DNA from: Bryobacteraceae bacterium
GTDB taxonomy: Bacteria > Acidobacteriota > Terriglobia > Bryobacterales > Bryobacteraceae
NCBI GenBank assembly: GCA_025056865.1
Contig: JANWVO010000038.1
Coordinates: forward strand, 175,587 to 239,586
Direction of reading: 5' to 3'
DNA length: 64,000 bases
Shown: in pieces, positions 1 to 64,000 of the stretch
Layout of the letters: the number at the start of each line of letters is the position of its first letter
How positions within the stretch are numbered: the stretch's first letter is position 1
The notes under the pieces: generated by a model
Databases searched by the model: none
What the model was told of the DNA's origin: nothing
What the model saw: only the letters and a program-made list of their open reading frames with translations
Translations under genes and position numbers: made by a program

Positions 1-1045
1 CGTCGGGCGTCTGCACCTCGATCTCCACGATCTGGTCGCCGCGGGTGTTCTTTCGCGAATTGAAGACGCCTTTCTCCCGCAGGCGGAACTTCTGGCCGTT
101 CTGCGTGCCCTGGGGGATCTTGAGCAGCGCGCGCCCGTCCACCGTGGGCACTTCGATGCGGGCGCCCAGGCCCGCCTCCCAGACGGCCACCGGCACCTTG
201 ATGTAGATGTCGTCGCCTTCGCGGCGGAACAGCGGGTGGTCCTCCACGCGGACCGTGATGTAGAGGTCGCCGGCAGGGGCGCCCATCGTGCCCGCATTGC
301 CCTTGCCGGCGACGCGCAGGCGCGAGCCCGTGGAAGCGCCGGGCGGGATGCGGACCTCGACGGTCTCGTTCACGGGCACGCGGCCATCCCCGCCGCAGGC
401 CGCACAGGGGCGCGCCGCGCGGCCCGTGCCGCCGCAGCGCGGACAGGTGAGCGAGAAGCGCATGGCGCCCACCAGTTGCGTTACGTTGCCGCTGCCGTTG
501 CACTGCGGACAGACGCTGGCCGGGCCGCCGGATTCGCCCGTGCCGCGGCAGGGCTGGCATGTGTCGAGCCGCTGGATGTTCAGCCGCACCTGCGTGCCCT
601 TGATCGCCTGCCAGAAATCGATGCTCAGCGAGTACTCGAGATCCGTGCCCTTCTCCGGGGCGCGGCGGCGCGCCTCACGGCGGCTGCCGAAGAACTGGCT
701 GAACAGGTCGCTGAAGCTCGAGCCGAAGCCGCCCTGCCGGCCGAACGATTCGAAGTCGAAGCCGCCGAAGCCGAACCCCTGCGGCCCGGCGCCCGGCTGC
801 CCCGCGCCCGGGAAGCCGGACTCGGAATAGAAGCCGTAGGTGTCGTACATCTGGCGCTTCCGGGGATCGGAGAGCACATCATAGGCCTCCTGCACCACCT
901 TGAAGCGCTCCTCGGCCGCCTTGTCGCCCGGATTGAGATCCGGGTGGTACTTGCGGGCGAGGCGGCGGTAGGCCTTGCGGATTTCGTCCGCAGAGGCGTC
1001 CCGCCTCACGCCGAGGATCTCGTAGTAGTCCTTGCTGGTCGTCAT
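1..1045 (-). CDS. dnaJ: Molecular chaperone DnaJ (C-terminus cut by window edge)
   Basis: The minus-strand frame is open from the ATG at 1045-1043 to the window edge, so it is absent from the ORF track. My translation reads [13 protein letters not shown]...KYHPD (J domain), then a G/F-rich linker and four CxxCxGxG zinc-finger repeats ([32 protein letters not shown]). It lies directly downstream of dnaK. Confidence 0.9.
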
Positions 1046-1102
1046 GCGCCGGCCCGCCCCGCCCCGGGGCTTGCGCGCCCCGGGGCCTGATCTGGTTCTG
1101 GA

Positions 1103-3016
1103 TTACTTCTTCTGATCGTCGACGTCGACAAACTCGGCGTCCACGACGTTGTCTTTCTTCGCGCTCTCGGTCCGGGCGCCGGAGGAGCCATCGCCGGACG
1201 AGGCCTGCTGCGCGCCGGCGGCGCGGTACATCGCCTCGGCGAGCTTGTGGCTGGCCTGCATCAGGCGGTCCTGCGCGGCGCGAATCCGGTCGAGACCGCC
1301 CTGCTCGATGGCCTTCTTCGCCTCCGAGACGGCGTCCTCGAGCGCGCGGGCGTCGGCATCCGAAATCTTGTCCCGATGCTCGCGCAGCATCTTCTCGGCG
1401 CTGTAGACCGCGTTGTCGAGCTGGTTCTTGGCCTCGACCTCCTGGCGGCGCCGCTCGTCCTCGGCGCGGTGCGCCTCGGCGTCGCGCGCCATCTTCTCGA
1501 CCTCTTCCTTCGAGAGGCCCGAAGAAGAGGTGATCGTGATCTTCTGCTCGTTGCCGGTGGCCCGGTCTTTCGCGGTCACGTGCAGGATGCCGTTGGCGTC
1601 GATGTCGAAGGTGACCTCGATCTGCGGCACGCCGCGCGGAGCCGGCGGGATGCCTACGAGCTGGAAGACGCCGAGCAGGCGGTTGTCGCGCGCCATCGCG
1701 CGCTCGCCCTGGTAGACCTTGATCTCGACGCTCGTCTGGTTGTCGCTCGCCGTGGAGAAGATCTCCGACTTGCGCGTCGGAATGGTCGTGTTGCGCTCGA
1801 TCAGCTTGGTGAAGACGCCGCCAAGCGTCTCGATGCCGAGCGACAGCGGCGTGACGTCGAGCAGGAGGACGTCCTTCACTTCGCCGCCGAGCACGCCGCC
1901 CTGCACCGCCGCGCCCACGGCCACCACCTCGTCCGGGTTGACCGTCTTGTTCGGCTCCTTCTTGAAGAACTCGCGCACGAGCTGCTGCACGCGCGGGATG
2001 CGGGTGGAGCCGCCCACGAGCACGACCTCGTCGATCTGCTCCGGCGTCAGCCCGGCGTCGGCAAGGGCCTGCCGGCAGGGCGGAATCGTGCGCTGGATGA
2101 TGTCCTCCACCATCTGCTCGAAGCGCGCGCGCGTCAGCGTCTTCACGAGGTGCTTCGGGCCGGTCTGCGGGTCGCCGTAGATGAACGGCAGGTTGATCTC
2201 GGTCTCCATGGCCGAGCTGAGCTCGATCTTGGCCTTTTCGGCCGCTTCGCGCAGCCGCTGGAGCGCCATGCGGTCCCGCGACAGGTCGACGCCCTCTTCT
2301 TTCCTGAACTCCTCAATCAGCCATTCCACCAGGCGCTGGTCGATGTTGTCGCCGCCGAGATGGGTGTCGCCGTTGGTGGACTTGACCTCGACGACGCCGT
2401 CGCCGACCTCAAGAATCGAAATGTCGAAGGTGCCGCCGCCGAAGTCGTAGACGGCGATGCGCTCCTCCTTCTTCTTGTCAAGGCCGTAGGCGAGCGCCGC
2501 GGCCGTCGGCTCGTTGATGATGCGCAGGACTTCGAGACCGGCAATCTGGCCTGCGTCCTTGGTGGCCTGCCGCTGGGCGTCATTAAAGTAGGCGGGCACC
2601 GTAATGACTGCCTTGGTGACCTTCTCGCCCAGATACGCCTCGGCGGCCTCCTTCAGCTTGGTGAGGATCATCGCCGAGATCTCCGGCGGGGCATACTTCT
2701 TCCCCATCACCTCGACGCGCGCGTCGCCGTTGTCGCCCCGCACCACCTTGTACGGGACAAGCCGGATCTCTTCGGTCACCTCGTCGTAGCGGCGCCCCAT
2801 GAAGCGCTTGATCGAATAAATGGTGTTCTCAGGATTGGTGACAGCCTGGCGCTTCGCCACCTGTCCAACCAGCCGGTCCCCGCTCTTGGTGAACGCGACG
2901 ACCGAAGGCGTCGTGCGCGAACCCTCCTGGTTCGGGATGACGACGGGCTGCCCCCCCTCCATGACCGCTACCACGGAGTTCGTGGTTCCCAGGTCAATGC
3001 CAATAATCTTGCTCAT
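1103..3016 (-). CDS. dnaK: Molecular chaperone DnaK (Hsp70)
   Basis: 637-aa ORF with unmistakable Hsp70 sequence: [26 protein letters not shown], and a full substrate-binding domain and lid. Confidence 0.98.
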
Positions 3017-3084
3017 GACTCTTCCCTTTGCTTCGCTCCGGAATTCTTTTGCAGGCGCCTGGCTGTCTCCGTGCGCCTGTCTGT

Positions 3085-3113
3085 ATTATCAAACTTTAGC
3101 GTATCATTGTCAA
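3085..3113 (-). promoter_or_regulatory. Near-consensus sigma-70 promoter for dnaK (TTGACA-N17-GATAAT)
   Basis: On the minus strand, TTGACA is the complement of 3108-3113. A 17-nt spacer follows, then GATAAT (complement of 3085-3090), about 70 nt upstream of the dnaK ATG. Confidence 0.5.
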
Positions 3114-3164
3114 GTTCCCTCGCCCTGCATTCTGCATAGCCACCCTTGCCTCGCCTTCCCGTTC

Positions 3165-4025
3165 ATGCCATCATCTCTGAACTGGATGGACTGGAAGCCA
3201 TTGCTGATCATTCTGGCCACCTGGGTGATGCTTTCCTGGCTGGCTCACCGTTCCGTTTTCCTCCCCATGAAGTACCCTGCTGGCGAATGGCAGGAAGCCC
3301 ATGCCCTGGGCGTGGAGGAGGTCAAGTTGCCGAGCGGCGGCTTCCGAATCCACGGCTGGTGGAAGCCGATCCCCGGAGCGCAGGCAGCCGTCCTGTTCCT
3401 CCACGGCAATGCAGGCAATGTGAGCCACCGGGGAAGGCACATCCGCGCCTGGCAGCAGGCAGGCGCCTCGATCCTTGTGCCCGATTGGCGCGGCTACGGG
3501 AAAAGCGAAGGAAGCCCCAGTGAATCAGGACTTTACGAAGATGCGCTGGCGGGCTATGAGTTCCTTCGCCGCCGCGGCTTCCCGCCGGAGCGGATCCTGG
3601 TTCATGGCGAGTCGCTGGGGACCGTGGCGGCAGCCGATGTGGCGGCACGGCAGCCGGTGGCGGGGCTGATCCTGGAAGCGCCCTTCCCCTCGGCGCGCGC
3701 CGTGGCGCAGACGCTGTTGCCGCTGCTGGGTCCAATGCTGATCTGGGGCTATGACCTGCGCAGCCGGCTGCGGCAGGTGCGGGCGCCGGTGCTGGTGATT
3801 CATGGCGACCGGGACGAGGTGATTCCCTTCCGGCTCGGGCGGGCGGTCTTTGAGGCCGCCAACGAGCCGAAGGAGTTCTGGATTGTGCCGGGCGCGGGGC
3901 ACAATGACCTGCCGGAGACAGCGGGCTGGGACTACCCGCAGCGGCTGAGACGATTTCTGCAAACGGCGCTTGAGTCCCGGGCGGTTCGATCCGCCGCAGC
4001 TCCCGGCGGATCCGGTGCGCCCTGA
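3165..4025 (+). CDS. Alpha/beta-fold hydrolase (BAAT/DLH-like serine hydrolase) with N-terminal membrane anchor
   Basis: Lower part of ORF 2820..4025. The upstream part overlaps dnaK antisense, so I take the ATG at 3165 (MPSSLNWMDWKPLLIILATWV, a hydrophobic anchor). Motifs: HGNAG, the GESLG nucleophile elbow, HGDRDEVIP, GAGHND. Confidence 0.8.
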   Translation: MPSSLNWMDWKPLLIILATWVMLSWLAHRSVFLPMKYPAGEWQEAHALGVEEVKLPSGGFRIHGWWKPIPGAQAAVLFLHGNAGNVSHRGRHIRAWQQAGASILVPDWRGYGKSEGSPSESGLYEDALAGYEFLRRRGFPPERILVHGESLGTVAAADVAARQPVAGLILEAPFPSARAVAQTLLPLLGPMLIWGYDLRSRLRQVRAPVLVIHGDRDEVIPFRLGRAVFEAANEPKEFWIVPGAGHNDLPETAGWDYPQRLRRFLQTALESRAVRSAAAPGGSGAP

Positions 4026-4302
4026 ACCTCCCGCCCGGCCGGCGCTGACGGCTGGCTGCGTCCGCGCGGGCGCGCCAAGGCTCTTTCCCGGCGGATGGGG
4101 GCGATTCAGTTCCGCATCCGCCACAGGGAGGTTGCGATTCAGGATGACCCGCCCCACCGGCTCCCGCCTCTGGATCCGCCTGCGCGTCCCTCGTCCGGCC
4201 CCCCGCGTCCGGCAGCTCCCGTGCTTTCTTGCCATGCGCGGCTCTGGCCGGCACGGAGAGCGGAAAGCCAGCCCGAGGCGCTGTCTTGAAACTGCCGCAG
4301 CC

Positions 4303-4788
4303 TCAGTCTGCGCTCTTGCGGAAAACGGCGATGGCCTCGATTTCCACCAGCAGCTCCGGGCGGCACAGGATGGCCTGGATGCCGGTGGAGGCAGGCAGCG
4401 GGTCGAGACCCTGCTCCTGGTAGAAGCGGGTGCGCTCTTCGTTGAACGCCTCGTAGTCGCGCTCGATGTCGCGCAGGTAGCAGGTGGTGCGGACGACGTC
4501 TTTCCAGGTGGCGCCTTCGCTGGCCAGCAGCCCGGTGATGTTGTGGAACGTCCGGCGCACCTGGGCGCGGAAGTCGCCGATGTGCACGCTGCGGCCGTGC
4601 TCGTCGATGGAGGCCGTGCCGCTGATCAGCAGCACGACGATGTTGCCGAACTCCAGCCGGATGCCGCGGGAGAAGGAGCTGGGCTTTGCGTACTGGTAGG
4701 CCTCGTTGAGGACCTGCGGATTCGAGATGGCCTTTTTCTCGATGGAAACGGCCTTCGCGGCTTCGGCCAGAGCTTCTTCGAGCCTCAT
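4303..4788 (-). CDS. YjgF/RidA-fold (Rid superfamily) protein
   Basis: Internal ATG at 4788, preceded by GGAGG (MRLEEALAEA...). Its start overlaps the upstream stop as ATGA. The ISGTASI motif and the C-terminal YLRD...F and VEIEAIAV segments are typical of the YjgF/L-PSP fold. Subfamily (RidA versus FkbO/Hyg5-like) is not resolved. Confidence 0.8.
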   Translation of the reverse strand: MRLEEALAEAAKAVSIEKKAISNPQVLNEAYQYAKPSSFSRGIRLEFGNIVVLLISGTASIDEHGRSVHIGDFRAQVRRTFHNITGLLASEGATWKDVVRTTCYLRDIERDYEAFNEERTRFYQEQGLDPLPASTGIQAILCRPELLVEIEAIAVFRKSAD

Positions 4789-5798
4789 GATGGAGAAACC
4801 TCCTGCAAAAAGACGGATGAAATGGAACGCCTGCCGGTGGAACCGAAGCGGCTGGCGAGCCGCTCCCGCACGGCAGGCCGGTTCGGCCCGGCTGCCTGAA
4901 TGCATTCTAACAACAGGGCCGTAGACTCATAGGCGAGCTGGAAGAATACGTCGCCTGAAACCTGGAAACGGGCCTCGCCGTCGCGAAGCAGCGCCGCGTC
5001 GGGCGTGGCGAGCGCGGGGGCAAGGACCGGCCTGCGAAGCTGTCCGCGGCAGGCCCGCGACCACGCCGACGGGCCGCAGAAGACCTCGGCGTCCCCGGGA
5101 AGCTCCGCCACGGCGCGACAGAGCGGCGCCGGCGGGGCGAGAACGACGACCACCGGGTGAGAGGGCGCAGGCGGGCGGTTCGGCGGCTGGAAGTCGTGCC
5201 GCTCCGCGGGCTGGAGGGTGCGGCTGAGCACGCGCGCCAACTGGCGCGAGCCGTGGTCGGTGGCGGCCAGCAGCGAGTAGGGCCTGCGGCCGATGGCGCC
5301 GGCGATGGCGCGCGCCAGCAGCGAATCGCCCGGAGCCCAGGAGAAGATCCACGGCACGAAAGCGGCGTTGGCCGTTTCGTCCGTGGAGACGGGATCCACC
5401 ATCGGAAACAGCGCCTTGGCGGCCACCTGTTCTGCCAGGTGCGTGGTGGCGCTGTCGATGCCGCCGACCAGGGCGACAATGCGGTCTTCGAAGGCGAGCT
5501 TCGCCACGGCGGAGGCCCCGGCCCGCCACGGATCGTCCGACCAGCGGGAGAAGAGCCGGAACGGCCTGTCCTCCCCGGACAGGCGGGCGTTGGCGTGCTC
5601 GATGGCCAGAGCGACGCCCATGTAGACCGTGCCACCGGCCGGATGGCGGGGATCGTCCGGACCGAAAAAGCCCAACGGCACGTAATCCAGCTCCCCGGCG
5701 CCGGTCTGCGGCAGCTCGCCGGGCTGTGCGGGCGCACGCCGCCGGTCGATGTACGGCGCCGCCGCCTGCACAGCCAGGAAATGCCGCCGCGTGATCAT
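4785..5798 (-). CDS. Type-1 periplasmic binding protein (LivK/Peripla_BP_6-like), second copy, divergent
   Basis: 337-aa ORF. N-terminus MITRRHFLAV has a twin-arginine-like motif. The core (GVALAIEHANARL...IVALVGGIDSATT...AKALFPMVDPVSTDE) resembles the N-lobe of Leu/Ile/Val-type binding proteins. Confidence 0.65.
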   Translation of the reverse strand: MITRRHFLAVQAAAPYIDRRRAPAQPGELPQTGAGELDYVPLGFFGPDDPRHPAGGTVYMGVALAIEHANARLSGEDRPFRLFSRWSDDPWRAGASAVAKLAFEDRIVALVGGIDSATTHLAEQVAAKALFPMVDPVSTDETANAAFVPWIFSWAPGDSLLARAIAGAIGRRPYSLLAATDHGSRQLARVLSRTLQPAERHDFQPPNRPPAPSHPVVVVLAPPAPLCRAVAELPGDAEVFCGPSAWSRACRGQLRRPVLAPALATPDAALLRDGEARFQVSGDVFFQLAYESTALLLECIQAAGPNRPAVRERLASRFGSTGRRSISSVFLQEVSPS

Positions 5799-5799
5799 C

Positions 5800-7275
5800 T
5801 CACTTCGTTTCGGCAGGGTTCAGCAGGCCGCGGGCGGTGCGCTCGCGCGGCGGGACGTAGCCGCGCGGAATGCCAAGGTCTTCGCGCGAGTAGTAGCGCC
5901 AGCGGCCGCCTTCGAACTTCGCCAGATACACCTCTCCGGCGTCGTCGAGCACGGCGGAGAAGGGGATGTCGCCCGTCACGCCGGGCCACGGTTTGGAGCG
6001 CGTGGCCAGGATGTCGCGGATCTTGGCGCGGTTGAGTCCAGCCACCTGGATGGCCCAGATCAGCATGTTCATGCCGTCGTAGGCGTGGGCGGCGTAGGTA
6101 TCCGGCTCGTCGTTGAAGCGCTTGCGGAAGCGCTCGCGGAACTCGGCCAGCCGCGGGTTGCTGGAATCCGGGTTCCAGGGAAAGCCGGCGATGACGCCCT
6201 CGGCGTGCGGCCCGGCGATCTGGAGGAACTCCTTCGACACGGCCCGGTCCGAGGTGAGAAACGGCTGGTTCAAGCCGCGCTCGCGGAGCTGTTTCAGGAT
6301 GATGGCCGCTTCGCGCGCGTCGCCCCAATGCACGATCACGTCGGGCTTGACCTCGGCGATGCGGTCGATCTGGAGCGAGTAGTCGTCCTGGCCGAGCTTG
6401 TAGGCCATCTCGATGACGACCGGGCGGCCAAGACGGCGGGCCGAGTCGCGGATCTCGCGCACGCCGAAGCGGCCATAGCGGTTGGAGGCGCGGATGATAG
6501 CGATGCGCCTGTAGTCCATCTTGCGGATCATGTAGTCGACCATGAGATAGCCCATCTGGCGGTCGTCGCCGATGCAGCGCATCGTCCAGGGGATGTTGGT
6601 CTCGATGTAGGTGGGGTCGGTGTCGCCCGTGTTCATCACCACGACCTCGGCCTTCAGGGCGACGCGGATGGCGATGTGGGAGTTGGCGCCGTCGATGGTG
6701 CCGAGGATGGCCCAGACCTTGTCCTTGTAGGCGAAGTTGACGATCTCGTTGCCGCTCGAGCCCCAGAGGCCGTTGTCGTTGGTGACCACCAGCTCGAAGG
6801 GGATCCTGCGCCGCAGGTAGCCGCCTTTGGCGTTGGCCTCCTCAATGGCGAGACGCGCGCCCTGGAGCATCTTGATGCCCATCGGCTCCTCGTGGCTGGC
6901 GCCGCCGGTGGCGATGGAGACGGTGCTCATGATGGGGCCGATGAAGCCGATCTTGACGGTCTTGACGTCCTCGGGCTCGGGGATGGCGCGCCCCGGCCCG
7001 TTGTACTGCATCTGCTCGAGGAAGTGCTCCTTGTAAGGCTTGATCTTGCCGTAGGGTTCGTAGTCGATGGGTGTTTTCGCGTAGGACGTCTCGCGCCGCA
7101 GCCGTAGGTCGGGCACCTCGTACGGCCCGACCGAGTTGATCCGGCGGAGCACCTCGAGCGTGTCCTCGTCGACTTCGACGCCGGGAGGCACCAGCGGCTC
7201 GTTGGCAGGCGGCTTCCTGGGCGCGTCGGAGGCGAACAGCACGGTGGCGGCAAGCAGAGGAAGAAGGCGTCTCAT
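5800..7275 (-). CDS. ABC-type substrate-binding protein, LivK/branched-chain amino acid (Peripla_BP_6) family, orphan
   Basis: 491-aa ORF with a signal peptide (MRRLLPLLAATVLFA). KIGFIGPI...GARLAIEEANAKGG...WAILGTIDGANSH...DTYAAHAYDGMNMLIWAI are typical of type-1 PBPs of the amino-acid/amide family. Confidence 0.85.
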   Translation of the reverse strand: MRRLLPLLAATVLFASDAPRKPPANEPLVPPGVEVDEDTLEVLRRINSVGPYEVPDLRLRRETSYAKTPIDYEPYGKIKPYKEHFLEQMQYNGPGRAIPEPEDVKTVKIGFIGPIMSTVSIATGGASHEEPMGIKMLQGARLAIEEANAKGGYLRRRIPFELVVTNDNGLWGSSGNEIVNFAYKDKVWAILGTIDGANSHIAIRVALKAEVVVMNTGDTDPTYIETNIPWTMRCIGDDRQMGYLMVDYMIRKMDYRRIAIIRASNRYGRFGVREIRDSARRLGRPVVIEMAYKLGQDDYSLQIDRIAEVKPDVIVHWGDAREAAIILKQLRERGLNQPFLTSDRAVSKEFLQIAGPHAEGVIAGFPWNPDSSNPRLAEFRERFRKRFNDEPDTYAAHAYDGMNMLIWAIQVAGLNRAKIRDILATRSKPWPGVTGDIPFSAVLDDAGEVYLAKFEGGRWRYYSREDLGIPRGYVPPRERTARGLLNPAETK

Positions 7276-8426
7276 TTGTCTTCCCTCCGGTTTTCGGCCA
7301 GCATGCGCGGGCGCTCGCGCAGGCCGGAGTAATAGCCTTCGCCGATGCCCCAGGCAAGGCCCTTGGCGGTGGCGACGAAGACGTCGCGGTCGTCGACGTC
7401 GATGGCGATGATGAAGTTGTGGGGCAGATTCAGCCCCATCTCGACCGTTTCGAGCACGGTCTTGTCGCGCGTGACGACGGCCTTGCCGGTGTCCGACTTC
7501 GGATCGCGCGTATAGGCGACCCAGGTGTTGGTCTCGGCGTCCATGATGGCGCCCAGCCCCTTGTCGGAGGCGAACCAGGCTTCGCGGCCGCTGCGGGCGC
7601 GGAGGTTGTTGTTGAAGTCCGAGGGCAGGCCGGAGTCCATGTTGTAAAAGCCGCGCCAGTTGCGGCCGTCATAGCGGGCCGCGCCGAAGTAGGAGGACAC
7701 CCAGATGACGCCGTCGACGTAGTTGGCGCCGGTGGTGATGACGTGGATGATGCCGTCGTCGCGGTACAGGTCGATCTCCATCTCGCCGTCGGGGTCGAGA
7801 TAGTCTTTCCAGCGGTTGGTCTTCACGTCGTACTCGAGCACGCCGGAGCCCCAGACGGCCAGGTGGACCTTGCCGTCGCGGTAGTGCACGCCGTAGTTCC
7901 AGATCTCTTCCATCGGCGCGTTCTTCTCGGTGAAGATGGTCCACTCGCCGGTGACGGTGTTGAAGCGGGAGGCGCCGGCGGTGGTGGCGGCCCAGACATT
8001 GTCATTTTCGACGGCGACGCCGTAGACGACGTCGTTGACGAGGCCCGAGTTGAGCTGGTGCCAGTGGTCGAAGCGGCCGCCGCTGAGGCGGGCGAGCCCG
8101 CCGCCGAACAGGCCCAGCCAGACGTCGCCCGTCTTCGGGTCGACGTCGATGGCGGTGACCACGCGCCAGGGCAGCCCGTCCTTCTCCGTCCAGACCTTCA
8201 CTACCCTGGCGGTCTTCTTGTCGATGAGCGCGAGGCCGTTTTCGGTGCCCACCCAGATGCGGTCGCCGTCGCTCTTGACGGCGAAGATGTGGTCGTCGGG
8301 CAGGCCGTCCTTGACCGTGAACTGCTTCCACTTCGTGTAGACATAGGGCAGCTTCTCGGCGCCCGGCTCGGCAGCCAGGGCGCATGCGAGGGCAAGCAGG
8401 AGCAGGCAAGAGGCAGCGTGTCTCAT
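7272..8426 (-). CDS. Secreted stand-alone beta-propeller protein (two-component-regulator-propeller/Reg_prop-like repeats)
   Basis: 384-aa ORF with a signal peptide (MRHAASCLLLLALACALA). It has repeated GLPxD/N..V..I..D..G.iWvGT-type blades (DGLPDDHIFAVKSDGDRIWVGTENGL, DGLPWRVVTAIDVD...VWLG, SGLVNDVVYGVAVENDNVWAAT). ATGA overlaps at both ends. Confidence 0.7.
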   Translation of the reverse strand: MRHAASCLLLLALACALAAEPGAEKLPYVYTKWKQFTVKDGLPDDHIFAVKSDGDRIWVGTENGLALIDKKTARVVKVWTEKDGLPWRVVTAIDVDPKTGDVWLGLFGGGLARLSGGRFDHWHQLNSGLVNDVVYGVAVENDNVWAATTAGASRFNTVTGEWTIFTEKNAPMEEIWNYGVHYRDGKVHLAVWGSGVLEYDVKTNRWKDYLDPDGEMEIDLYRDDGIIHVITTGANYVDGVIWVSSYFGAARYDGRNWRGFYNMDSGLPSDFNNNLRARSGREAWFASDKGLGAIMDAETNTWVAYTRDPKSDTGKAVVTRDKTVLETVEMGLNLPHNFIIAIDVDDRDVFVATAKGLAWGIGEGYYSGLRERPRMLAENRREDK

Positions 8427-11224
8427 AGCGTTTTCAGAAACTCGATCAGGTCGTTGAGCTGATCCTTGGTCATGTCGTTGGTGACCCCGTGCTTGTCGTA
8501 CGGGTTGTACACGGTCCAGATCTCTTCGAGCGTTTTCGCCATCCCGTTGTGCAGGTAGGGCGCGGAATCGTAGATGTTGTTCAGGTGCGGGACATCGAAC
8601 AGCCCGGTGCGGTCGAGCGCCTGTCGGGTGCCGACATCAAAGCGGCGGCGGTTGGTGTAGTAGGGCGCCGGGTGGCAGAAGTAGCAGCGGCCTTCGGGCG
8701 GGATGAGCCTTCCGTCGTTGGTGTGCGTGCGGTAAAAAAGATCTTTGCCGCGGCGCTGCGCCGGCGTGTAGCGCGTGCCGGGCGTGTAGTAGCGGTTGGG
8801 CGGGCGGCGGATGGTGCTGATGTAGTAATCGACGGCGTCCAGCTCTTCGGGCGTGAACGGCAGGTTGCGGGTGAAGAAGACCGAGAGCCGCGCGCCGCAC
8901 TGCCGCTTGAGCGAGGGGTTGGTGCCCTCCCACTTGAACGGCGCGGTGTCGCCGATGCCGCGCAGCGTGCGGTTGTCCACCGGAGAGACGCCGATGCCGT
9001 CCGGCTCGATGTCATACGTAATGCCGTCCACATGGCCGTCGGGATGGCAGGAGTGGCAGGAGTACTGGTAGCGGAAGGTGATCTTCGCGTTGTGGAACAG
9101 TTTCTCGCCCCAGCGCTGCCTGGTGATCTCCTTCGGACCGTTCAGGGAGATCTTGCCGGCCATTTCCAGAGTGGCCAGGTCGATGACGCCGATGGAGTCA
9201 TCGAGGCAGTTGGCGACGTAGGCGCGGCGGCCGTCGGGCGAGATGGCAAGACCGCGGGGGCTGTCTGCGGTCTCGAGGGTCTTGACCAGGAACTCGGCGG
9301 CCTTGCCCAGATGGTTGGGCAGCACGTGCTGCCGCTCGTGGTCGGAAGCGCCCGTGAGCAGCCGTTCCAGGCGCGCCAGGTCGACCACCGCGATGCGGTT
9401 GGTTCCTGAGCTCGTGACCAGCGCGTAGCGGTTGTCCGGCGTGATGCGGACGTCGGTGGCGTCGGCGAAGCCGAGGCCCGGCTGATCCAGCAGCACCTGA
9501 TCGGTGCGCCCGTCGGGCCAGATGATGGCGATGCCGTTGGTGATGGTCCAGCCCTGCAACAGGCGCGTCATCGGCACCAGGTTCTTGGTCCGGTTCATGG
9601 TGGCGATGGCGAAGCGGCCGTCGCGGCGCCAGTCGATGCCCATCATGAGGTTGGTGCCATCGATAAGCCAGCGGTCGCGCACGCGCGCCGTCCGGGCGTC
9701 GATGACCGTCAGCTCGCTCGCCAGCGGCTTGCGGAAGCCGGTGAGGTTGGAATACATGCTGGTGACGAAGATGGTGGCGCCGTCCGGGGCGAGCGCAGCC
9801 TCCCAGGGGCCGCGGCCGGCGGCGAGCTTCTTTTCGAAGGCGAGCGTGCGGGCGTGGAAGACGTGGATGTCCTCCGAGGACGTGTTCAGCACGAGCACGT
9901 GTTCATCGCCCGGCGTGACGATGACGCCGTGGGGCTCGTCGCCGACGCGGAGCGTGTCCACCACCTTGCGGGCGGCGGCGTCGATGACGGTGACGGTGTC
10001 GTCCTCGCGGTTGGTGACGAAGGCGCGGCGGCCGTCGCTTGTGAAGGCGATGCCCGTAGGCTCGCCGCCGGTGCGGATCTCGGCCAGCACCCGCCTTGTG
10101 CGCGTGTCGACGACGGCGACGGCATCGGCGGCGGCCAGCGTCGCCCAGAGCTCGCCCGTGCCGGGACGGAAGGCGAGCCGCAGCGGGTTCTTGTAGCGGA
10201 CCTCCGCTTTCCGCTCGGGCAGTTTCGTCGGGTGCGCGATCAGCTTCCAGGCTTCGGCCGCGTTGAACGTCCGGCCGTGAGCGGGGTTGTGGCAGCTCAT
10301 GCAGTCGGCCAGCGAGCCGCGCTTCAGGCCGGCGGCGCGCGCCGCCTCGGGGTCGCGCATGATCGCGTCGGTGGCATAGTTCTTTCCCGGGCCGTGGCAG
10401 GCCTCGCAGCCGACGCCTTCTTCGGTGCGGCCGCCGACGGCGTGGCAGCGGAGGCAGGCCGGGCTGTGCTGGGGATCGCCCTCCACTTTCATCTCGCGCG
10501 CCAGCTCGGCGGCGCGCGGCGTGGCCAGCACCGCCCAGGCGCGCGCATGCGGGCTGCGCCGCCAGACGTCGTACTGATGGCCGTGATCGAGGCCGTTGTG
10601 GCAGGAGCCGCAGGCCGCGGATCCGATCACGCCGGGCGCGTCCGCTTCGCGGATGGCGCCCACGCGGGACGGCTTCGGCAGCGGATGCGCGATCTGCTTC
10701 CATGCCTCGTCGATGTTGACCGTGGGGTTCTTCAGCACGGCGATATGCGAGCCCTTCTCGAGATGGCAGACGAGGCAGTCATCGCGGGTGGGCATGCGCA
10801 GGCCGGCCGCCATCGCCGCCTTGCGGTCGCGCATCACCGCTTCGGTGGCATACTCGCTGCCCGGCCCGTGGCAGGCTTCGCATTGCAGGCCATCTTCGCG
10901 GCGGAACGTTTCGGGATCCATCTCGCGTTCGTCGGCGCCGAACGCGGTGGAATGGCATCCGAGGCAGATGGCGGCCTTCCAGGGCTCTTCGCGCAGGCCG
11001 CTGATGCGCGCGATTTCCCAGGATTCCGGCCGCGACAGCGCCGCATACGCCTGGGCGTGCTTCGACAGCAGCCACCTACTGTACTGGTGGCCCATGCCGG
11101 GGCCGTTGTGGCAGGTGGCGCATACGCGCGAGCCGACGTAAACAGGCTTCGGCGGCGCCCCGCGGGAGATGAAGACGAGCGGCGCCAGCGCGGCCGCCGC
11201 CATGATCCATGCGACCCTTCTCAC
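8423..11224 (-). CDS. Multiheme cytochrome c (8 CxxCH, c554-like) fused to a YVTN beta-propeller and a di-heme cytochrome c peroxidase/MauG-like domain
   Basis: Lower part of ORF 8423..11776; the upper part overlaps the preceding gene. Proposed start is the GTG at 11224 (GTGA overlap), giving MRRVAWIMAAAALAPLVFI, a signal peptide. The alternative is the ATG at 11203. Ten CxxCH motifs: CATCH, CLGCH, CEACH, CLVCH, CGSCH, CLRCH, CEACH, CMSCH, CHSCH, CYFCH. YVTN-like repeats include TGIAFTSDGRRAFVTNREDDTVTVID. The C-terminus (PHLNNIYDSAPYLHNGMAKTLEE) is typical of the CCP/MauG family. Confidence 0.85.
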   Translation of the reverse strand: MRRVAWIMAAAALAPLVFISRGAPPKPVYVGSRVCATCHNGPGMGHQYSRWLLSKHAQAYAALSRPESWEIARISGLREEPWKAAICLGCHSTAFGADEREMDPETFRREDGLQCEACHGPGSEYATEAVMRDRKAAMAAGLRMPTRDDCLVCHLEKGSHIAVLKNPTVNIDEAWKQIAHPLPKPSRVGAIREADAPGVIGSAACGSCHNGLDHGHQYDVWRRSPHARAWAVLATPRAAELAREMKVEGDPQHSPACLRCHAVGGRTEEGVGCEACHGPGKNYATDAIMRDPEAARAAGLKRGSLADCMSCHNPAHGRTFNAAEAWKLIAHPTKLPERKAEVRYKNPLRLAFRPGTGELWATLAAADAVAVVDTRTRRVLAEIRTGGEPTGIAFTSDGRRAFVTNREDDTVTVIDAAARKVVDTLRVGDEPHGVIVTPGDEHVLVLNTSSEDIHVFHARTLAFEKKLAAGRGPWEAALAPDGATIFVTSMYSNLTGFRKPLASELTVIDARTARVRDRWLIDGTNLMMGIDWRRDGRFAIATMNRTKNLVPMTRLLQGWTITNGIAIIWPDGRTDQVLLDQPGLGFADATDVRITPDNRYALVTSSGTNRIAVVDLARLERLLTGASDHERQHVLPNHLGKAAEFLVKTLETADSPRGLAISPDGRRAYVANCLDDSIGVIDLATLEMAGKISLNGPKEITRQRWGEKLFHNAKITFRYQYSCHSCHPDGHVDGITYDIEPDGIGVSPVDNRTLRGIGDTAPFKWEGTNPSLKRQCGARLSVFFTRNLPFTPEELDAVDYYISTIRRPPNRYYTPGTRYTPAQRRGKDLFYRTHTNDGRLIPPEGRCYFCHPAPYYTNRRRFDVGTRQALDRTGLFDVPHLNNIYDSAPYLHNGMAKTLEEIWTVYNPYDKHGVTNDMTKDQLNDLIEFLKTL

Positions 11225-12873
11225 TGCGCCTTCCTCCGCGCTTCCGCCTTGTGGCGGAGCCTGAGAACCTGATTGGCCCGCACTCCGGCGAGCTTTTCCA
11301 CCACGCCGTCCGGCCAGCGGATCTCGACGTCGCACACCGTGGCTCCGCCCAGCCCGAAATGGAGCCGCGGATCGCCCTGCCCGAGATAACCGCGGACCGG
11401 GTTGACATCCTCCACCATGCGCAGCCCGTTGGCCGCCACCGTCACGCGCGCGCCCACCGCCGTGCGCGAGCCGGTGGGGAAGTCCAGGCGCGCATCCACC
11501 ATCAGCCAGGGACGCGCGTTGCCGCCGTCGTTGCGCAGCAGCACCGGCGCGTCGTTGAGGTTGACTACCAGCAGGTCGATGTCGCCATCGTTGTCCATGT
11601 CGGCCCAGGCGGCGCCGCGGCCGACGCGCTTGGTTTCGAAGTAAGGCCCGGCTTCGCGCGAAACGTCTTCGAAGGTGCCGTTCTGCCGGTTGCGGCTGAG
11701 GCTGTCCTCCTGCACGTACTCGTGGTGCGCGTGGCCGTGGACGGTGAACAGGTCCAGCCAGCCGTCGTGATCCCAATCGAACATCACCGAGCCCCAGCCG
11801 GCGTACTGGCCGAGCAGCGGCGCCAGGCCGGCGGCGTCGTTGAGGTTTTCAAAGAAGCCCTTCTTCGGGTTGTAGACGAAGAGCGACACATAGTTGAGGT
11901 TCGGCACGAACAGGTCCAGCCAGCCGTCGCGGTTGACGTCGCCGTAAAACGGGCCCATCGACGCCACGCCCTGGCCGTGCTCGCTGAAGGCCAGCTCGAA
12001 CTCGAGGCCCTTCTCCGAGAACGTGCCGTCGCCGTTGTTGAGGAAGAAGTAATTCTCCATCGCGTCGTTCGACGTGAACACGTCCATGCGGCCGTCGTTG
12101 TTGAAGTCGGCGGCGGTAACGCTCATGGCGCGCCCGCCCGGCCTCCACATGCCGGCCTCTTTGGTGACATCGGTGAAGGTGCCGTCGCCGTTGTTGCGGT
12201 AAAGGATGCTGGGCAGGCCCTGGTAGCTGAGCGGGCCCGGGTAGCCCTGCGCCGGGTAGAAGTCGCGGAACTTGCCGTCGTCGTACAGCAGATAATTGGC
12301 GACGTAGACGTCCAGCCAGCCGTCGTTGTTGTAGTCGAACCACACGGCATGGAGCGACCAGCGGGCGTCATCGAGGCCGGACTGCTTCGAGACGTCGGTG
12401 AAGGTGCCGTCGCCGTTGTTGCGGTAAAGGATGTTCGGCCCGTAGTTGAGCACGTACAGGTCGACGTCGCCGTCGTTGTCGTAGTCGGCGGCGGAGCAGC
12501 CGGAGCCGTAGACCTTGCTGGCCACGCCGGCCTTTTCGGTCACGTCCTCGAACTTCCCGCCGCCGAGGTTGCGGTAGAGGCGGTTGGAGAGCCTGCCGCG
12601 GAGATCGCGCCCGTCGTTGTCGCTGACGCCTTTGGTCCAGACGCCGGTGACGAAGTAGATGTCCTGAAGCCCGTCGTTGTCGAAATCGAAGAAGCAGGCG
12701 CCGGCTCCCGTGCCTTCGACGATGTTGTCCAGCTTGTGGTCGCCGATGCTGTGGCGGAAGCGGATGCCCGCCGCTTCAGTAATGTCGCTGAACACAGGCC
12801 CGCGCGGCGGAGCCGAAGCGGCCGCCGCCAGCGCCGCCGCCAGCACGGCAGCGTGTCCCACGAGCGCTCTCAT
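11221..12873 (-). CDS. CRTAC1-family protein: FG-GAP/VCBS repeats with C-terminal ASPIC/UnbV domain
   Basis: 550-aa ORF with a signal peptide. It has multiple D.DNDG..D repeats (FDFDNDGLQDIY, ADYDNDGDVDLY, FDYNNDGWLDVY, ADFNNDGRMDVF, DVNRDGWLDLF, DWDHDGWLDLF, DMDNDGDIDLL). The C-terminal GARVTV...RGYLGQGDPRLHFGLG is typical of UnbV_ASPIC. Confidence 0.88.
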   Translation of the reverse strand: MRALVGHAAVLAAALAAAASAPPRGPVFSDITEAAGIRFRHSIGDHKLDNIVEGTGAGACFFDFDNDGLQDIYFVTGVWTKGVSDNDGRDLRGRLSNRLYRNLGGGKFEDVTEKAGVASKVYGSGCSAADYDNDGDVDLYVLNYGPNILYRNNGDGTFTDVSKQSGLDDARWSLHAVWFDYNNDGWLDVYVANYLLYDDGKFRDFYPAQGYPGPLSYQGLPSILYRNNGDGTFTDVTKEAGMWRPGGRAMSVTAADFNNDGRMDVFTSNDAMENYFFLNNGDGTFSEKGLEFELAFSEHGQGVASMGPFYGDVNRDGWLDLFVPNLNYVSLFVYNPKKGFFENLNDAAGLAPLLGQYAGWGSVMFDWDHDGWLDLFTVHGHAHHEYVQEDSLSRNRQNGTFEDVSREAGPYFETKRVGRGAAWADMDNDGDIDLLVVNLNDAPVLLRNDGGNARPWLMVDARLDFPTGSRTAVGARVTVAANGLRMVEDVNPVRGYLGQGDPRLHFGLGGATVCDVEIRWPDGVVEKLAGVRANQVLRLRHKAEARRKAQ

Positions 12874-14204
12874 TTCGAACCTCCGTTGGATATCCAGGCC
12901 GGAGCGGTCAGCTTCACCGGCTTGCGGATCAGCGCCTTCGCCTCGCGGTTCTCCGGCGTCAGCTCGGGATCCTCATGGCAGCCGATGCAGCCGCGGTTCT
13001 CCTTTGGCCGGGTATACATCCAGGCCGAAGTCCGCACGGCGCGGCCCGCCGCGTCCGCAAGCTCCAGCTTCAGCGGCGTGTTGGGGGGCACCTCCAGGTG
13101 GAAGGAGCCGTCGTCCTCGATGCGCAGGTCTCCGATCTTGCGGGGGTTGTCGAACGGAGCCGTGTACACGCGCAGCCGCCATGCCTGGCCCGGACGGATC
13201 CGCTCCGGCTGATCGGTGGTGAAGACGCTGAGGCAGTAGAGCCGGCTCCAGCCGGCGCCTTCCTCCACCACGGATCCGCGGCCTTCCGGCTCGGGGCGGG
13301 CGATTACCGGCCGCGCCTGCCGCAGGTCCGACCCGGGTTTCACATAAACGGGAACTTTTGTTTTATTCGCGGGATGGAAACGGTAGATGCCCGCCGGCGT
13401 CCGGGCATCCGGCTGCCAGCTCACCAGCAGGCGCCCGCCGGGCAGCCCCGCCGGCGTGGAAAAGATGCCGTCGGAGGGGCGCGTCAGCTCGCGGCGCGTG
13501 CGCAGCGGGCGGATGAGATCCACGCTGGCCAGCACGCCCTCGCCGTCGACGAAGACGAGCCTGCCGTCCATCGTCACCGCAGGCTCGCGGAGCTTCTCGC
13601 CGGGCAGATAGAGCGAATAGTCCGTGCCGTCCAGGTTCACGGCCATGATCTGCGAACGCCCGCCCTGCCGGGAGGCGAACACCATCATGCCGTCGGGCAG
13701 CATGGTGGCGTCGGACTCCTGCCACGGCGTGAAAGTGATGCGCTGCCGCAGCGTGCCGTCGAATTTCACCGTGTGCAGCGCTCCGCCGCAGAAGAAGGCC
13801 GCCTGCGGCCAGGGATCGGGAATGTCCAGGCTGAAGATCTTCGACTGGTAAGCGGGCCGGCGGCAGTCGCTGGCCATCTTCGTCAACTGCCGGACGGCGC
13901 CGGTGGCGAGCGTCATCTCGTAGATCTGCCACGGCTCCGCAGCGGTCTTCTTTCCGGCGAACAGGATCCGCTTCGCATCCCAGGAAACATCGGGATCAGC
14001 GGCGGCGAAGAAGCCCTGGCTGAGAAGGCGGACGGCGCCGGAAGCCTCCAGCAGCAGGAGGCGCGGCTGGCCGCCGGGCGGGGTCTCGGTGAACACAATC
14101 GGGTGGCGTCCGCCGCCAGACGGCGCGGGCGCGCCCGCCACGGCCGGTGCGAGCACGGAGAGAGCGAGAATACAGGACCGGAAAATCCTCTTTAAGACCC
14201 GCAC
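12870..14204 (-). CDS. PD40/TolB-like beta-propeller protein with a C-terminal single heme c-binding motif
   Basis: 444-aa ORF, GTG start, signal peptide (MRVLKRIFRSCILALSVLAPAVAGA). PD40-like blades (DPDVSWDAKRILFAGKK...WQIYEMTLATG; MLPDGMMVFASRQ...SQIMAVNLDG). The C-terminal beta-sandwich-like segment ends in RPKENRGCIGCHEDPE. Confidence 0.7.
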   Translation of the reverse strand: MRVLKRIFRSCILALSVLAPAVAGAPAPSGGGRHPIVFTETPPGGQPRLLLLEASGAVRLLSQGFFAAADPDVSWDAKRILFAGKKTAAEPWQIYEMTLATGAVRQLTKMASDCRRPAYQSKIFSLDIPDPWPQAAFFCGGALHTVKFDGTLRQRITFTPWQESDATMLPDGMMVFASRQGGRSQIMAVNLDGTDYSLYLPGEKLREPAVTMDGRLVFVDGEGVLASVDLIRPLRTRRELTRPSDGIFSTPAGLPGGRLLVSWQPDARTPAGIYRFHPANKTKVPVYVKPGSDLRQARPVIARPEPEGRGSVVEEGAGWSRLYCLSVFTTDQPERIRPGQAWRLRVYTAPFDNPRKIGDLRIEDDGSFHLEVPPNTPLKLELADAAGRAVRTSAWMYTRPKENRGCIGCHEDPELTPENREAKALIRKPVKLTAPAWISNGGSK

Positions 14205-14291
14205 TGAAGTCAGTCTATGGGCAACCCGGTCCGGATGCCAATCCGCGCAGGATATTACTGGGAACCGATTAGAAAAAACTGCGCAACCCGG

Positions 14292-14475
14292 TCAGCAGGC
14301 CCCGCACTCCCTCAGCGTGCGGCTTCCCCGTGGGTCGCGGGTCCGGCCAAGGATCAGCATGAGCCGGATGCCCGCCCTGGCGGCGTGGAGCGAGTCGGCG
14401 AACAGGACGCCGCGCTGGCGGAGGCCGCGGCCGCTTCCTTCAACGCCGGAGAGATCGGGCGGGCGGCCAATGGCG
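14292..14475 (-). pseudogene. Duplicated, diverged 3' fragment of the adjacent L-asparaginase gene
   Basis: About 184 nt align without gaps to 14482-14665 (the real 3' end) at roughly 80-85 percent identity by my hand count. The fragment translates to ...GSGRGLRQRGVLFADSLHAARAGIRLMLILGRTRDPRGSRTLRECGAC*, versus the real ...GSGHDLRQRGVLFAGTLNAAKARIRLMLILGRTSDPREIRTLMECGAY*. I found no start codon at its upstream end. Confidence 0.7.
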
Positions 14476-14481
14476 TAGGGT

Positions 14482-15465
14482 TCAGTATGCTCCGCACTCC
14501 ATCAGCGTGCGGATCTCCCTCGGGTCGCTGGTGCGGCCAAGGATCAGCATGAGCCGGATGCGCGCCTTGGCGGCATTGAGCGTGCCGGCAAACAGGACGC
14601 CGCGCTGGCGGAGATCGTGGCCGCTTCCTTCGTAGCCGTAGATATCGAGCACGCGGCCGTGGGCGCAGCGCGTGGCGATGACGACGGGGATGCCCGCATC
14701 CAGGGCGCGCTGAATGGCGGGCACGGCCTGCGGGGTGACGTTGCCGCGGCCGGTGCCCTCCACGACGATGCCGCGGGCGCCGCTTTCCCGCGCGAAGTCG
14801 ATGAAACGGCCGTCGGCGCCGGCGCACATCGTCACCAGGTCGACCCGCGGCTCCAGGCGCGGGGCGTCGATCACGATGCGGTCCACCAGGCGGCGGCCGA
14901 AGATCACGCGGTCCACGTCCACCAGCCCCAGCGGACCGAACACGGGGCTTTGGAAGGTCTCCAGTTGCTGCGTGTCCGTCTTGGTGGCTTCGCTGGCGGC
15001 GTGGATCATCTGGTTCAGCACGACGAACACGCCCTGGCCGCGTGCCTGCGGACTCAGCACCGTGCGGATGGCCGCCGAGAGATTCGCCGGGCCGTCAAAG
15101 CCCGGCTCGTTCACCGTGCGCATCGCGCCCACCACCGCCACCGGCTTCGGCGACGTGTGGCGCAGGTCCAGCAGGTAGGCCGTTTCCTCCAGCGTGTCCG
15201 TGCCGTGGGTGACCACTGCGCCCGTAATGTCCTTGCGCCCGATCTCCCGGCGCAGGATCTCGCTGACCTCCCACATCCGTTCCAGGGTCATGTGGGGGCC
15301 GGGATAGCGGCCGTATTCGAAGACTTCGAGATCGGCGAGCTGCTGGAGGGCGGGGTCGTGCTCGAGCAGCTCCCGCGCGCCCAGCGCAGGAACCGCAGCG
15401 CCGACCTGCGGATCGAACCGCATGCCGATGGTTCCGCCGGTAAACAGGATAAGCACGCGCGCCAT
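14482..15465 (-). CDS. ansA: L-asparaginase (type I/archaeal-bacterial family)
   Basis: ORF 14482..15549. I prefer the ATG at 15465, preceded by GGGAG. MARVLILFTGGTIGM and VTHGTDTLEETAY are the two asparaginase signature regions. Confidence 0.9.
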   Translation of the reverse strand: MARVLILFTGGTIGMRFDPQVGAAVPALGARELLEHDPALQQLADLEVFEYGRYPGPHMTLERMWEVSEILRREIGRKDITGAVVTHGTDTLEETAYLLDLRHTSPKPVAVVGAMRTVNEPGFDGPANLSAAIRTVLSPQARGQGVFVVLNQMIHAASEATKTDTQQLETFQSPVFGPLGLVDVDRVIFGRRLVDRIVIDAPRLEPRVDLVTMCAGADGRFIDFARESGARGIVVEGTGRGNVTPQAVPAIQRALDAGIPVVIATRCAHGRVLDIYGYEGSGHDLRQRGVLFAGTLNAAKARIRLMLILGRTSDPREIRTLMECGAY

Positions 15466-15742
15466 GGCAACTCCCATTGTGCTCCCGATCGCAGCCGGGC
15501 GGATGGGGCCGCGCACCTCCGCCAGCCGGCGTCTGCGTATCGGCGCCATAAAAAATATCGATTTGTATTCTTTAGCTAGGCGGGAGCATACTTAAGCCTG
15601 AATCTGGAGCATCCCCCGCCAGCGCGGGACTGCGCAGTCCTGTCACACTGTCCCGCTCCCTCCGGATTCGTGCCTGGCCCGGCAGCAGTGTCGCATCGCC
15701 GGCGGGCGTGGAACCTGACCCGCAACAACCAGGAGTAAACCG

Positions 15743-16870
15743 ATGCGCTACACGTGTGCCTCTCTTCTCATGCTGGCTCTGGGAGTGGCTGCGCAAACCA
15801 CAGACTCAGCTCCCGCCGCGCCGCTGCCCGAAACCTTCCGCTGGAAACGGCTCAACTACAGCGGCTACATCGACGCTTTCTACGACCTCAACTACAATCA
15901 CCCTGTTTCGGGCGTTTCCCAGCTCCAGGCGTTCAACCTGACTGCCGACAAATGGAGCCTGGCCAGCGCCACTGCCAGCGTCTCCGTGGATCCCGCGCCT
16001 TTCGGCTTTCGAGTGGATGCCGGCGCGGGGCGCGTCTACGATGCATTTTGGCTGAGCGAGCCTTCGCACACCTCCTGGACCCGTCACCTGCTGAACGCGT
16101 ATGTTTCGCTGAAGCCGTCCTCCTGGAAAGGCGTGCAGGTGGACATGGGCAAATTCGTCACCAGCGCGGGGGCGGAGGTCACCGAAAGCCATCTGAACTG
16201 GAACTACTCCCGCAGCCTGCTGTTTGCCTTCGGGCCCTACTACCACACGGGAATCCGGGCCAGCATGCCTGCCGGGCAGCGCTGGACGCTGGGCGGAGCT
16301 CTGGTCACCGGCTGGAACACAATCCGCGACAACAACTCGGCCAAGACGTTCGGCATCACCAGCACCGGCAACTTCGGCAGGGTGCAGATCGCAAACACCT
16401 ACTACGCCGGCCCGGAAAACACCGGCACGAACCAGGGCTGGCGGCACTTCTACGATTCGGTGGTGACAGTGACGCCGAACAGCCGCGTCTCGATGTATGT
16501 GAACCTCGACGTGGGCAGGCAGCGTTTTCCGGCCGCCCCCTCCGCGTCCTTCTGGGGCGTGGCCGGCGCGGCGCGCATCCGGCTTTCGCGGAACGTCGCC
16601 CTGGCCCCGCGCCTGGAACATTACAGCGACAGCGACGGCTTCTGGACCGGCGCTCCTTCGCGCTTCCGCGAGTTTACGCTGACGGCGGAATCCCGGCTGA
16701 ACGACTGCCTCATCTCCCGGCTGGAACTCCGCAAGGACTGGTCCGACCGCCCCATCTTCGAAGCTGGCCCCGCGGGCAGGCTGCGCCGGCATCAGATGAT
16801 GCTGGTAGCGGGCGTCATGATCGTGATCAAGCCGGGCCTAACGGCACTGCCCGGGCGCGGCGGAAAGTAG
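15743..16870 (+). CDS. Outer-membrane beta-barrel porin (bbp2/OmpL-like family)
   Basis: 375-aa ORF with RBS AGGAG and a signal peptide (MRYTCASLLMLALGVAAQ). It shows YSGYIDAFYDLNYNHP and the alternating beta-strand pattern typical of this porin family. Confidence 0.7.
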   Translation: MRYTCASLLMLALGVAAQTTDSAPAAPLPETFRWKRLNYSGYIDAFYDLNYNHPVSGVSQLQAFNLTADKWSLASATASVSVDPAPFGFRVDAGAGRVYDAFWLSEPSHTSWTRHLLNAYVSLKPSSWKGVQVDMGKFVTSAGAEVTESHLNWNYSRSLLFAFGPYYHTGIRASMPAGQRWTLGGALVTGWNTIRDNNSAKTFGITSTGNFGRVQIANTYYAGPENTGTNQGWRHFYDSVVTVTPNSRVSMYVNLDVGRQRFPAAPSASFWGVAGAARIRLSRNVALAPRLEHYSDSDGFWTGAPSRFREFTLTAESRLNDCLISRLELRKDWSDRPIFEAGPAGRLRRHQMMLVAGVMIVIKPGLTALPGRGGK

Positions 16871-16886
16871 CGCGCCGGGCGGCCGC

Positions 16887-17687
16887 TCAGCCCGTGGACG
16901 CGTGATGATTCACCGGGCCGGAGCCGCCGCCGAGACCCGGATTGGTGCGGATCGCCTCGGTGATGTACCGCTTGGCGCGGGCCACGGCCTCGGGCAGATC
17001 GAGGCCGAGAGCCAGACACGCGGTGATCGCCGCCGAGTATGTGCAGCCTGTCCCATGCGTATGGCGCGTGTCGAACCGGGGCGCGCCATACCGCCGGAGA
17101 CCCCCCTGCCAGCACAGGACGTCGACGGCTTCGCCTTCGAGGTGGCCGCCTTTGATGAGCACGGCGGCGCCCGTGCGGTCAAAGATGCGCCTGGCGGCTT
17201 CCTCCATCTGTTCCACGGTCCGGATCCCGCAGCCTGCCAGCGCCGCAGCCTCGTGCAGATTCGGCGTCACCAGCGCCGCCCGCGGCAGCAGCTTCTGCTC
17301 GAGCACCGGGCGCGCCTCTTCCGCGATCAGGGGCGCGCCGTGCTTGGAGATCATCACGGGGTCGACCACCAGCGGGGCGCGCAGCCGGGGGGCAAGGGCG
17401 GCCACGGCCTCAATGATGGCGGCGTTGCCCAGCGCTCCCGTCTTCGCCGCCTGCGGAGGGATGTCTGCCAGCACGGCCTCCACCTGCGCCTCCACAAGGC
17501 GCGGCTCCAGGCAGACGACTTCGAAGACGTTGCAGGTGTTCTGTACGGTCAGCAGCGTCAGCGCCGCTTCGCCGTATACGCCGAACTGGTGGAACGTCTT
17601 CAGGTCGGCCTGAATGCCGGCTCCACCACTCGGATCCGATCCGGCGATCGTCAAGGCAACGGGCTTCACCCTCCCAGTGTCACTCAA
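16887..17687 (-). CDS. thiD: Hydroxymethylpyrimidine/phosphomethylpyrimidine kinase
   Basis: 266 aa. ALTIAGSDPSGGAGIQADLKTF, VVDPVMISKHG and THGTGCTYSAAITA are classic ThiD motifs. Confidence 0.92.
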   Translation of the reverse strand: MSDTGRVKPVALTIAGSDPSGGAGIQADLKTFHQFGVYGEAALTLLTVQNTCNVFEVVCLEPRLVEAQVEAVLADIPPQAAKTGALGNAAIIEAVAALAPRLRAPLVVDPVMISKHGAPLIAEEARPVLEQKLLPRAALVTPNLHEAAALAGCGIRTVEQMEEAARRIFDRTGAAVLIKGGHLEGEAVDVLCWQGGLRRYGAPRFDTRHTHGTGCTYSAAITACLALGLDLPEAVARAKRYITEAIRTNPGLGGGSGPVNHHASTG

Positions 17688-19443
17688 GCCGGAGCCGGCC
17701 TGTCGAAACCCTGCCTACAGAGTTGAAGACTTCCACTTCCACCGAATCGAGCTCCGTGTGCGTGCCCGACACCGGAAAGTGCGCGCGCAGGCGGAAGGCG
17801 CTGCCCGAAATCGACCTGTAGTATTCGGAAAACTGGGCGGCGGCATCCACCTCGATCCGCCCCGGTGCCGCCGCCTGTCCGGACTTGAGATAAAAGGTGA
17901 AGGCGAGCCGGGAAGCCGAGCGCACCGTATCGTAGCCGGTCAGGATGACCTCCGCATTGGCGGATGCCACGCTGGCCTTTGCGCTTGTCAGGGCCACCGC
18001 GCCGGGGGCGATGCGGAAGCTGGCGGCGCCGGTTTTGCTGCCGATCGAAGCGCGGATCTGAATGAGTCCCGCTGTCGTGCCTGTTTGCAGGAGGATTTCG
18101 CCGGAGCTGGCCGCCCCCTCCGCAATGCTGAGGGGCATGGTCCGGATCGAATTCGGCAGCAACATCACGGCGGTGTCATCCGGCAGTCCCGTGTCCGGCA
18201 GGAAAGAAACACTGACCGCAACGGAGAGATTGGTCCGCGCCGCTTCAGACAGCTTCACCCGGAAGCGGATCTGGCGCGCCGGACCCGGCTCGTCGAGCAG
18301 CTCGACAGACGGAGTGGGTGTCGGGAAATCCGTAACGGTGACTTCCACCGGGAAGGTCCGCTGGCCTTCCACCACGTTGCCACGGGCAAAGCCGACTTTA
18401 TCGCTCGAAAAACTCAAATTGTAGTATCCGGCCTGGCTGTCGGCCTGGATCTGGAATCCCTCGCCCGTCACCGACAGCGGCACGGCGGGCGTCACCCGGA
18501 TGCGCCTGCTCAGAACCGACCGGCGCTCCACGGAGCCAAGCTGAGCTGCCTCGCCGGCCTTGAGGGTCTGCCATCCTGAAGCCGTCTCCAACTCGACGAC
18601 GGGCAAACCCTGGCTGGAACCCAGGAGAGTGACCTTCAAGTCATTGATATACAGAGTCCTCGAGTACTCGCCGGGGGCCTCCGGTGCAAAACGAACCCAG
18701 AAATCGGCGAAGTCCCCGGGAGCAATGGTCCGGGGCGGGAAGAACTGGTCAAATGTCCTGAACGGACCGGGGTCAATGGAGAGACGCGTGATTACGACAG
18801 CAATCGAACCCGTGTTGCGCACCCGAAAACGCGCTGTCGAAGAATCACCCGGCGCGGCTGGGGGCATCACGAAGGAGTTGCCCACAGGCTTCTCCTGCCC
18901 GCCTTCCACCAGAAGGAGCTGGAACACTGGGGCATCTGCGAGAGGCACCGCAGAAGTCCGCCCCTCTGCGTCCTTCACGAACAGGGCGTCCTCTGCCCGT
19001 TCCAGGACGTATCCTTCGCCGATCACTTCTGGCCATTGGGATGGAGGAGGCAGATCCGGGTCATCGGCTCCGAAGACAAGGCTCTCTGCGGCAGGGTTCC
19101 ATTCTGCAACCTCATTTGTAGTTGGGAAATGGAACAACCAGGTTCCTCTCTCCCGGTGGAACATCGCCGCGGCGGGTCCCTCTGGTACCTCGAACACCAT
19201 CCACTCGCCGGACTCCATGCGAATCCAGAGGCGGTTCGCTGTCTTGTACCACAATAGTCGTTCGACAAACCCCCCGCTCTCTACCCCCGTGGGCACCAGG
19301 GCGGGAGCCTGCCAGGCTCCCTGCACCCCCACCAGTGCCCGAAGTGCGCCTCTGCCATCACTGAAATAACCGGCAACGGGCGGTTCCTGGGCGGCGGCCG
19401 AACAGGCCAACAGCAGAACGGCAGCAAAGATCCTCAGGCTCAT
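17680..19443 (-). CDS. Secreted hypothetical protein with Ig-like/beta-sandwich repeats
   Basis: Lower part of ORF 17680..19593, from the ATG at 19443 (MSLRIFAAVLLLACSAAAQ, a signal peptide). That start overlaps the upstream stop by 4 nt. The segment ARFRVRNTGSIAVVITRL...PGDFADFWVRFAPEAPGEYSRTLYI resembles choice-of-anchor-D/HYDIN-type Ig domains; confidence in that family assignment is low. Confidence 0.6.
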   Translation of the reverse strand: MSLRIFAAVLLLACSAAAQEPPVAGYFSDGRGALRALVGVQGAWQAPALVPTGVESGGFVERLLWYKTANRLWIRMESGEWMVFEVPEGPAAAMFHRERGTWLFHFPTTNEVAEWNPAAESLVFGADDPDLPPPSQWPEVIGEGYVLERAEDALFVKDAEGRTSAVPLADAPVFQLLLVEGGQEKPVGNSFVMPPAAPGDSSTARFRVRNTGSIAVVITRLSIDPGPFRTFDQFFPPRTIAPGDFADFWVRFAPEAPGEYSRTLYINDLKVTLLGSSQGLPVVELETASGWQTLKAGEAAQLGSVERRSVLSRRIRVTPAVPLSVTGEGFQIQADSQAGYYNLSFSSDKVGFARGNVVEGQRTFPVEVTVTDFPTPTPSVELLDEPGPARQIRFRVKLSEAARTNLSVAVSVSFLPDTGLPDDTAVMLLPNSIRTMPLSIAEGAASSGEILLQTGTTAGLIQIRASIGSKTGAASFRIAPGAVALTSAKASVASANAEVILTGYDTVRSASRLAFTFYLKSGQAAAPGRIEVDAAAQFSEYYRSISGSAFRLRAHFPVSGTHTELDSVEVEVFNSVGRVSTGRLRLE

Positions 19444-20081
19444 GGTTTCCCCACGGTGATTGTAGGAGTCCCGATGGAGGGGGGTACGACCACCACAGCG
19501 GGCGGCTGATAGACAGTGGCTTTTCCGCCCCCTTTGCCCGCCATGCCCACCCCGGCGGCGGCACCGGCGCCCACCAGAGCGAGCAAGAGCCACTTCCTGC
19601 CGGAAGAGGGTGCTTTGAAGCCCGGATTGGACCTGTCTTCCCGCGTCACCACGGCATGCCGGGAGACTTCCACGGGAATCGCGGCAGTTCCCTTCCTGTC
19701 ACCATTGCTTGCCAGAACGGAGATTTCCAGCTTTCCCGGTTGGCTGCCCCACTGGATGCCGTATACGGTGGCCATTCCACGCGAATCCGTCAGCGTGCTT
19801 TCCGAGCGCAGCCCGCTGGAGAATGTCCCCGTGGGGCCTTCCGCCGGCAGCCGGAAGTGAACGGTGGCACCCGGCACAGGCTGCCCCATTTCGTCTTTGA
19901 CTACAACAGTAAAACGCCGGGAAGAGAGCGCCCCGCCGGGAACGACCGCACCGGCACCCTCCTGGATCTCCACCCGAAGCTGCCCTTGGCCCCACAAGGC
20001 GACGGGGAGCAGGACCCACGCCGCCAGAGGACGCCATCGAGGCTGGGCGGACACACTGCGCCGCAAACCGACTGCGCCCAT
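19440..20081 (-). CDS. Secreted/membrane-anchored protein with a bacterial Ig-like (Big_1/invasin-like) domain
   Basis: 213 aa with an N-terminal signal. The domain FTVVVKDEMGQPVPGATVHFRL...TLTDSRGMATVYGIQWGSQPGKLEISV is followed by a C-terminal hydrophobic helix (WLLLALVGAGAAAGVGMA). Confidence 0.6.
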   Translation of the reverse strand: MGAVGLRRSVSAQPRWRPLAAWVLLPVALWGQGQLRVEIQEGAGAVVPGGALSSRRFTVVVKDEMGQPVPGATVHFRLPAEGPTGTFSSGLRSESTLTDSRGMATVYGIQWGSQPGKLEISVLASNGDRKGTAAIPVEVSRHAVVTREDRSNPGFKAPSSGRKWLLLALVGAGAAAGVGMAGKGGGKATVYQPPAVVVVPPSIGTPTITVGKP

Positions 20082-20115
20082 GTCTCCAGACCTGCCTTTC
20101 CAGCGGGCGGAGGGA

Positions 20116-20823
20116 TCAGTGCTGGATCAGGACTACGGTGATGTTGTCCGGACCGCCGGCCTCGCGCGCCGCCTCGATAAGTAAGTGGGCGCGATCCTCC
20201 AAAGATATCGGGCGAAGTAGGATCTCCCGGATTTCTTCTTCGGGGACGGGGCCGTGGAGGCCGTCAGAGGAAAGCAGGACGAGGCTGCCGGGGGGCAGCT
20301 CGACGGGAAAAACCTGAATGCGCAATTCCGGGCTGACGCCCAGCGCCATGGTGAGCACGTGGCGCATGGGGTGAAGGCGCAGGTTCTCCTCGCTGATGCC
20401 GAGGGGCCGGCCGACTTCATTCACCCACGACTGGTCCTGCGTGAGCTGCACCAGCGACTCTCCCTGAAGCATCCACGCGCGGCTGTCTCCGACGTTGGCG
20501 ATCACGCACTCGGCCCCCGTCTCGAGCAGGCACACGAGGGTCGTGCCCATGCCGCGGAGCCGGGGATCGGCGTTGGCCGCGTCCAGAATGCGCTGGTTGG
20601 CGTGCTGAATGGCGCGAACCAGCGTGTCCGCGTCCCGGATGGAGGTGGATTTCAGGAACGAGTGGACGCTCTGCACGGCGAGCTGCGAGGCCACTTCGCC
20701 CGCCTCGGCGCCACCCATGCCATCGGCGACGATGTAGAGGCCCAGGCTGGGATCCACGAGGTAGGAATCCTCGTTGTTGGTCCTTACGCAGCCGACGTCG
20801 CTCAGTCCGTAGGATGAAAGCAC
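20116..20823 (-). CDS. PP2C-family Ser/Thr protein phosphatase
   Basis: 235 aa, GTG start. Motifs: GLSDVGCVRTNNEDS, VADGMGG, NVGDSRA, LLSSDGL, GGPDNITVV. Confidence 0.9.
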   Translation of the reverse strand: MLSSYGLSDVGCVRTNNEDSYLVDPSLGLYIVADGMGGAEAGEVASQLAVQSVHSFLKSTSIRDADTLVRAIQHANQRILDAANADPRLRGMGTTLVCLLETGAECVIANVGDSRAWMLQGESLVQLTQDQSWVNEVGRPLGISEENLRLHPMRHVLTMALGVSPELRIQVFPVELPPGSLVLLSSDGLHGPVPEEEIREILLRPISLEDRAHLLIEAAREAGGPDNITVVLIQH

Positions 20824-20982
20824 GCTTCCCTGAGATTATAGACGCAATCGGCAGCAGCCGCATTGCGGCTGCCCGCAGCCGGAGCATGGCGGGAAAAGCG
20901 CGCGGACCGCAGGCGGCCCCACTCCTGCGTCACAGCGCCCGGCGCGGGAGGCCGCTCTGGCGCAGGGCGGTCCGCGCGCCGG

Positions 20983-23900
20983 TCAGAAGTTCACGCGCAG
21001 CGCGAGCTGGATGACGCGCCAGCTCTCGCCGTTCTGGTTGGTGGTGGCGGAGCTGGCCGTGGACAGCGTCACGCAGCAGGTCTGCCCGAACACGGTGGAG
21101 GTGATGGCGGGCGAGCCGACGCTGGCATCGCGCGGATTGCGGAAATTGGGGTGGTTGAACGCGTTGAAGAATTCGGCGCGGAAGGTGACGCGGATGCGCT
21201 CCGTCGCCGCTACCTGCTTGGCCAGCGCGGCATCGAGGTTGCGGAAGCTGGGCCCCTGGAAAATGTTCCGGCCCAGCCCCAGCTCGCCCGGCTCGGGGAA
21301 CGTGAATGCGCTGGCATCCTGGAACAGCACGGGACCGATGACGCCAGCCTTTTCCTGAAGCTTCGCTTTCGGCAGGCTGGCGCCCGGCGCAAGCGCCGCG
21401 CGCGACTGCGCCGAGGCATTGTGCGTGAGCGCGCCGGAGCGCACCGTGAAGGGTTCGCCGGACTGATACGTGTAGAGTCCCGAGATGCTCCAGCCGCCGA
21501 TGAGCCCGTTCAGCAGGCCGCCGGCGTTGCCAAGCCACGTTCTGCCGCGGCCGAAGGGCAGCTCGTAGACGCCGGCGATGTTGAGCACGTGGCGCTGGTC
21601 GTAGTCGGACAGGGCGCGCTCATTGCGGTAGTTGCGGGCGTCGGCGGGCGTGCGGGCGGCGGTGGTGGTCAGGCCGCCGCCGACGGTGGCGTGCACGGGG
21701 TCGAGCGAGAGGTTGTCGATCGACTTGCCCAGCGTGTAGGCGGCGTTCAGCAGCAGGCCCGCGCGGTCGAAGCGGCGGCGCACGGCGAACTGCGCGGAGT
21801 GGTAGATCGAATCGCCGCCGTTGTCGACATACATGATCTGGGCGAACTGCGGATTCGGGCGCAGGCGCGCGGCCAGGGTGCTCTGTTCAATGCGGTTGCC
21901 GAAGCTGCCGGCGGCGTTCTGCGCCAGCTCGGACTGCGTCTGCGAGCTGTTGGCGAAGGCCGCCGTAATCAGGCCCTGGCGGATGATGGGCACATCCTGC
22001 GCGCCCGGGCAAGGCGCTCCGCTCGCCAGCGTCCCATCGGGCCGGCAGCCGCCGCCGAGACGCAGGTTGTGGCGCATGGCGAGGAAGGAAGGCAGGATCG
22101 GCGTGACATCGATCTGGTTGGCGTCATAGGCGCGGTACAGGCGCGTGCCGCGGCGCCCCACGTAGGCGGCGCTGACCAGAAAGCCGCCGGGCAGCTCGCG
22201 CTGAATGTCGAAGTTCCACATGTGGACCGTCGGCATCTGGAGGTTCTGGTCGAATACGCGCACCGGAGGCGCGTTGGTGACCACCTGCGCCGGCGGCGAC
22301 AGGAAGCTGGAGGGCTTCACCGTCGGCGGCGGCAGCTCGCGCGGGAAGCCCTGGCCGAGGCGCACGTCGGGCACGGAGGCGCAGCCTGGCGTGGTGACCA
22401 GCGCGCCGCCGCTGCCGGAAAACTGCGAGCTGCAACGGTAGGTCTGGCCGGGCACGGACGTCGCCACGCTGGTCACAATGAACGAGCCGAGCGGGTCGAA
22501 GGCCATGCTGTAACCAGTGCGGAAGACCGTGCCGCGCAGTCTTGAGGGCGCCCAGGCGAAGCTGATGCGCGGCGCCACCGCGCCCAGGTTCCGGTTCTGA
22601 TACCAGCGCTTCGCCGGGACGAACGTGACCGGGCCGTCGCGGCCATCGATCATGCGGTCCGGCACGTAGACGCGGCCGCCGGCTTCCGTCGGCGGCAGGT
22701 TGATCTCCCAGCGCACGCCATAGTTCATGGTGAGATTCGGCCGCAGCTTCCACTCGTCCTGCGCGTAGAAGTTGTACTGCTTCAGGCGCTGCCCCTGCGC
22801 CCAAAGCGTCACGCTCTTGTCCCCGGTCTGGAAGGGCAGGAAGGCGTCGCTCTTGAGGTCGCCGAGGAAGACCTGCGTGAGGCCGGCGGGAATGCCCAGC
22901 AGATCGTTGATCATGCCCTGGAGGCGGTTGAGATCTACGGCCGCGATGCCGGGCCGCGAGCCCGAGGCCACTGCCGGCAGCGTGAAGCCCGCCGGCGGGC
23001 GCGTGGTGCGCGACAGCGAAATGGCCGGCACGAGGCTGGTGCCGCCGACGTCGCCGCGCTGATCGTTGTGCTGATAAAAGCGGAGGTTGGCTCCGAACCG
23101 GTAGACGTGGCGGCCGGTGATGAAGCTCAGGTTCTCGACGATCTGCGGCGTGGTGACCGCGCGGAACGTGCGCGGATTGGCGGTGTAGTCGACGTCGGAG
23201 TTGTTGAAGGTGAACCTCGGCTGGTTGGGGAAGTCCGGGTGCGCCTCGCCCTGCGTGAACAGGAACGAGAAGCGGGCCAGCCCGAGCGTCAGCTCATTGA
23301 CCACGCGCGGAGAGAGCACGCTGCGGATGCCGATGGCGATGTTCTTCGCCGGCCGGAACACTTCGCCGCGCGGCGGGAAGCCGGGCAGCACCGCGGGGCG
23401 GCCGTTGAGCGGGTCGCCGCCGAGCGTCTGCTGGTCGGCGCCCAGATAGCGGCCGAAGATGGAGTGCTTCGAGGAGAGCTGGTGATCGATGCGGAACATG
23501 TAATGCGGCCCGCGGATGCGGAACGGCGTGTTCCAGACATAGATGCCGGTGTTCAGCCCGTCGCCGGCGGTATAGGAATTCGGCGCCGGATAGCGGCCAA
23601 GCACGGACTTCACCAGCGGATCGATGCCCCGGCCGAGAGGATCGGCCGTGAAGATGTTGAACGACGCGATGCAGTTGGTGTCTCCCGCGCTCTGGCAGTC
23701 GCGGACGCCGGGCGCATAGCGGCCGGTCACCGGATCCACCAGCACGGGCGAGTTCTGCGTGATGCGCTGGCCATTGATGACCAGAGGGTTCACGGGATCC
23801 GCCACCCAGTAGCGGAACACGCCGTTCAGCGCCGCCGGCGTGTACAGGTCCACCGATTCGCCGAACGCCTTGTCGATGGGATCGGCGAAGTTCACCTTCT

Positions 23901-24789
23901 GTCCCTGCCAGCTTGTGAAGAAGAACGTGCGGTTCTTTTTTACCGGCCCGCCCACTTCGTAGCCGTACTGGTTGAGCTGGATGACCGGCTTGGGCTGCCC
24001 CTGCGCCTTGGCGAAGAACTCGTGGGCGTTGAGCGCGGTGTTCCGGAAGTAGTGGAACAGCGTGCCGTGGAACTCATTGGTGCCGGAGCGCGTGGCGATG
24101 GAGATGTTGGCCCCGGAGTTGCGGCCCTCTTCGGCGGTGGGGTTGAGCGTGGTGACCTTGAACTCCTGCACGTTGTCCGGGTTGAGGCGGAAGATGTTGT
24201 TCACCGGGTTGGAGTAGGAGGACTCATTGGCCTCGATGCCGTCGATGGTGACGTTGTTTGCCGTGGGCCGCGCGCCGTTGACGGTGATGGTGTTGCCCGA
24301 GCGCTGCGTCACGCCCCGCTCGTACATCAGCAGCGTGAGCGGGTTGCGCCCGTTGAGCGGCAGGTTGACGATGGCGCGCTGTTCGATCACGTTGCCCAGC
24401 GTCGCGCTGGAAGTCTGGAGCATCTCCGCGCTGGCGCTCACGACGACGCTTTCGGTGGGCGCGCCCACTTCAAGCGTCACGTCCAGCGTGACCGGGGTGT
24501 TCACCTGAAGCACCACGCCGGGCCGCACCGCCGTGCGGAACCCGGGCGCTTCCACGCGCAGCGTGTACGAGCCCACCGGAACGGACGGGAACGAGTACAG
24601 GCCGGCATCGGTGGTCTCCTGCCTTTCGCTCACGCCGGTGGCGTCATTGGTGAGCGTCACCGTGGCGCGCGGCACGATGGCGCCGCTCGAGTCGAGCACG
24701 GTGCCGGAGATGCGCGTCGTCGATGTCTGTGCGGCCGCCGAAAGCGCGCACAGCAGAGCAGTCGTCAGCAGAACGGAGATCTTCCTCAT
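20983..24789 (-). CDS. TonB-dependent outer-membrane receptor with N-terminal carboxypeptidase-regulatory-like domain
   Basis: ORF 20983..24870, from the ATG at 24789 (MRKISVLLTTALLCALSAAAQ). ISGTVLDSSGAIVPRATVTLTNDATG...YSFPSVPVGSYTL is CarboxypepD_reg. A plug domain follows, then a roughly 1000-aa barrel ending ...LALRVNF. Confidence 0.9.
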   Translation of the reverse strand: MRKISVLLTTALLCALSAAAQTSTTRISGTVLDSSGAIVPRATVTLTNDATGVSERQETTDAGLYSFPSVPVGSYTLRVEAPGFRTAVRPGVVLQVNTPVTLDVTLEVGAPTESVVVSASAEMLQTSSATLGNVIEQRAIVNLPLNGRNPLTLLMYERGVTQRSGNTITVNGARPTANNVTIDGIEANESSYSNPVNNIFRLNPDNVQEFKVTTLNPTAEEGRNSGANISIATRSGTNEFHGTLFHYFRNTALNAHEFFAKAQGQPKPVIQLNQYGYEVGGPVKKNRTFFFTSWQGQKVNFADPIDKAFGESVDLYTPAALNGVFRYWVADPVNPLVINGQRITQNSPVLVDPVTGRYAPGVRDCQSAGDTNCIASFNIFTADPLGRGIDPLVKSVLGRYPAPNSYTAGDGLNTGIYVWNTPFRIRGPHYMFRIDHQLSSKHSIFGRYLGADQQTLGGDPLNGRPAVLPGFPPRGEVFRPAKNIAIGIRSVLSPRVVNELTLGLARFSFLFTQGEAHPDFPNQPRFTFNNSDVDYTANPRTFRAVTTPQIVENLSFITGRHVYRFGANLRFYQHNDQRGDVGGTSLVPAISLSRTTRPPAGFTLPAVASGSRPGIAAVDLNRLQGMINDLLGIPAGLTQVFLGDLKSDAFLPFQTGDKSVTLWAQGQRLKQYNFYAQDEWKLRPNLTMNYGVRWEINLPPTEAGGRVYVPDRMIDGRDGPVTFVPAKRWYQNRNLGAVAPRISFAWAPSRLRGTVFRTGYSMAFDPLGSFIVTSVATSVPGQTYRCSSQFSGSGGALVTTPGCASVPDVRLGQGFPRELPPPTVKPSSFLSPPAQVVTNAPPVRVFDQNLQMPTVHMWNFDIQRELPGGFLVSAAYVGRRGTRLYRAYDANQIDVTPILPSFLAMRHNLRLGGGCRPDGTLASGAPCPGAQDVPIIRQGLITAAFANSSQTQSELAQNAAGSFGNRIEQSTLAARLRPNPQFAQIMYVDNGGDSIYHSAQFAVRRRFDRAGLLLNAAYTLGKSIDNLSLDPVHATVGGGLTTTAARTPADARNYRNERALSDYDQRHVLNIAGVYELPFGRGRTWLGNAGGLLNGLIGGWSISGLYTYQSGEPFTVRSGALTHNASAQSRAALAPGASLPKAKLQEKAGVIGPVLFQDASAFTFPEPGELGLGRNIFQGPSFRNLDAALAKQVAATERIRVTFRAEFFNAFNHPNFRNPRDASVGSPAITSTVFGQTCCVTLSTASSATTNQNGESWRVIQLALRVNF

Positions 24790-24885
24790 TGCGAGCCCCC
24801 TATGGATGGCAATCCCCGCGGACGCGGCGAGTATGTGATGTTGGGTACCACATCGCCGCGCTTCTGTCAAGGATTCCGCAGGCGC

Positions 24886-25647
24886 TCAGGACGCGGCGAG
24901 CTCGCGCAGCCGCAGGGCGTTGCGGACGGCGCAGCCGGCGGCATCGTTGTTGAAGAACGCGTAGACGTCGAGGCCTTCGCCGAGCCACGCCCGGATCCGT
25001 CCGGCCCACTGCTGCAACTGCTGTTCGCTGTAGCTGGAGGCGAACAGCGCTCCGGGGCCGTGGAAGCGCAGATAGACGAAAGAGCCCTGCGGCTCGAGCG
25101 GCGCCTGCGGATAGCGGGAGGAGTCCGCCACGACGAGCGCCCCGCCGTGCCTGCGCACGATCTCCGCCGCTGCGCCCTCGAACCAGGAAGCGTGCCGGAA
25201 CTCGAAGGCCAGCCGCAGCGGGCGCGCCCGCCGCTCCGCGCCGTGCGCGCAAAGGAACTCCTCGAGCAGCGCAGGCTGGGCGCGGAAGGACGGCGGGAAC
25301 TGAAGCAGCACCGGGCCGAGCTTCACGCCCAGCTCCGCCGCTGCCGTCAGGAAATCCTTCCACCGCTCCGCCACGCCCTGGAGCCGCATGTCGTGCGTGA
25401 TGGAGCGGTGCGCCTTCACCGCAAAGAGAAAGCCCTCCGGCGTCTGCGCCGCCTGCTTGCGGAACGTCTCCGGACGCGGCATGTGGTAGAAGCTCGCATT
25501 GAGCTCCACGGCGGAGAAGGTCTCCGCATAGATCCGCAGCCAGTCCGCCGATTTCGACTCCTCCGGATACAGCACGCCGCGCCAGTGGGGATACGACCAG
25601 CCCGAGGTGCCCGCCCACAGCCGTCCCTTGTTCTTCCGCGCAGCCAT
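24886..25647 (-). CDS. DUF72 family protein
   Basis: 253 aa. GTSGWSYPHWRGVLYP...FSAVELNASFY...FEFRHASW is the conserved DUF72 pattern. Confidence 0.85.
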   Translation of the reverse strand: MAARKNKGRLWAGTSGWSYPHWRGVLYPEESKSADWLRIYAETFSAVELNASFYHMPRPETFRKQAAQTPEGFLFAVKAHRSITHDMRLQGVAERWKDFLTAAAELGVKLGPVLLQFPPSFRAQPALLEEFLCAHGAERRARPLRLAFEFRHASWFEGAAAEIVRRHGGALVVADSSRYPQAPLEPQGSFVYLRFHGPGALFASSYSEQQLQQWAGRIRAWLGEGLDVYAFFNNDAAGCAVRNALRLRELAAS

Positions 25648-25729
25648 GATCCGCCTGCCGATCCCGGAATGTAACGCTTTTTGCGCCGCGCCGCCACCGG
25701 GATTACAATGCGCCTTAGGACCCGAGGCG

Positions 25730-26167
25730 ATGCCGTGGCGGCGTTCGCGGCTGCATCAGAGCTGGCTTGCACTGACCGTGTCGCTCACGCTCCATGTGGC
25801 GGAGGGCGCAGTGCGGGATTATCTGGCCTTCTACAACCCGCTCGCCATGTCGCTGCGCGACATGATGCTGTGGACGTGGATGCCGACGTTCACCTTCGCC
25901 GCATGGCTCGGCGGCTGGATCGCGATCCTCGCCGTGCTTTACGGAATGGCCTGGTTCGCCGCCTACGCGCGGGGCTGGATGGTCTGGGCGGCGCTGGCCT
26001 ACGCGGAGGTGATGTTCCTTTACGCAGCGGCCAAGCTTGGATTTGCCGTCTACCTGGAGAAAGGGATTCCCGGCATCTACACCGCGCCGCTGGTGCTGGC
26101 CGCTTCCGGCTGGCTCACCCTGGAGGCGCTGGCCGCTCTGCGTCAGCGCAACCGCCCCGCAGCGTAA
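25730..26167 (+). CDS. Hypothetical integral membrane protein (about four hydrophobic helices)
   Basis: Lower part of ORF 25607..26167, from the ATG at 25730. The composition is strongly hydrophobic and Trp/Ala-rich. I do not recognise a family. Confidence 0.45.
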   Translation: MPWRRSRLHQSWLALTVSLTLHVAEGAVRDYLAFYNPLAMSLRDMMLWTWMPTFTFAAWLGGWIAILAVLYGMAWFAAYARGWMVWAALAYAEVMFLYAAAKLGFAVYLEKGIPGIYTAPLVLAASGWLTLEALAALRQRNRPAA

Positions 26168-26447
26168 TCACGGTGGCGCCCCAGCCACCGGCTTCCGGCG
26201 GCGCATCCGAAAAGGACTCCACGTAAGGGCACCGCGCCAGCACCCGGCGCACCATCTCCCGCTGCACGCCGATGCCGCGGCCATGAATCACGCGGACCCA
26301 GCGGAACCCGCGCGCATGCACTTCCTCCAGCCACGCTTCCAGTGCCGCCTTCGCGTCGCGCGGCGCAAAGGCGTGCAGATCCAGCACGTCGCGGATCTCG
26401 AGCGGGACAGGCTCGCCGAAAGGCGTCTCGTCAGCGGGAGAACTCAT
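26115..26447 (-). CDS. Smr-domain protein
   Basis: 110 aa. LDLHAF...A..ALEAWLEEVHARGFRWVRVIHGRGIGV...VR..L matches the Smr (MutS2 C-terminal-like) domain pattern. Confidence 0.75.
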   Translation of the reverse strand: MSSPADETPFGEPVPLEIRDVLDLHAFAPRDAKAALEAWLEEVHARGFRWVRVIHGRGIGVQREMVRRVLARCPYVESFSDAPPEAGGWGATVITLRGGCADAERPAPPG

Positions 26448-28050
26448 GGATCTCGTACATCGCCACGCCGTGGCGGTCCGCGATGAGCGCCACCGACGCG
26501 CGCCGGTAGCCGCGCGCCTCGGCGAAGGCGATCAGCTTCTTCCGCGTGTCCGGGAAAACGTCCAGCCCCTCGCGCCAGGTGATGAAGAGCTGTTTGCGGT
26601 CGGCGAGGGCCTCTTCCAGCCGCTTCGCCGCCAGCGGATCCTCCCCAGCCCGCAGCACGAGCCCGTCGGCGTCGCCGATCATCGGGATGCGGTTCCTGCC
26701 GTAGAAGATGATCTCGTGCAGGATGCCCCAGTCGGCGGCGAAGGCAGCGCGCCCGGGCTGCGCCTCAAGGAACTGCACCAGTGTCCGGGAAGCGTCGGTC
26801 CACACCTGCGCCGGTCCGCAGGCGATCATGTGCGCCAGATACGTGTTGAGAACGGCGGCGTTGGACAGCGCGCAAAAGGCGAACACGGCTGCCACGGCGG
26901 CGCGGGCCAGCCTGCCGGCGTTCGCCAGGAGCGCCGCGGCGGCCAGCGCCGCCTGCAAGTGCAGCAGCGGCCACAGCAGGATGGCGTGATGCACGCTGCC
27001 GCCGGCATCCCGCGTCCACGCCATCTGCGCCCAGGCGAGCACAGCGGCGGCGGAGATCAGCAGCGCGACGCGGCGCCGGGGTGAGCGCCAGCTCAGAACC
27101 GGCGCCGCGGCCAGGGCGAACACCAGCAGCAGCGCCTGCCAGCTCCGCCGCGGCGAACCCAGCCGTTCGGCCATCCGCAGCGGAATCTTTTCTTCCTCGC
27201 GCAGGTCCGCCGGCGGACCCTCCGGCGACTCGCGCACCAGGTAGCCGAACAGCCCGCTGCCGTCCAGCGTGCGGTCCAGCACCACCGCCTTGCCGAGTAC
27301 GGCGCGCAGCTCGTCGCGCAGCGCGGTGCCGCGGAAGGTGCGGAATCCGGTGGTCAGGTTGTAGTGCAGGAAGGGCGCGGCCCCGAGCGCGAAGCCCGCC
27401 AGTGCCGCCGCCGCCAGCCTGCGGCTGCCGGCGATCTGCCGGATCTGCTTCGGGAAAAGCACGAGCAGGCCCACGCCGAAACCACCCAGCACCCACAGGA
27501 ACAGCGCCTTGTCCCAGAGGCCCAGTCCGGCGGCGAGGCCGCCCGCAAACAGCCACCGCCGCTCTCCGCCTTCGGCAAACCGCGTCAGCGCATAGAGGCC
27601 GGATGTCAGGCAGAGATGCTGGAGCACCACCGGGCCCCAGTCAAAGACCGAGGTGAGCAGATAGCAGGCGTCGGTGGCCAGCAGGGCCGTGGCCGCCAGC
27701 GCCGCGCCAGGGCCGGCCAGACGCCGCGCCAGCAGGAAGAAGAGCCATACCGAGAGGGCGCCGAGCAGCAGCACGGGCAGCCGCAGCGTCCAGTCGCTCA
27801 GGCCCCAGATGCGGAACACCGGCGCATACAGCAACGCTTTCAGCGTGCCCAGGTAGCTCATCAGCATGGTGGGCACGCGGCCAGCCCACGGCAGCCGGAT
27901 CCATCCTTCGGCCACCTCCGGACGCAGCACGCCGTTCAGAAACAGCAGTTCATCGTACTGCGCGCCTGGGTAGGGCAGCAGCAGGAGCCCCGCCGCCACG
28001 AAGAAGCCGCACAGCAGCAACGCTGCGGCGGCAGGCAGGCGCTTGTGCAA
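26431..28050 (-). CDS. GT-C fold glycosyltransferase, ArnT/PMT (GT39/GT83-like) family, polytopic membrane protein
   Basis: ORF 26431..28128. The top 78 nt overlap moaA. A TTG at 28050 lies 9 nt downstream of GGAGG, so I take it as the start. There are many TM helices, and the early-loop YDELLFLNG and GLWDKALF motifs resemble PMT_2-type transferases. Confidence 0.65.
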   Translation of the reverse strand: MHKRLPAAAALLLCGFFVAAGLLLLPYPGAQYDELLFLNGVLRPEVAEGWIRLPWAGRVPTMLMSYLGTLKALLYAPVFRIWGLSDWTLRLPVLLLGALSVWLFFLLARRLAGPGAALAATALLATDACYLLTSVFDWGPVVLQHLCLTSGLYALTRFAEGGERRWLFAGGLAAGLGLWDKALFLWVLGGFGVGLLVLFPKQIRQIAGSRRLAAAALAGFALGAAPFLHYNLTTGFRTFRGTALRDELRAVLGKAVVLDRTLDGSGLFGYLVRESPEGPPADLREEEKIPLRMAERLGSPRRSWQALLLVFALAAAPVLSWRSPRRRVALLISAAAVLAWAQMAWTRDAGGSVHHAILLWPLLHLQAALAAAALLANAGRLARAAVAAVFAFCALSNAAVLNTYLAHMIACGPAQVWTDASRTLVQFLEAQPGRAAFAADWGILHEIIFYGRNRIPMIGDADGLVLRAGEDPLAAKRLEEALADRKQLFITWREGLDVFPDTRKKLIAFAEARGYRRASVALIADRHGVAMYEIHEFSR

Positions 28051-28055
28051 GATGG

Positions 28056-29060
28056 CTACCCTCCGATCGCGTACATCGGGCGCGGGGGCGGCACGAATCC
28101 CGCCTGCTGGATCTCGTGGCCGATCCACTTGGCCGCCACGGTGCGGCGGATGGTCTCGCGGATCTCGTCGTCGCTGGCTCCGCCGCGCAGCAGCCGCTTC
28201 ACGTCGGTCTCTTCCAGCGCGAACAGGCAGTAGCGGAGATGGCCGTCCGCAGTGAGCCGGATGCGGTTGCAGTTGAGGCAGAAGGGGCGGCTGACGCTGG
28301 CGATGAAGCCCACCGTGCCGTTGCCGTCCGGAAAGCGGTATTCGAGCGCCGGCGCGCGCGGGTCAGGATCCGGAACCGGCTCCAGCGGACCGAACTCCGC
28401 GGCGAGGATCCGCAGGATGTCCTCCATCAGCAGCACGCGGGACCTGTCCCACAGCCCCTGCGCATCCAGCGGCATGAACTCGATGAAACGGATCTGATAG
28501 CCCCGCTCCCTGCCGAAGCGCGCCAGCGGCACGATGTCAGGCTCGGTGAGCCCCTTCACTGCCACGGCGTTGATCTTGATGGGGCCGAAGCCCGCCCGCC
28601 GCGCGGCTTCCAGCCCTTCCAGCACGCGCCCCAGCTCGTCGCGGCGCGTGATCTGGAAGAACCGCTCCCGGTCCAGCGTGTCCAGATGCACGTTGAGCCG
28701 CCGCAGCCCCGCGCCGTAGAGCGCCTCGGCCTGCCCGGCCAGCAGCACGCCGTTGGTGGTCAGCGCGATGTCCTCGATTCCGGGAATCTGGACAAGACGA
28801 CGGACCAGGCGGTCCAGGTCGCGCCGGACCAGCGGCTCGCCGCCGGTGAGCCGCACCTTGCGCACGCCCAGCGAGGCCGCGATGCGGACGAAGCGCTCGA
28901 TCTCCTCGAAGGTCAGGATCTCGGCCCGCGGCACGAACTCCACGTCCCGTTCCGGCATGCAGTAGAAGCAGCGGATGTTGCACCGGTCGGTGACGCTGAC
29001 ACGAAGGTTGTCGTGCAGCCGTCCGTAGCCGTCGATCAGGGGTGCGTGCGGATGCTGCAT
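28056..29060 (-). CDS. moaA: GTP 3',8-cyclase (molybdenum cofactor biosynthesis protein A)
   Basis: 334 aa. LRVSVTDRCNIRCFYCMP is the radical-SAM CxxxCxxC cluster. The C-terminal FCLNCNRIRLTADG cluster and terminal GG are also present. Confidence 0.93.
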   Translation of the reverse strand: MQHPHAPLIDGYGRLHDNLRVSVTDRCNIRCFYCMPERDVEFVPRAEILTFEEIERFVRIAASLGVRKVRLTGGEPLVRRDLDRLVRRLVQIPGIEDIALTTNGVLLAGQAEALYGAGLRRLNVHLDTLDRERFFQITRRDELGRVLEGLEAARRAGFGPIKINAVAVKGLTEPDIVPLARFGRERGYQIRFIEFMPLDAQGLWDRSRVLLMEDILRILAAEFGPLEPVPDPDPRAPALEYRFPDGNGTVGFIASVSRPFCLNCNRIRLTADGHLRYCLFALEETDVKRLLRGGASDDEIRETIRRTVAAKWIGHEIQQAGFVPPPRPMYAIGG

Positions 29061-29091
29061 GGCGGCGCCCCGCGGAGGCGCAAATCAAAGT

Positions 29092-30045
29092 TTACCGCAG
29101 CGCCAGCATTCGCTCGAGAGGAATTCGCGCCCGCTCGATGAGCTCCGGGGCCAGCTCGACGCGCGGCTCCAGCCGGAGCAGTGCATCGCGGAGCTTCTCC
29201 AGCGTATTCCGCTTCATGTAGGGGCACTCGCTGCAATTGCACTGCTCGTTGGGGACGAAGTAGTAGCGCTTGTCCGGTGCGCGGCGCTTCAGCGTGTGCT
29301 CGACCCCGCTTTCGGTCATGATGATGAATTCCCGTGCGGGCTGCGCCAGCACCCATTCGATGATGGCCGAGGTCGAGCCGATGAAGTCCGCCATGCGCAG
29401 CACCTCGGGCGGACATTCGGGATGCGCCGCCACCAGCGCGTCCGGATGCTGCGCCTTCGCCGCGGCCAGCCGCCGGCCGGCGAACGTCGCATGGACGATG
29501 CAGGTGCCATGCCACAGCGTGATGTTGCTGCGCCCGGTCTGCTCCTTCACATAGCGGCCGAGGTTGACGTCCGGAACAAAGAGGATGGGGCGGTCCGCCG
29601 GGATCGACTCGACCACCTTCACCGCATTGCGGGACGTGCAGATGATGTCGCTTTCGGCCTTCACCTCGGCCGACGTGTTGATGTAGCTGACCACGACGTG
29701 GTCCGGATGCTTCCGTTTCCAGGCGCGGAGCTGGCTGGCCGGGCAGGCATCCACCAGGCTGCAACCGGCTTCGGCGTCCGGCACGACGACCGTTTTCGAA
29801 GGGTTGAGGATCTTGGCCGTTTCCGCCATGAACCAGACGCCGCAGAAAGCGATCACGTCGCCGTCGAAGCTCTGGGCGCGGCGGGCCAGCTCGAGGCTGT
29901 CGCCAACGGCGTCGGCCAGCTCCTGGATCTCCGGCTCCTGATAGTGGTGCGCCAGCAGGATGGCGTTGCGCTGGCGCTTCAGGTCCAGAATCTCGTCGAC
30001 AACTGTTTCCAGCAGAGGCATTTCCCGCGTCCGCCCCTCCCCCAT
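29092..30045 (-). CDS. nadA: Quinolinate synthase
   Basis: 317 aa. LLAHHYQ...IQELAD.VGDSLELA, FCGVWFMAETAKIL and CSLVDAC are typical NadA motifs. The start could alternatively be the ATG at 30021. Confidence 0.92.
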   Translation of the reverse strand: MGEGRTREMPLLETVVDEILDLKRQRNAILLAHHYQEPEIQELADAVGDSLELARRAQSFDGDVIAFCGVWFMAETAKILNPSKTVVVPDAEAGCSLVDACPASQLRAWKRKHPDHVVVSYINTSAEVKAESDIICTSRNAVKVVESIPADRPILFVPDVNLGRYVKEQTGRSNITLWHGTCIVHATFAGRRLAAAKAQHPDALVAAHPECPPEVLRMADFIGSTSAIIEWVLAQPAREFIIMTESGVEHTLKRRAPDKRYYFVPNEQCNCSECPYMKRNTLEKLRDALLRLEPRVELAPELIERARIPLERMLALR

Positions 30046-30071
30046 TGTAACAGCCGGGTGAAAAGGCGCCC

Positions 30072-30941
30072 CTACTCCTTTTCGATGTCGCGGTGGCTCA
30101 GACGGACCGAATATCCCGCCTTTTTCAGCCGGCGCTGCACCTCGGCGGCGATCATCACCGAGCGGTGGCGCCCGCCGGTGCAGCCGAACGAGATGGTCAG
30201 GTAGCTTTTGCCCTCGGCGATGTAATGCGGAATCAGGTACAGCAGCAGCGAGGTGATCCGGTCGAGGAACTCCACCGTCTGGGGGAAGCTCTTCACGTAG
30301 CGCGCCACCGCCTGGTGCTTGCCGGTCAGGCGCTTGAACTCCGGGATGTAGTTGGGGTTGGGCAAGAAGCGCACGTCGAAGACGAGGTCGCTCTCCGGCG
30401 GGAGGCCGTGCTTGAAGCCGAAGCTCATCACATAGATCTGAAGCCCGGCTTCGTCTTCGGTGCAGAAGGTCTCAACGATCTTTTTGCGCAGCTCGTGGAC
30501 GTTCAGCTCGCTCGTGTTGATGACATAGTCGGCCGCGGCACGGATGCCGGCCAGTTGCCGCCTCTCCAGCCGGACGCTGCGCAGCACGCTGCGCGCGCCT
30601 CCCAGCGGGTGCGGCCGCCGCGTCTCGCTGTAGCGGCGCACCAGCGCCTCATCATCGGCATCCAGAAACAGCAGCCGGGTGCGCAGTTTCTTCCTGAGCC
30701 GCGCCACGATCTCCGGCAGCCGCTGGAGCTGTTCCCGCTCGCGGATGTCGACCACCAGCGCCGCCCGCCGGATGTTGGGCGAATCCTTCGTCAGTTCGGC
30801 GAACTTTGGAATGAGGTCGAGCGGCAGGTTGTCGACCGAATAATAACCGTGGTCTTCCAGCGCCTTGAGGACGGTCCCCTTGCCCGATCCGCTCAATCCG
30901 GTGATGATCACCAGCTCGGGCGCAGGGGACCGTCCGGCCAT
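30072..30941 (-). CDS. rapZ: RNase adapter protein RapZ (P-loop NTPase YhbJ family)
   Basis: 289 aa. VIITGLSGSGKGTVLKALEDHGYYSVDNLP and the C-terminal GCTGGRHRSV motif are both present. Confidence 0.92.
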   Translation of the reverse strand: MAGRSPAPELVIITGLSGSGKGTVLKALEDHGYYSVDNLPLDLIPKFAELTKDSPNIRRAALVVDIREREQLQRLPEIVARLRKKLRTRLLFLDADDEALVRRYSETRRPHPLGGARSVLRSVRLERRQLAGIRAAADYVINTSELNVHELRKKIVETFCTEDEAGLQIYVMSFGFKHGLPPESDLVFDVRFLPNPNYIPEFKRLTGKHQAVARYVKSFPQTVEFLDRITSLLLYLIPHYIAEGKSYLTISFGCTGGRHRSVMIAAEVQRRLKKAGYSVRLSHRDIEKE

Positions 30942-30943
30942 CG

Positions 30944-31552
30944 TCAGGCTTCCACGAGGTCCACCGCGCCGTCGCTGCGCCGGATCAGGATCTGGAGCCG
31001 GTCGGTGTCCGCGTCCCGGTAGACGAGATAGTCGCGGCCGTCCTCCATGGCCAGCATGGCCTCCTCGAGCGTCATCGGCTTGCCGTTGGCGCGGGAAGAG
31101 GCGCGCACCACGCGCGCCGGCCGGAGCTCTTCGGCCTCTTCCGGCCCGGCCGGGGCGGCTTTCTTCTTTTTCGCCTTGCGGCCTCCGGCAGTCTCCTCCG
31201 CCGCTTCCACCGTCTCGGCCGCCGCCAGCGCCTCCTCCTTGCGCGGCGACTTCGAACGCTTCAGCTCGCGCTTCTTCTCCAGCAGCCTCAGCGCCTGCTT
31301 CTCCACTTTCTCCACCGCATCCATGATGGCGGTGAACTGGTCCGGCGCCGAGCCTTTGCCGAACAGGGTGTGATCGTAGAAGTTCACCCGCACCTCCGCA
31401 TGGCGGAGGTGCCGCTCCTCAGTCAAGATGACCTGGGCTCCCTTCTCGCCGCGCCTCTCGAGCAGCTTCGAGAGACGCGCGAACGCCATGGCGAGCTTTC
31501 GCTCCTGCGCCTGCGTCAGCTTGTCCTGTTTTCCGGTGAATGTGATTTTCAT
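30944..31552 (-). CDS. hpf: Ribosome hibernation promoting factor, long form
   Basis: 202 aa. An N-terminal S30AE/YfiA domain is followed by a K/E/A-rich linker and a C-terminal dimerisation domain (KPMTLEEAMLAMEDGRDYLVYRD). It lies immediately downstream of rpoN. Confidence 0.9.
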   Translation of the reverse strand: MKITFTGKQDKLTQAQERKLAMAFARLSKLLERRGEKGAQVILTEERHLRHAEVRVNFYDHTLFGKGSAPDQFTAIMDAVEKVEKQALRLLEKKRELKRSKSPRKEEALAAAETVEAAEETAGGRKAKKKKAAPAGPEEAEELRPARVVRASSRANGKPMTLEEAMLAMEDGRDYLVYRDADTDRLQILIRRSDGAVDLVEA

Positions 31553-31607
31553 AGGCGTTGCCTTTCCATTCCCGGCGCAAGACGCGTCCGCGGGAAGGCC
31601 GCAGCGG

Positions 31608-33188
31608 TCAGTCCTTCACGCGGCGGTGGTGCGTCGAGGGAATCTTCATGTCCTCCCGGTACTTGGCTACGGTGCGCCGCGTCACCTGGATCCCCTGCTT
31701 CTGCAGCGCCTCCGCAATCTGCTCGTCCGTGAGGGGCTTGCGGGGATCCTCCTCCTCGATCATCTTCTTCACCATGCGCTTCAGCGTCAGCAGCGGGATC
31801 GACCCGCCTGAGGGACCCTGCACCGCTTCCGAGAAGAAAAACCGCAGCTCGAAGACGCCCTGCGGCGTGTGCGCGTACTTGTTGGCCACCGCGCGGCTGA
31901 CCGTGGAGGGGTGCACGCCGATCTCTTCGGCCACGTCCTTGATCATCATCGGGCGCAGCGCGTCGATGCCATTTTCGAAGAACTCGCGCTGCCGCCGCAC
32001 GATCGCCTCGCAGACCTTGAAGATGGTCTGCCGGCGCTGCTCGATGTTGCGGATCAGTTGCAACGCGCTCTGGTAGCGCTCCTTGACGAAATTGCGCGTC
32101 TCCTTGTCGGCACCCTGCCCGGGATCGAGCAGCCGGCGGTAGCTGCCGTTGATCCGCAGTGGAGGCAGGTCCTCATCGGCAATCTGGATGACGTACTCGT
32201 CCCCGTTCTTGAAGATGTAGACGTCCGGCTCCACCTGCCGCGCGCCCGGCCCCGAGTACTTCAGCCCCGGCTTGGGATCCAGATGCCGGATGACGTCCAG
32301 CGCGATCTCGATATGCTCCTGCGGACGCCCGAGCAGCCGCGCCAGCTCCTTCACGCTGCGCGACTCGACCAGCTTCAGGTGGTCGCGCACGATCTGCCAC
32401 GCCACCCCGTCCCGCGCGCCGCGGCTTTCGAGCTGCAACAGGAGGCACTCCTGAAGCGAACGCGCCCCCACGCCCGCCGGATCCAGCCGCTGCACCGCCT
32501 TCAGCGCCTCCTCCAGCGCCGCGCGCGAGAAGCCTTCCGACTGCTCGATCTCTTCCAGCGGCACCGAAAGGTACCCGGTCTCGTCCAGGTTGCCGATGAT
32601 CGCATCGGCGGCGGCGCGCACCTCCTCGTCGAGCACCACCAGCGCAAGCTGCTGCCGCAGGTGCTCGCTCAGCGTGACCGGGGCGGAGAGGAACAGCTCG
32701 AAGGACGGCTTTTCGGTCTCCTCCGTGCCGGGCGCGCGGAAGCCCGGGTCCATCCACTCCTCGAAGTAGTCCCCGAAGTCGACCTGCTCGAACGGGTCGG
32801 CCGCCTTCTCCGCCGCCGAAGCTCCGGCTTCCTCATAGGAGGCCGCGTCCGGAGCGGCCTCGGCCTCCGCGGCCGCCTCCTCGGCGGGCAGCCGTTCGCC
32901 CGCCTCCGCCGCCGCTTCTTCGGCCGCGGCCAGAGTCACCTGGAGCACTTCCGTGTCCGACGGGTTCGGATCGCGCTCGGCTTCGAGCATCGCCTGCACT
33001 TCGGCCGGGGTCAGCTCGTCGCCCTCATCATTGACCTCGAGTACCGGGTTGGCCGCAATCTCCTGCGCGATCTTCTCCCGCAGCTCCAGCTTGTTGAGCT
33101 GGAGCACGGTGACCATCTGCACGAGCCCGGGCGTCAGGATCTGCTGCTGCTTGACTCCCAGTTGCAGTCGCTGCGAGATCAGGCTCAT
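31608..33188 (-). CDS. rpoN: RNA polymerase sigma-54 factor
   Basis: 526 aa with a Gln/Leu-rich region I, an acidic region II, and the C-terminal RpoN box ARRTVAKYR (here VTRRTVAKYRE). Confidence 0.95.
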   Translation of the reverse strand: MSLISQRLQLGVKQQQILTPGLVQMVTVLQLNKLELREKIAQEIAANPVLEVNDEGDELTPAEVQAMLEAERDPNPSDTEVLQVTLAAAEEAAAEAGERLPAEEAAAEAEAAPDAASYEEAGASAAEKAADPFEQVDFGDYFEEWMDPGFRAPGTEETEKPSFELFLSAPVTLSEHLRQQLALVVLDEEVRAAADAIIGNLDETGYLSVPLEEIEQSEGFSRAALEEALKAVQRLDPAGVGARSLQECLLLQLESRGARDGVAWQIVRDHLKLVESRSVKELARLLGRPQEHIEIALDVIRHLDPKPGLKYSGPGARQVEPDVYIFKNGDEYVIQIADEDLPPLRINGSYRRLLDPGQGADKETRNFVKERYQSALQLIRNIEQRRQTIFKVCEAIVRRQREFFENGIDALRPMMIKDVAEEIGVHPSTVSRAVANKYAHTPQGVFELRFFFSEAVQGPSGGSIPLLTLKRMVKKMIEEEDPRKPLTDEQIAEALQKQGIQVTRRTVAKYREDMKIPSTHHRRVKD

Positions 33189-33359
33189 CTGCCCTCATCA
33201 TACCCCACGAGTGGCGGAATCCGACCCGTGATTCGCCTGACCCGCACCCCGGAGTTCGCCGGACGGGAAGGGCGGGCAGACGCTGCGCCCCCATGCCGCG
33301 CCGGCAGGCTCCACGCCGCTTTGCCAGCGCAGCCGGCGAGTGCGCCCGCAGCCGGATGC

Positions 33360-35036
33360 TCAGTCCCGGGTGGTACGTTCGAGGAAAACTTTGAGGCGGT
33401 GGCTGCGGCTCGGGTGGCGCAGCTTGCGCAGCGCCTTGGCTTCGATCTGGCGGATGCGCTCCCGCGTCACCGCGAACGCCTGCCCCACTTCTTCCAGCGT
33501 GTGTTCGCTGCCGTCCTGGAGGCCGAAGCGCATCTTGATGATCTTCTCTTCCCGCGGGCTGAGCGTCTTCAGCACCTCGGCAGTCTGCTCGCGCAGGTTC
33601 AGGTTGATCACCGCCTCCGAGGGCGACACCATCCGCTTGTCGACGATGAAATCGCCGAGGTGGGACTCTTCCTCCTCGCCCACCGGCGTCTCCAGCGAGA
33701 TCGGCTCCTGGGCCACGCGCAGCACCTTGCGCACCTTGGCCACCGACATCTCGAGCCGCTTGGCCAGCTCCTCGGTCGTGGGCTCGCGGCCCAGCTCCTG
33801 CTGGAGCAGCCGCTGCGTGCGCACGATCTTGTTGATCGTTTCGATCATGTGCACCGGGATGCGGATCGTGCGCGCCTGGTCGGCGATGGCGCGCGTGATC
33901 GCCTGCCGCACCCACCAGGTGGCGTAGGTCGAAAACTTGTAGCCGCGGCGGTAGTCGAACTTGTCCACCGCCTTCATCAGCCCGATGTTACCCTCCTGGA
34001 TGAGGTCGAGGAACGCCATGCCGCGGTTGGTGTAGCGCTTGGCGATCGAAACGACCAGCCGGAGGTTGGCCTCGATGAGCTGCTTCTTGGCCGAGTCCGC
34101 TTCCGCCTCGCCCTTCTCGGCCATCGCCAGCGTGCGGCGCAGCTCGGTGCAGGTGGCGCCGAAGGCGTGCTCCATGCTGGTGAATTTCTGCGTGGCCGAC
34201 CGCAGCTCCTTCTTCAGCTCGCGGGCTTCGGGCGAACCCGCCGCCGTGGCCTCCTCAATGGCCCGCTGGAGCCGCGCGATCTCCTTCTCCTGCGGAGCCA
34301 ACTGGTCCACCGCGGCGCGCAGCCGCCCCGCCAGATGCCGGTACACCGCCGAGGAAAGCTGCATGGCGCGGATCTGCCGCGACATCGATACGATCAGCCG
34401 ACCCAGCTCCCACCGCGTCGCGCGGTACTGCTTCAGCTTCGTGCGCGGCATTGCCGTCAGCTTGTTGCGGAGCTGCTGGATTTTTTTCAGGTTTTTCGCC
34501 AACTGCTCCACCTGCTCGTCGAATTCGTTCTGGAAGCGGTCGAGATCCTCGTCGGCGGTCATGATCTCCGGCGAGGCGAGCACGTCGCGCAGGTTGCGCT
34601 TTCCTTCGCGGACCTCGCGCGCGAGTTCCAGAATTTCGCGCATGATAAAGGGCGAACGCGACAGCGCCCGCACCGCCATTTTCTGCCCGTGTTCGATCCG
34701 CTTGGCCAGCTCGATTTCGCCTTCGCGCGTCAGCAGGCTTACTGCGCCCATTTCGCGCAGGTACATCCGCACCGGATCGTTGGTTTTGTCGGAAACCTCG
34801 GTATAATCGGCCTCGGAAAATTCGTCTTCCTCGGCTTCTTTCCGTTCTTCGATCCGCGGCTCTTCCAGCAGATCGACGCCCGCCTCGTCCAGTCCGGCGA
34901 GCAGATCATCCAACTCAGGCCCGGTGGTCAGTTCCTCGGGAACGAGTTCGGCCACGTCGTCATAAAGGACGTAGCCCTTCTCCTTGCCCAGATCGATGAG
35001 CTTCTGGAACCGGCTGTAACGTCCCTCCGTCGCCAC
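33360..35036 (-). CDS. rpoD: RNA polymerase primary sigma factor
   Basis: 558 aa. Regions 1.2 to 4.2 are present ([74 protein letters not shown]). Confidence 0.97.
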
Positions 35037-35109
35037 GGTGACCTCGCTGAACGACCCCTTGCTTGGCGTCTTCTTATCCTACACCACGCCGCGGAGCGGC
35101 ATCGCGCGC

Positions 35110-36849
35110 TCAGCCGCGCCCTGTCCGCCCCAATTCCTCCAGCAGCTTCATCGCCGTTTCGGCATCGCCGGACCGCTCGGCTTCCTGGATCCGCCGCCGC
35201 AGCTCGGCGCGCCGCGCCTCCCGTTCCGCCGCCGCCAGCTTGCGCACGCACGAGACGGCGAGCTCGGTCGAATATTTCTCGTGCAGCGTGTCGTCGGCCA
35301 GCGCGAGCCAGGCCAGCCGTTCGCGGTCGGCATCGCCCAGCCGCGCTTCCACAGCCTGGTAGGTGACCGGCTCGCCCGCTTCGGTCATGCGCCGGATGGC
35401 GTCGAAGATCGCGTGCGAGGCTGACCGCTCCAGCACCCTCAGCCCGCCGAGCAGCGGAGCGATCTCGGCCCGCGCCTCGGCGTCGTGCAGCAGCGCGTGC
35501 AGCAGCAGCACCTCGTTCGGATCCGGCACCGGCTGCTCCTTCTTCGGCGCCGTGCGGCGGCGCTCGGCGGCCGCCTTGCGGAACTCGTCCAGCACGACGT
35601 CCGGCTCCATCCGCAGGTACTCGGCCAGGTCCTGCGCCACGGCCAGGCGGTCCAGCCGGTCCGGCATCCGCTGGATCGCCGGCAGCAGGAACTGGAACGC
35701 CGCCACGCGCCCGTCGGGCCGGCGCAGGTCGAAACGCGCCCGCGCCCGGTCCGCCAGCCAATGGAAATAGCTGCGGGCCGCGCCGAGCGCCTGCCGGTAG
35801 CGCTCCGCGCCATGCTCGCGGATGAATTCGTCGGGATCCTTGCCCCCGGCCAATTCAAGCACCTGCACGCGCATGCCCTCCTCGAGCAGCACCGGGATGT
35901 GCTTCTCGGTGGCGGCGGCGCCGGCGCGGTCGGAGTCGAAGTTCAGCACCGCTTCCGGCGCATGCCGCCGTAGGCTCCGCACCTGGAGCGGCGTCAGCGA
36001 GGTGCCGCACACCGCCACCACGTTGCGCACGCCCGCGCTCCAGACGCCGATTGCATCCATGTAGCCTTCGACGAGCACGGCCCGCCCCTCCTCCTCGATC
36101 GCCCTCTTCGCCCGGTTCAGGTTGTAGAGAATCTGGCTCTTCCTGTATATCGGCGTTTCCGGGCTGTTCAGATACTTCGGCTCGTCGCCTTCGGCCAGTG
36201 CGCGCCCGCCGAAGCCCACCAGCTTTCCGGACTCGGAGTGGATGGGGAACATCAGGCGGCCGCGGAAACGGTCGTAGAAGCCCGTCCCGTCGTTGCGGCG
36301 CAGCACCAGACCGCTCTCCTCCATCAGCTCGTGCGGGAAGCCTGCGCGCTCGAAGGCGCGCACCAGCATCTGCCCGCCGCGTTCGCTCAGGCCGAGGCCG
36401 AACTCTTCCGCCGCCGCGCGGCTCACGCCGCGGCGCTCCAGATACTCGCGCGCCTCCCGGCCTGCGGGCGAGCCCAGCAGCTCCCGGAACAGCCGCCCGG
36501 CCAGCTCGTGCATTTCATACAGCGCGGCGCGGCGGCGCGATTCCTCGTCGCCGTGCGCCCCCTGCCTCGGCAGCGGAATCCCGTTGCGCTCGGCCAGCAG
36601 CTTCACCGCCTCCCAGAAGGTGAGCCGCTCGATCTCCATCACGAAGCGGATCACGTCCCCGCCGGCGCCGCAGCCGAAGCACTTGTAAAACTGGTGCGTC
36701 GAATGCACGCTGAACGACGGCGTCTTCTCGTGGTGGAACGGGCACAGCCCCACGTAGCGCGGCCCCGAGCCGGCGCGCTTCAGCCGCACATACTCGCCGA
36801 CGACGCGGACGATGTCGACCGACGATTTGAGCTGCTCGATGAATTCCAT
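35110..36849 (-). CDS. dnaG: DNA primase
   Basis: 579 aa with the zinc ribbon CPFHHEKTPSFSV...CFGCGAGGD and a Toprim domain (LVEGYMD). It lies upstream of rpoD, as in the classic MMS operon. Confidence 0.95.
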   Translation of the reverse strand: MEFIEQLKSSVDIVRVVGEYVRLKRAGSGPRYVGLCPFHHEKTPSFSVHSTHQFYKCFGCGAGGDVIRFVMEIERLTFWEAVKLLAERNGIPLPRQGAHGDEESRRRAALYEMHELAGRLFRELLGSPAGREAREYLERRGVSRAAAEEFGLGLSERGGQMLVRAFERAGFPHELMEESGLVLRRNDGTGFYDRFRGRLMFPIHSESGKLVGFGGRALAEGDEPKYLNSPETPIYRKSQILYNLNRAKRAIEEEGRAVLVEGYMDAIGVWSAGVRNVVAVCGTSLTPLQVRSLRRHAPEAVLNFDSDRAGAAATEKHIPVLLEEGMRVQVLELAGGKDPDEFIREHGAERYRQALGAARSYFHWLADRARARFDLRRPDGRVAAFQFLLPAIQRMPDRLDRLAVAQDLAEYLRMEPDVVLDEFRKAAAERRRTAPKKEQPVPDPNEVLLLHALLHDAEARAEIAPLLGGLRVLERSASHAIFDAIRRMTEAGEPVTYQAVEARLGDADRERLAWLALADDTLHEKYSTELAVSCVRKLAAAEREARRAELRRRIQEAERSGDAETAMKLLEELGRTGRG

Positions 36850-36904
36850 CGCCGCCCGTTTCCCCGCTGCTTCTCCATTATCCCGCCGCGCCCGCGGCGC
36901 AGCC

Positions 36905-37552
36905 TTAGCGGTCCGCTCCGTAAACCGCGATCAGCGACTTCGGCAGCCCGAGCACCCGCTCCCGCTCGATGCGCGCCTCCGGAAAGAGCCGCTGCATCTG
37001 ACGCGGGCCGAGCAGCCGGATCTCTTCCATGTAGTGCCGCAGGAAGTACTCGTGCCGGTCGGGCGTCACGCGCGCCGCCAGCGCCCACACCGACAGCCGC
37101 GGGGCCAGCTCCCTCTGCCACGCCCGCGGCAGCCAGTGGAGGAACGGCGTGTACAGGTGCGGCTCCACCGGACACCGCACGTCGGGCGTCTGGACGAAAT
37201 AGCGCTTGCCCGTGCGCCGCACTTCGCTGGCGAACCGCTCCATTGCCTCGGCCGAGCCCAGGTGCTCGATCACCGAATTGCTGAAGACCAGATCGAAGCA
37301 GCGGTCGGGGAAGGGCAGCGACGCGCCATCGCCGGCCACATAGCGGACGCCTTCGGGCGCGGGCTCCAGCGCGCGCGGCGTATTCAGCAGCACCAGGCGC
37401 GGCCGCACCGGGCAGTGCTCCCAGATGGCAGGCGTGCCGCCCACATCGAGCACCAGCCACTCCGGGCGGATGTCGAACCGCTCCATGAGCAGCCGCATCC
37501 GCCGCCGGCGGAACCTCTGCCCCAGGCGTTCGAGCGCGGCAAGCGGCGTCAT
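36905..37552 (-). CDS. Class I SAM-dependent methyltransferase (Methyltransf_11-like)
   Basis: Lower part of ORF 36905..37903, from the ATG at 37552. It carries the VLDVGGT motif I and the DLVFSNSVIEHL post-I/II motifs. Confidence 0.7.
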   Translation of the reverse strand: MTPLAALERLGQRFRRRRMRLLMERFDIRPEWLVLDVGGTPAIWEHCPVRPRLVLLNTPRALEPAPEGVRYVAGDGASLPFPDRCFDLVFSNSVIEHLGSAEAMERFASEVRRTGKRYFVQTPDVRCPVEPHLYTPFLHWLPRAWQRELAPRLSVWALAARVTPDRHEYFLRHYMEEIRLLGPRQMQRLFPEARIERERVLGLPKSLIAVYGADR

Positions 37553-37584
37553 TGCAATGCGCGTGCGGGCGCGACGCGCCCGCC

Positions 37585-38031
37585 TCAGAGGTTCTCGTCC
37601 AGCCGGCGGGCCAGATCCTGGAAGTAAGGATGCCGCGCCTCCCGCCGGAGCCTCTCGACGAACTGCTCCGCCCACCGCAGGTGCTCGTCCTCGAACTTTT
37701 CCAGCACGTCGGCCGGCTCGCCGTCGGCCAGCAGCTTCGCGTAGAAGAGGAGCAGCAGGCCCAGGTGGTCGGCCGGCTCGTTCTTCGCCGCCGGCTCGAA
37801 CCCATAGCGGCGGTACCAGGCGAGCGCCCGGTGGTGGGCCTCGCCGAACAGTTGCGGCGGCTTGCCCTCCTCCTTTTCGTACACCGACTGCCACAGCGGG
37901 CACGGCGACCCCTGCGGATTGAAGAAGAGCCGGTAGTATTCGATCGCCGCCTCCTGCTCTTCAGGCGGCTTCAGGAGCGCCTGGCCCAGCTCCGCATAGA
38001 GCTGGGCCAGATGCTCGCGCATTTCGCTCAT
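37585..38031 (-). CDS. TorD/DmsD-family redox-enzyme maturation chaperone
   Basis: 148 aa. YRLFFNP...PLWQSVY...EPADHLGLLLLFYAKL is typical of the Nitrate_red_del/TorD family. It overlaps the stop of the catalytic subunit by 4 nt. Confidence 0.75.
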   Translation of the reverse strand: MSEMREHLAQLYAELGQALLKPPEEQEAAIEYYRLFFNPQGSPCPLWQSVYEKEEGKPPQLFGEAHHRALAWYRRYGFEPAAKNEPADHLGLLLLFYAKLLADGEPADVLEKFEDEHLRWAEQFVERLRREARHPYFQDLARRLDENL

Positions 38032-40268
38032 AAGGGTTCAATACTACAGACGGCATCCATGATGCACGACGACCCGGCATAGTTGCCCGCCTTGATGAAG
38101 TCGTCGATCGACGGGTTGGCGATCAGGTCGCCGTCCCGCGCCCCTTTGCCGCCTGCCAGGCTGAGCGCCCGCGACGCGTGGCCGAAGCCGTGCGCCACCA
38201 TCACCACGTCGGGCGGCACCGTCTCGCTCAGGTGCGCCGGCAGCTCGATCTGGCCGGCGCGGGAACGCACCAGCACCTTCTGGCCCTGGCTGATGCCGTG
38301 CTTCTTCGCCAGCGCCGGATTGATGATGGCGTGGTTGGTGGGCATGATCTCGTTCAGGATGGCCATGTTCTGCGTCGTGTTGCGCTTGTGGATGGCCGGA
38401 ATGAACGTCATGAAGTAATAGGGGTAGTGCTCGTTGGGCATCTCCCGCTTGGGCACCCACTTCGGCAGCGGGTCTACGCCGCGGGCGATGAACTGCGGCA
38501 CATAGATCTGGCATTTGCCGTCGGCGCCGGATACGGTGACGAACGACGTCCTCGGCGTGAACGGCTGCTTCGTTTCCACGATCCCCTTGGCGCGGAAGTC
38601 GGCGAAGTTCTCGCCCAGCCCGGCGCGCTTCACTTTCTCATCGAGCAGCGTCGCCGGGTTGATCCAGCTTCCGTCCGGCGTCTTGAAATAGTCCGGGCAG
38701 AGGCGCTTGCCCAGCTCGATGGCCACCCAGCCGATGGAGCGGGTCTCGAACGCCGGCGGAGAAATGGCCGCGCGCGCCACCGTCTGCGGATACTTGGCGT
38801 TGTAATCGCGCGCGACGGCGTCATTCACCTCCAGGTACATCGTCGAGGGCAGCACGATGTCGGCCATGCTCACCGTGTCGGTGGGGATGAAGTCCATCAC
38901 CACGGTGAAGTCCACGGTCTTCATCGCCTCCTCCATGGTTCTCGGGTTCGGGAAGGCGAGAATCGTGTAAGCGTTCCAGAAGGCGAACTTGATCATGCCG
39001 GGATACTTGTTCAGCATCCCGTCGGCGAGCGTCGAGAACATCCCGGCGTCGACTTCGTTCACCAGCGGCAGCCTGTCGCGGCCATCGACACGGCGGCCCG
39101 TCCTGGCCGGATAGGCCGGCGGCGGGTAGACGGCGTCGACGCCCGGAATGCTGTGCGTGCGCGGGAAGTAGCGGCCGCCGGGCCGGTCGATCGTGCCCGC
39201 CAGAATGTTCAGGATGGAGATCGCATGAACGAGCTGCGAGCCGTTCATGTAGTTCGCGCACAGCGTCTTCTTGTGGGCGGGCGCGATGGCCGGGCCCTGC
39301 GTGGCGAACTCGCGCGCGATGCGCCGGATGTCGGCCGCCTTCACGCCGCTGATCTGCTCGGCCCATTCCGGCGTGTACTGCGCGAAATGCGCGCGGATTT
39401 CCGTCTCGTACCTGCCGAAATTCGTGTACCGGTCGACGAAATCCTTGTTGTAAAGGTTCTCGCTGATGATCACCTGGATCATCGCCAGCGCCACGGCGAG
39501 GTCCGTGCCCGGCCGGATCGGGATCCACTCGTTGGCGAACCGGCTCGTGGCCGTGTAGTTCGGCGAGAAGTGGACCACCTTGCCCCCGTTCTTGCGGGCT
39601 TCCACGATCCCGTTGGCGTAGACGATCTTCGCCTTGGCGACGATATCCCAGCCGAACAGCAGGATGTACTTCGAGTTCTCGAAGTCGTTGCACCAGGTCT
39701 TGCCGCCGGTGGTGTAGCGCTGGATCACCATGTCGGTGAGGAAGCACTCGTCGCGGTGATCGACGCGGTTCACCACCCCCATCGCGTTCATGAAGCGGAG
39801 CCAGAGGTCGGGCGAGGGCAGCGTCACGAACAGCAGCGCCTCCCGGCCGTAGTTGTCAATGGTCTGCTTCATCCGGAACGCGATCTCGTCGAGCGCCTCC
39901 GTCCACGAGATCCGCACCCAGCCGGGATCCTGATCGAACCCCTTGCGCGGGTTCGTCCGCTTCATCGGATACTTCAGCCGGTCGGGATCGTAGAGGTAGT
40001 TGACGCTGGCCGCGCCCTTGCCGCACAGGCGCCCGAATCCGTGAGCGTCTCCCGGCAGCCCTTCCACGAAGCGCACCACCCCGTCCTGGATGGTCGCCTG
40101 AAGGCCGCAGGCCGGCGAGCAGATGCCGCAGCAGGAGACCGCCTTGGTCACTGCCGGCGATGCAGAGGCCGCCGGCTGGAAGTAGTCCTCGAATCCCGCC
40201 AGCGCCGCAGGGGCCGATGCCAGCCCGGCGCCCGTCGTCTTCAACCAGTCTCTTCTCGTCAATGCCAT
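38028..40268 (-). CDS. Molybdopterin (bis-MGD) oxidoreductase catalytic subunit, DMSO-reductase superfamily, Psr/Phs-like, Tat-exported
   Basis: 746 aa. It has a Tat signal (MALTRRDWLKTTGAGLASAPAALAG) and an N-terminal FS0 cluster (CCGICSPACG...CGKG), plus molybdopterin-binding and C-terminal dinucleotide-binding regions. Substrate cannot be assigned from sequence. Confidence 0.88.
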   Translation of the reverse strand: MALTRRDWLKTTGAGLASAPAALAGFEDYFQPAASASPAVTKAVSCCGICSPACGLQATIQDGVVRFVEGLPGDAHGFGRLCGKGAASVNYLYDPDRLKYPMKRTNPRKGFDQDPGWVRISWTEALDEIAFRMKQTIDNYGREALLFVTLPSPDLWLRFMNAMGVVNRVDHRDECFLTDMVIQRYTTGGKTWCNDFENSKYILLFGWDIVAKAKIVYANGIVEARKNGGKVVHFSPNYTATSRFANEWIPIRPGTDLAVALAMIQVIISENLYNKDFVDRYTNFGRYETEIRAHFAQYTPEWAEQISGVKAADIRRIAREFATQGPAIAPAHKKTLCANYMNGSQLVHAISILNILAGTIDRPGGRYFPRTHSIPGVDAVYPPPAYPARTGRRVDGRDRLPLVNEVDAGMFSTLADGMLNKYPGMIKFAFWNAYTILAFPNPRTMEEAMKTVDFTVVMDFIPTDTVSMADIVLPSTMYLEVNDAVARDYNAKYPQTVARAAISPPAFETRSIGWVAIELGKRLCPDYFKTPDGSWINPATLLDEKVKRAGLGENFADFRAKGIVETKQPFTPRTSFVTVSGADGKCQIYVPQFIARGVDPLPKWVPKREMPNEHYPYYFMTFIPAIHKRNTTQNMAILNEIMPTNHAIINPALAKKHGISQGQKVLVRSRAGQIELPAHLSETVPPDVVMVAHGFGHASRALSLAGGKGARDGDLIANPSIDDFIKAGNYAGSSCIMDAVCSIEPL

Positions 40269-40281
40269 GGCTGCCTCCCTG

Positions 40282-40836
40282 TTACTTGTTCACCGGAAAA
40301 GGATCCCGGATGAAGCGCACCCGGGGCCTGGTCTGCCTCGGCGGGGCGAAGTTCTCGGTCGTCTCCGCACCCCGGCTCTGGATCTGATCCCAGCGCCCGT
40401 ACTGCAAGGCTCCCGTCGGACACAGCGTCACGCACGCCGGATCCAGCCCCTGCTCCCTCCGGTCGAAGCAGAACGTGCACTTCGACATCTTCCTCGTGCG
40501 CAGGTTGAACTGCGGCGCGCCATAGGGGCAGAACATCGCGCACTGCTGGCACCCCACGCATTTCTCCTGGTCGATCTGCACGGTGCCGTCCTCGGTCCGC
40601 CGCCAGATCGCCTTCACCGGGCACGCCTTCATGCACCAGGCGTTCTCGCAGTGGTAGCAGGATCCGGTCAGCGCCTGCTGCCTCACCTGCGGGTACACGC
40701 CCATCTCCCGCACCCTCACCTGCCGCCACCGCACTCCGACGCCCGTCTCTACCTGGTTCCACGTCTTGCAGGCCGACTCGCACGCCCTGCACTCGATGCA
40801 CAGCTTCTCATCGATCAGCCAGCCGTATGTGCTCAT
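40282..40836 (-). CDS. 4Fe-4S ferredoxin-type electron-transfer subunit (PsrB/DmsB/NrfC-like)
   Basis: Lower part of ORF 40282..40986, from the ATG at 40836 with an AGGAG RBS. It carries four Cys clusters: CIECRACESAC, CYHCENAWCMKACP, CVGCQQCAMFCP, CTFC...CVTLCP. Confidence 0.88.
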   Translation of the reverse strand: MSTYGWLIDEKLCIECRACESACKTWNQVETGVGVRWRQVRVREMGVYPQVRQQALTGSCYHCENAWCMKACPVKAIWRRTEDGTVQIDQEKCVGCQQCAMFCPYGAPQFNLRTRKMSKCTFCFDRREQGLDPACVTLCPTGALQYGRWDQIQSRGAETTENFAPPRQTRPRVRFIRDPFPVNK

Positions 40837-41043
40837 AGGATGACTCCTGGACAGAATCCACTCTGACCCGCCGCCCGTCCCTGCAATCCACTGCCCATCT
40901 CCGAGAAAAAGACCGGAAAGACTGATATTGATGAAAATTCCTGCATTGCGGCGCGCGCCCCCTGCGCCGGCGTGCAAGTCTTGCACGGCGCCTCCTGGAG
41001 AGGCCCGGCTCCCCTTGCCACCGCTGGGTGCTTATACCCAGTC

Positions 41044-41814
41044 CTAAATTGTCATCGCGGAAAATCCACCATCCACCCGGATCAGCGCCCCGGTAACAAA
41101 ACTGGACGCCTTCTCCGACGCCAGGAACAGCACGGCGCCCACCAGCTCATGAGGATCCCCGAACCGCCCCATCGGAGTGTGCCGCATGATGTCGGCCACC
41201 CGCTCCTCGGTCAGCAGCTTCCGGTTCTGCTCGGCCGGGAAGAAGCCGGGGATGATCGCATTCACGCGGACGCCCTTCTGCGCCCACTCGCGGGCCAGGA
41301 ACTGCGTGATCTGGTTCACTCCGGCCTTGGCCACCGAGTAGGTGAACACCTTCGACAGCGGCGGGCCCGACGAGGCCGAGCTGATGTTGATGATCGAGCC
41401 GCCGCGGCCCGGCTGCGTCATCCACGCGCCAAAAACCTGGCAGGCCAGAAACACGCTCTTCAGATCCACGTCGAGGATCCGCTGCCACTCCTCCTCGGAA
41501 ATTTCGAAGAACGGCGTGCCGCTGTTGATGCCGGCGGCGTTGATGAGAATATCCACGCGGCCGAACGTTTCCAGCATTCTGTCCAGCGCCGCTTCCAGGT
41601 CCGCTTTCTTCGACGCGTCCACGCGCACCGCCAGCCCGCGCCGCCCCAGCGCCGCCACTTCGGCCGCCTTCTTCTCCGCTGCCGCTTCGTTGAAGTCGAG
41701 GATGGCGACGTCGGCGCCCGCCCGCGCCAGGCCCAGGGCCATCTCTCCGGCCAGCACGCCGCCTCCGCCTATCACCGCCGCCACCCTGCCGGTCAGATCG
41801 AACAGCTCCTGCAC
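41044..41814 (-). CDS. Short-chain dehydrogenase/reductase (SDR) family oxidoreductase
   Basis: 256 aa with the glycine-rich GGGGVLAG, NAAG, the catalytic YSVAKAG (YxxxK) and PGFF. Confidence 0.9.
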   Translation of the reverse strand: MQELFDLTGRVAAVIGGGGVLAGEMALGLARAGADVAILDFNEAAAEKKAAEVAALGRRGLAVRVDASKKADLEAALDRMLETFGRVDILINAAGINSGTPFFEISEEEWQRILDVDLKSVFLACQVFGAWMTQPGRGGSIINISSASSGPPLSKVFTYSVAKAGVNQITQFLAREWAQKGVRVNAIIPGFFPAEQNRKLLTEERVADIMRHTPMGRFGDPHELVGAVLFLASEKASSFVTGALIRVDGGFSAMTI

Positions 41815-42023
41815 CGTCGCCGCCTCCAGTTTTCTGATTTCAGATGCCGTTCTCTTTTATACCATTCCGGCCGGCATGCCGGCGCCCGTCTGGCGCGCCG
41901 CGCAAAATTGAATCTGCGTTTCATTTTTGGTGTTGCGGCTATTGACCCTCCCCGGAAACCGTGATTAGATAATCTAGCACGCTGCGGCGGCCATGCCGCA
42001 GTCTCAGGGAGGTCTTTTACAGC

Positions 42024-45000
42024 ATGCTCAAATCCCTCGTCGCGGGACTGGGCCTTGCCGTCCTGGTCTCCGCATTGCTCCCGGCGCAGGAGTCGCGCGG
42101 CGCCATCACGGGCCGCGTCACCGATCCCCAAGGGGCCGTCGTTCCCAACGCCCACGTCACCATCACCAACACCCAGACCAACGAGACGCGCCGCACGGTG
42201 ACCAATGAAACCGGCTATTACGAAGTGAACTTCCTCGAGCCGTCCACGTACGCCATCGCAGTCGAAGCCCCCGGTTTCAAGCGCCTCGTCCGCTCCGGCG
42301 TCACCGTGAACGTCAGCGCCCGCCTCGAAATCAACCTCTCGCTGGAGATCGGCGCGGTCGCCGAGACGGTCCAGGTGACCGCGGAAGCGCCGCTGCTGGA
42401 AACCACCACGGCGAGCGGCGGGCGCGTGCTGGACCAGCAGCAGCTCATCAACCTGCCGTTCTCCGACCTGAACCCGTTCGCGCTGTCGGCGCTCGCTCCG
42501 GGCATGCAGTGGACGGGCCAGCCGGAATACCGCCGCCCGTTCGACAACGGCGGCACCTCCGCATTCAACACCATGGGCGGCGTGGGCCAGAACGAATACA
42601 CCATCGACGGCATGACCGTGGTAGGCTCCGGGCGCCGCGTCGGCTTCGTGCCTCCCGCCGACTCCATCACCGAGTTCAAGCTCGAAACGGCCAACTTCGA
42701 TGCCAGCCAGGGCTTCACCTCCGGCGCATCGATCAACGTCAGCTCCAAGTCGGGCACGAACACGCTGCACGGCTCGGTCTTCCTTCAGCACTGGCAGCAG
42801 CGCTGGAACGCCACGCCCTTCTTCCAGCGGGAGGCGTATGACGCCCAGGTCCGCGCCGGCCTGATCGATCCGAAGAAGACGCCCAAACAGGCCTCCGGCC
42901 GCTCGCACAATTACGGCCTCTCGGCGTCGGGCCCTGTCTGGATTCCGAAGCTGATCAACGGCAGGGACAAGCTCTTCTGGTCGTTCACCTGGAACGGCAT
43001 CCGGCAGTCGAAAGCGGAGACCACCAGCTCTACCGACATCACCGTGCCCACGCCGGAAATGCGCCAGGGCGACTTCTCCTACTTCCTGACCGTGCCCAAC
43101 GGGGCGCGCCTCTACACGATCTACGACCCCCGGTCGGCGCGGCTGGACGGCAACACCGTGGTCCGCACGCCATTCCCGGGCAACAGGGGCGTACCCGTCC
43201 TCAACCCGACTTACAACTACTACGTCAAGCTCTTCCCCAACCCGAACAACGTGCCCGGCAAGGTGACGCCGGAGATGTTCAACAACTACTACGCCTCGGC
43301 GATGCCGAAGGACGAGAAGTTCAACTCGATCGTCAACCGCTATGACTGGGTGATCAACCAGGACATGCGGTTCAACTTCCGCTGGCAGTGGAACGACCGC
43401 CTCGCCGACGAATACGACTGGACCTACGAAACGGCCCGCGGACTCCACTCCAACGGCCTCACCCGCATCAACAAGGGCGGAAACGTCAACTTCCTCTGGA
43501 CGCTCGACGCCAACAACATCCTCGACCTCAACTTCGGCATCTCGCGCTGGGAGGAGGGCGCCCGCAACCAGACCCGCACGCGCATCAAGGCCGCCGACGT
43601 CGGCCTGCCGGCCTACATCGACCAGCGCGCCGACCGCTTCACGCAACTGCCGCGCCTCGACTTCAACAACATCACCGACGTGGGCGCGTCCTATCCCGTC
43701 ATCGGCACGCTGCTCACCAACGGCGAGCTGCGCGCGTCGATGACCTCCATCCGCGGCAGCCACACGCTCAAGTACGGCTGGCAGGAGCGCCGCCACTATT
43801 TCGCTTCGCTCGGCCCGGGCTCCAGCACCGGCTACTTCACGTTCCGCAACCCGTGGACCCGCGCCTCCAACGTCGACAACCAGGCCTCCAACCACGTCCA
43901 CGACTGGGCCAGCTTCATGATGGGCATGCCCAGCGGCGTGTCGATCGATTTCAACGACACCTTCTACTTCCGCACCCCGCGCCGCGCGCTCTACATCCAG
44001 GACGACTGGCGCGTCACGTCGAAGTTCCGCCTCTCGCTCGGCCTGCGCTATGAGCGCGAAGGCGGCAGCGATGAGAAGTGGAACCGCGGCATCGTCTGGG
44101 CGCTGCTCGACCAGAAGAGCCCCATTACCGATCTGGTCGAAGCCGCCTACGCCGCCAACCCGATTCCGGAGGTTCCCGCGTCGCAGTTCAGGGCCAGCGG
44201 CATCAGCGTGTACCTGGGCGAGCAGGGCTACAAGACCGCCAACAAAGGCACGCACGTCTTCCTGCCGAAGTTCGGCGCCGTCTACTCGATCAACAACCGG
44301 AACGTGATCCGCGGCGGCTGGGGCATGTACCAGGACACGCTGAACGTCTCCAACGACCGCCCGTCGGTCACCGGCTTCTCCCAGCCGACCTCCACGCCGA
44401 TCAGCAACGACGCAGGCCTCACCTTCTGCTGCGGCATCGACGCTGCCGCCGGCATCGCCCAGGGCCGCACGGTGATGAACGATCCCTTCCCGGTGCGTCC
44501 CGCAGCGGGCAACACCCGCTTCGACGATCCGTTCGGCCGGGCCCTCGACGGCGTCGCGCTCTACAACGGCACCATCACCGCCGGCCCGTGGAACTTCAAG
44601 CCCGCCCTCCAGCACCGCTGGCGCATCAGCTACCAGCGCGAGCTGGCCGGCAACCTCATGTTCGACATCTCCTACAACGGCGCCTACTCCTACATCCCGG
44701 TGGCGCGGCGCGTCAACGCCCTGCCGGAGCAGTACTGGACGAAGGGCATGGTCCGCGACCAGAACAACGACAACTACCTCAACGGCAATGTCAGCAACCC
44801 GTTCCGCCTCGCCAACCTTGCCCCGCTCCAGCAGTCGAACCCCACGCTCTACCGCTTCCTCAGCGGCCAGGGCTTCTACACCTCCACCGTCATCGCCCGG
44901 CACCGGCTGCTGCGGCCCTATCCGCAGTACGGCACCGTAAACGCCTATGGCAACCCCGGCTCGAGCGACGTGCGCAACGGCTACGTCACCTATCACGACA

Positions 45001-45734
45001 TGCAGTTGCTGGTGGAGCGCCGCATGACGCGCGGCATTCAGGCCAGCTTCATGTACACCTGGTGCTCGAGCTACTCCGCCGACTACTTCCTGAACGAGTT
45101 CGACCGCTTCCCCTCCGAGCGCATCAATGACAACACGCGGCCTCACCGCGTCGTGCTCACCGGCATCTGGCAGACCCCGTTCGGCAAGGGCCGCGCCTAC
45201 GTCAAGGAGGGCCTGCTGGCCCACCTCATCGGCAACTGGAACCTCTCCGGCGTCTACCAGTGGCAGATGGGCGAAGCCACTGACTGGGGCAACCGCTTCT
45301 TCTACGGCAGCCTCGACAAGAAGACGCTGGAGCGCCTGTTCAACCACCACGAGGTCCGCAAGAAGGACTACCTCCAGTGGTTCGACGGCTCCATTGTCTG
45401 GCGCGGCACCGGCGCGCCGCCGGCCGACTTCGTCGGCTTCGACGGCCGCACCGCCAACCAGCCCGGCTCCTACCATGTCCGCATGTTCCCGGTCCGCCTG
45501 GACGCCATCCGCGAGGACGGCATCATGAACCTCGACCTCAAGATCGAGCGCGTCTTCCCGATCGTGCCCGACCGCGGCATCCAGACCCGTTTCTCGGTGG
45601 ATCTGCTGAACGCCACCAACCACACCAACTTCGCCGGGCCCAACGTCGACCCCACCAGCGCCGCCTTCGGCCGCGTCACCTCGCAGCGCGGCCTGTCGCG
45701 CGTCATCCAGTTCAACCTCCGCGTGGATTTCTGA
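42024..45734 (+). CDS. TonB-dependent outer-membrane receptor with N-terminal carboxypeptidase-regulatory-like domain (paralog of 20983..24789)
   Basis: 1236 aa with a signal peptide. ITGRVTDPQGAVVPNAHVTITNTQTN...YYEVNFLEPSTYAI is CarboxypepD_reg. A plug follows, then a long barrel ending ...FNLRVDF. Confidence 0.9.
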   Translation: MLKSLVAGLGLAVLVSALLPAQESRGAITGRVTDPQGAVVPNAHVTITNTQTNETRRTVTNETGYYEVNFLEPSTYAIAVEAPGFKRLVRSGVTVNVSARLEINLSLEIGAVAETVQVTAEAPLLETTTASGGRVLDQQQLINLPFSDLNPFALSALAPGMQWTGQPEYRRPFDNGGTSAFNTMGGVGQNEYTIDGMTVVGSGRRVGFVPPADSITEFKLETANFDASQGFTSGASINVSSKSGTNTLHGSVFLQHWQQRWNATPFFQREAYDAQVRAGLIDPKKTPKQASGRSHNYGLSASGPVWIPKLINGRDKLFWSFTWNGIRQSKAETTSSTDITVPTPEMRQGDFSYFLTVPNGARLYTIYDPRSARLDGNTVVRTPFPGNRGVPVLNPTYNYYVKLFPNPNNVPGKVTPEMFNNYYASAMPKDEKFNSIVNRYDWVINQDMRFNFRWQWNDRLADEYDWTYETARGLHSNGLTRINKGGNVNFLWTLDANNILDLNFGISRWEEGARNQTRTRIKAADVGLPAYIDQRADRFTQLPRLDFNNITDVGASYPVIGTLLTNGELRASMTSIRGSHTLKYGWQERRHYFASLGPGSSTGYFTFRNPWTRASNVDNQASNHVHDWASFMMGMPSGVSIDFNDTFYFRTPRRALYIQDDWRVTSKFRLSLGLRYEREGGSDEKWNRGIVWALLDQKSPITDLVEAAYAANPIPEVPASQFRASGISVYLGEQGYKTANKGTHVFLPKFGAVYSINNRNVIRGGWGMYQDTLNVSNDRPSVTGFSQPTSTPISNDAGLTFCCGIDAAAGIAQGRTVMNDPFPVRPAAGNTRFDDPFGRALDGVALYNGTITAGPWNFKPALQHRWRISYQRELAGNLMFDISYNGAYSYIPVARRVNALPEQYWTKGMVRDQNNDNYLNGNVSNPFRLANLAPLQQSNPTLYRFLSGQGFYTSTVIARHRLLRPYPQYGTVNAYGNPGSSDVRNGYVTYHDMQLLVERRMTRGIQASFMYTWCSSYSADYFLNEFDRFPSERINDNTRPHRVVLTGIWQTPFGKGRAYVKEGLLAHLIGNWNLSGVYQWQMGEATDWGNRFFYGSLDKKTLERLFNHHEVRKKDYLQWFDGSIVWRGTGAPPADFVGFDGRTANQPGSYHVRMFPVRLDAIREDGIMNLDLKIERVFPIVPDRGIQTRFSVDLLNATNHTNFAGPNVDPTSAAFGRVTSQRGLSRVIQFNLRVDF

Positions 45735-45760
45735 GGCCTCCTTTCACCCTTCCACGCCTC

Positions 45761-45802
45761 GCGGCCCGGAGCGCCCCGCGGCGCTCCGGGCCGCTTCGTT
45801 TT
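45761..45802 (+). terminator. Intrinsic terminator after the TonB-dependent receptor gene
   Basis: Perfect 15-bp GC-rich stem: 45761-45775 (GCGGCCCGGAGCGCC) pairs with 45780-45794 (GGCGCTCCGGGCCGC) around a 4-nt loop. TTCGTTTT follows. Confidence 0.7.
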
Positions 45803-45813
45803 ACACTGGCCGC

Positions 45814-47505
45814 ATGGCACGCCTGCTGCTTCCCCTCCTTCTGTCCGGCGCGCTCGCGGTCCAGGCGCAGAACCTCACCGCCGAGCAGCGCGCCGCGGAC
45901 CTGAGGATGCTCGCCGCTCTCTACGCCAAGCAGTACGGGCCCTATGAATGGAAGCGGGATGTGATCGGCTTCGACCTCTACGACCTTCGCCCGTGGCTGG
46001 AGCGCGCTTCCACGATGAGCGACGACATCGAATTCCTCGACCTGCTCGTCGAATACGTCGCCGCGCTCGACGACGCCCACGATGTCGTCAGCTTCCCGTT
46101 CACGTTCTCGGCCTCGCTGCCCTTCACCGCAGACCTGTACGACGGCCGCGCGCTCATCGACTCGGTGACCCGTTCCGCGCTGCCTGTCACCGAATACCCC
46201 ATCCAGATCGGCGACGAGCTGGTGAGCGTCGACGGCGTCTCCGTGCAGGAATGGATCCGGATCCTGTGGAAGTATTCGATCGCCGCCAACCCGCGCTCCA
46301 CCGCGCGCAACGCGGTGGCCCGCATCACCAGCCGCTCGCAGTCGCGCATTCCGTGGGCCTTCCGGATCGGGGACACGGCGGAGGTGGTCATCCGGCACCA
46401 GAATGGCGAGCTGCGGACCTACCGGATCGCATGGAGCAAGTCCGGCATGCCCGTCACTGAAGCCGGCCGCCTTCCCTCGCCGTTCGAGCGCGCTTCGCGC
46501 GCCGGCCGGGCCGCGTCCATTCTCGACTATGAAGACAGCCTCGCTCCGTGGCAGCGGCCGCTGGCCGAGCTGCTCGAGGCGCGCATCGACGAAACCAGCA
46601 TGGCCGTGCTCAATCCCGGGCTGCGGCCCATTTTCGCCCTTCCGCAGGGATTCCAGACGAGGCTTGCGGGCAACGCCGCCACCGACAGCTTCACCAGCGG
46701 CTGGTGGTCCGCCGGCGGCCTCCGCATCGGCTTCCTCCGCATCCCCAACATGAGCCCTGCGCTCGGCACCACCGCCGCGCTCCAGCAGTTCGACCGCGAA
46801 ATCGAATGGATGGAGCAGAACACCGACGGCCTGGTCATCGATATCATGCGCAACCCCGGCGGCAGCGTCCTCTATGTGGAGAACCTCTGCCAGCGGCTCA
46901 TTCCGTATGTGTTCCGCTCCATCGGGTTCGAACTGCGCCCGACGGCGGCCGAAGTGGCCAGCTTCGGCGCCACGCTGGAAGCGGCTCGCCGCTCGAATCT
47001 GCCCGAGCCGGTCATCGCCGGCTACGAGGGCCGTTACCGCGACGTGCTGGCCGCCTACCGCGAGAACCGCGGCCGCACCGGCCCCATCTCCCTTACCCAG
47101 CCCTCGCTGTGGCTCGAGCCAGCGCGCACCGTGTACACGAAGCCGATCGTCGTGCTCATCGATGAGTTTTCCGCCTCCGGCGGCGACGCCTTCGCCGCCA
47201 CGCTCCAGGACAACGGGCGCGCGCTGCTGGTCGGCATGCGCACCATGGGCGCCGGCGGCAACGTCGTGGACCGCAACGGCACCTGGTATGCGGAGGCCTC
47301 CACGCGCGTCACGCGCTCGCTGATGAGCCGCCGCTACGACGTCTCTACGCCCGAGTTCCCGCCCACGCCGTACATCGAGAACGTGGGCGTCCGGCCGGAC
47401 GTCGAGCTTGACTACATGACCCGCGACAACCTGCTCCAGAACGGAAGGCCGTTCGTCGAAGCCTTCACGGCCATCGCCGTGGACCACATCCGGCGCAACC
47501 GGTGA
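45814..47505 (+). CDS. S41-family (tail-specific/C-terminal processing-like) serine peptidase, secreted
   Basis: 563 aa with a signal peptide. LVIDIMRNPGGSV and VLIDEFSASGGDAFA (catalytic Ser region) are typical Peptidase_S41 blocks. Confidence 0.85.
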   Translation: MARLLLPLLLSGALAVQAQNLTAEQRAADLRMLAALYAKQYGPYEWKRDVIGFDLYDLRPWLERASTMSDDIEFLDLLVEYVAALDDAHDVVSFPFTFSASLPFTADLYDGRALIDSVTRSALPVTEYPIQIGDELVSVDGVSVQEWIRILWKYSIAANPRSTARNAVARITSRSQSRIPWAFRIGDTAEVVIRHQNGELRTYRIAWSKSGMPVTEAGRLPSPFERASRAGRAASILDYEDSLAPWQRPLAELLEARIDETSMAVLNPGLRPIFALPQGFQTRLAGNAATDSFTSGWWSAGGLRIGFLRIPNMSPALGTTAALQQFDREIEWMEQNTDGLVIDIMRNPGGSVLYVENLCQRLIPYVFRSIGFELRPTAAEVASFGATLEAARRSNLPEPVIAGYEGRYRDVLAAYRENRGRTGPISLTQPSLWLEPARTVYTKPIVVLIDEFSASGGDAFAATLQDNGRALLVGMRTMGAGGNVVDRNGTWYAEASTRVTRSLMSRRYDVSTPEFPPTPYIENVGVRPDVELDYMTRDNLLQNGRPFVEAFTAIAVDHIRRNR

Positions 47506-47521
47506 GCGCGCCGCCCGTGCT

Positions 47522-48274
47522 TCAGCCGGGCAACTGGAAGTTGTCGCCCAGATAAACGCGCCTCACGTCGGGATCCAGCGCCAGCGCGACGGGCGTGCCC
47601 GCGCGGAAGATGCGTCCCTGGTTGATGATGTAGGCGCGGTCGGTGACCGACAGCGTCTCGCGCACGTTGTGGTCCGTGATCAGGATGCCGATGCCGCGCC
47701 CGCGCAGGTCGGCGATGATCTTTTGCAGCTCCAGCACCTGGATGGGATCAATGCCGGAGAACGGCTCGTCCAGAAGCAGGAACTGCGGGTCGATGGCGAG
47801 CGCGCGGGCGATCTCCACGCGGCGCCGCTCCCCGCCCGAAAGCGCATAGCCGCGGTTCTTGCGCACCGGCTCCAGCCCCATCTGCTCGATCAGCTCCTCC
47901 AGCCGCCGCCGGCGCTCCTCGGGGCGGATGGGCAGCGTCTCGAGAATCGCCATCAGGTTGTCTTCCACGCTCAGCTTGCGGAAGACGCTCGGCTCCTGCG
48001 GCAGATAGCTGATGCCGGCGCGGGCGCGCTCGTACATCGCCAGATCCGTGATGTCGCGGTCGTCGAGGAAAATGTGCCCGGAATCCGGAGAAACCATGCC
48101 GACGATCATGTAGAACGTCGTCGTCTTGCCCGCGCCGTTCGGTCCCAGCAGGCCCACCACTTCGCCGGTGGAGACGCTGACGCTGACGTTGTCCACCACG
48201 CGCCTCTTGCGGTAGGTCTTGCTCACCTCTTCCGTGCGCAGGATGCGCCGGCCGTTGCCCGGAATCGCGCTCAC
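47522..48274 (-). CDS. lptB: LPS export ABC transporter ATP-binding protein
   Basis: 250 aa, GTG start. It has Walker A ([11 protein letters not shown]), [17 protein letters not shown], the signature [15 protein letters not shown], Walker B (LLLDEP) and the H-loop (ITDHN). Confidence 0.93.
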
Positions 48275-48317
48275 CGTCTCCCATTATGCGGCGCGGCCGC
48301 GCCCGGCCGCCGCAGCC

Positions 48318-50588
48318 TCAGTCGCTGCCCTTCTGCTTCACCCGGCTCACCGCCGGGCCCGCGCCCTCGTTGTCGACGGTCATCCGGTCCTGCCGGCCGA
48401 ACCAGGTGATCACCGCGCCGCGCGTCACGCCGCGCTGCTCGTCTTCCACGCTCGGATTGCCGCCGCGCAGCACCATGCGCTCCTCGGCCAGGAAATACTC
48501 GGCATGCTCGCCGCGGCCCGTCCGGCGGCGGCCCCGCGCCCACTCGCGGATGACTACCGCCCCGTCGGCCTCCAGCCGCTCCAGCCGGGTCTCGGCGCGG
48601 CCGTTGGCTTCCTGCTCGGAGAAGAACGCGCGCAACTGCCGGGACTCCACCGTCATCGCCGGCCGCTCCAGCACCACGCCGCCGGCAAACAGCGCCTGCT
48701 TCGCGCGGCCGTCATAGACGAGCGAGGGCGCGCGCACCACGCTCATTCGCGCCGCCGCCCTGCCCTGCGCGCCGCCCCGTTCGTCCGGGATCTCGGCCAC
48801 CACGCTGCCCTCGGCCTCCAGCCGCTCCTGTTCGCGGTCGATCCGCACCCTCTGCCCGCGCAGCCGCATGTCCCCCTGCCAGAGCACGGCGTCGCCTTCA
48901 AACAGAATCCTGCGGTTCTGTTCCCGCGCCGTCATCCGCTGCGCGGTGGCCCGCAGCGGCTCCGACCGCCGCACCAGCCCGCCCCCGCCCTCCTCCTGCG
49001 GCCGCATCACCGACGCCACGCCGCCTTCGGCCACGGTCACGTCCTCCTTCTGGTCGATCCGGATGCGGGGAGCCGATGTCATTCCGGTTTCGTCCCAGAC
49101 GCGCGCGCGGCCCGCCAGTTCGATGCGGTCCGTGCGGGCGTCCAGCCGCGCCTCGTCGGCCGCGGCGCGGCGCGCCTGCTCCTGATACTCGAAGCCGCCC
49201 CACTGCCGCAGCCAGTCCAGCTCGCCGGTGGCCGGGTCAAAGCGCGCTTCCAGGTCGTCGCTGCGCGTGCGCGTCTCCACCGGCTTCGCCTCCTTTTTCG
49301 GAGCGGCGGGCGCGCGGATCGTCAGCGTCTCCGCCTTCGTCGCCCGGAAGGACTCGAGCTGATTTTCCCCCGCATAGCCGAACGTGAACCGCTCCCCCGT
49401 CACCGCGCGGAACGGCTGGCCCGGCGCAGAGGGCCGGAATTCGATCCGGCCCGGGGCCTCCGTCCACACGCGCTCCAGCTCCTCGCCGCCCGCGCGCATT
49501 GCCAGGTGAATCACTTCGCTCGCGAGCGCGCGCGCCGGCTGCGGCGGACGCCCGGGGCGCGCCGCCGGGCGGCTTTCCACGCTCCCCTGCCCCATGGCCA
49601 GCGCGTGGCGCAGCTCGGCTCCCTGCCTGCCCTGCTCGAATTCAAGATCCACGCGGTCGGCGGCCACCTCCATCACGCCCGGCGCGGATGTCGAAACAAT
49701 TTTCGCCCTGCGCGTCGCCTCGATCCTGCTCACCTCCGCCTCCGGCGTGAACCGTACCATCAGCTCGCCGGAGGCGAACTCGAGCCGCCGCCCCGGCATC
49801 CGGTCGGAACCGGACGCCTGCGTCGTCTGCGCATGCTGGAGACGGCCCCCCTCGTCGAGCTTGACGAACGCATCCTGCCCGCGCAGCTCGAATCCGCCAC
49901 GGCGCAGCTCGGAGGGCGCCATCAGAATGACGTCCGCCGTGGCTTCCCTGTAAATGAGCTTGCTGGCGCGGACCTCCAGAGGCGGCCTGCGTCCGTCGGC
50001 GGACGCCCAGCGGAGCTCGGCCTGCGACTCCATCACGATCTCCCGCGCATTCGGATCGTAGGACGCGCCCACGCAGCGGCCGCTGGCCGCGCCGAATGCA
50101 AACTCGGCCGGCTCGGCCGTCCAGGCCCGGTTGGTCTGCGTGTCCAGCGAGACCGCGCGCGTGCGGATCTTCATCACGCGCTCTGGCGGTTCCGCCGGCG
50201 GCCGCCGCAGCCCCAGCGTGATCTCCACCTCGCCTTCCGCCGTCAGCGCGCCCTCGGTCTGCCGGAAGGTGCCCCGCGGGCTGCGCACCAGGTCGTAGCG
50301 CGGCCCGTCCAGTTGGCGGATTTCGATTTCCAGATTCTCCAGGTGAATGACCGGCGGATCCTTCACCTGCTCGAAGTGGCTGGCGCGGACGAGAATCCGG
50401 GACTGTCCTCCGGACTTGATCTCGTACTCCCACTGCGAGGCGACCGCAGCCGTGTTCTGCGGCAGAGGGGCGGGCAACACGGGCCGCTCGGCCAGCCGCA
50501 AGGCGCGCCCGTGCCAGTACACCCAGCCCACCACAGCCGCCACCGCTGCCGTGGCTGCCAGCAACAGCCAGCGAACCCGACGCAGCAT
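48318..50588 (-). CDS. Membrane-anchored LptC-like / multi-OstA(LptA)-domain protein
   Basis: 756 aa with an N-terminal TM anchor (WLLLAATAAVAAVVGWVYW). An LptC-like segment is followed by several LptA/OstA-like beta-jellyroll segments (e.g. RILFEGDAVLWQGDMRLRGQRVRIDRE...LEAEGSV; HAEYFLAEERMVLRGG). It lies directly upstream of lptB. Confidence 0.65.
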   Translation of the reverse strand: MLRRVRWLLLAATAAVAAVVGWVYWHGRALRLAERPVLPAPLPQNTAAVASQWEYEIKSGGQSRILVRASHFEQVKDPPVIHLENLEIEIRQLDGPRYDLVRSPRGTFRQTEGALTAEGEVEITLGLRRPPAEPPERVMKIRTRAVSLDTQTNRAWTAEPAEFAFGAASGRCVGASYDPNAREIVMESQAELRWASADGRRPPLEVRASKLIYREATADVILMAPSELRRGGFELRGQDAFVKLDEGGRLQHAQTTQASGSDRMPGRRLEFASGELMVRFTPEAEVSRIEATRRAKIVSTSAPGVMEVAADRVDLEFEQGRQGAELRHALAMGQGSVESRPAARPGRPPQPARALASEVIHLAMRAGGEELERVWTEAPGRIEFRPSAPGQPFRAVTGERFTFGYAGENQLESFRATKAETLTIRAPAAPKKEAKPVETRTRSDDLEARFDPATGELDWLRQWGGFEYQEQARRAAADEARLDARTDRIELAGRARVWDETGMTSAPRIRIDQKEDVTVAEGGVASVMRPQEEGGGGLVRRSEPLRATAQRMTAREQNRRILFEGDAVLWQGDMRLRGQRVRIDREQERLEAEGSVVAEIPDERGGAQGRAAARMSVVRAPSLVYDGRAKQALFAGGVVLERPAMTVESRQLRAFFSEQEANGRAETRLERLEADGAVVIREWARGRRRTGRGEHAEYFLAEERMVLRGGNPSVEDEQRGVTRGAVITWFGRQDRMTVDNEGAGPAVSRVKQKGSD

Positions 50589-50774
50589 ACCGCCAGAATA
50601 GCACCCGGATTTGCGGAGGGCCCCGGGACAGAAGATCGATGCGGAGGCGCAGCATTGAGTGAGTAAGACTCAACTTATCTCATAGGAGCGGCGGAGAGAG
50701 GCGGGATTGGCAGAGCTTGGGATTCCGGTCAAGTTTACTAAGTTGTTTCTAAATCAATCAGATGCAGACAGGTC

Positions 50775-50804
50775 TTGTCACTCCTCTGCCGAGTGTGCTA
50801 ATAA
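50775..50804 (+). promoter_or_regulatory. CIRCE-like inverted repeat overlapping a candidate sigma-70 promoter upstream of groES
   Basis: TTGTCACTC-N9-GTGTGCTAA spans 50775-50801. The CIRCE consensus is TTAGCACTC-N9-GAGTGCTAA, so there are 3 mismatches. TTGTCA could serve as the -35 and TAATAA (50799-50804) as the -10. The site sits in an AT-rich island about 95 nt upstream of groES. Confidence 0.4.
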
Positions 50805-50896
50805 TAGCGGGTGGTGCGAGGAACCGCCGAGGTTCCGCCGCGAGATTCACGCGCCGCAAGCGAGAATCCACACCAGCATGGAGGTAAAGCGAAACG

Positions 50897-51187
50897 ATGC
50901 AGATTCGTCCGCTCTATGACCGGCTTGTCGTGCGCCGGATCGAGCCGCAGGAGACGGTGCAGAACGGCATCATCATTCCCGACACCGCAAAGGAGAAGCC
51001 GCAGGAGGGCGAAGTGGTGGCGGCAGGCCGCGGCAAGCGGCTGGAGGACGGCACCGTGGTGCCGCTCGATGTGAAGGTGGGCGACCGGATCCTGTTCGGC
51101 AAGTATGCCGGCAGCGACATCAAGATTGACGGGCAGGAGTATCTGATCCTGCGCGAGGACGAAGTCCTGGGCGTGATCGAGAAGTAA
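50897..51187 (+). CDS. groES: Co-chaperonin GroES
   Basis: 96 aa: [19 protein letters not shown]...[21 protein letters not shown]. Confidence 0.97.
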
Positions 51188-51200
51188 CAAGTTCCAGTAG

Positions 51201-52844
<1,644 letters not shown>

Positions 52845-52877
52845 TCCCCGTCTCCGGGACGACTGTCCACCACCTCC

Positions 52878-52924
52878 GGCCCGCGGCTCGGCCCTCGCGG
52901 CGGGGCCGCGGGTTTTTTTCTTTT
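52878..52924 (+). terminator. Intrinsic terminator after groEL
   Basis: A GC-rich hairpin (GGCCCGCGGC ... GCCGCGGG, 52878-52912) is followed by TTTTTTTCTTTT (52913-52924). Confidence 0.8.
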
Positions 52925-52943
52925 CCGCCCGCCGCCGGCGCCC

Positions 52944-54035
52944 CTACTTCGGAAACGCTGCGGCGTCCAGCCCCGGAATCAGGCGCAGCGCGTTCCGGTA
53001 ATACAGCTTCTTCAGCACCTCATCCGGCAGTTCCAGCCCGTACATCGCCCAGAAGGCGTGCCGCCGCCGGTAATAGGGGAAATACTCGTCGGCGGTCTCG
53101 AGCACGCGGAAATATGTGTGGTATTCGGCCGGGTTCCAGGTGTCCTTGCCGAAGACCACGCGATCCTGATACCGGAGGAACCACGCCCGCGCAAACCGCG
53201 GCTGACGGCCCAGCTCGGCCAGCACCGCGCCGATCTCCGTGTAAACGTTCGGGCACTCGTCGAGCAGCTTCCCCAGCCGCGCCAGATCGCCTCCCAGCCA
53301 GCCGAGGTGCGCGTTGATGAAGACGGTCTTCGGGTGGCGGCGGAACAGGTTGTGCTGCTCTTCGATGAGCTGCTCCCAGGGCGGGTCCTTCGCTGGGTCG
53401 CGGCGGCGCCCCGGCACTTCCATCAGCTCCAGCCAGCGCTCATTGAACCGGTCCACCGGCTCCCAGAACTGCCGCGGGTCGGCGGTGTGGATGAAGACCG
53501 GCGTCTTCAGCCGCGCGCAGGCCTCCCACAGGGGATCGAATCGCGGATCGTCGACGCGGATCCGGCGTCCCTGTCCGTCGCGCAGCGTCAGTCCGAGATC
53601 CTTCCAGACCTTCAGCCCCCGGGCGCCCAGCTTCACGTCCTGCTCGAACTGCGCGGCTGCCCGCCTCCCGTAGTCCGGATCATCGAGGTTCGAATAGTCC
53701 GGGCTCGCGAAGAAAAAGAACCGCCCCGGCGCCAGCTTCTGCGCGCTCTCCACTGCCTGCCGCAGCCGCTCCCCGTTGCCTCCGCGCACAAAGAGGCTGC
53801 CCATGATGCGCAGGTTCAGCGCGTCCATGTCGGCCAGCATCTGCCGTGCCTGCTCGGCCGGCATCGGAAACCGCGGATGGTTGTGCACGTCGATGAACGG
53901 ATATTTCGCCCGCGTGCGCGGGTTCTGGGGCACAACCAGCGAGGACCGCGGCTCGTACTCGCGCACGTCCAGCCCGCCCTGCGGCGGCTGCGCCGGAAGG
54001 AGAAGCACGCCCAGCGGCACGATCAGCCCGCGCAT
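52944..54035 (-). CDS. Amidohydrolase-family (TIM-barrel metal-dependent hydrolase, Amidohydro_2-like) protein, secreted
   Basis: ORF 52944..54104, from the ATG at 54035 (MRGLIVPLGVLLLPAQP). It has the FIDVHNHP metal-binding HxH motif, plus VFIHTADP and INAHLGW. Confidence 0.78.
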   Translation of the reverse strand: MRGLIVPLGVLLLPAQPPQGGLDVREYEPRSSLVVPQNPRTRAKYPFIDVHNHPRFPMPAEQARQMLADMDALNLRIMGSLFVRGGNGERLRQAVESAQKLAPGRFFFFASPDYSNLDDPDYGRRAAAQFEQDVKLGARGLKVWKDLGLTLRDGQGRRIRVDDPRFDPLWEACARLKTPVFIHTADPRQFWEPVDRFNERWLELMEVPGRRRDPAKDPPWEQLIEEQHNLFRRHPKTVFINAHLGWLGGDLARLGKLLDECPNVYTEIGAVLAELGRQPRFARAWFLRYQDRVVFGKDTWNPAEYHTYFRVLETADEYFPYYRRRHAFWAMYGLELPDEVLKKLYYRNALRLIPGLDAAAFPK

Positions 54036-54063
54036 ATTCCCCGAGTATACCGGTGCGGGCCGT

Positions 54064-54792
54064 CTAGGCGTGCCCCTGCTCGAGCAGCGCCCGCACCGCG
54101 GCATGCAGCCGCGCCGTCAGCTCCGTGCGGTCCTGCGGCTTGCAGCCTTCGGTCGGGATCGGATCGCCAATGCGCAGCGTGACGCGCCCGGGCCGCAGAT
54201 GGTGCGAGTGCATTGGCAGGATGTCGCGCACGCCGATCAGCGCCACCGGCACCAGCGGCGCCTGCGCCTTGATGGCCAGATACGCGGCGCCGTCCTTGAA
54301 TTCGCGCAGCGCGCCCGACTCCGACCGTCCGCCTTCGGGAAACACCAGCATGGACACGCCGTTTTCGTGCATCGCCTTGCCGGCGGCGCTCAGCACGCGC
54401 AGCGCCGCGCGCGGATCGTCCAGCGGAACGCTGATGTTGCCCGCCCGCTTCAGGTGGCCCCCAATAAAAGGAATCTTCAGCAGCTCCTCCTTGGCCATGA
54501 AGCGGAAGTTCACCGGGATGTAGGTGAGCAGCACCGGCGTGTCCATGTAGCTCACATGGTTCGGGCACAGAACGTAGGTGCCGCGCGGATCGATCTTGTC
54601 CAGCCCGACCACGGTCACGCGCGCGCCCGCGGCCCACAGCAGCGTCCGCGCCCACACCCGCGCGATCGCGAGCTGCTGCCGCCCGGAGCGGTCCCAGAGG
54701 GAGGCGATCATGCTGAGCGTGCCGAAGAAGGCGGTGGAGAGGATGACCAGCGGGGCGCGGACCAGCAGCGAGAACCAGTAGCTCGAAGTCAT
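54064..54792 (-). CDS. plsC: 1-acyl-sn-glycerol-3-phosphate acyltransferase
   Basis: 242 aa with an N-terminal TM segment, the NHVSYMD (NHxxxxD) catalytic motif and the FPEGGRS motif. Confidence 0.85.
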   Translation of the reverse strand: MTSSYWFSLLVRAPLVILSTAFFGTLSMIASLWDRSGRQQLAIARVWARTLLWAAGARVTVVGLDKIDPRGTYVLCPNHVSYMDTPVLLTYIPVNFRFMAKEELLKIPFIGGHLKRAGNISVPLDDPRAALRVLSAAGKAMHENGVSMLVFPEGGRSESGALREFKDGAAYLAIKAQAPLVPVALIGVRDILPMHSHHLRPGRVTLRIGDPIPTEGCKPQDRTELTARLHAAVRALLEQGHA

Positions 54793-54811
54793 CGCGGCGC
54801 GAAACTCCTGA

Positions 54812-55951
54812 TTATCCCACGAGCAGTTCGCGCGCCTCGCCCACCAGGTACAGCGATCCGGTGATCACAATCAGATCCTCCGGCGCCGCCGCGGAGGCCA
54901 TGCCGAGCGCCGCGCGGATGTCCGGAGCCGTGCGGGCGCGGCTTTCGCCGCTCAGCTCGCGCAGCTCTTCCGGCGTGAAGGCCCGCGTTTGCGCCGGGGC
55001 GGTGAAGATCAGCTCGGAAGCGAGTGGAAACAGCGGGCCGCCCAGCGCGCGCAGGTTCTTGTCGCGCATGGCGGCGAAGATCATCCAGATGCGCCGCCCG
55101 TGATGGAAGTGGCGCAGGTAGCCGGCCAACGCCCGGGCGCCCGCCGGATTGTGCGCGCCATCGAGGAAGATGTCCGGGCTGCGACGCACCAGCTCCAGCC
55201 GTCCGGGCCAGTCCGTGGCCGCGATCCCGCGGCGGATCTGCGCCGGCGTGTAGCCCAGTTGATGCAGCGCGGCGACCGCAGTCAGCGCGTTCTCCACCTG
55301 ATGGGCGCCGATCAGCGGCTGCTCGACCGGAAACGACACGCCGCCGGGTCCGTGCACCCGGAAGCGGCTGCCGAAGGCGTGCAGCTCCAGCCCGCTGGTC
55401 CTCCAGTCCGCGGCGCGCTCCAGCGGCGCGCCCAGCTCTGCGGCGCGGCGCTCGAACACGGCCATCGCTTCGGGCCGCTGGCGCGCCACCACCACCGGGC
55501 GGCCGGGCTTGATGATGCCCGCCTTCTCGAAGGCGATCTGCGCCAGCGTGTTGCCCAGCCACTTCTCGTGGTCGAAGTCGATCGGCGTGATCACCGAAAT
55601 CACCGGATCCACCACGTTGGTGGCGTCCAGCCGGCCGCCCATGCCCGTTTCCAGCACCACCGTCTCCACGCCATACTGCCGGAACAGCAGGAACGCCATC
55701 GCGGTGATCGTCTCGAAGTAGGTGGGGTGCATGTCGATGGCGCCCGCGGCGATCAGCCGTTCCGCCGCCCCGTGCACCTCGTCGAAGGCGCGGGCGAAGT
55801 CGGCGAAGGGCACGGGCCGGCCGAGGATGCGGATCCGCTCCACCGGCTCGGCCAGGTGCGGCGACGTGTACAGCCCGGTCAGCACGCCCGCTTCGCGCAG
55901 CGTGCGCTCGATCATCGCGCAGGTGGAACCCTTGCCGTTCGTCCCCGCCAC
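54812..55951 (-). CDS. folC: Bifunctional folylpolyglutamate synthase/dihydrofolate synthase (start codon unresolved; conserved N-terminus continues upstream to about 56092-56137)
   Basis: The ORF in the track starts at the GTG that is the Val of IHVAGTNGKGST (the P-loop). The same frame stays open upstream and encodes ...PYPDSVRFLYALGNEHRTIKLGLERIRTLLAHLGDPHRDCRFIH, the normal FolC N-terminal region. There is no in-frame ATG, GTG or TTG in that stretch. Confidence 0.85.
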   Translation of the reverse strand: MAGTNGKGSTCAMIERTLREAGVLTGLYTSPHLAEPVERIRILGRPVPFADFARAFDEVHGAAERLIAAGAIDMHPTYFETITAMAFLLFRQYGVETVVLETGMGGRLDATNVVDPVISVITPIDFDHEKWLGNTLAQIAFEKAGIIKPGRPVVVARQRPEAMAVFERRAAELGAPLERAADWRTSGLELHAFGSRFRVHGPGGVSFPVEQPLIGAHQVENALTAVAALHQLGYTPAQIRRGIAATDWPGRLELVRRSPDIFLDGAHNPAGARALAGYLRHFHHGRRIWMIFAAMRDKNLRALGGPLFPLASELIFTAPAQTRAFTPEELRELSGESRARTAPDIRAALGMASAAAPEDLIVITGSLYLVGEARELLVG

Positions 55952-56232
55952 ATGGATGAAGCGGCAGTCGCGGTGCGGATCCCCCAGATGCGCCAGCAGC
56001 GTCCGGATGCGCTCCAGCCCAAGCTTGATGGTCCGGTGCTCGTTGCCGAGCGCGTACAGGAACCGGACCGAATCAGGGTAGGGCGTGCTCAGGGCGCGAA
56101 CCTCGTCGACAGCTTCGAAACGACTATCGTAACCAAGCGGCGGCCGGCCGTGCGCCCTCCGACTTTTTTCCCGCCTCGCGCGTCTTTGAATCAGGCGGCC
56201 CGATCCGCAACAATGGCCAGGGAGCCCAGGAG

Positions 56233-56790
56233 TTGATTTTCCGCGAAGCCGAAGACCGCGAGCTGGCCGGGCGCGCCCGCCGGGGCGACCTCGACGCCTT
56301 CAATGCGCTCGTGTCCCGGTGGGAGTCCCGCATTTACAACTACCTGTTGCGGATCACCGGCCACGCCGAGGACGCGCTCGACCTGTGCCAGGACACTTTC
56401 ATCAAGGCCTATCAGAACCTGGCGAGGCTGGAGGATCCGGCGCGCTTCGGCCCCTGGCTGTACCGCATCGCCCACAACGAGGCGATGAGCCACCTGCGGC
56501 GGCCGCAGCGCGAAACCGGACTCGACGATGCGGCGGCCGGGACGATGCGGGCTTCGATGGCCCCGGTGGAGGCTTCGCTTGCCGTCGAGGCCGCGCTCGC
56601 GCGTCTCAGCCCGGAGCAGCGCGAGGCCGTCCTGCTCAAGGTCTACGAGGGGTTCAAGTTCGAGGAGATCGCGGCGATTCTCAACTGTCCCGCGTCCACG
56701 GTCAAGTCGCGCGTTTACACCGCGCTGGAGCTGCTCAAGCAGGCGCTCGCGCCCGCTTCGGCGGCCGGCGCGGCGCAGGAGGATTCATGA
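56233..56790 (+). CDS. ECF-type RNA polymerase sigma factor (sigma-70 family group 4)
   Basis: 185 aa. The TTG start lies 8 nt after AGGGAG. Region 2 (DLCQDTFIKAYQNL...FGPWLYRIAHNEAMSHLRR) and region 4 (LSPEQREAVLLKVYEGFKFEEIAAILNCPASTVKSRVYTALELLK) are present. Confidence 0.9.
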   Translation: MIFREAEDRELAGRARRGDLDAFNALVSRWESRIYNYLLRITGHAEDALDLCQDTFIKAYQNLARLEDPARFGPWLYRIAHNEAMSHLRRPQRETGLDDAAAGTMRASMAPVEASLAVEAALARLSPEQREAVLLKVYEGFKFEEIAAILNCPASTVKSRVYTALELLKQALAPASAAGAAQEDS

Positions 56791-56805
56791 GACGCAGCCC
56801 GGAGG

Positions 56806-57396
56806 ATGGCTATGCAGTGCGCTGATTTCGACTGGAAAGGGTTCGTGCTTCAGGAGGTGCCGCCGCAGGAGCGGCGCGCCATGGAGGAACACCTCAAGGC
56901 CTGTCCGGCATGCAGCCGCGAGGTGGAAGCGCTCGGGCTGACGCTGGTCGCCGTGCGGCAGCTCCCGCAGCACCCCATCCCACGGCGGCTCGCCTTCGTC
57001 TCCGATCCGGTTTTCGAGCTGCCGTGGTGGAAGCGCCTCTGGCGGATGCCCGCCCCGGCGTGGGGCTTCGCCTCTGCGCTCGTCCTCGCCGCGGCCATCC
57101 TCGGGCAAGCGCGCCTGACGCCGCCCCGTCCTGAGGCCGGAGGCGCGGACGCTCAGGCGGTCGAGCGCGCCGTGCGGGCCGAGCTTGAGCGGCGCCTGCC
57201 CGCGGCGGTCGAGGCGGCGCTGCGGCAGCAGCTTGGCCCTGCCGCCGCGCGGATGGAAGCGCGCCTGGCCGAGTTTGAAAAGCGCATGGAAGCGCAGCGG
57301 CGCGCCGACCTGCGCGACGTGACTGCCGCGTTCGAGCTGCTTCAGAAACGGATCAACAACGTCTATCTGGCAAGCGCCCAGTACGGAGGCGATTGA
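56806..57396 (+). CDS. Anti-sigma factor (zf-HC2 type) with one transmembrane helix
   Basis: 196 aa. The N-terminal H-x3-C-x2-C motif (EEHLKACPACSREVE) is followed by a TM segment (WGFASALVLAAAILG). It lies directly downstream of the ECF sigma gene. Confidence 0.75.
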   Translation: MAMQCADFDWKGFVLQEVPPQERRAMEEHLKACPACSREVEALGLTLVAVRQLPQHPIPRRLAFVSDPVFELPWWKRLWRMPAPAWGFASALVLAAAILGQARLTPPRPEAGGADAQAVERAVRAELERRLPAAVEAALRQQLGPAAARMEARLAEFEKRMEAQRRADLRDVTAAFELLQKRINNVYLASAQYGGD

Positions 57397-57932
57397 TGCG
57401 CGCCATCCTTCTGATTGCCGCCCTGCACCTTCTGGTGCCTGCGCAGCCGCCGCGCCCGTCGCGGCAGGAGATCGCCGCCATGGAGCGGGCGATGGACCAG
57501 CGCTTCGCGCGCATGGACCTCGAGCGCCCCGTGGAAGTGCTCGGACTCACGCGGGGTCTTTATGTCGACGGCTTCGGCGCGGTCTTCACCGCCGAGATCA
57601 ACCTGCTTCCCGCCCCGGGCCTCTCGCCCTTCCGCCCGTCGATCAGCCGTGAAGAGGCGGTGCGCGTGCGCGAACAGAAGCTCAGGCGGCTGCCCCAGAT
57701 CCGCGAGCTGATGCGCGACATGCTGCTGGCTGCGGCGCAGTCGCTGGACCGCCTTCCGCCGGGCGAGCAGATCGTGCTGGGCGTGCTGCTGTACTCGCAC
57801 AGTTGGGAGGACACCGCCGGCCTGCCGCGGCTCATCCAGATGCAGGGCCGTCGTGACGCGCTGCTCGACGTGGCCCTGCAACGGCAGCCGCGGGCGGCGC
57901 TCGCCCAGATCATCCGCGCGAAGGAAGAGTAG
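57396..57932 (+). CDS. Hypothetical secreted protein
   Basis: ATG at 57396, 6 nt after GGAGG, overlapping the anti-sigma TGA by 1 nt. It has a signal peptide (MRAILLIAALHLLVPAQP). I do not recognise a family. Confidence 0.5.
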   Translation: MRAILLIAALHLLVPAQPPRPSRQEIAAMERAMDQRFARMDLERPVEVLGLTRGLYVDGFGAVFTAEINLLPAPGLSPFRPSISREEAVRVREQKLRRLPQIRELMRDMLLAAAQSLDRLPPGEQIVLGVLLYSHSWEDTAGLPRLIQMQGRRDALLDVALQRQPRAALAQIIRAKEE

Positions 57933-57936
57933 CCGC

Positions 57937-59574
57937 ATGCGGCTTGGCGAGATCCTGATCCGCAAGGGCCTCATCACCGGTGAAGACCTCGACCGTGCGC
58001 TCGAGCTCCAGCGCGAGCGCGGCGACAAGCTGGGCCGCATCCTCGTCGACCTCGGCTTCGCCGCCCAGCGCGACATCGTGCAGGCGCTCGCCGAGCAGCT
58101 CGGCATCCCCGTGGCCCGGCTCGACGGCCCCCCGCTGGTGACGCCCGAAACCGAGCGCCTCTCGCCGCGATTCCTCCGCCAGGCGCGCCTCTTCCCGCTG
58201 CGCATGGAAGGCGGCGCGCTCGTGGTGGCAATGGCGGACCCTCTCGATCTGGAGACGCTCGCCGCCGTGCGCGCCGCCACCGGGCTGCGCGTGCGCGCCG
58301 AAATCGCGGCCGAAACCGAGCTGGCCGACGCGCTCGAGCGTTACTACGCCGAAGAAGAGCAGGAGGCGGCAGTGCTGGCAGGAGAAGATGCCGAGTCCGC
58401 CGCCGAACTCGAGCAGCTCCGCGACATGGCCAGCGAGGCCCCGGTCATCCGCCTCGTCAACGCGATGATCGCCCAGGCGGTGGAGAAACGCGCCAGCGAC
58501 ATCCACATCGAGCCCTTCGAGAAGGAAGTGAAGGTGCGCTTCCGCATCGACGGGGTGCTCCAGGAACAGGAGCCGCCGCCGCGCGAGCTCAAGGCCGCCG
58601 TCATCAGCCGCCTGAAGCTGATGGCGAAAATGAACATCGCCGAGCGCCGCCTGCCGCAGGACGGCCGCATCAAGATGAAAACGCTCGGCCGCGAAATCGA
58701 CCTCCGCGTCTCGACGCTGCCCACGCTCTATGGCGAAAGCGTCGTCATGCGCCTGCTCGACCGCAGCGCCGGCGAGTTCTTCGACCTCCGCAATCTCGGC
58801 TTCGACGAGCGCATGCTCGAGCGCATGGAGCACTTCACCTCGCTGCCGCACGGCATCCTGCTCGTCACCGGCCCCACCGGCAGCGGCAAGTCCACCACGC
58901 TGTACTCCGCCCTCAAGCGCATCAACCGCAGCGAGCGCAAGATCATCACCATCGAGGATCCGGTGGAATACCAGATGGACGGGATCAACCAGATCCACGT
59001 CAATCCGCAGATCGGCCTCACCTTCGCCACCGGCCTGCGCCACATCGTGCGCCAGGATCCGGACGTCATCATGGTGGGCGAGATCCGCGATTACGAGACC
59101 GCCGAAGTCGCCATCCGCGCGGCGCTCACCGGCCACTTCGTCTACTCCACCCTGCACACCAACGACGCGCCGAGCGCCATCACCCGCCTCACCGACATGG
59201 GCGTGGAGAATTACCTCATCTGCTCTTCGCTGGTCGCCGTGCTGGCGCAGCGGCTGGTGCGCGTCATCTGCGCGGACTGCAAGGAGCCCGCGGGCGAGCG
59301 GCTCGCTCCTTCCGGCGAAATGATCCCGGTGTGGCGCGGCCGCGGCTGCGAGCGCTGCTTCGGCACAGGATATTTCGGCCGCGTCGGCATCTTCGAGATG
59401 ATGGAGATGAACGACGAGCTGCGCCGGCTGATCATGGCTGGCGCCGACGCCAGCGTGCTCGCCGAGGCCGCGCGCCGCCACGGCATGCGCTCGCTGCGCG
59501 AAGACGGCTGGATGAAGGTGCAGCAGGGCGTCACCACGGCGGAAGAGGTCCTGCGCGTGACCCAGGAGTTCTGA
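57937..59574 (+). CDS. gspE: Type II secretion / type IV pilus-family assembly ATPase (GspE/PilB/MshE family) with N-terminal MshEN-type domain
   Basis: Lower part of ORF 57853..59574, from the ATG at 57937. It has Walker A (GPTGSGKSTT), Asp box, Walker B (IMVGEIRD), His box, and the tetracysteine motif CADC...CERC. The N-terminus is RLGEILIRKGLITGEDLDRALELQ. Confidence 0.92.
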   Translation: MRLGEILIRKGLITGEDLDRALELQRERGDKLGRILVDLGFAAQRDIVQALAEQLGIPVARLDGPPLVTPETERLSPRFLRQARLFPLRMEGGALVVAMADPLDLETLAAVRAATGLRVRAEIAAETELADALERYYAEEEQEAAVLAGEDAESAAELEQLRDMASEAPVIRLVNAMIAQAVEKRASDIHIEPFEKEVKVRFRIDGVLQEQEPPPRELKAAVISRLKLMAKMNIAERRLPQDGRIKMKTLGREIDLRVSTLPTLYGESVVMRLLDRSAGEFFDLRNLGFDERMLERMEHFTSLPHGILLVTGPTGSGKSTTLYSALKRINRSERKIITIEDPVEYQMDGINQIHVNPQIGLTFATGLRHIVRQDPDVIMVGEIRDYETAEVAIRAALTGHFVYSTLHTNDAPSAITRLTDMGVENYLICSSLVAVLAQRLVRVICADCKEPAGERLAPSGEMIPVWRGRGCERCFGTGYFGRVGIFEMMEMNDELRRLIMAGADASVLAEAARRHGMRSLREDGWMKVQQGVTTAEEVLRVTQEF

Positions 59575-59575
59575 C

Positions 59576-60790
59576 GTGCCGCTCCAGCAGCTCCATTTCC
59601 GCGCGGTAACGCCCGACGGCCGCAAGCGCACCGGCGTGCTTGCCGCCGCCGATGCCGCCGCCGCCGCGCGCGAGCTGCGCCGCCAGGGGCTGATCCCGCT
59701 CTACGTCGGCGCCGCGCCGCAGGGGCGCGGCGAAGCGAGGCTGCCCCCGCTGCGCTTCGGCAGAGGCCGCGACGTGCTCTTCTTCACCCAGGAGCTGTCC
59801 ACCCTGCTCAACGCCGGCGTGCCGCTCGACCGCGCGCTGTCCATCGTCGCCGAGCTGAGCGAGCGCGCCGAGTTCCGCGAGGTGGTCGAAGACGTGCTGC
59901 GCGGCATCAAGGGCGGCAGGTCGCTGGCCGACGCGCTCGCCACGCGCCCCGCCTGGTTCCCGCAGATCTATGTGAACATGGTGCGCGCCGGCGAGGCTTC
60001 CGGCTCGCTGGGACCGATCTTCGAACGGCTGGCCGAGTATGAAAAAACGCGCGACGAGCTGCGCGGCTACATCGTCAGCTCGCTCGTCTATCCCGCGCTG
60101 CTGACGCTGGTCGGCGCGGCTTCCATCTTCATCCTCATGTACTACGTCGTCCCGCGCTTCGCGGCGGCCTTCGCCGCCTCGAACATCCGCATCCCGGCGA
60201 TGACCCAGGCGCTGCTCGACCTCAGCCGCTGGGTTCAGGCCTACGGCCTTTGGGCGCTCGCCGCGATGGCCGCGGCCCTGGCCGCCCTCCGCGTCTACAT
60301 CGGCTCGCCTGCCGGGCGCTACTGGTGGGACGGCTTCCGGCTGAAGCTGCCGCTGCTCGGCGAGGCGCTGCGCAAGGCCCAGACCGCGCACTTCGCCCGC
60401 GCCATGGGCACGCTGATCGCCAACGGCGTCCCGCTCGTGCAGTCCATCCAGATTGCCCGCGGCATTCTCACCAACCGGCGCATGGCGGACTCGCTCGAAC
60501 TGGTCGCGCAGGGCGTCAAGCGCGGCGAAGGCCTCAGCGCTCCGCTGGCCGCCACCGGCATGTTCCCGCCGCTGCTGCCGCACCTGCTCACCATCGGCGA
60601 GGAAACGGGGCGGCTCGATACGATGTTCCTCCGCGCCGCGGAGATCTACGAGGCCGACACGCGCGCCTCCATCAAGCGCTTCACCTCGCTGTTCGAGCCG
60701 CTCGTCATCCTCGTGATGGGCGTGGCGGTGGGCGCGCTGATCCTCTCCATGCTGATGGCCATCAGCGGGATCAACGAATTGGCGATGTAA
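59576..60790 (+). CDS. gspF: Type II secretion system inner-membrane platform protein GspF/PilC family
   Basis: 404 aa. The GTG start lies 7 nt after AGGAG. It has two T2SSF repeats and three TM segments. Confidence 0.92.
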   Translation: MPLQQLHFRAVTPDGRKRTGVLAAADAAAAARELRRQGLIPLYVGAAPQGRGEARLPPLRFGRGRDVLFFTQELSTLLNAGVPLDRALSIVAELSERAEFREVVEDVLRGIKGGRSLADALATRPAWFPQIYVNMVRAGEASGSLGPIFERLAEYEKTRDELRGYIVSSLVYPALLTLVGAASIFILMYYVVPRFAAAFAASNIRIPAMTQALLDLSRWVQAYGLWALAAMAAALAALRVYIGSPAGRYWWDGFRLKLPLLGEALRKAQTAHFARAMGTLIANGVPLVQSIQIARGILTNRRMADSLELVAQGVKRGEGLSAPLAATGMFPPLLPHLLTIGEETGRLDTMFLRAAEIYEADTRASIKRFTSLFEPLVILVMGVAVGALILSMLMAISGINELAM

Positions 60791-60810
60791 TGGAAGGGAG
60801 GGAGCCACTC

Positions 60811-61254
60811 ATGGCCAGCAGGTACCACAACCGGCGGGCGCGGCGTCGCGGCATCACGCTCATCGAGATGCTCGTCGTGCTCACCATCATCGCGCTGTTT
60901 GCAGCGCTGGTCGCGCCCAAGCTGCTCAGCAAGAGCGACACGGCGCGCGTCACCGCGGCGCGCGCGCAGATCAACGCCTTCATGACCGCGCTCGGCGCCT
61001 ACAAGCTGGACACCGGCACCTATCCGACCACCGAGATGGGCCTTCAGGCGCTGCGCGTGCGTCCCCAGAACGTGCCGCAGTGGCAGGGACCCTACCTGCC
61101 GCAGGACATTCCGCTCGATCCCTGGGGCCGGCCCTACATCTACCGCTACCCGGGCGAGCACGGCGACGAGCCGGAGATCATCTGCCTGGGCGCCGACGGC
61201 CAGCCCGGCGGCGAAGGCATCAACGCGGACATCGTGAGCTGGAAAGCCCAGTAG
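60811..61254 (+). CDS. gspG: Major pseudopilin GspG
   Basis: Lower part of ORF 60250..61254, from the ATG at 60811 (RBS GGAG, 6 nt upstream). The prepilin motif is RRG/ITLIEMLVV with Glu at +5. The conserved GspG core is YKLDTGTYPTTEMGLQAL...PWGRPYIYRYPGEHG...LGADGQPGGEG. Confidence 0.9.
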   Translation: MASRYHNRRARRRGITLIEMLVVLTIIALFAALVAPKLLSKSDTARVTAARAQINAFMTALGAYKLDTGTYPTTEMGLQALRVRPQNVPQWQGPYLPQDIPLDPWGRPYIYRYPGEHGDEPEIICLGADGQPGGEGINADIVSWKAQ

Positions 61255-61257
61255 GAA

Positions 61258-61749
61258 ATGCGCGGCGAACGCGGCCTCACGCTGCTCGAAACGCTCATCG
61301 TGCTGGTGGTGGTGAGCCTTCTTGTCGGTCTCGCCTACCCGGGCATCGGCGCCGGGCTGGACTCGCTGCGGCTGCGCTCCGCCGCCGACGGCGCCGCCGG
61401 GCTGATCGCGCAGGCGATGACGCGCGTCGAGCGCCGTCAGGCCCCCCTCGAACTCATCGTCGACCGCGCGGCGGGCACCCTCCAGGCCGTGGATCCCGCC
61501 GGTGGCTTCGTACGCCAGATGCGCCTGGAGCCGGGGCTGCGGATCGTCGAGATCCTGCCGCCGATCGCCGCTCCCGGCGAAGAGACCGTCCGCTCCTTCC
61601 TGCTGGCACCCGGCGAGCCGTATCCGGCCCTCGGCATCGTGATCGGCAATCCGCGCGGGCAGCAGCGCCTGGTGCGCATCGATCCGCTGACGGCGGCGGC
61701 GGTCGTCGAAACGGCTCCCGCGCGCGTCTCTGAAGAGGGGACGCGATAG
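61258..61749 (+). CDS. Minor pseudopilin (GspH-like position)
   Basis: 163 aa. The N-terminus MRGERG/LTLLETLIVLVVV is a class III signal with Glu at +5. Assignment to GspH rests on gene order only. Confidence 0.65.
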   Translation: MRGERGLTLLETLIVLVVVSLLVGLAYPGIGAGLDSLRLRSAADGAAGLIAQAMTRVERRQAPLELIVDRAAGTLQAVDPAGGFVRQMRLEPGLRIVEILPPIAAPGEETVRSFLLAPGEPYPALGIVIGNPRGQQRLVRIDPLTAAAVVETAPARVSEEGTR

Positions 61750-61752
61750 GAG

Positions 61753-62235
61753 ATGGCGCGTGGCAGACGCGGATTCACGTTGCTGGAGGTGCTCGTGGCC
61801 ACGGTCCTCATGGCCGTGGCCGTGACGGCGCTGCTCGGCGCCCTGCGCGCATCCATGTCGAATGCCTCCAGGGTGCTCGAGTCGGCGCGCGCCGCGGCGC
61901 TCGCGCGCAGCCAGATGGACGAACTGCTCGCAACGCGGCCTCTTCCGCACGGCACGCCCATCGAAGGCCGTTTCGAGCCTGGCCAGACCGGCGGCATCGA
62001 GGCCGGCTGGCGCGCGCTCGTGACGCCTTTCGAAGGCATGGTCCTCCAGCCGGGCACGGCCCCCCCGGCCGGCTCGCGCATCCTCGAACGGATCCAGCTC
62101 GAGATCTGGTGGAACAGCGGCGGCGCCCGGCGCACCTTCGCGCTCACCGCCTACCGGGGCGCCAGAATGACCGCCGAAGACGCGCCCTGGTTTGAATCCA
62201 TGCAGGAGGGCGGCCAGGCCGCGGGCGCGCCATGA
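61753..62235 (+). CDS. Minor pseudopilin (GspI-like position)
   Basis: 160 aa. MARGRRG/FTLLEVLVATVLMAV is a prepilin-type N-terminus. Confidence 0.65.
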   Translation: MARGRRGFTLLEVLVATVLMAVAVTALLGALRASMSNASRVLESARAAALARSQMDELLATRPLPHGTPIEGRFEPGQTGGIEAGWRALVTPFEGMVLQPGTAPPAGSRILERIQLEIWWNSGGARRTFALTAYRGARMTAEDAPWFESMQEGGQAAGAP

Positions 62236-62963
62236 GGCCACGGCAGCGCGGCATGACGCTCATCGAAGTCCTCATCGCCATCACCCTCGTGGCGCTGCTG
62301 TCAGCGGCCATGCTGTTTGCGGTGCGGTCCGCGTTGGCGGCGCTCGAATCGAGCTCCCGCCGCATCGAATCGCTCCGCCGCACCGCCGGCGCGCAGCGCA
62401 TCCTCCACCAGCAGGTGGCCGGGTTCCTTCCTGTCATGGCCCGCTGCGGTGCCACCGCCCAGCAGCCGGGCGGCAGGCCGGTGATGTTCTTCGAGGGCAC
62501 CCCCGCAGCGGCGCGCTTTGTCAGCCGTTTCTCGATCCAGGGCGGCGCTCGCGGCCGCGCGCAGATCGTCGAACTGTTCGCCGCCGGAAGGCCGGAGGGC
62601 GGCCTGCGCCTGCTGGTCAACGAAATCCCTTACACCGGCCCCGAGGGCGCGGGCTTCTTCTGCCAGCAGCCCCAGATGGATGCGGAGCTCGGCGCCCCAA
62701 TGCCTGTCTTCCCCCCCGTCGAACCCTCGCCGCGCTCCTTTGTGCTGGCGGATCGTCTCGCCTACTGCCGCTTCTCCTATCTCCAGGACGACCTCGTCAA
62801 CCCGCCCCAGTGGGTGCCTTCATGGCGCAGGCCCGACCTCTGGCCGGCCGCCATCCGCATCGAGATGGCTGCGCTCGATCCGGCAGGCGCCGCCCTGCCC
62901 CCCGTCACCTTCACTGGCAGGATCCGGCCCAACCGGCTGGCGGGAGAGCGCTATGAACCGTGA
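62232..62963 (+). CDS. Minor pseudopilin (GspJ-like position)
   Basis: 243 aa. MRPRQRG/MTLIEVLIAITLVALL is a prepilin-type N-terminus. It overlaps the upstream gene by 4 nt. Confidence 0.65.
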   Translation: MRPRQRGMTLIEVLIAITLVALLSAAMLFAVRSALAALESSSRRIESLRRTAGAQRILHQQVAGFLPVMARCGATAQQPGGRPVMFFEGTPAAARFVSRFSIQGGARGRAQIVELFAAGRPEGGLRLLVNEIPYTGPEGAGFFCQQPQMDAELGAPMPVFPPVEPSPRSFVLADRLAYCRFSYLQDDLVNPPQWVPSWRRPDLWPAAIRIEMAALDPAGAALPPVTFTGRIRPNRLAGERYEP

Positions 62964-63939
62964 CCTCCGCCGCGGCGGCGCCCTGCTGATGGTCCTCTGG
63001 CTCAGCGCCGCGCTGGCCGCCATCGCCTTCTCGGTGGCCCTCCGCGTGCGCGGCGAACTCGAACGCGCCGGGGCCGAGCGAGAAGGGCTCCAGGCGTATT
63101 ACCTGGCCTGCGGCGCTCTCGATCGCGCCCTGAACTACATGCGCTATGGGCCGGGCCCCCTCGACGCGTCCGGCCGGCCCCGCTGGTGGGACCGGCGGCA
63201 GCCGCGCATGGCCCTGCGCTTCCCCGAAGGCGATGCCGTCGTCGAGGTGATCCCGGAATCGTCCCGGCTCAATGTCAACTTCGCCACCCGCGAGGAATTC
63301 GAGCGCCTGCTGGCCGCGCTCGGCGTGGAAGCGGAGCGCGCCCGCCTGATTGCCGCCGCCATCCTGCACTGGCGGGGCAGCGAGCTGGGCGACTTCGATG
63401 CGTATTATCTGTCCTCGTCTCCGTCTTTCCGCGCGCCGCGAGCGTCATTGGAACAGATCGAAGATCTCATGTCTGTGGCTGGCGTCACGCCCGAGCTTTT
63501 CTACGGCGGCTACGCGCGCGCCGCGGACGGCGCCGTTGTCCGCCGCCCCGGGCTCCGCGACTGCCTCTCCGTCTTCAGCTCCGGACGCCAGATGGACATC
63601 AATACCGTGCAGCCGGCGGTGATGATCGCCGTCGGCGTGCCAGCCCCGGCCGCCGACATGATCGCGCGGATGCGCGCCCAGCAGCCGATTGCAGACTTCC
63701 GCCAGGTGGCGCCGCTGCTCGGCCCTGCTGCCGTCCGTTTCCGCTTCGGCGGCGACAACATCTACACGCTGCGCGCCACGGCCCGCGTCCGCCGGCGCGG
63801 CAGCGCACCCGGCGAGGCGCGCCGCACGGTGGCGATGACCGTGCAGTTGCAGTCGTCCGTCTCGCCCGAAGGCTTCCGGATTTTGGCCTGGGACGAGTCC
63901 ACGTTGCCATCGCCGGAGGTGGAAGCATGGCTGCCGTGA
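62953..63939 (+). CDS. gspK: Minor pseudopilin GspK-like protein
   Basis: Lower part of ORF 62518..63939, from the ATG at 62953. RGGALLMVLWLSAALAAIAF has no Glu at +5, as in GspK. ESSRLNVN and the helix-hairpin-helix-like region (SLEQIEDLMSVAGVTPELF) fit the T2SSK family. Confidence 0.75.
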   Translation: MNRDLRRGGALLMVLWLSAALAAIAFSVALRVRGELERAGAEREGLQAYYLACGALDRALNYMRYGPGPLDASGRPRWWDRRQPRMALRFPEGDAVVEVIPESSRLNVNFATREEFERLLAALGVEAERARLIAAAILHWRGSELGDFDAYYLSSSPSFRAPRASLEQIEDLMSVAGVTPELFYGGYARAADGAVVRRPGLRDCLSVFSSGRQMDINTVQPAVMIAVGVPAPAADMIARMRAQQPIADFRQVAPLLGPAAVRFRFGGDNIYTLRATARVRRRGSAPGEARRTVAMTVQLQSSVSPEGFRILAWDESTLPSPEVEAWLP

Positions 63940-64000
63940 CTCCGCTGCTGGAGTCGCCGGCGTTGCGCCGCGCCCTGCGTTTCGGCACTGGCGTCGGCAT
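63927..64000 (+). CDS. 5' end of next gene of the secretion cluster (possibly PilM/GspL-like), cut by window edge
   Basis: The ATG at 63927 lies 7 nt after GGAGG and overlaps the gspK-like stop. The frame is open to the window end (MAAVTPLLESPALRRALRFGTGVG...). The sequence is too short to assign. Confidence 0.4.
   Translation, partial: MAAVTPLLESPALRRALRFGTGVG

Follow-up and report, generated by a model that had tools for sequence, protein, structure and literature searches.

A conserved multihaem operon in a Bryobacteraceae bacterium, predicted to encode a periplasmic redox complex related to hydrazine synthase

Within the window, that is, the whole 64-kb stretch of DNA analysed here, seven open reading frames follow one another on the minus strand from 14204 to 4303. 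The original prediction had described this run as an operon held together by five start/stop overlaps and a 1-nt gap, with a recognisable domain in every product; both the layout and all seven domain assignments were reproduced, by reading the sequence directly and by profile searches, respectively. The genes and a candidate promoter are as follows.

12870-14204, minus strand: g1, 444 aa, GTG start; exported HzsA-like subunit
11221-12873, minus strand: g2, 550 aa; exported CRTAC1-like FG-GAP/ASPIC propeller protein
8423-11224, minus strand: g3, 933 aa, GTG start; exported decahaem fusion
7272-8426, minus strand: g4, 384 aa; exported stand-alone Reg_prop-type propeller
5800-7275, minus strand: g5, 491 aa; exported LivJ/Atu2422-type binding protein
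4785-5798, minus strand: g6, 337 aa; divergent paralogue of g5
4303-4788, minus strand: g7, 161 aa; cytoplasmic YjgF/Rid-fold protein
14212..14241, minus strand: candidate operon promoter, sigma-70-like TTGGCA-18-TAGACT just upstream of the g1 start

The ATGA or GTGA overlaps occur at 12870-73, 11221-24, 8423-26, 7272-75, and 4785-88, and the sixth junction, between g5 and g6, is the 1-nt gap at 5799. Export signals had been claimed for six of the products; those of g1 to g5 hold, and that of g6 is corrected to a Tat-like signal (RR) whose hydrophobic region is weak, a form seen in the window's clade, most homologues having a Sec signal. The promoter candidate is the sole sigma-70-like match in 3900-15800; shuffled sequence also yields a single match, and the assignment is suggestive only. 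An asparaginase gene does lie 277 nt upstream of the operon, as had been pointed out, although the linkage is lineage-specific and confined to the closest relatives of the window. Since the gap contains a degenerate copy of the asparaginase 3'-end, a T-run, and this only sigma-70-like match, a terminator and a promoter likely separate asparaginase from the cluster. The claim that the window has no permease or ATPase must be narrowed: there is one ABC ATPase, LptB (47522-48274), adjoining LptC/LptA, but no LIV-type permease or ATPase in the 64 kb. Nor did we find a quinol dehydrogenase or other electron-input module in the cluster, a further multihaem (HAO/HDH-like) ORF in the 64 kb, or recurrent neighbours beyond the cluster genes, ABC permeases and ATPases included.

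The first gene encodes a truncated HzsA homologue, an alpha-like subunit consisting of a six-bladed TolB-type propeller and an HZS_alpha middle domain with a single c-haem site. The proposed HZS-alpha relationship is borne out by Pfam HZS_alpha (63.6 bits; gathering score 26.6), by sequence comparison with HzsA (5c2v_A, E 2.9e-18), and by an AF2 model (pLDDT 83) whose top fold match is again 5c2v_A (E 1.3e-25, TMq 0.74). The score against NCBIfam hydrazine_alpha is 80 bits (cut-off 800).

12975..12989, minus strand: g1 haem motif CIGCH (residues 406-410), the only CxxCH in g1

This predicted site sits within the family-invariant motif W..R.KE.RGCIGCHEDPE..P.N and aligns with the CSGCH motif of HzsA, which contains His587. 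The 34 residues after the g1 CIGCH contain no Tyr (the Tyr591 equivalent is missing), the region of the Zn-site Cys303 is deleted, and the protein lacks a haem alphaII domain. Identity across loci is only 32-78%, making g1 the least conserved cluster member, and the alpha subunit is progressively reduced within Bryobacterales, a trend new here; a two-site tunnel model is thereby weakened.

The third gene encodes a fused beta-gamma-like subunit with eight extra c554-type haems. Its product is 100% identical to the NCBI entry 'hypothetical protein NZR01_10450 [Bryobacteraceae bacterium]', with the same GTG start. The ten predicted CxxCH motifs are confirmed and are present in nearly all complete homologues, the sole complete exception (L066) having nine. 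Pfam recognises two Cytochrome_C554 modules, a YNCE/YVTN propeller, and, weakly, CCP_MauG; NCBIfam hydrazine_BC scores 181.8 bits (cut-off 1250), that is, g1 and g3 miss their equivalog cut-offs ~7- to 10-fold.

10715..11149, minus strand: g3 tetrahaem c554-like module 1 (~residues 26-170; CxxCH at 35, 87, 115, 150), Cytochrome_C554 profile
10235..10642, minus strand: g3 tetrahaem c554-like module 2 (~residues 195-330; CxxCH at 205, 257, 273, 308), second Cytochrome_C554 stretch
9155..10198, minus strand: g3 HzsB-like seven-bladed YVTN propeller (~residues 343-690)
8426..9127, minus strand: g3 HzsC-like di-haem domain (~residues 700-933), 5c2v_C match

Cytochrome c554 (1bvb) matches residues 195-287. 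The propeller aligns with HzsB (5c2v_B) over nearly its full length (14-349 of 352, E 7.9e-29), and the folds agree (E 1.4e-31, TM 0.90 on target). The propeller's insertion loop, KNLVPMTRLLQGWTITN (residues 547-563), surpasses every other part of g3 in conservation, with residues invariant in A1; it aligns with the HzsB insertion loop, and Glu is found at neither of the two positions that could correspond to the beta-loop Glu. Models of the loop in isolation have low pLDDT, and the haem domains are poorly modelled (pLDDT <50). The profile, fold, and gene-order checks thus uphold the central proposal, namely that modules like those of hydrazine synthase occur together, co-translated and exported, in an Acidobacteria-like setting outside anammox; g1 corresponds to HzsA and g3 to HzsB plus HzsC by sequence, and g1 and the g3 propeller also do so by fold.

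The key residues of the di-haem domain, all invariant in A1, are CHSCH 723-727 (gammaI type), W765, Q775, C776, R779, and CYFCH 847-851 (gammaII type). C776 aligns with Cys165, the third haem-linking Cys specific to HzsC; W765 and Q775 align with the inter-haem Trp and distal Gln of CCPs; the positions of gamma His144 and Asp168 are Trp and Arg; and Thr785 stands where CCPs have their catalytic Glu. The gamma-like active site, as aligned, thus combines traits of CCPs with traits of HzsC, which is new here. HzsC Asp168 has been implicated at haem gammaI (PMC12607021); with this residue changed to Arg and the CCP Glu to Thr, neither known chemistry would be simply transferable.

One might ask whether g3 is a periplasmic peroxidase, a di-haem CCP fed by its octahaem wire and detoxifying H2O2, with the other products as scaffolds. 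The invariant Trp765 and Gln775, a weak similarity to the CCP_MauG and RoxA-like families, and the aerobes and facultative anaerobes among the hosts (PMC8407742) are compatible with this. However, CCP_MauG scores 21.1, under its gathering score of 25.6, and HzsC (5c2v_C, E 1.5e-17) is the closest solved relative by ten orders of magnitude, every peroxidase or MauG match lying at 6.6e-7 (CCP, 1iqc) or worse; the domain is therefore not an ordinary bacterial peroxidase, a possibility the original prediction had singled out. Thr785 and a haem-linking Cys that is no CCP feature point the same way, and five strictly co-inherited partners would be superfluous for a simple peroxidase. We consider this reading rather unlikely.

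Known MauG-type systems (MauG, MbnH) act on proteins encoded alongside them, and the di-haem domain could likewise be a maturase that oxidises a residue on g2, g4, g5, or g6 to a protein-derived cofactor, the partner being the real enzyme or binding protein. There are weak similarities to MbnH (6e1c, E 1.9e-6) and MauG (0.018), NCBIfam matches of the same kind, a MauG-like inter-haem Trp, and highly conserved, strictly co-inherited partners. Yet eight extra electron-transfer haems and an HZS-type alpha subunit would be unexpected where only an oxidant is needed, the similarity to HzsC is far higher, and no candidate target motif was identified; such a role is improbable.

Among the proposed accessory proteins, g2 contains FG-GAP_3 (191.7 bits) and UnbV_ASPIC (74.5 bits) and shows similarity to human CRTAC1 (9etn, E 5.8e-21). 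Gene g4 matches Reg_prop (27.8 bits) and the BT4663-type sensor domain 4a2l (E 7.2e-27), and has 4174 relatives at E<=1e-20; this propeller is a constant cluster member, an observation new here. Peripla_BP_6 scores 155.4 bits in g5, which also matches 3ip5 (E 1.5e-23), bears a conserved ~100-residue N-terminal extension, and has one third of its residues at least 95% conserved (68 loci). In g6, the same family (43.8 bits) covers residues 60-195 only, the N-terminal half (N-lobe), and a motif is shared with g5.

A scan of GTDB gave 431 stretches encoding g3 relatives; the cluster type is widespread. Among the informative related loci, that is, those with room on both sides (Acidobacteriota, Planctomycetota, and others), g1-g5 are colinear in 57 of 57, an arrangement that is not due to chance, and g6 is also present in 53. 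Genes g1-g5, and usually g6, always travel together and are translationally coupled, and their order is kept across Acidobacteriota, Planctomycetota, and Verrucomicrobia, which answers the question of whether related genomes share it. Across loci, identity reaches 57-90% for g2 and 63-93% for g4, and spans 57-93% for g2, g4, and g5 together. One locus (L048) carries a natural in-frame g4-g5 fusion in which the g5 signal peptide is missing. Paludibaculum fermentans, an ordinary heterotroph, has a closely related operon, its locus (L008) being colinear with the window and its g3 66% identical.

The Rid-fold protein is a looser companion. Gene g7 matches Ribonuc_L-PSP (69 bits) and has no signal peptide; at the position of the catalytic RidA Arg105 it has Ser. 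Of the residues aligned at this position, 39 are Ser and 5 are Val; the single Arg belongs to E. coli RidA itself, so that all cluster-linked Rid proteins are without it. The gene is attached in most Acidobacteriota clusters and is weak or absent in Planctomycetota; a Rid protein without the RidA Arg thus accompanies the cluster mainly in Acidobacteriota, which is also new here. The predicted fold is upheld, whereas the 'imine deaminase' reading is undermined by these three features.

That reading belongs to an amine/imine idea which, with the asparaginase link, was the original prediction's own hypothesis. In its fullest form the operon would make an oxidative dehydrogenase of amines or amino acids, with an amine supplied by the binding proteins and oxidised at the haems, the electrons leaving by way of c554, and Rid handling the imine. 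Cytochrome c554 is an electron acceptor in Nitrosomonas. By similarity, g5 comes closest to binding proteins for amino acids and GABA, and three residues that contact the amino acid in LivJ/Atu2422 by the literature numbering, namely Thr, Tyr, and Asp, are retained. The frequent Rid gene in Acidobacteriota also fits. Set against this are the missing RidA Arg105, the weak or absent Rid in Planctomycetota, a Rid protein that lacks a signal peptide and hence is located in a different compartment, an asparaginase gene linked only in the closest relatives and beyond a likely terminator and promoter, and the absence of any quinone or flavin cofactor domain. We regard a dehydrogenase of this kind as quite doubtful.

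A genuine hydrazine synthase, which would make this acidobacterium a cryptic anammox organism, corresponds to the way in which Jiang et al. 2025 (PMC11828985) interpret their 'previously undescribed HzsA'. In its favour, the three subunits all have homologues here that lie side by side, a beta-gamma fusion likewise occurs in Scalindua, and the Cys165 equivalent is retained. It is nevertheless very unlikely: the alpha subunit has no Tyr after CxxCH, no Cys303 region, and no haem alphaII domain; gamma His144 and Asp168 are Trp and Arg, and the beta-loop Glu is not Glu; the equivalog scores are 80 versus 800 and 182 versus 1250; the 64 kb hold no other HAO/HDH-like multihaem ORF; heterotrophs like P. 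fermentans carry the cluster; and Hagglund et al. reject it on the same grounds (PMC12758564). The missing alpha Tyr/Zn site and alphaII domain, the replaced gamma residues, and the missed cut-offs largely refute this reading.

The operon product is neither hydrazine synthase nor a transporter. It is very probably an HZS-homologous periplasmic redox complex, and most likely a reductive multihaem enzyme whose accessory subunits are propellers and binding proteins. The overlaps, the 57/57 colinearity, the conservation of g2, g4, and g5, the L048 fusion, and the lack of ABC partners argue for one functional unit. On balance we favour a soluble, multi-subunit periplasmic haem enzyme that uses the hydrazine-synthase scaffold; for reductive N-oxide chemistry in particular, the proposal is tentative and rather doubtful. 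In the favoured scheme, the tetrahaem modules of g3 would take in electrons from periplasmic or membrane cytochromes; these would then travel via the gammaII-type haem and the CCP-type Trp765 and arrive at the gammaI-type haem, with His727 as ligand, a probable Cys776 cross-link, and Gln775 and Arg779 nearby. There a small oxidant may be reduced, NO being the best guess by homology and hydroxylamine or peroxide the alternatives. The propeller loop (invariant QGWTITN) and the alpha-like haem, presumably with ordinary His ligation in its invariant CIGCHEDPE, would handle the product or let it out, as happens in the HZS tunnel, and would be incapable of the Tyr/Zn-dependent comproportionation that makes hydrazine. 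The g2 and g4 propellers and the g5 and g6 binding-protein folds could serve as stoichiometric accessory or substrate-delivery subunits. Given the Thr, Tyr, and Asp that it retains at LivJ/Atu2422 contact positions, g5 may present a co-substrate resembling an amine or amino acid. As a counterpoint, c554 modules are also able to move electrons away from an oxidising site.

Compared with HzsABC of Kuenenia stuttgartiensis (5C2V), the window shares the alpha propeller with its haem alphaI domain, the seven-bladed beta propeller with a blade-6 insertion loop, the gamma di-haem domain with the extra haem-linking Cys, adjacent genes, and export signals. It differs in an alpha haem with canonical His ligation and no Tyr591, Cys303, or alphaII domain, in the gamma His144 and Asp168 replacements, in its reversed gene order (alpha first) and beta-gamma fusion with eight more haems, in four extra conserved partners (g2, g4, g5, g6), and in a non-anammox heterotroph host lineage with no HDH-like gene in the window. 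With the CCP/MauG/MbnH superfamily, g3 has in common the di-haem fold, inter-haem Trp, distal Gln, and C-terminal P(Y)xHxG haem-ligand motif; it departs in its sub-threshold Pfam score, the Glu to Thr change, the Cys at the HzsC cross-link position, and the fusion to a propeller and octahaem wire.

That no characterised system has this composition remains true of function, but the cluster type was described bioinformatically in 2023-2025 (PMC10732223, PMC11828985, PMC12758564). Hzs-like genes were reported in Phycisphaerae/KSB1 MAGs (PMC10732223), and Jiang et al. 2025 (PMC11828985) described a 'previously undescribed HzsA' from ten phyla, one of them Acidobacteriota; the cold-seep study of the two recorded hzsA-like transcripts from several phyla, Acidobacteriota among them. 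Both papers discuss possible new anammox bacteria, and PMC10732223 additionally proposes a broader enzyme family with other substrates. Their genes resemble the window in an HzsA-like gene directly upstream of a fused HzsBC-like one, non-Brocadiales hosts, and Sec signals, which does not imply a shared clade.

The closest counterpart is "clade I" of the hydrazine-synthase homologues (Hagglund et al. 2025, Genome Biol Evol, PMC12758564), exemplified by Paludibaculum fermentans, Syntrophobacter fumaroxidans, Thermogutta terrifontis, Aquisphaera giovannonii, and Opitutus terrae. That independent analysis proposes no function and draws the same structural conclusions; its main text does not mention the Reg_prop and Rid genes. 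Clade I and the window share an alpha-like gene upstream of the fused beta-gamma gene, the two flanking a CRTAC1-family FG-GAP gene, as well as eight extra haem motifs in two c554 domains, two ABC-type binding-protein genes downstream, a retained gamma165 Cys, His144 changed to Trp, and the loss of alpha Tyr591, Cys303, and the beta-loop Glu. A short one-haem alpha occurs in the window and P. fermentans, and, within clade I, is noted in that main text only for O. terrae. There is no essential difference, and the window is one more member of clade I.

Seven consecutive minus-strand ORFs, spanning 14204 to 4303, make up the operon. In the order in which they are read, these are:

12870-14204, minus strand: g1, HzsA-like (alpha-like) subunit, 444 aa
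11221-12873, minus strand: g2, CRTAC1-like FG-GAP/ASPIC protein, 550 aa
8423-11224, minus strand: g3, fused beta-gamma-like decahaem protein, 933 aa
7272-8426, minus strand: g4, stand-alone exported Reg_prop propeller, 384 aa
5800-7275, minus strand: g5, LivJ/Atu2422-type binding protein, 491 aa
4785-5798, minus strand: g6, divergent g5 paralogue, 337 aa
4303-4788, minus strand: g7, protein with the YjgF/Rid fold, 161 aa

Direct reading of the sequence places ATGA junctions at 12870-12873, 8423-8426, 7272-7275, and 4785-4788, a GTGA junction at 11221-11224, and, between g5 and g6, TGAGATG at 5796-5802, where a single nucleotide separates the two ORFs; the original prediction of this run, with its overlaps and gap, is therefore correct as written. 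It also called for export signals on six of the seven products, and these are present: g1 to g5 carry Sec-type signal peptides at their N-termini, g6 begins with the Tat-like motif MITRRHFLA, and no signal peptide was found in g7. Every domain named from the sequence was reproduced by profile searches.

g1 is an alpha-like subunit with an N-terminal propeller and a haem alphaI middle domain, as in HzsA of the anammox hydrazine synthase (HZS; subunits HzsA, HzsB, and HzsC). In the profile-HMM comparison that had been proposed as a check, it scores 63.6 bits against Pfam HZS_alpha, above the gathering score of 26.6. Among solved structures, Kuenenia HzsA is the best relative by sequence (5c2v_A; E 2.9e-18, three collinear stretches), with TolB second (~1e-7). 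The top PDB fold match of its AlphaFold model (pLDDT 83) is again 5c2v_A (E 1.3e-25, TM 0.74), over the propeller and the middle domain, TolB matching the propeller only (1e-13). NCBI names the g1 homologue of Paludibaculum fermentans "HzsA-related protein".

The other two HZS subunits are represented in g3, which has ten CxxCH motifs; a hypothetical protein from a Bryobacteraceae MAG matches it at 100% identity. Its N-terminal 330 residues comprise two cytochrome c554-type tetrahaem modules. Residues 346-683 align with HzsB end to end (5c2v_B residues 14-349 of 352, E 7.9e-29), with a fold match of E 1.4e-31 and a TM of 0.90 on the target, and the HzsB-type seven-bladed propeller with its blade-6 insertion loop is present. 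This loop, KNLVPMTRLLQGWTITN, is the most conserved stretch of g3 and is invariant in the alignment of its homologues. Residues 700-933 align with HzsC. Only the propeller of the AlphaFold model of g3 is usable, the haem domains having a pLDDT <50. The operon proteins are homologous to all three HZS subunits, and the original interpretation was essentially right: what it offered as an analogy with hydrazine synthase is now measured homology, by sequence and fold, of g1 to HzsA and of g3 to HzsB and HzsC.

One should ask whether the C-terminal domain of g3 is an ordinary di-haem cytochrome c peroxidase (CCP). When this domain was searched alone, HzsC (1.5e-17) came ahead of the best peroxidase (6.6e-7), MbnH (1.9e-6), and MauG (0.018), and its score against PF03150 (CCP/MauG), 21.1 bits, lies under the gathering score of 25.6. 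The counterpart of C776 in HzsC is chain residue Cys126 (= Cys165), and the Cys is conserved without change in 19 diverse homologues; from this alignment, a third covalent haem link, a trait specific to HZS, is predicted through C776. W765 aligns to HzsC His144 and R779 to Asp168, both being invariant in the same 19 homologues. W765 and Q775 also correspond, within FWDGR...EQA of 1iqc, 3o5c, and 1zzh, to the CCP inter-haem Trp and distal Gln. T785, in a weak stretch of the alignment, falls on the Glu of the 1zzh GVEM motif, the position of the CCP catalytic Glu, which we take to be Glu114 of the peroxidatic pocket in Pseudomonas numbering. Because Cys165 is kept, the Trp and Gln are as in CCPs, and the CCP Glu is replaced by Thr785, we regard the gamma pocket as a mosaic of CCP and HzsC features. 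Trp765 and Gln775 would suit a periplasmic peroxidase, but the subthreshold PF03150 score, the closer match to HzsC, and the weakly aligned Thr785 make this reading unlikely. That the operon encodes a MauG-like maturase, MauG itself giving the weakest of these matches, is very unlikely.

Nor is the operon to be called a hydrazine synthase. In HzsA, Tyr591 is the ligand of the haem alphaI iron, and His587 of the CxxCH is turned outward to a Zn that it shares with Cys303 (PMC12758564, PMC12607021; the roles of HZS active-site residues used here are taken from these two papers). The single CxxCH of g1 is CIGCH at residues 406-410, and the protein ends 34 residues later; there is no Tyr in this tail or in the family consensus aligned to it. 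The Cys303 region (chain residue 276) is a gap in the g1 alignment. No bis-His haem alphaII C-terminal domain was found in g1, and there is no space for one after CIGCH; longer g1 homologues elsewhere retain a C-terminal CxxCH or CX4CH domain. The two Glu of the HzsB loop align to g3 R554 and L556, with an inferred offset between chain and residue numbering, and the conserved Mg-binding Glu is not present in the g3 loop when aligned to 5c2v_B. Scores fall below the cut-offs of four NCBIfam hydrazine synthase equivalog models by 4- to 10-fold (alpha, 80.2 against 800; BC fusion, 181.8 against 1250; beta, 130.9 against 560; gamma, 75.9 against 625). Elsewhere in the 64-kb window, no ORF has two or more CxxCH motifs, as a hydrazine dehydrogenase/HAO-type protein would. 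On the active-site residues and equivalog scores, a true hydrazine synthase is rejected, and we give that reading next to no chance.

Relatives of g3 are numerous. More than 1200 protein clusters, a lower bound, match it at E<=1e-10, and, with each GTDB species represented by a single genome, a scan gave 431 confirmed stretches encoding a g3 relative. The hosts include Bryobacterales and Solibacteraceae (among them the cultured P. fermentans), as well as Pirellulales, Thermoguttaceae, Phycisphaerae, Sedimentisphaerales, and Verrucomicrobia. For comparison, 81 loci were studied, 80 from the scan and one via an exact-sequence look-up; looking up the g3 of the window itself in this way gave no hit. 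Conservation of gene order, which the original prediction had singled out for checking, is borne out: g1 to g5 are colinear on one strand in 57 of the 57 loci with room on both sides, including Acidobacteriota, Planctomycetota, and Verrucomicrobia relatives. g6 was detected in 53 of these 57 informative loci, and 4-nt overlaps are common at the junctions across loci. Identity over the phyla is 55-93% for g2, g3, g4, and g5, 32-78% for g1, and about 40% for g6. Six of the genes are strictly co-inherited, with start and stop codons that overlap.

The length of g1 varies among these loci. Homologues in Planctomycetota have about 670-760 residues and two CxxCH motifs; in most Acidobacteriota they have 570-690 residues and end in a domain with CX4CH or CxxCH; and in the clade of the window and Paludibaculum they have 410-460 residues, one haem, and no C-terminal domain. 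The alpha-like subunit is reduced stepwise, while the beta-gamma protein retains ten haem motifs in nearly every complete homologue.

The flanks hold no recurrent partner (quinol dehydrogenase, permease, ATPase, or fixed regulator), and no extra neighbor such as an electron-input module or regulator occurs in more than 10 of the 81 loci. Additional CRTAC1-like FG-GAP/ASPIC genes lie near the cluster in about 10 of the 81 (L064, L075, and eight others), mostly on the opposite strand and in some cases inside very large TPR-containing proteins. PadR-like regulators are found near the cluster in 10 loci and response regulators in eight; the flanks surveyed also included those of L027 and L078.

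Turning to the remaining products, g4 matches 4a2l at E 7.2e-27 and resembles the periplasmic sensor domain of the Bacteroides hybrid kinases; unlike hybrid two-component sensors, it is a stand-alone exported protein without kinase and regulator domains, as are its 120 closest relatives. In an uncultured Pirellulales MAG (L048, 6888-9467), a g4-type and a g5-type protein share one 859-aa ORF, with a short linker in place of the g5 signal peptide, which is a small hint that the two work together physically. A seeming g4-g5 fusion in L043 contains a stop codon and is not real, leaving L048 as the sole real case.

g5 scores 155.4 bits against Peripla_BP_6 and matches 3ip5 at E 1.5e-23; it has a conserved N-terminal extension of about 100 residues. 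It retains Thr, Tyr, and Asp at three positions that, in the numbering we assume for Atu2422/LivJ, contact the ligand; an amine or amino-acid-like co-substrate is therefore possible. In g6, only the N-lobe matches Peripla_BP_6 (43.8 bits). The motif Y.GPGR..PEP....IG[FY].GP is common to the g5 extension and most g6 homologues and is lost in the g6 of the window. Among the g6 homologues examined (including those of L005, L008, and L081), the signal is Tat-like (twin-arginine) in the clade of the window and some other Bryobacterales, e.g., SRREFLAAL in L081, and an ordinary Sec signal at most other loci, so the export route has switched within the g6 family.

No permease or ATPase genes adjoin g5 and g6 in the window or in the Pfam-annotated L081, and no such family recurs in the flanks of the 81 loci. 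The sole ABC ATPase signature in the window is that of LptB, unrelated to the cluster binding proteins; its lptB-like gene adjoins that of a 756-aa LptC/LptA-domain protein (47522-50588, minus strand). The claim that the window holds no permease or ATPase at all thus fails on LptB and stands in that none is cognate to g5 or g6. An ABC import role for g5 and g6 is rejected for want of a cognate permease or ATPase.

g7 scores 69 bits against Ribonuc_L-PSP and matches HI0719 at E 1.3e-10. The position of the catalytic Arg105, located with what we take to be the E. coli RidA reference sequence, is Ser in g7 and 38 homologues and Val in five homologues, pairwise alignments agreeing; the cluster-linked Rid copies have Ser or Val here without exception. 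A RidA-type imine deaminase role is weakened by the absent Arg105. In Acidobacteriota, the Rid gene lies past g6 or ahead of g1; in Planctomycetota, it is weak or absent.

The operon is flanked by dnaK, an alpha/beta hydrolase, an asparaginase, an OmpL-like porin, and thiD. The asparaginase gene does lie upstream, as originally noted, with a 277-nt spacer before g1, but as a functional link it is rejected: it is linked to the cluster solely in the closest relatives, and a gene remnant and a promoter-like site intervene. With the link lineage-specific and the Rid protein without Arg105, an oxidative amine system is very improbable. The remnant lies at 14292-14469 (minus strand), past the asparaginase stop (14482) and ahead of the g1 start (14204). 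Over about 178 nt it repeats in tandem, in degenerate form, the final ~59 asparaginase codons; it is roughly 82% identical to them, has kept the frame, and closes with its own TGA (product ending ...GVLFADSLHAARAGIRLMLILGRTRDPRGSRTLRECGAC). Beyond it are a T-run and then, at 14241-14212, the only sigma-70-like match of the region.

There was no Rfam match to a riboswitch or other known RNA, and no FNR/CRP or Fur boxes were found upstream of the operon in 67 loci. Sigma-54-like sites precede the first gene in 9 of the 67 versus about five in shuffled controls, which is not convincing. A few Acidobacteriota loci (L037, L047, L054, L039, and L062) have good sigma-54-type -24/-12 matches, e.g., TGGCATGGCATTTGCC, ahead of the first operon gene. 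Annotators of this region should also be alert to a 630-aa ORF at 1247-3139 (plus strand) that matches Pfam NAD-GH ("NAD-specific glutamate dehydrogenase") with 592 bits and is exactly antisense to the bona fide Hsp70 gene dnaK (1103-3016, minus strand; 898 bits). We did not count it as a gene because we take NAD-GH to be a spurious family, assembled from the antisense strands of Hsp70 genes.

The operon very probably encodes an HZS-homologous periplasmic redox complex. Products of the g1 to g6 type would form one such complex, in which electrons may pass from the octahaem wire of g3 to the gammaII-type haem and on through Trp765 to a cross-linked gammaI-type haem. A small oxidant would be reduced there, NO being the best guess by homology and hydroxylamine or peroxide the alternatives. 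Processing or release of the product might then fall to the propeller loop, which is invariant, and to the alpha-like haem with its His ligand and invariant CIGCHEDPE; g2, g4, g5, and g6 are putative accessory or substrate-presenting subunits. N-oxide reduction is a possible reaction, which we hold tentatively.

A bolder proposal is that g1 to g6 make up a new periplasmic nitrogen-transforming machine, in which the cross-linked gammaI-type haem reduces an N-oxide and the alpha-like haem joins the resulting intermediate to an amine- or amino-acid-type co-substrate from the orphan binding proteins. We consider this distinctly unlikely. If true, the reaction would be N-N or N-X bond-forming, or otherwise unprecedented; hundreds of Acidobacteriota and Planctomycetota from soil and water would carry the machine, which would be a living relative of the ancestor of anammox hydrazine synthase.

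For a long time, hydrazine synthase was regarded as an enzyme without kin. Clusters of the kind in the window are its nearest relatives, and they are very common (431 stretches, >1000 protein clusters) in soil, peat, and aquatic heterotrophs. Their reaction, once worked out, would point to the chemistry from which anammox evolved, and it could reveal an unrecognized periplasmic step in NO, hydroxylamine, or peroxide turnover.

Several authors have met such genes. Dalcin Martins et al. 2023 (PMC10732223) found hzs-like genes in genomes other than those of Brocadiales and proposed a wider enzyme family with other substrates; Jiang et al. 2025 (PMC11828985) read HzsA-like genes in ten phyla, including Acidobacteriota, as anammox potential; and Hagglund et al. 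2025 (PMC12758564) judged their clade I, in which they placed P. fermentans, host of a close relative of the operon, not to be hydrazine synthases. In clade I, Cys165 is kept, Trp stands for His144, and Tyr591, Cys303, and the beta-loop Glu are missing. A function is neither proposed nor tested in the three papers, and the Reg_prop and Rid genes go unmentioned in the main text of PMC12758564. The reaction of the clusters would settle the dispute between anammox in ten new phyla and its rejection from active-site residues. The family draws interest for its very wide distribution and for this live dispute.

Set against HZS, the operon shares the alpha propeller and alphaI domain, the HzsB propeller and loop, and the HzsC-type di-haem domain with the Cys165 equivalent, whereas Tyr591, the Cys303 Zn site, haem alphaII, the beta-loop Glu, gamma His144, and gamma Asp168 belong to HZS only. 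Set against clade I, it is no new kind of system; it is a further member of that kind, published in 2023-2025. It is clean and complete, bears out the earlier description, and shows more sharply which parts do not vary. In clade I, an alpha-like gene is followed by a CRTAC1 gene and by a beta-gamma fusion with two c554 domains, and two binding-protein genes lie downstream (PMC12758564). The window has the same order, from the alpha-like gene through the CRTAC1 FG-GAP gene to the fused beta-gamma gene with two c554 domains and ten haem motifs, and the two ABC-type binding-protein genes downstream are g5 and g6.

Follow-up and report, generated by a model that had tools for sequence, protein, structure and literature searches.

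What does a chain carrying ten hemes, propeller blades and a peroxidase-like domain do in the periplasm, and is it a catalyst or simply a wire? The question is raised by a gene on the minus strand of the window, a 64,000-nucleotide stretch of DNA from a member of the Bryobacteraceae. We are highly confident of the identity and architecture of the encoded protein, a fused c554-c554-propeller-diheme chain resembling a beta-gamma subunit of hydrazine synthase (HZS). As to its nature, we incline, with some reserve, toward a catalytic subunit of the fused beta-gamma type, belonging to an HZS-like, non-anammox periplasmic heme enzyme of 'clade I'.

The decaheme gene (8423..11224, minus strand; 933 aa) starts with GTG at 11224 and ends with a stop codon at 8423..8425. 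The mechanically predicted open reading frame, 8423..11776, consists of the real gene plus 184 codons, as the sequence-only reading had pointed out, with codon 185 being the GTG at 11224. A GGAGG precedes this GTG, which overlaps the stop codon of the upstream gene as GTGA, and the homologs, 919-957 aa long, begin at the aligned position (M1 in 50 of 54). Counted from this start, CxxCH occurs exactly ten times in the protein, at aa 35, 87, 115, 150, 205, 257, 273, 308, 723, and 847, in agreement with the number given earlier; these motifs account for 20 of the 22 Cys residues, exactly ten are also present in 73 of 75 loci, and 20,000 shuffles of the protein never produced more than 2. The corrected start also yields a signal-peptide-like N-terminus, in line with the proposed export of a single chain: inspection of the sequence and of the consensus N-terminus in alignment A1 points to a Sec signal peptide at aa 1-23 (VRRVAWIMAAAALAPLVFISRG preceding A; 11156..11224, minus strand), and since this predicted peptide has no Cys, the protein is not a lipoprotein. 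The product is an exported ten-heme c-type cytochrome, its export being predicted from the N-terminus.

The sequence-only reading had itself named a frameshift or an assembly join as grounds for abandoning the single chain, and we therefore considered whether frameshift, misassembly or read-through had artificially joined separate genes. No point supporting such an artefact was found. The open reading frame is uninterrupted, at ~919-957 aa, throughout a set of >120 protein clusters, and a single frame spans residues ~1-933 collinearly in at least 80 genomes that represent different phyla and were built with different assemblers. We reject an artefactual fusion, to which we assign next to no probability.

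The first eight hemes lie in two c554-type modules. Module 1 (aa 27-185; 10670..11146, minus strand; assigned by Pfam, AF2 pLDDT about 75-90) carries hemes 1-4 (C35, C87, C115, and C150), and module 2 (aa 197-340; 10205..10636, minus strand; assigned by Pfam, with a match to c554 in 1BVB at E 4e-5) carries hemes 5-8 (C205, C257, C273, and C308). The Pfam family Cytochrome_C554 was matched twice (90 bits vs a cut-off of 20.8), and the two modules align with 42% identity (E 3e-41), which bears out the tandem duplication of a tetraheme unit deduced previously. Candidate distal ligands in module 1, all invariant, are H56, M131, H160, and H180; in module 2, H226, M289, and H331 are invariant, and H316 is found in only 25 of 54 homologs.

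The central region had been read as a YVTN propeller of ~350 aa, and both the structure model and the HMM search agree. The seven-bladed beta-propeller (aa 345-695; 9140..10192, minus strand) was modeled by AF2 with pLDDT >90, matches YNCE/Cytochrom_D1 in Pfam and scores 125 bits against the TIGR02276 YVTN repeats. Its nearest solved structure is the beta subunit of HZS, with 5C2V_B being the best match both in Foldseek (TMt 0.89-0.90, rmsd 2.9 Å) and at the sequence level (E 8e-29). A low-pLDDT insertion loop, NLVPMTRLLQGWTITNG (aa 548-564; 9533..9583, minus strand), is near-invariant across the decaheme family and aligns with the stretch of HZS beta where the tunnel loop beta245-260, known from PMC12607021 and PMC12758564, is inferred to lie. 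However, the Glu of the HZS beta loop is absent, with R554 and L556 standing at the candidate positions.

The remaining domain (aa 700-933; 8426..9127, minus strand) is of the di-heme HZS-gamma/CCP/MauG type. The Pfam CCP_MauG model stays below threshold (21.1 vs 25.6 bits), and the best phmmer match is HzsC (5C2V_C, E 3.6e-17), followed more weakly by Nitrosomonas europaea CCP (1.3e-6), MbnH (7e-6), and MauG (0.02); the CCP/MauG-like domain seen earlier is thus recovered. For the decaheme protein as a whole, hydrazine_BC is the top NCBIfam family, and by homology, its propeller and its di-heme domain jointly make up the beta-gamma unit of HZS. AF2 modeled the di-heme domain poorly (pLDDT <50 over large parts), so that the placement of R779, H731, and H912 around the hemes is taken from the alignment. 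Heme 9 (CHSCH, C723-H727; 9044..9058, minus strand) is the equivalent of HZS gammaI, for which, as for gammaII and Asp168, the roles in genuine HZS have been described (PMC12607021). H727, the counterpart of the proximal gammaHis106 of gammaI, is invariant in the decaheme family, and a family-specific motif, PDGH731-V-D733, directly follows CHSCH. Trp765 (8930..8932, minus strand), also invariant in the family, aligns with gammaHis144 of HZS and with the inter-heme Trp of bCCP (FWDG) (PMC12758564). In the aligned segment Q775-C776-G777-A778-R779 (8888..8902, minus strand), C776 corresponds to gammaCys165 of HZS, the third thioether link, and is kept and invariant, Q775 corresponds to the Gln in the LKEQ motif of bCCP, and R779 stands where HZS has gammaAsp168.

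Heme 10 (CYFCH, C847-H851; 8672..8686, minus strand) is the equivalent of the gammaII electron-entry heme. His912 (8489..8491, minus strand), located in DKHG and invariant in 60 of 60 sequences of alignment A2, matches the HzsC His that lies in 'DMHG' and is predicted to bind heme 10 on the distal side, which together with H851 would give bis-His ligation as in HZS gammaII. The comparison with BCCP, MauG, and HzsC that the sequence-only reading had proposed for the distal ligands thus points to His/His at this heme, neither His/Met nor His/Tyr. The distal region singled out as conserved, PYLHNGMAKTLEE, is indeed so, with L891, H892, G894, L899, and E900 invariant in 54 homologs.

Some of these residues are those of oxidizing enzymes, and the protein may instead be a peroxidase or a MauG/MbnH/RoxA-type enzyme that turns H2O2 or O2 into a high-valent species at the di-heme domain, either detoxifying peroxide with electrons from the eight-heme wire or oxidizing or cross-linking an organic or protein substrate, possibly a co-encoded propeller or binding protein. 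Peroxidases typically have an Arg near the distal site of the heme, and R779 counts in favor of this possibility. So do the matches to CCP, MbnH, and MauG, the PF03150 assignment recorded for some relatives, the bCCP-like Gln775 and Trp765, which aligns with a Trp essential in bCCP/MauG where HZS has His (PMC12758564). However, HZS-gamma is nearer than CCP/MauG by ~10 orders of magnitude in E-value, the residue at the alignment position of the CCP Met ligand varies, and the predicted His/His ligands differ from the His/Met of bCCP and the His/Tyr of MauG/MbnH. Nor is the catalytic Glu of bCCP evident, with T785/R786 at what we take to be its spacing in CCP numbering. The HZS-specific third Cys and an obligatory HzsA-like partner are kept, and for two-electron chemistry, an eight-heme wire would be excessive. 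A peroxidase-type enzyme is therefore unlikely, although it deserves to be kept in mind.

The HzsA-like partner is encoded in the same cassette, and it is this partner, along with the HZS beta-gamma homology, that the sequence-only reading had missed; otherwise supported, that reading was incomplete, not wrong. All cassette genes lie on the minus strand. The HzsA-related protein (12870..14204; 444 aa) has one canonical CIGCH heme, a TolB-like propeller and an HZS_alpha middle domain, with 5C2V_A as its best PDB match, but lacks the alphaII cytochrome domain and an equivalent of Tyr591, there being zero Tyr downstream of CIGCH; its homolog in Paludibaculum fermentans, 48% identical, carries the NCBI name 'HzsA-related protein'. 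It is followed by a CRTAC1-like FG-GAP/UnbV_ASPIC propeller protein (11221..12873; 550 aa, signal peptide), the decaheme protein and a Reg_prop-type beta-propeller protein (7272..8426; 384 aa, signal peptide), the most conserved cassette member (63-92% identity). Next come two orphan LivK/HAAT-type periplasmic binding proteins, SBP1 (5800..7275; 491 aa, with an N-terminal extension of ~100 aa) and SBP2 (4785..5798; 337 aa, with an N-terminal Tat-like TRRHFL), and a Rid-family (Ribonuc_L-PSP) protein (4303..4788; 161 aa) without a signal peptide and without the RidA catalytic Arg (PAS instead of PAR), the start of its gene overlapping the SBP2 gene as ATGA. Five of the 6 junctions are 4-bp start/stop overlaps (ATGA or GTGA), SBP1 and SBP2 being separated by 1 nt, and GGAGG sites precede three starts, including that of the decaheme gene. 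The cassette is a translationally coupled set of six to seven genes.

Across 86 related loci, judged as far as each contig extends, the order and strand of the alpha, FG-GAP, decaheme, Reg_prop, SBP1, and SBP2 genes are identical in all 86, and the order is kept in Acidobacteriota, Planctomycetota, and Verrucomicrobia and Deltaproteobacteria MAGs. No further family is conserved among the flanking genes of these loci, and the cassette is thus self-contained. Hägglund et al. described an HZS-like family in 2025 by comparative genomics, and the 'clade I' homologs of that family, including those of P. fermentans, share both this architecture and the order of the genes (PMC12758564).

Could the ten hemes form only a wire, as in an extracellular or periplasmic conduit for, e.g., Fe(III) or humic-substance reduction, with the propellers acting as scaffolds or binding modules? 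The decaheme count and weak matches to MtrC/OmcA/DmsE-type models are compatible with this, and P. fermentans reduces Fe(III) and has many multiheme cytochromes (PMC8407742). Yet those matches are far below the cut-offs (MtrC/OmcA, 15 vs 209; DmsE, 36 vs 192), neither an outer-membrane porin nor a quinol dehydrogenase is conserved beside the cassette, the di-heme domain retains catalytic-type features (the third Cys and the invariant Arg, Gln, and Trp), and the cassette also occurs in many aerobes that reduce no metals. A mere conduit is quite improbable.

At the other extreme, the cassette could encode a genuine, unrecognized HZS, in a host with cryptic anammox or other hydrazine production. 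All three subunit types are present and adjacent, gammaCys165 is conserved, and the beta-gamma fusion has a precedent in Scalindua (PMC12758564; PMC10732223). However, the residues defining HZS chemistry are replaced, with gammaAsp168 changed to Arg, gammaHis144 to Trp, the beta-loop Glu missing and alphaTyr591 absent, and the decaheme protein is therefore not a hydrazine synthase. The scores are far under the NCBIfam equivalog cut-offs (181.8/1250, 80.2/800, and 75.9/625), the cassette order runs opposite to that in anammox bacteria, and Hägglund et al. likewise conclude against this function (PMC12758564). Hydrazine dehydrogenase was not found in the window, where the only further CxxCH is that of the alpha-like gene. 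We consider hydrazine synthesis exceedingly improbable.

For the HZS-like enzyme that we favor, the following course can be envisaged. After Sec export and loading with ten hemes, the eight c554-type hemes would serve as a wire carrying several electrons between a periplasmic or membrane donor and the gammaII-like heme 10 (ligands His851/His912), from which they would pass via Trp765 to the gammaI-like heme 9, held by proximal His727 and a third thioether from Cys776. The distal site of heme 9 would be open, lined by Arg779, Gln775, and possibly His731/Asp733, and a small substrate would undergo multi-electron reduction there, most likely an N-oxide (NO, nitrite or hydroxylamine), with peroxide as the alternative. 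By analogy with HZS, and assuming that the cassette proteins form a complex with a tunnel, the product would be channeled along the propeller loop at aa 548-564 until it reaches the heme in the HzsA-related subunit, where it may meet a co-substrate delivered by the binding proteins. This specific reductive N-oxide mechanism is tentative: with Arg in place of Asp168 and Trp in place of His144, the distal pocket is unlike that of HZS, and it retains a Gln and a Trp of the bCCP type, so that peroxide chemistry is equally compatible.

Finally, the HZS-like cassette is present in many soil Acidobacteria and Planctomycetes. Its hosts include aerobic heterotrophs and strict anaerobes in which no special nitrogen metabolism is known, which we count against the preferred reading. 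Most likely, the decaheme protein is the subunit that combines catalysis with the electron wiring in a two-site heme enzyme of the periplasm, whose substrate would be a small N-oxide or peroxide.

The decaheme protein, the 933-aa product of the third of seven minus-strand genes (11224..8423), joins two c554-type tetraheme modules, a propeller, and a di-heme domain in one chain (residues are numbered from the GTG at 11224). The ten CxxCH motifs recognized by the sequence-only reading were recovered at aa 35, 87, 115, 150, 205, 257, 273, 308, 723, and 847; 20 of the 22 cysteines lie within them, and none of 20,000 shuffles of the sequence yielded more than 2 such motifs. The tandem tetraheme duplication is real, because units 1 and 2 align at 42% identity (E 3e-41). 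The mechanically called ORF (8423..11776, minus strand) comprises 1117 aa, with the GTG at 11224 as codon 185. A start at this GTG, as had been proposed, is supported by the GGAGG upstream of it and by the GTGA overlap with the TGA of the upstream gene. Decaheme homologs of 919 to 957 aa share the same aligned start (Met there in 50 of 54), and the alternative ATG at 11203 would cost the protein the charged n-region of an N-terminus that, by inspection, resembles a Sec signal.

Two stretches match Cytochrome_C554 (PF13435; 90 bits versus a cut-off of 20.8), with four CxxCH motifs per module, and Pfam propeller families cover aa ~345 to 690, where the YVTN repeat model of NCBIfam (TIGR02276) finds three stretches (125.2 versus 27.85 bits). 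At the C-terminus, CCP_MauG (PF03150), a family carried by some of the relatives, stays below its gathering score (21.1 versus 25.6 bits), and RoxA-like cytochrome c gives another sub-threshold match. The earlier interpretation as a tetraheme duplication followed by a YVTN propeller and a CCP/MauG-like domain is supported, but it was incomplete. The best overall NCBIfam match is the β-γ fusion model of hydrazine synthase (HZS), the anammox enzyme with subunits α, β, and γ (HzsA, HzsB, and HzsC), followed by hydrazine_beta and hydrazine_gamma; NF052342, NF052340, and NF052341 all score below their equivalog cut-offs (181.8 versus 1250, 130.9 versus 560, and 75.9 versus 625 bits). A search of solved structures paired the propeller with 5C2V_B (E 8e-29) and the C-terminal domain with 5C2V_C (E 4.6e-16), both chains of the Kuenenia stuttgartiensis HZS (Dietl et al. 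2015). Used alone as the query, the C-terminal domain matches HzsC (3.6e-17), the N. europaea CCP (1.3e-6), MbnH (7e-6), and MauG (0.02). The decaheme models of the MtrC/OmcA/DmsE kind remain far below their cut-offs (TIGR03507, 15 versus 209.3; TIGR03508, 36.1 versus 192.2), which argues against a protein acting purely as an electron conduit in EET, an unlikely reading despite the number of hemes.

AlphaFold2 was run on the full-length protein (54 sequences) and on aa 335 to 933 (a more diverse alignment of 60 sequences). Confidence was high for the c554 modules and the propeller and low for much of the di-heme domain, which is mostly at pLDDT <50 in both runs, so that the geometry around hemes 9 and 10 (C723-H727 and C847-H851, resembling γI and γII, respectively) is unreadable. 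As modeled, the central region is a seven-bladed propeller of the HZS-β kind, confirming the earlier assignment: its top Foldseek match is HZS-β (TMt 0.89 to 0.90, rmsd 2.9 Å). Because such propeller matches saturated the Foldseek lists, these contain no structural match for the CCP-like domain, and the CCP/MauG-type assignment of the C-terminus derives from sequence matches rather than from the structural model.

The gene lies in a cassette whose members are all encoded on the minus strand. Upstream of it are genes for an HzsA-related, α-like protein of 444 aa (14204..12870; HZS_alpha E 2.5e-17, top PDB match 5C2V_A with E 2.9e-18) and a CRTAC1-like FG-GAP/UnbV protein (12873..11221); downstream follow a Reg_prop propeller (8426..7272), two LivK/HAAT-type binding proteins, SBP1 (7275..5800) and SBP2 (5798..4785), and a Rid-family (Ribonuc_L-PSP) protein (4788..4303). 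Five of the 6 junctions are 4-bp start/stop overlaps (ATGA/GTGA), SBP1 and SBP2 are separated by a 1-nt gap, and GGAGG precedes three of the starts, that of the decaheme gene included. Both binding proteins are orphans, because no ABC permease or ATPase gene is found nearby; SBP1 carries an N-terminal extension of ~100 aa, its Pfam LivK-type match beginning at aa 107. A canonical RidA imine deaminase as a partner was rejected for the Rid-family protein on two grounds: the catalytic Arg is missing (PAS for PAR), and so is a signal peptide. In the promoter and terminator scan of 3900..14600, counts equaled chance expectation, and the one promoter-like site just upstream of the α-like start is too near the start codon to convince.

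The remainder of the window is occupied by chromosomal housekeeping genes (dnaK, rpoN, rpoD, dnaG, groEL, and lpt genes) and a molybdoenzyme trio. Within its 64 kb we found no octaheme HAO/HDH-like gene, the α-like gene being the only other one with a CxxCH motif, and tRNA and Rfam scans gave no matches. The molybdopterin oxidoreductase trio (37585..40986, minus strand) is located ~26 kb from the cassette and consists of a 4Fe-4S subunit (40282..40986), a 746-aa Mo-bisPGD catalytic subunit (38028..40268), and a Nitrate_red_del-type chaperone (37585..38031), all on the minus strand. A single 756-aa ORF (48318..50588, minus strand), adjoining an ABC ATPase gene (47522..48274), contains LptC and two LptA/LptD_N-type domains and may represent a fused LptC-LptA bridge for lipopolysaccharide transport. 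The products of 20983..24870 (minus strand; 1295 aa) and 42024..45734 (plus strand; 1236 aa) are CarboxypepD_reg plus OMP_b-brl_4 outer-membrane barrels, an arrangement typical of the TonB-dependent-like transporters of Acidobacteriota.

The decaheme family is widespread. Among the >1,200 relatives in the protein database, the best 120 are 58% to 100% identical, belong mostly to Bryobacteraceae, bear names like "multiheme c-type cytochrome" or "YVTN family beta-propeller protein," and measure 902 to 988 aa, with the exception of one 744-aa protein from a 2.6-kb contig. Across 185,579 species-representative genomes (one genome per species), 450 loci encode a relative. The best 80 of these, almost all full-length and one cut by a contig end, come from Acidobacteriota (Bryobacteraceae, Solibacteraceae, and Paludibaculum fermentans) and Planctomycetota (Pirellulales, Thermoguttaceae, Phycisphaerae, and Sedimentisphaerales), besides which there are single MAGs of Verrucomicrobia and Deltaproteobacteria. 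Mainly Bryobacteraceae/Solibacteraceae and Planctomycetota carry the full decaheme form. The nearest loci are ~80% identical to the decaheme protein studied here, and the P. fermentans ortholog is 66% identical. In P. fermentans P105, the cassette occupies roughly 6.460-6.470 Mb of CP063849.1. A spurious fusion created during assembly was also considered; it was rejected as unlikely, the fused form recurring in this many genomes. The propeller and di-heme core without the c554 modules is far more widespread still: at E<=1e-30 it counts 1,473 representatives, many in the range of 610 to 680 aa.

Conservation extends to the gene neighborhood. As far as contigs allow, the α-like, FG-GAP, decaheme, Reg_prop, SBP1, and SBP2 genes occur in constant order on one strand in all 86 loci compared, and the Reg_prop propeller is present wherever a contig reaches beyond the decaheme gene. 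Exactly ten CxxCH motifs were counted in 73 of 75 loci. Three forms of the α-like protein can be told apart in these 75 loci: 14 have a short one-heme form, as the window does, 37 a long form with one heme, and 24 a long form with two; their decaheme partner hardly varies. Of 85 distinct loci, about 50 also have the Rid gene joined to the cassette, immediately upstream of the α-like gene in some and immediately downstream of SBP2 in others (loci L001, L003, L005, L006, and others); its position correlates with the α form, being downstream in 12 of the 14 short-α loci. Clustering of the flanking ORFs of 85 loci revealed no conserved quinol dehydrogenase, porin, regulator, or ABC permease, and no flanking family is present in more than 15 of them, the commonest being further CRTAC1-like paralogs. 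In one genome only (L005, 4196..6005), the cassette divergently adjoins amtB-glnK, encoding an ammonium transporter and a P-II protein. In seven loci from Paludibaculum and Bryobacterales, e.g., L001 (3884..6853) and L003 (6812..9847), the cassette is preceded by divergent genes for a GFO_IDH_MocA oxidoreductase, an FGE-sulfatase-domain protein, and an ApbE flavin transferase, a set absent from the window.

We compared individual residues with those of HZS, taking the residue roles from PMC12607021 and PMC12758564. Aligned to 5C2V_C by phmmer, H727 and C776 pair with γHis106 and γCys165 at an identical 59-residue spacing, and W765 pairs with γHis144, the roles of these three γ residues having been described (PMC12758564). 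H727 and C776 are invariant in all 54 decaheme homologs, and C776 is predicted to be a third heme-linking Cys, the counterpart of γCys165; among 40 di- and tri-heme relatives, this position holds Cys in 22 and Asp in 18. W765 is likewise invariant and also aligns with the inter-heme Trp (FWDG) of the CCPs 1IQC, 3O5C, and 1ZZH, and Q775 falls on the Gln of the CCP segment "LKEQ", a position that is Val in HzsC. Arg779, invariant in all 60 sequences of the diverse alignment, replaces γAsp168, which in HZS sits by the distal water of γI, 4 Å from the iron, and is implicated in proton supply (PMC12607021). Heme 9 is followed by CHPDGH(V/I)D, of which H731 and D733 are invariant within the family and for which the alignment offers no counterpart in HzsC. 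In the propeller, the almost invariant loop aa 548 to 564 aligns with the HZS β segment NWLPVCEAENGQVFT, which appears to hold the β245-260 tunnel loop; R554 and L556 stand where HZS has glutamates (HZS Glu numbering inferred).

Overall, the resemblance to the Kuenenia enzyme is extensive: the propeller fold is that of HZS-β (TMt 0.90), insertion loop included; the di-heme domain is of the γ type, with the same motif order, proximal His, and third Cys; and the α-type partner has a TolB-like propeller, an HZS_alpha middle domain, and a heme. The β-γ fusion, in turn, recalls the fused HzsBC of Scalindua. Nevertheless, the decaheme protein is only ~22% identical to Kuenenia HZS, with Arg for Asp168, Trp for His144, and the loop Glu lost. 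The α-like protein scores 80.2 versus 800 bits against hydrazine_alpha and contains a single CxxCH (CIGCH), with its canonical His, continuing as EDPELTPEN... with no Tyr downstream; the Tyr591 proximal ligand, the His587/Cys303 Zn site, and the αII cytochrome domain of HZS are missing. Moreover, eight additional hemes are fused to the β-γ part, whereas HZS employs a separate soluble electron donor, and the cassette has a reversed gene order and extra proteins. A genuine hydrazine synthase is unlikely and was rejected, given scores far under the equivalog cut-offs and the lack of the β-loop Glu, γAsp168, and αTyr591.

The fused relay finds its closest parallel in N. europaea c554 (CycA; PDB 1BVB/1FT5), a tetraheme module of the same family, PF13435. 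In nitrifiers, c554 is the electron relay for the multi-electron nitrogen enzyme HAO. In contrast to c554, the modules of the decaheme protein are tandemly duplicated and covalently fused to the enzyme, and they are not equivalogs of it (43.9 versus 400 bits).

A peroxidase or MauG-like enzyme, which we regard as rather improbable, would account for the CCP-type Trp and Gln. The domain shares with CCP/MauG proteins two CxxCH motifs, the inter-heme Trp in (F)W(D/E)G, the "LK(E/R)Q" segment, and a C-terminal P-Y-(F/L)-H-(D/N)-G ... TLEE motif. It differs from them in carrying an extra, predicted heme-linking Cys, in forming one chain with a propeller and an eight-heme wire, and in its presumed dependence on an HzsA-like partner. 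In the alignment, the distal-ligand position occupied by Met in bCCP and Tyr in MauG corresponds to Y909, which is variable (Tyr in 10 of 20). Three residues on, H912 is invariant, aligns with a His in HzsC, and is the likely ligand. From the variable Met position and the invariant H912, we predict that heme 10 is bis-His ligated, as reported for γII. The same core recurs in propeller-CCP fusions of 610 to 680 aa ("beta-propeller fold lactonase family protein") from Bacteroidota, Gemmatimonadota, and others, which are 31% to 46% identical over their full length, with little or no variation at Trp765, Arg779, Gln775, and His912. Unlike the decaheme protein, these fusions have no c554 modules, and most have one heme motif more at the N-terminus.

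Clusters of this kind have recently been described as clade I of the HZS-like clusters in non-anammox bacteria, e.g., Syntrophobacter fumaroxidans, Paludibaculum fermentans, Aquisphaera, and Thermogutta (Hägglund et al. 2025, Genome Biol Evol; PMC12758564). In clade I, an FG-GAP/CRTAC1 gene lies between the α and β-γ genes, and two ABC substrate-binding-protein genes follow downstream; γCys165 is conserved, Trp occupies the γHis144 position, αTyr591 is absent, and the β-loop Glu (Mg site) is lost, as it is throughout the clade I-III homologs (PMC12758564). The window agrees with clade I in every one of these features, and the eight extra N-terminal heme motifs of its β-γ homolog, i.e., the two c554 domains, are likewise those of clade I. 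Since the architecture has already been published, the decaheme gene is a further ortholog, a member of a recently described family that adds little beyond the published work. It comes from another Bryobacteraceae-like Acidobacteriota genome, and its clade I decaheme form is paired with a short one-heme α-like protein, whereas most clade I α-like subunits have a second, αII-type heme site (PMC12758564). Neither the Reg_prop propeller nor the Rid-family gene comes up in the main text of PMC12758564, and we did not find there the predominance of Bryobacteraceae/Solibacteraceae, the Asp168-to-Arg replacement, the conserved Gln775 and His731, or the three α forms. Hägglund et al. concluded that the homologs are not hydrazine synthases and proposed no function (PMC12758564), and Dalcin Martins et al. 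2023 suggested that HZS-like enzymes constitute a broader family with alternative substrates (PMC10732223). Our literature searches turned up no functional or expression data; in them, only two papers, both on comparative genomics, discuss the non-anammox HZS homologs.

Upon the composition, homology, and operon context reported here, we infer a working mechanism. Once the protein has been exported by Sec and its hemes attached, electrons would run along the eight c554-type hemes to the predicted bis-His heme 10 and thence via Trp765 to heme 9, a putatively His-ligated, triply thioether-linked heme whose open distal side may be lined by Arg779 and Gln775. There a small substrate would be converted in a multi-electron step, and the product might, by analogy with HZS, reach the HzsA-related subunit's heme through a channel edged by the conserved propeller loop. 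As the substrate we tentatively favor an N-oxide (NO, nitrite, or hydroxylamine), because no other relative comes nearly as close as HZS-γ, both the HZS-specific Cys and the α partner of the two-site arrangement persist, c554-type modules make up the fused relay, and the co-encoded binding proteins belong to an amino-acid/urea/amide family.

It is conceivable, if quite a long shot, that the six-gene cassette, frequently joined by the Rid gene, is a novel periplasmic enzyme machine that performs two-site heme chemistry of the HZS type on substrates other than NO and ammonium; its hosts may be soil and sediment Acidobacteriota and Planctomycetota. For example, reduction of an N-oxide could take place at the Cys-cross-linked heme, with the orphan LivK-type binding proteins bringing an amine or amino acid to which the intermediate would be joined at the HzsA-like heme. 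Judging from the alignments, the pocket would mix the third Cys of HZS with the Trp and Gln of CCPs and the family-specific Arg779 and His731; together with the constant presence of four non-heme periplasmic proteins, this suggests a chemistry not yet assigned to any enzyme. Given that the decaheme form occurs in a cultured acidobacterium, Paludibaculum fermentans, its function is directly testable. Hydrazine synthase has, to our knowledge, long been held to be without relatives, and these cassettes, as its nearest kin, bear on the evolution and origin of anammox chemistry. If the proposal is true, a coupling of the kind sketched above would be a new biological reaction that forms an N-N or N-X bond, or leads to nitrogen loss, in organisms other than the anammox bacteria.

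Follow-up and report, generated by a model that had tools for sequence, protein, structure and literature searches.

A short, single-haem HzsA-related protein encoded at the head of a hydrazine-synthase-like gene cassette in a Bryobacteraceae bacterium

A lone c-type haem motif near the C-terminus of a propeller protein raises two questions: to which family does such a protein belong, and what might its haem do? We addressed these for an ORF on the minus strand of a 64,000-nucleotide stretch of Bryobacteraceae DNA (hereafter the window), which an earlier note had described as TolB/PD40-like blades followed by a beta-rich segment ending in a single CIGCHE. The ORF and its quoted C-terminal sequence are as described there. 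It starts with GTG, encodes 444 aa, has a codon bias typical of coding sequence (GC3 0.86) and contains one CxxCH in the whole chain, with 34 residues between His410 and the stop. No clear Shine-Dalgarno was found before the GTG, and support for this start is the conservation of the N-terminus, in an 87%-identical homolog only. From its N-terminus the chain comprises a probable signal peptide, a propeller of the TolB/PD40 type, a beta-sandwich and the single CIGCH, and we were able to place the following features:

12870..14204, minus strand: alpha-like gene encoding an HzsA-related protein, short single-haem form (ORF, Pfam HZS_alpha, PDB 5c2v_A, Foldseek, NCBI naming).
14136..14204, minus strand: probable Sec signal peptide, residues 1-23, MRVLKRIFRSCILALSVLAPAVA before G (basic n-region, hydrophobic core, AxA).
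13305..14108, minus strand: beta-propeller of the TolB/PD40 type spanning roughly residues 33-300, a homolog of the HzsA N-terminal propeller (HMMER, model, TolB matches).
12972..13169, minus strand: HZS_alpha middle domain, residues 346-411 (Pfam match; beta-sandwich ending at the haem motif).
12948..13001, minus strand: family signature E-x-R-G-C-I-G-C-H-E-D-x-E-x-x-P-x-N, residues 402-419 (invariant columns; homolog survey).
12975-12989, minus strand: CIGCH haem c attachment site, C406-I-G-C-H410 (translation).

The AlphaFold2 model of the protein (pLDDT 85.4, pTM 0.80) has a predicted helix at residues 3-17 followed by residues 18-31 at low confidence, and the propeller region is modelled as all-beta with pLDDT >90.

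The earlier note had suggested a resemblance to the middle domain of HzsA, the alpha subunit of anammox hydrazine synthase (HZS), as found in non-anammox proteins. This holds, and we found that the homology to HzsA extends beyond the middle domain to span the whole protein, propeller included. The Pfam model HZS_alpha (PF18582), run as had been proposed, matched residues 346-411 with 63.6 bits (E=2.5e-17; curated gathering cut-off 26.6 bits), ending at the CxxCH, and it is single-copy in the host genome. Against the PDB, phmmer with the single sequence recovered 5c2v_A (HzsA) in three stretches (E=2.9e-18) and a family profile did so at E=1.3e-47. The HMMER stretches of the propeller align to 5c2v_A residues 31-131 and 216-394, and the middle domain aligns, with the family profile, to 497-577. 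The Foldseek search likewise proposed, run with the AlphaFold2 model, put 5c2v_A at the top (E=1.3e-25, query TM 0.78); the propeller and middle-domain fold of HzsA (kuste2861; PDB 5C2V/5C2W chain A; NF052339) is shared. When aligned by MAFFT with ten true HzsA, the protein showed about 29% identity over 437 columns, and its CxxCH fell on HzsA C583-x-x-C586-H587...Y591; by position, the CIGCH site corresponds to that of haem alpha-I in the anammox enzyme. Additionally, the Cys152-Arg-x-Pro-x-Tyr motif of HzsA is also present, and a Paludibaculum homolog, 49% identical, is named 'HzsA-related protein' by NCBI.

The earlier note would have taken a lack of conservation of the CxxCH motif in orthologs as a refutation. 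The motif is in fact conserved: all 120 of the 120 homologs, the most distant at about 39% identity, carry GC[IV]GCHE. A 25-sequence alignment contains 13 invariant residues around it (E402, R404, G405, C406, I407, G408, C409, H410, E411, D412, E414, P417 and N419), and the H+4 position is Glu in 118 of 119 homologs. Since the motif is kept in every homolog and its surroundings are invariant, CIGCH is not a chance occurrence. Cytochrome c maturation is encoded in the host genome (three Cytochrom_C_asm matches), and for the HzsA-related family we infer covalent haem attachment, complex formation and catalysis.

The alpha-like gene is the first of a tightly packed minus-strand gene run in which start and stop codons overlap between genes, in line with the earlier note, which had called it the first gene of an operon. 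A promoter scan of 4000-14700 gave one weak site at 14241-14212 (9/12 matches), no more than in shuffles, and terminator-like sites in the same interval were at background level. The genes downstream of the alpha-like gene are listed here with the number of related loci in which each recurs:

11221..12873, minus strand: FG-GAP / ASPIC-UnbV (CRTAC1-type) protein, second gene (Pfam); immediately follows the alpha-like gene in 79/80 loci.
8423..11203, minus strand: decahaem fusion of two c554-like tetrahaem modules, an HzsB-like YVTN propeller and an HzsC-like dihaem domain; 73/80 loci.
7272..8426, minus strand: 384-aa 'two-component regulator propeller' protein, fourth gene (Pfam Reg_prop; PDB 4a2l_A 7e-27); 68/80 loci.
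5800..7275, minus strand: LivJ/Peripla_BP_6-type binding protein, fifth gene; 66/80 loci.
4785..5798, minus strand: second, shorter Peripla_BP_6-type binding protein, sixth gene; 65/80 loci.
4303..4905, minus strand: Rid/YjgF (L-PSP) family protein, seventh gene (longest ORF); neighbour in 46/80 loci.

The true start of the Rid gene may be an ATG overlapping the previous stop near 4788. The 80 related loci come mostly from Bryobacterales and Planctomycetota. The order alpha-like, FG-GAP, beta-gamma was observed in 73-79 of them, and the longer order through the fourth-gene propeller and the two binding proteins is kept, in different species, in 65-79. Where the Rid homolog adjoins the cassette, it lies on one of two sides: beyond the binding-protein genes, or immediately upstream of the alpha-like gene. 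Identity across the loci ranges over 34-84% for the alpha-like protein, 56-91% for FG-GAP and 63-94% for the fourth-gene propeller, the alpha-like protein being the least conserved in the cassette. All cassette products appear to be exported.

The decahaem partner is itself related to hydrazine synthase. It matches the NCBIfam model hydrazine_BC with 181 bits, as well as hydrazine_beta and hydrazine_gamma, and in the PDB it matches 5c2v_B (1e-28) and 5c2v_C (8.6e-16). Its translation contains ten CxxCH motifs, a number shared by 55 of the 66 complete partner ORFs, and the Cytochrome_C554 Pfam model matches it twice. The equivalent of gamma-Cys165 is kept (KRQC-G aligns with DRVC-G), and Trp stands at the position of gamma-His144 (FKWEG aligns with FRHEG).

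The TolB/PD40-like character of the blades, noted earlier, was borne out by matches to TolB chains (E about 5e-7) and to TIGR02800 (6e-7), and TolB was next after HzsA among the Foldseek matches. With TolB matches at E about 1e-7, the protein could be taken for a TolB-like or peptidase-associated PD40 propeller whose CxxCH is incidental and binds no haem. However, these matches are restricted to the propeller, with a TM of 0.49 versus 0.78 for HzsA, the TIGR02800 score is 28.7 bits versus a cut-off of 343, the CxxCH is invariant, and cytochrome partners are encoded in 73 of the 80 loci, so that we give such a propeller next to no credence. TolB shares the six-bladed PD40-type propeller fold, but it has neither a haem domain nor cytochrome partners, and its match covers part of the chain. 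TolB identity was rejected on the 28.7 versus 343 bits and on the neighbours, which are cytochromes and propellers with no tol-pal genes.

The alpha-like protein is not a hydrazine synthase. On the hydrazine_alpha equivalog model NF052339 it scores 80.2 bits versus a cut-off of 800, compared with 1518-1606 bits for 17 Planctomycetota loci encoding true HzsA. In HZS, Tyr591 is the proximal ligand of haem alpha-I and a Zn site is formed by His587 and Cys303 (PMC12607021, PMC12758564); Cys303 is not universal even among anammox bacteria (PMC12758564). Checking the haem alpha-I ligands, as the earlier note had proposed, we found the CxxCH His to be invariant and neither Tyr591 nor Cys303 to be kept. 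The HzsA-related family has an invariant Glu or a deletion at the Tyr591 position (HMMER and MAFFT agree in placing Glu414 at H+4), and 110 of 119 homologs have no Tyr within 12 residues after the motif His. Cys303 sits in an HZS-only insertion, YGNC(P/D)xEIGG, which every family member lacks in the MAFFT alignment. The C-terminal bis-His haem alpha-II domain is also absent, HzsA being about 810 aa long versus 444 aa here. Further differences from HzsA are the H-E-D-x-E cluster, which is specific to the family of the alpha-like protein, and the operon position of the gene.

Homologs of all three HZS subunits are nevertheless encoded together, and the partner keeps the third Cys that binds haem gamma-I covalently, as would be expected if the protein were truly the alpha subunit of a hydrazine synthase and the host made hydrazine via an unrecognised anammox-like metabolism. 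We hold this to be extremely improbable given the low score on NF052339, the replaced or deleted Tyr591, the Cys303 insertion without counterpart in the family and the missing alpha-II domain. In the partner, additionally, gamma-His144 is replaced by Trp and gamma-Asp168 aligns with Arg; the order of genes is opposite to that of anammox operons, and hydrazine synthesis was rejected in the published analysis (PMC12758564). The anammox enzyme was ruled out as a candidate by bit score and active-site residues.

Hagglund et al. (2025, Genome Biol Evol) have described this cassette as the 'clade I' HZS homologs of non-anammox bacteria, defined by an alpha-like gene upstream of FG-GAP (CRTAC1) and then a fused beta-gamma gene (PMC12758564). 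We observe the same order in the window, together with eight additional N-terminal haem motifs (two c554 domains) in the beta-gamma protein, a haem alpha-I CxxCH that persists without Tyr591 and Cys303, the equivalent of gamma-Cys165 together with Trp at gamma-His144, and two binding-protein genes downstream. Because of this published cassette and the NCBI name, the protein belongs to the already described HzsA-related, or clade I, type, and its gene probably codes for the alpha-type subunit in a periplasmic cassette of that clade, one for a multihaem enzyme resembling hydrazine synthase. It differs in having no second (alpha-II-like) haem site, which is found in most members; the published analysis reports that site missing in clades II and III and in one clade I member only (PMC12758564), and since absence is thereby allowed within clade I, we treat the site as a variable feature that does not exclude membership. 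The published account has a few anaerobes as carriers and makes no mention of the conserved fourth-gene propeller or the Rid gene (PMC12758564), whereas we found a motif-bearing homolog in at least 543 species-representative genomes, mainly of Bryobacterales and Planctomycetota. Both groups are abundant in soils and peat. Our search of the literature on HZS_alpha, PF18582 and hzs-like genes returned comparative genomics only and no functional study.

The alpha-like proteins come in two forms. Among 79 sampled loci, 64 encode a long form and 15 a short form without the alpha-II-like domain, all of the latter among the closest, Bryobacterales-type relatives; most family members carry an extra class-I-like cytochrome domain. 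The short and long forms share otherwise identical cassettes, which indicates that the alpha-II-like domain is dispensable in the HzsA-related family. A lone terminal haem, which had been called unusual for a propeller protein, is not so within the family: 65 of the 119 closest homologous proteins have it, as do 15 of the 79 species-representative loci.

What the alpha haem does can be approached through HZS, in which haem alpha-I is a proposed active site to which a tunnel leads from gamma-I, and haem alpha-II, with no role known for it, lies too far from the other hemes for electron transfer (PMC12607021). The latter accords with an alpha-II-like domain that the cassettes can do without. By homology, the alpha-like protein would assemble with the co-encoded decahaem c554x2-HzsB-HzsC fusion, whose eight c554-type haems and gamma-II-like haem would deliver electrons to, or withdraw them from, a gamma-I-like catalytic haem. 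In that arrangement the alpha haem would be a second, electronically isolated site that binds or converts a small molecule, as alpha-I does in HZS, with no wire link. Since the HZS-specific features are missing, it most probably has His410 as its ligand in the usual manner, and the invariant acidic cluster H-E-D-x-E may form a family-specific site adjoining it. That part of the earlier suggestion which has the haem catalytic rather than a wire is a reasonable reading by homology, because haem alpha-I is a proposed active site in HZS.

Alternatively, the haem could be an ordinary electron-transfer or entry haem, in which case the alpha-like protein would serve as redox partner or scaffold and catalysis would take place only in the decahaem, the FG-GAP or the fourth-gene propeller protein. 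The Tyr ligand and Zn site behind alpha-I catalysis in HZS are missing here, the published model of a homolog has a canonical haem c pocket (PMC12758564), the alpha-like protein evolves fastest within the cassette, and the additional class-I-like cytochrome domain of most family members is in keeping with such a role. However, the homologous HZS haem is far from the other hemes and outside the electron path (PMC12607021), the 13 invariant residues, four of them acidic (E402, E411, D412, E414), represent more constraint than is usual for a simple relay haem, and the alpha-II-like cytochrome domain is lost in short forms with the rest of the cassette unchanged. We therefore consider an electron-transfer haem unlikely and prefer the catalytic, isolated site. 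Two observations run counter to that preference: the lowest conservation in the cassette is unexpected for a main catalytic subunit, and with a canonical His ligand the alpha haem could equally be a six-coordinate electron-transfer haem. Additionally, the tunnel-loop glutamate of the beta subunit is not conserved in HZS-like homologs (PMC12758564), so tunnel coupling may not apply.

For the substrate of the catalytic site, the HZS homology, the two amino-acid-type binding proteins and the Rid protein in the cassette lead us to a tentative suggestion, somewhat short of an even chance: a small nitrogen-containing molecule, for instance NO, hydroxylamine, or an amine or amino-acid derivative. The link of the cassette to nitrogen compounds is circumstantial. 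Among nitrogen genes of the host genome NrfA is present, and searches there for NirK and Hcp found neither. A more elaborate and rather improbable proposal is that the cassette is a widespread soil-bacterial two-site haem enzyme performing tunnel-coupled nitrogen chemistry other than anammox. In such an enzyme NO or nitrite, for example, might be reduced to hydroxylamine at the gamma-I-like haem, and the alpha haem might be where hydroxylamine condenses with an amine or amino acid supplied by the orphan LivJ-type binding proteins; the N-N, oxime or imine product would then be processed by the exported Rid protein. The H-E-D-x-E cluster, with its Glu at the Tyr591 position, might bind a cationic co-substrate or a metal; the Glu might instead replace Tyr as an anionic haem ligand.

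Hydrazine synthase was, to our knowledge, long believed to be without relatives, and we know of no kin other than the HZS-like cassettes. These cassettes show which parts of the enzyme are older than anammox, namely the scaffold of propeller plus haem alpha-I, the fusion of beta with gamma and the third haem-Cys link, and which are anammox inventions, namely Tyr591 with the Zn site and the Cys303 insertion. The window contributes no new kind of system; it provides a clean, complete and single-copy case of the short single-haem alpha form and, together with the related loci, adds evidence for a dispensable alpha-II domain. Identifying the substrate of the cassette could bring to light a periplasmic redox reaction, so far unrecognised, in the turnover of nitrogen or carbon in soil.

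The earlier note described an open reading frame whose C-terminal part it likened to the middle domain of the alpha subunit (HzsA) of anammox hydrazine synthase (HZS). This resemblance was correct, because profile, sequence and fold searches all point to HZS alpha. The ORF, at 12870-14204 (-), has a GTG start, encodes 444 aa and is real, with a coding-type third-position bias (GC3 0.86) in a window of 64-72% GC; the C-terminal sequence quoted in the note agrees with its translation. Pfam HZS_alpha (PF18582) matches residues 346-411 (E=2.5e-17), and the hmmscan score of 63.6 bits lies well over the cut-off of 26.6. A single-sequence search of solved structures returned HzsA (5c2v_A) as the best match (E=2.9e-18), with three aligned stretches spanning the propeller and the middle domain, and a profile built from 25 sequences of the family strengthened the match to E=1.3e-47. 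The AlphaFold2 model built on the 25-member alignment is confident (pLDDT 85.4, pTM 0.80), and Foldseek against the PDB placed 5c2v_A first (E=1.3e-25, query TM 0.78), followed by TolB structures that cover the propeller part only (TM 0.49), in keeping with the TolB/PD40-like blades that had been proposed. Identity to true HzsA is ~29% across 437 columns, and the homology spans the whole chain. The N-terminal sequence of the protein, MRVLKRIFRSCILALSVLAPAVAG, looks like a Sec signal peptide; the model shows a helix here and then a linker of low confidence. The alpha-like protein is an exported protein that combines a propeller with a beta-sandwich and has a single conserved haem c attachment site, the homolog of haem alpha-I of HZS. 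The note's observation is confirmed and its interpretation supported.

The haem motif C406-I-G-C-H410 (window 12975-12989) is the only CxxCH in the protein, as had been noticed, and is followed by 34 residues after the His. GC[IV]GCHE is present in 120/120 of the best homologs, at identities down to ~39%, and the residue at His+4 is Glu in 118 of 119. In the 25-sequence alignment E402, R404, G405, C406, I407, G408, C409, H410, E411, D412, E414, P417 and N419 are invariant. The family has its own invariant acidic signature, E-x-RGCIGCH-E-D-x-E, which true HzsA does not have. Cytochrome c maturation proteins are encoded in the genome, which makes covalent haem attachment plausible.

Conservation of the alpha-I ligands, which the note had proposed to check, is partial: the CxxCH with its His is kept, but Tyr591 and Cys303 (HZS numbering) have no counterpart in the family. 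In HZS, His587 of the CxxCH swings out and, with Cys303, binds zinc; the iron ligand is Tyr591 (PMC12607021, PMC12758564). When we aligned the family with true HzsA from Planctomycetota (ten genes), Tyr591 fell opposite Glu414, which is invariant, and a gap of two residues came immediately after; in the alignment of Hagglund et al. the gap falls on Ser590 and Tyr591 (PMC12758564). As read from the alignments, the family has no Tyr at this position under either gap placement. Cys303 sits in an HZS-only insertion, YGNC(P/D)xEIGG, that is missing from all family members, and HzsA Cys152 (motif C-R-x-P-x-Y) is kept as C114.

The alpha-like gene heads seven co-oriented genes whose neighbouring starts and stops overlap or almost touch, as expected from the note's placing of it first in an operon. 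When one genome was scanned for each species, a relative was encoded in at least 543 of them, and in the best 80 loci we searched the neighbourhood by tblastn, counting genes found beside the alpha-like gene in the same order; absences are mostly at contig ends.

Genes of the cassette in the window, with the number of the best 80 loci that contain each neighbour.
12870-14204 (-), gene 1, alpha-like protein
11221-12873 (-), gene 2, FG-GAP/ASPIC (CRTAC1-type) protein; 79/80
8423-11203 (-), gene 3, decahaem protein with two c554-like tetrahaem modules, an HzsB-like propeller and an HzsC-like dihaem domain; 73/80
7272-8426 (-), gene 4, Reg_prop-type propeller protein, 384 aa; 68/80
5800-7275 (-), gene 5, LivJ/Peripla_BP_6 binding protein; 66/80
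4785-5798 (-), gene 6, shorter second binding protein; 65/80
4303-4905 (-), gene 7, Rid-family (Rid/YjgF) protein; 46/80, at either cassette end

Gene 4 encodes a protein classed as a 'two-component regulator propeller' (match to 4a2l_A in the PDB, E=7e-27). It is the most conserved cassette protein, with 63-94% identity across Acidobacteriota and Planctomycetota, whereas conservation is lowest for the alpha-like protein (34-84% in the best 80 loci). The Rid gene lies 3′ of the second binding-protein gene, as in the window, or immediately 5′ of the alpha-like gene (loci L012, L018, L019 and L021 among others). No ABC permease or ATPase gene accompanies the two LivJ-type binding proteins (4785-7275) in the window, and a promoter and terminator scan of the cassette region gave nothing above shuffled sequence. 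The 3′ end of the asparaginase gene (14482-15549) recurs as a direct copy of 187 nt in the intergenic region that immediately precedes the alpha-like gene (14292-14478 versus 14482-14668, 82% identity, offset 190 nt).

Most carriers belong to the Bryobacterales and Solibacteraceae (Acidobacteriota) or to the Planctomycetota (Pirellulales, Thermoguttaceae, Phycisphaerae); a Bryobacteraceae MAG has the closest relative (84% identity). Two loci labelled Arcobacter sp. (L002, L003; 74-75% identity), which are among the closest relatives, have the same cassette and flanking genes; the labels may reflect mislabelled or mis-binned MAGs, since the equally close L001 and L005 are labelled Bryobacteraceae. 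HZS_alpha occurs once in the window's genome. In one Planctomycetes MAG (G001, carrying L057) the hydrazine_alpha profile matches 37 places, mostly at profile positions ~510-590, the middle domain, within ORFs of 800-1500 aa, so the beta-sandwich is a much-reused module in Planctomycetota; PF18582 also scores above cut-off in the control genome of Bacteroides thetaiotaomicron.

A lone terminal haem, which the note considered unusual, is a regular variant within the family: this short form accounts for 65/119 of the closest proteins and 15/79 species-representative loci, all 15 falling among the nearest, Bryobacterales-type, relatives. Long forms (homologs P0048-P0120; loci L010-L080) add a C-terminal cytochrome domain of ~110-150 aa with CxxCH or Cx4CH, the latter (e.g. 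KCSNRACH) in 48/54 long proteins and 35/64 long loci. The remaining cassette is the same for both forms, and the alpha-II-like domain is therefore dispensable. This fits HZS, where haem alpha-II is beyond electron-transfer distance with no role assigned (PMC12607021).

The alpha-like protein is not a hydrazine synthase. It scores 80 bits on the NCBI equivalog hydrazine_alpha (cut-off 800), compared with 1518-1606 bits for true HzsA loci, found in 17/401 Planctomycetota genomes searched, and unlike HzsA it has no alpha-II domain. The decahaem protein keeps the third haem-binding Cys of HZS gamma, gamma-Cys165, but has Trp at gamma-His144, as in peroxidases and MauG, and Arg at gamma-Asp168.

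The alpha-like protein is co-encoded with HZS beta and gamma homologs, and we propose that it associates with the decahaem protein. In such a complex, electrons would pass to or from the catalytic gamma-I-like haem by way of the c554 modules and the gamma-II-like haem, and the alpha haem, probably with ordinary ligation by His410, would be a second small-molecule site outside this wire. In the main alternative, which we consider improbable, the alpha haem is instead an ordinary relay haem and the protein serves as a scaffold. Our tentative best guess for the substrate is a small nitrogen compound, given the homology together with the Rid protein and the amino-acid-type binding proteins. The window's own genome has a gene for a pentahaem NrfA-type nitrite reductase (contig C30:48165-49388, 447 bits); copper nitrite reductase (NirK) and hybrid-cluster protein (Hcp) were not found in it.

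The cassette has been described before, and the alpha-like protein joins a known, functionally uncharacterised family. Hagglund et al. (2025; PMC12758564) defined clades I and II, with an alpha homolog upstream of FG-GAP (CRTAC1) and fused beta-gamma genes. The beta-gamma protein of clade I has eight additional haems, which sit in two c554 domains. Two genes for binding proteins follow downstream, haem alpha-I and gamma-Cys165 are kept, Tyr591 and Cys303 are missing and Trp replaces gamma-His144; hydrazine synthesis by these homologs was judged impossible (PMC12758564). One clade I species is Paludibaculum fermentans (PMC12758564), whose homolog (NCBI name 'HzsA-related protein') shares 49% identity with the alpha-like protein. 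Dalcin Martins et al. (2023) proposed hzs-like genes as a broader enzyme family with other substrates (PMC10732223). Our analysis adds the distribution of short and long forms, the acidic signature and the relative conservation of the cassette products. It also identifies the fourth-gene propeller and the Rid gene, without mention in PMC12758564, as conserved cassette members, and shows that the family is much more widespread than 'a few anaerobes'.
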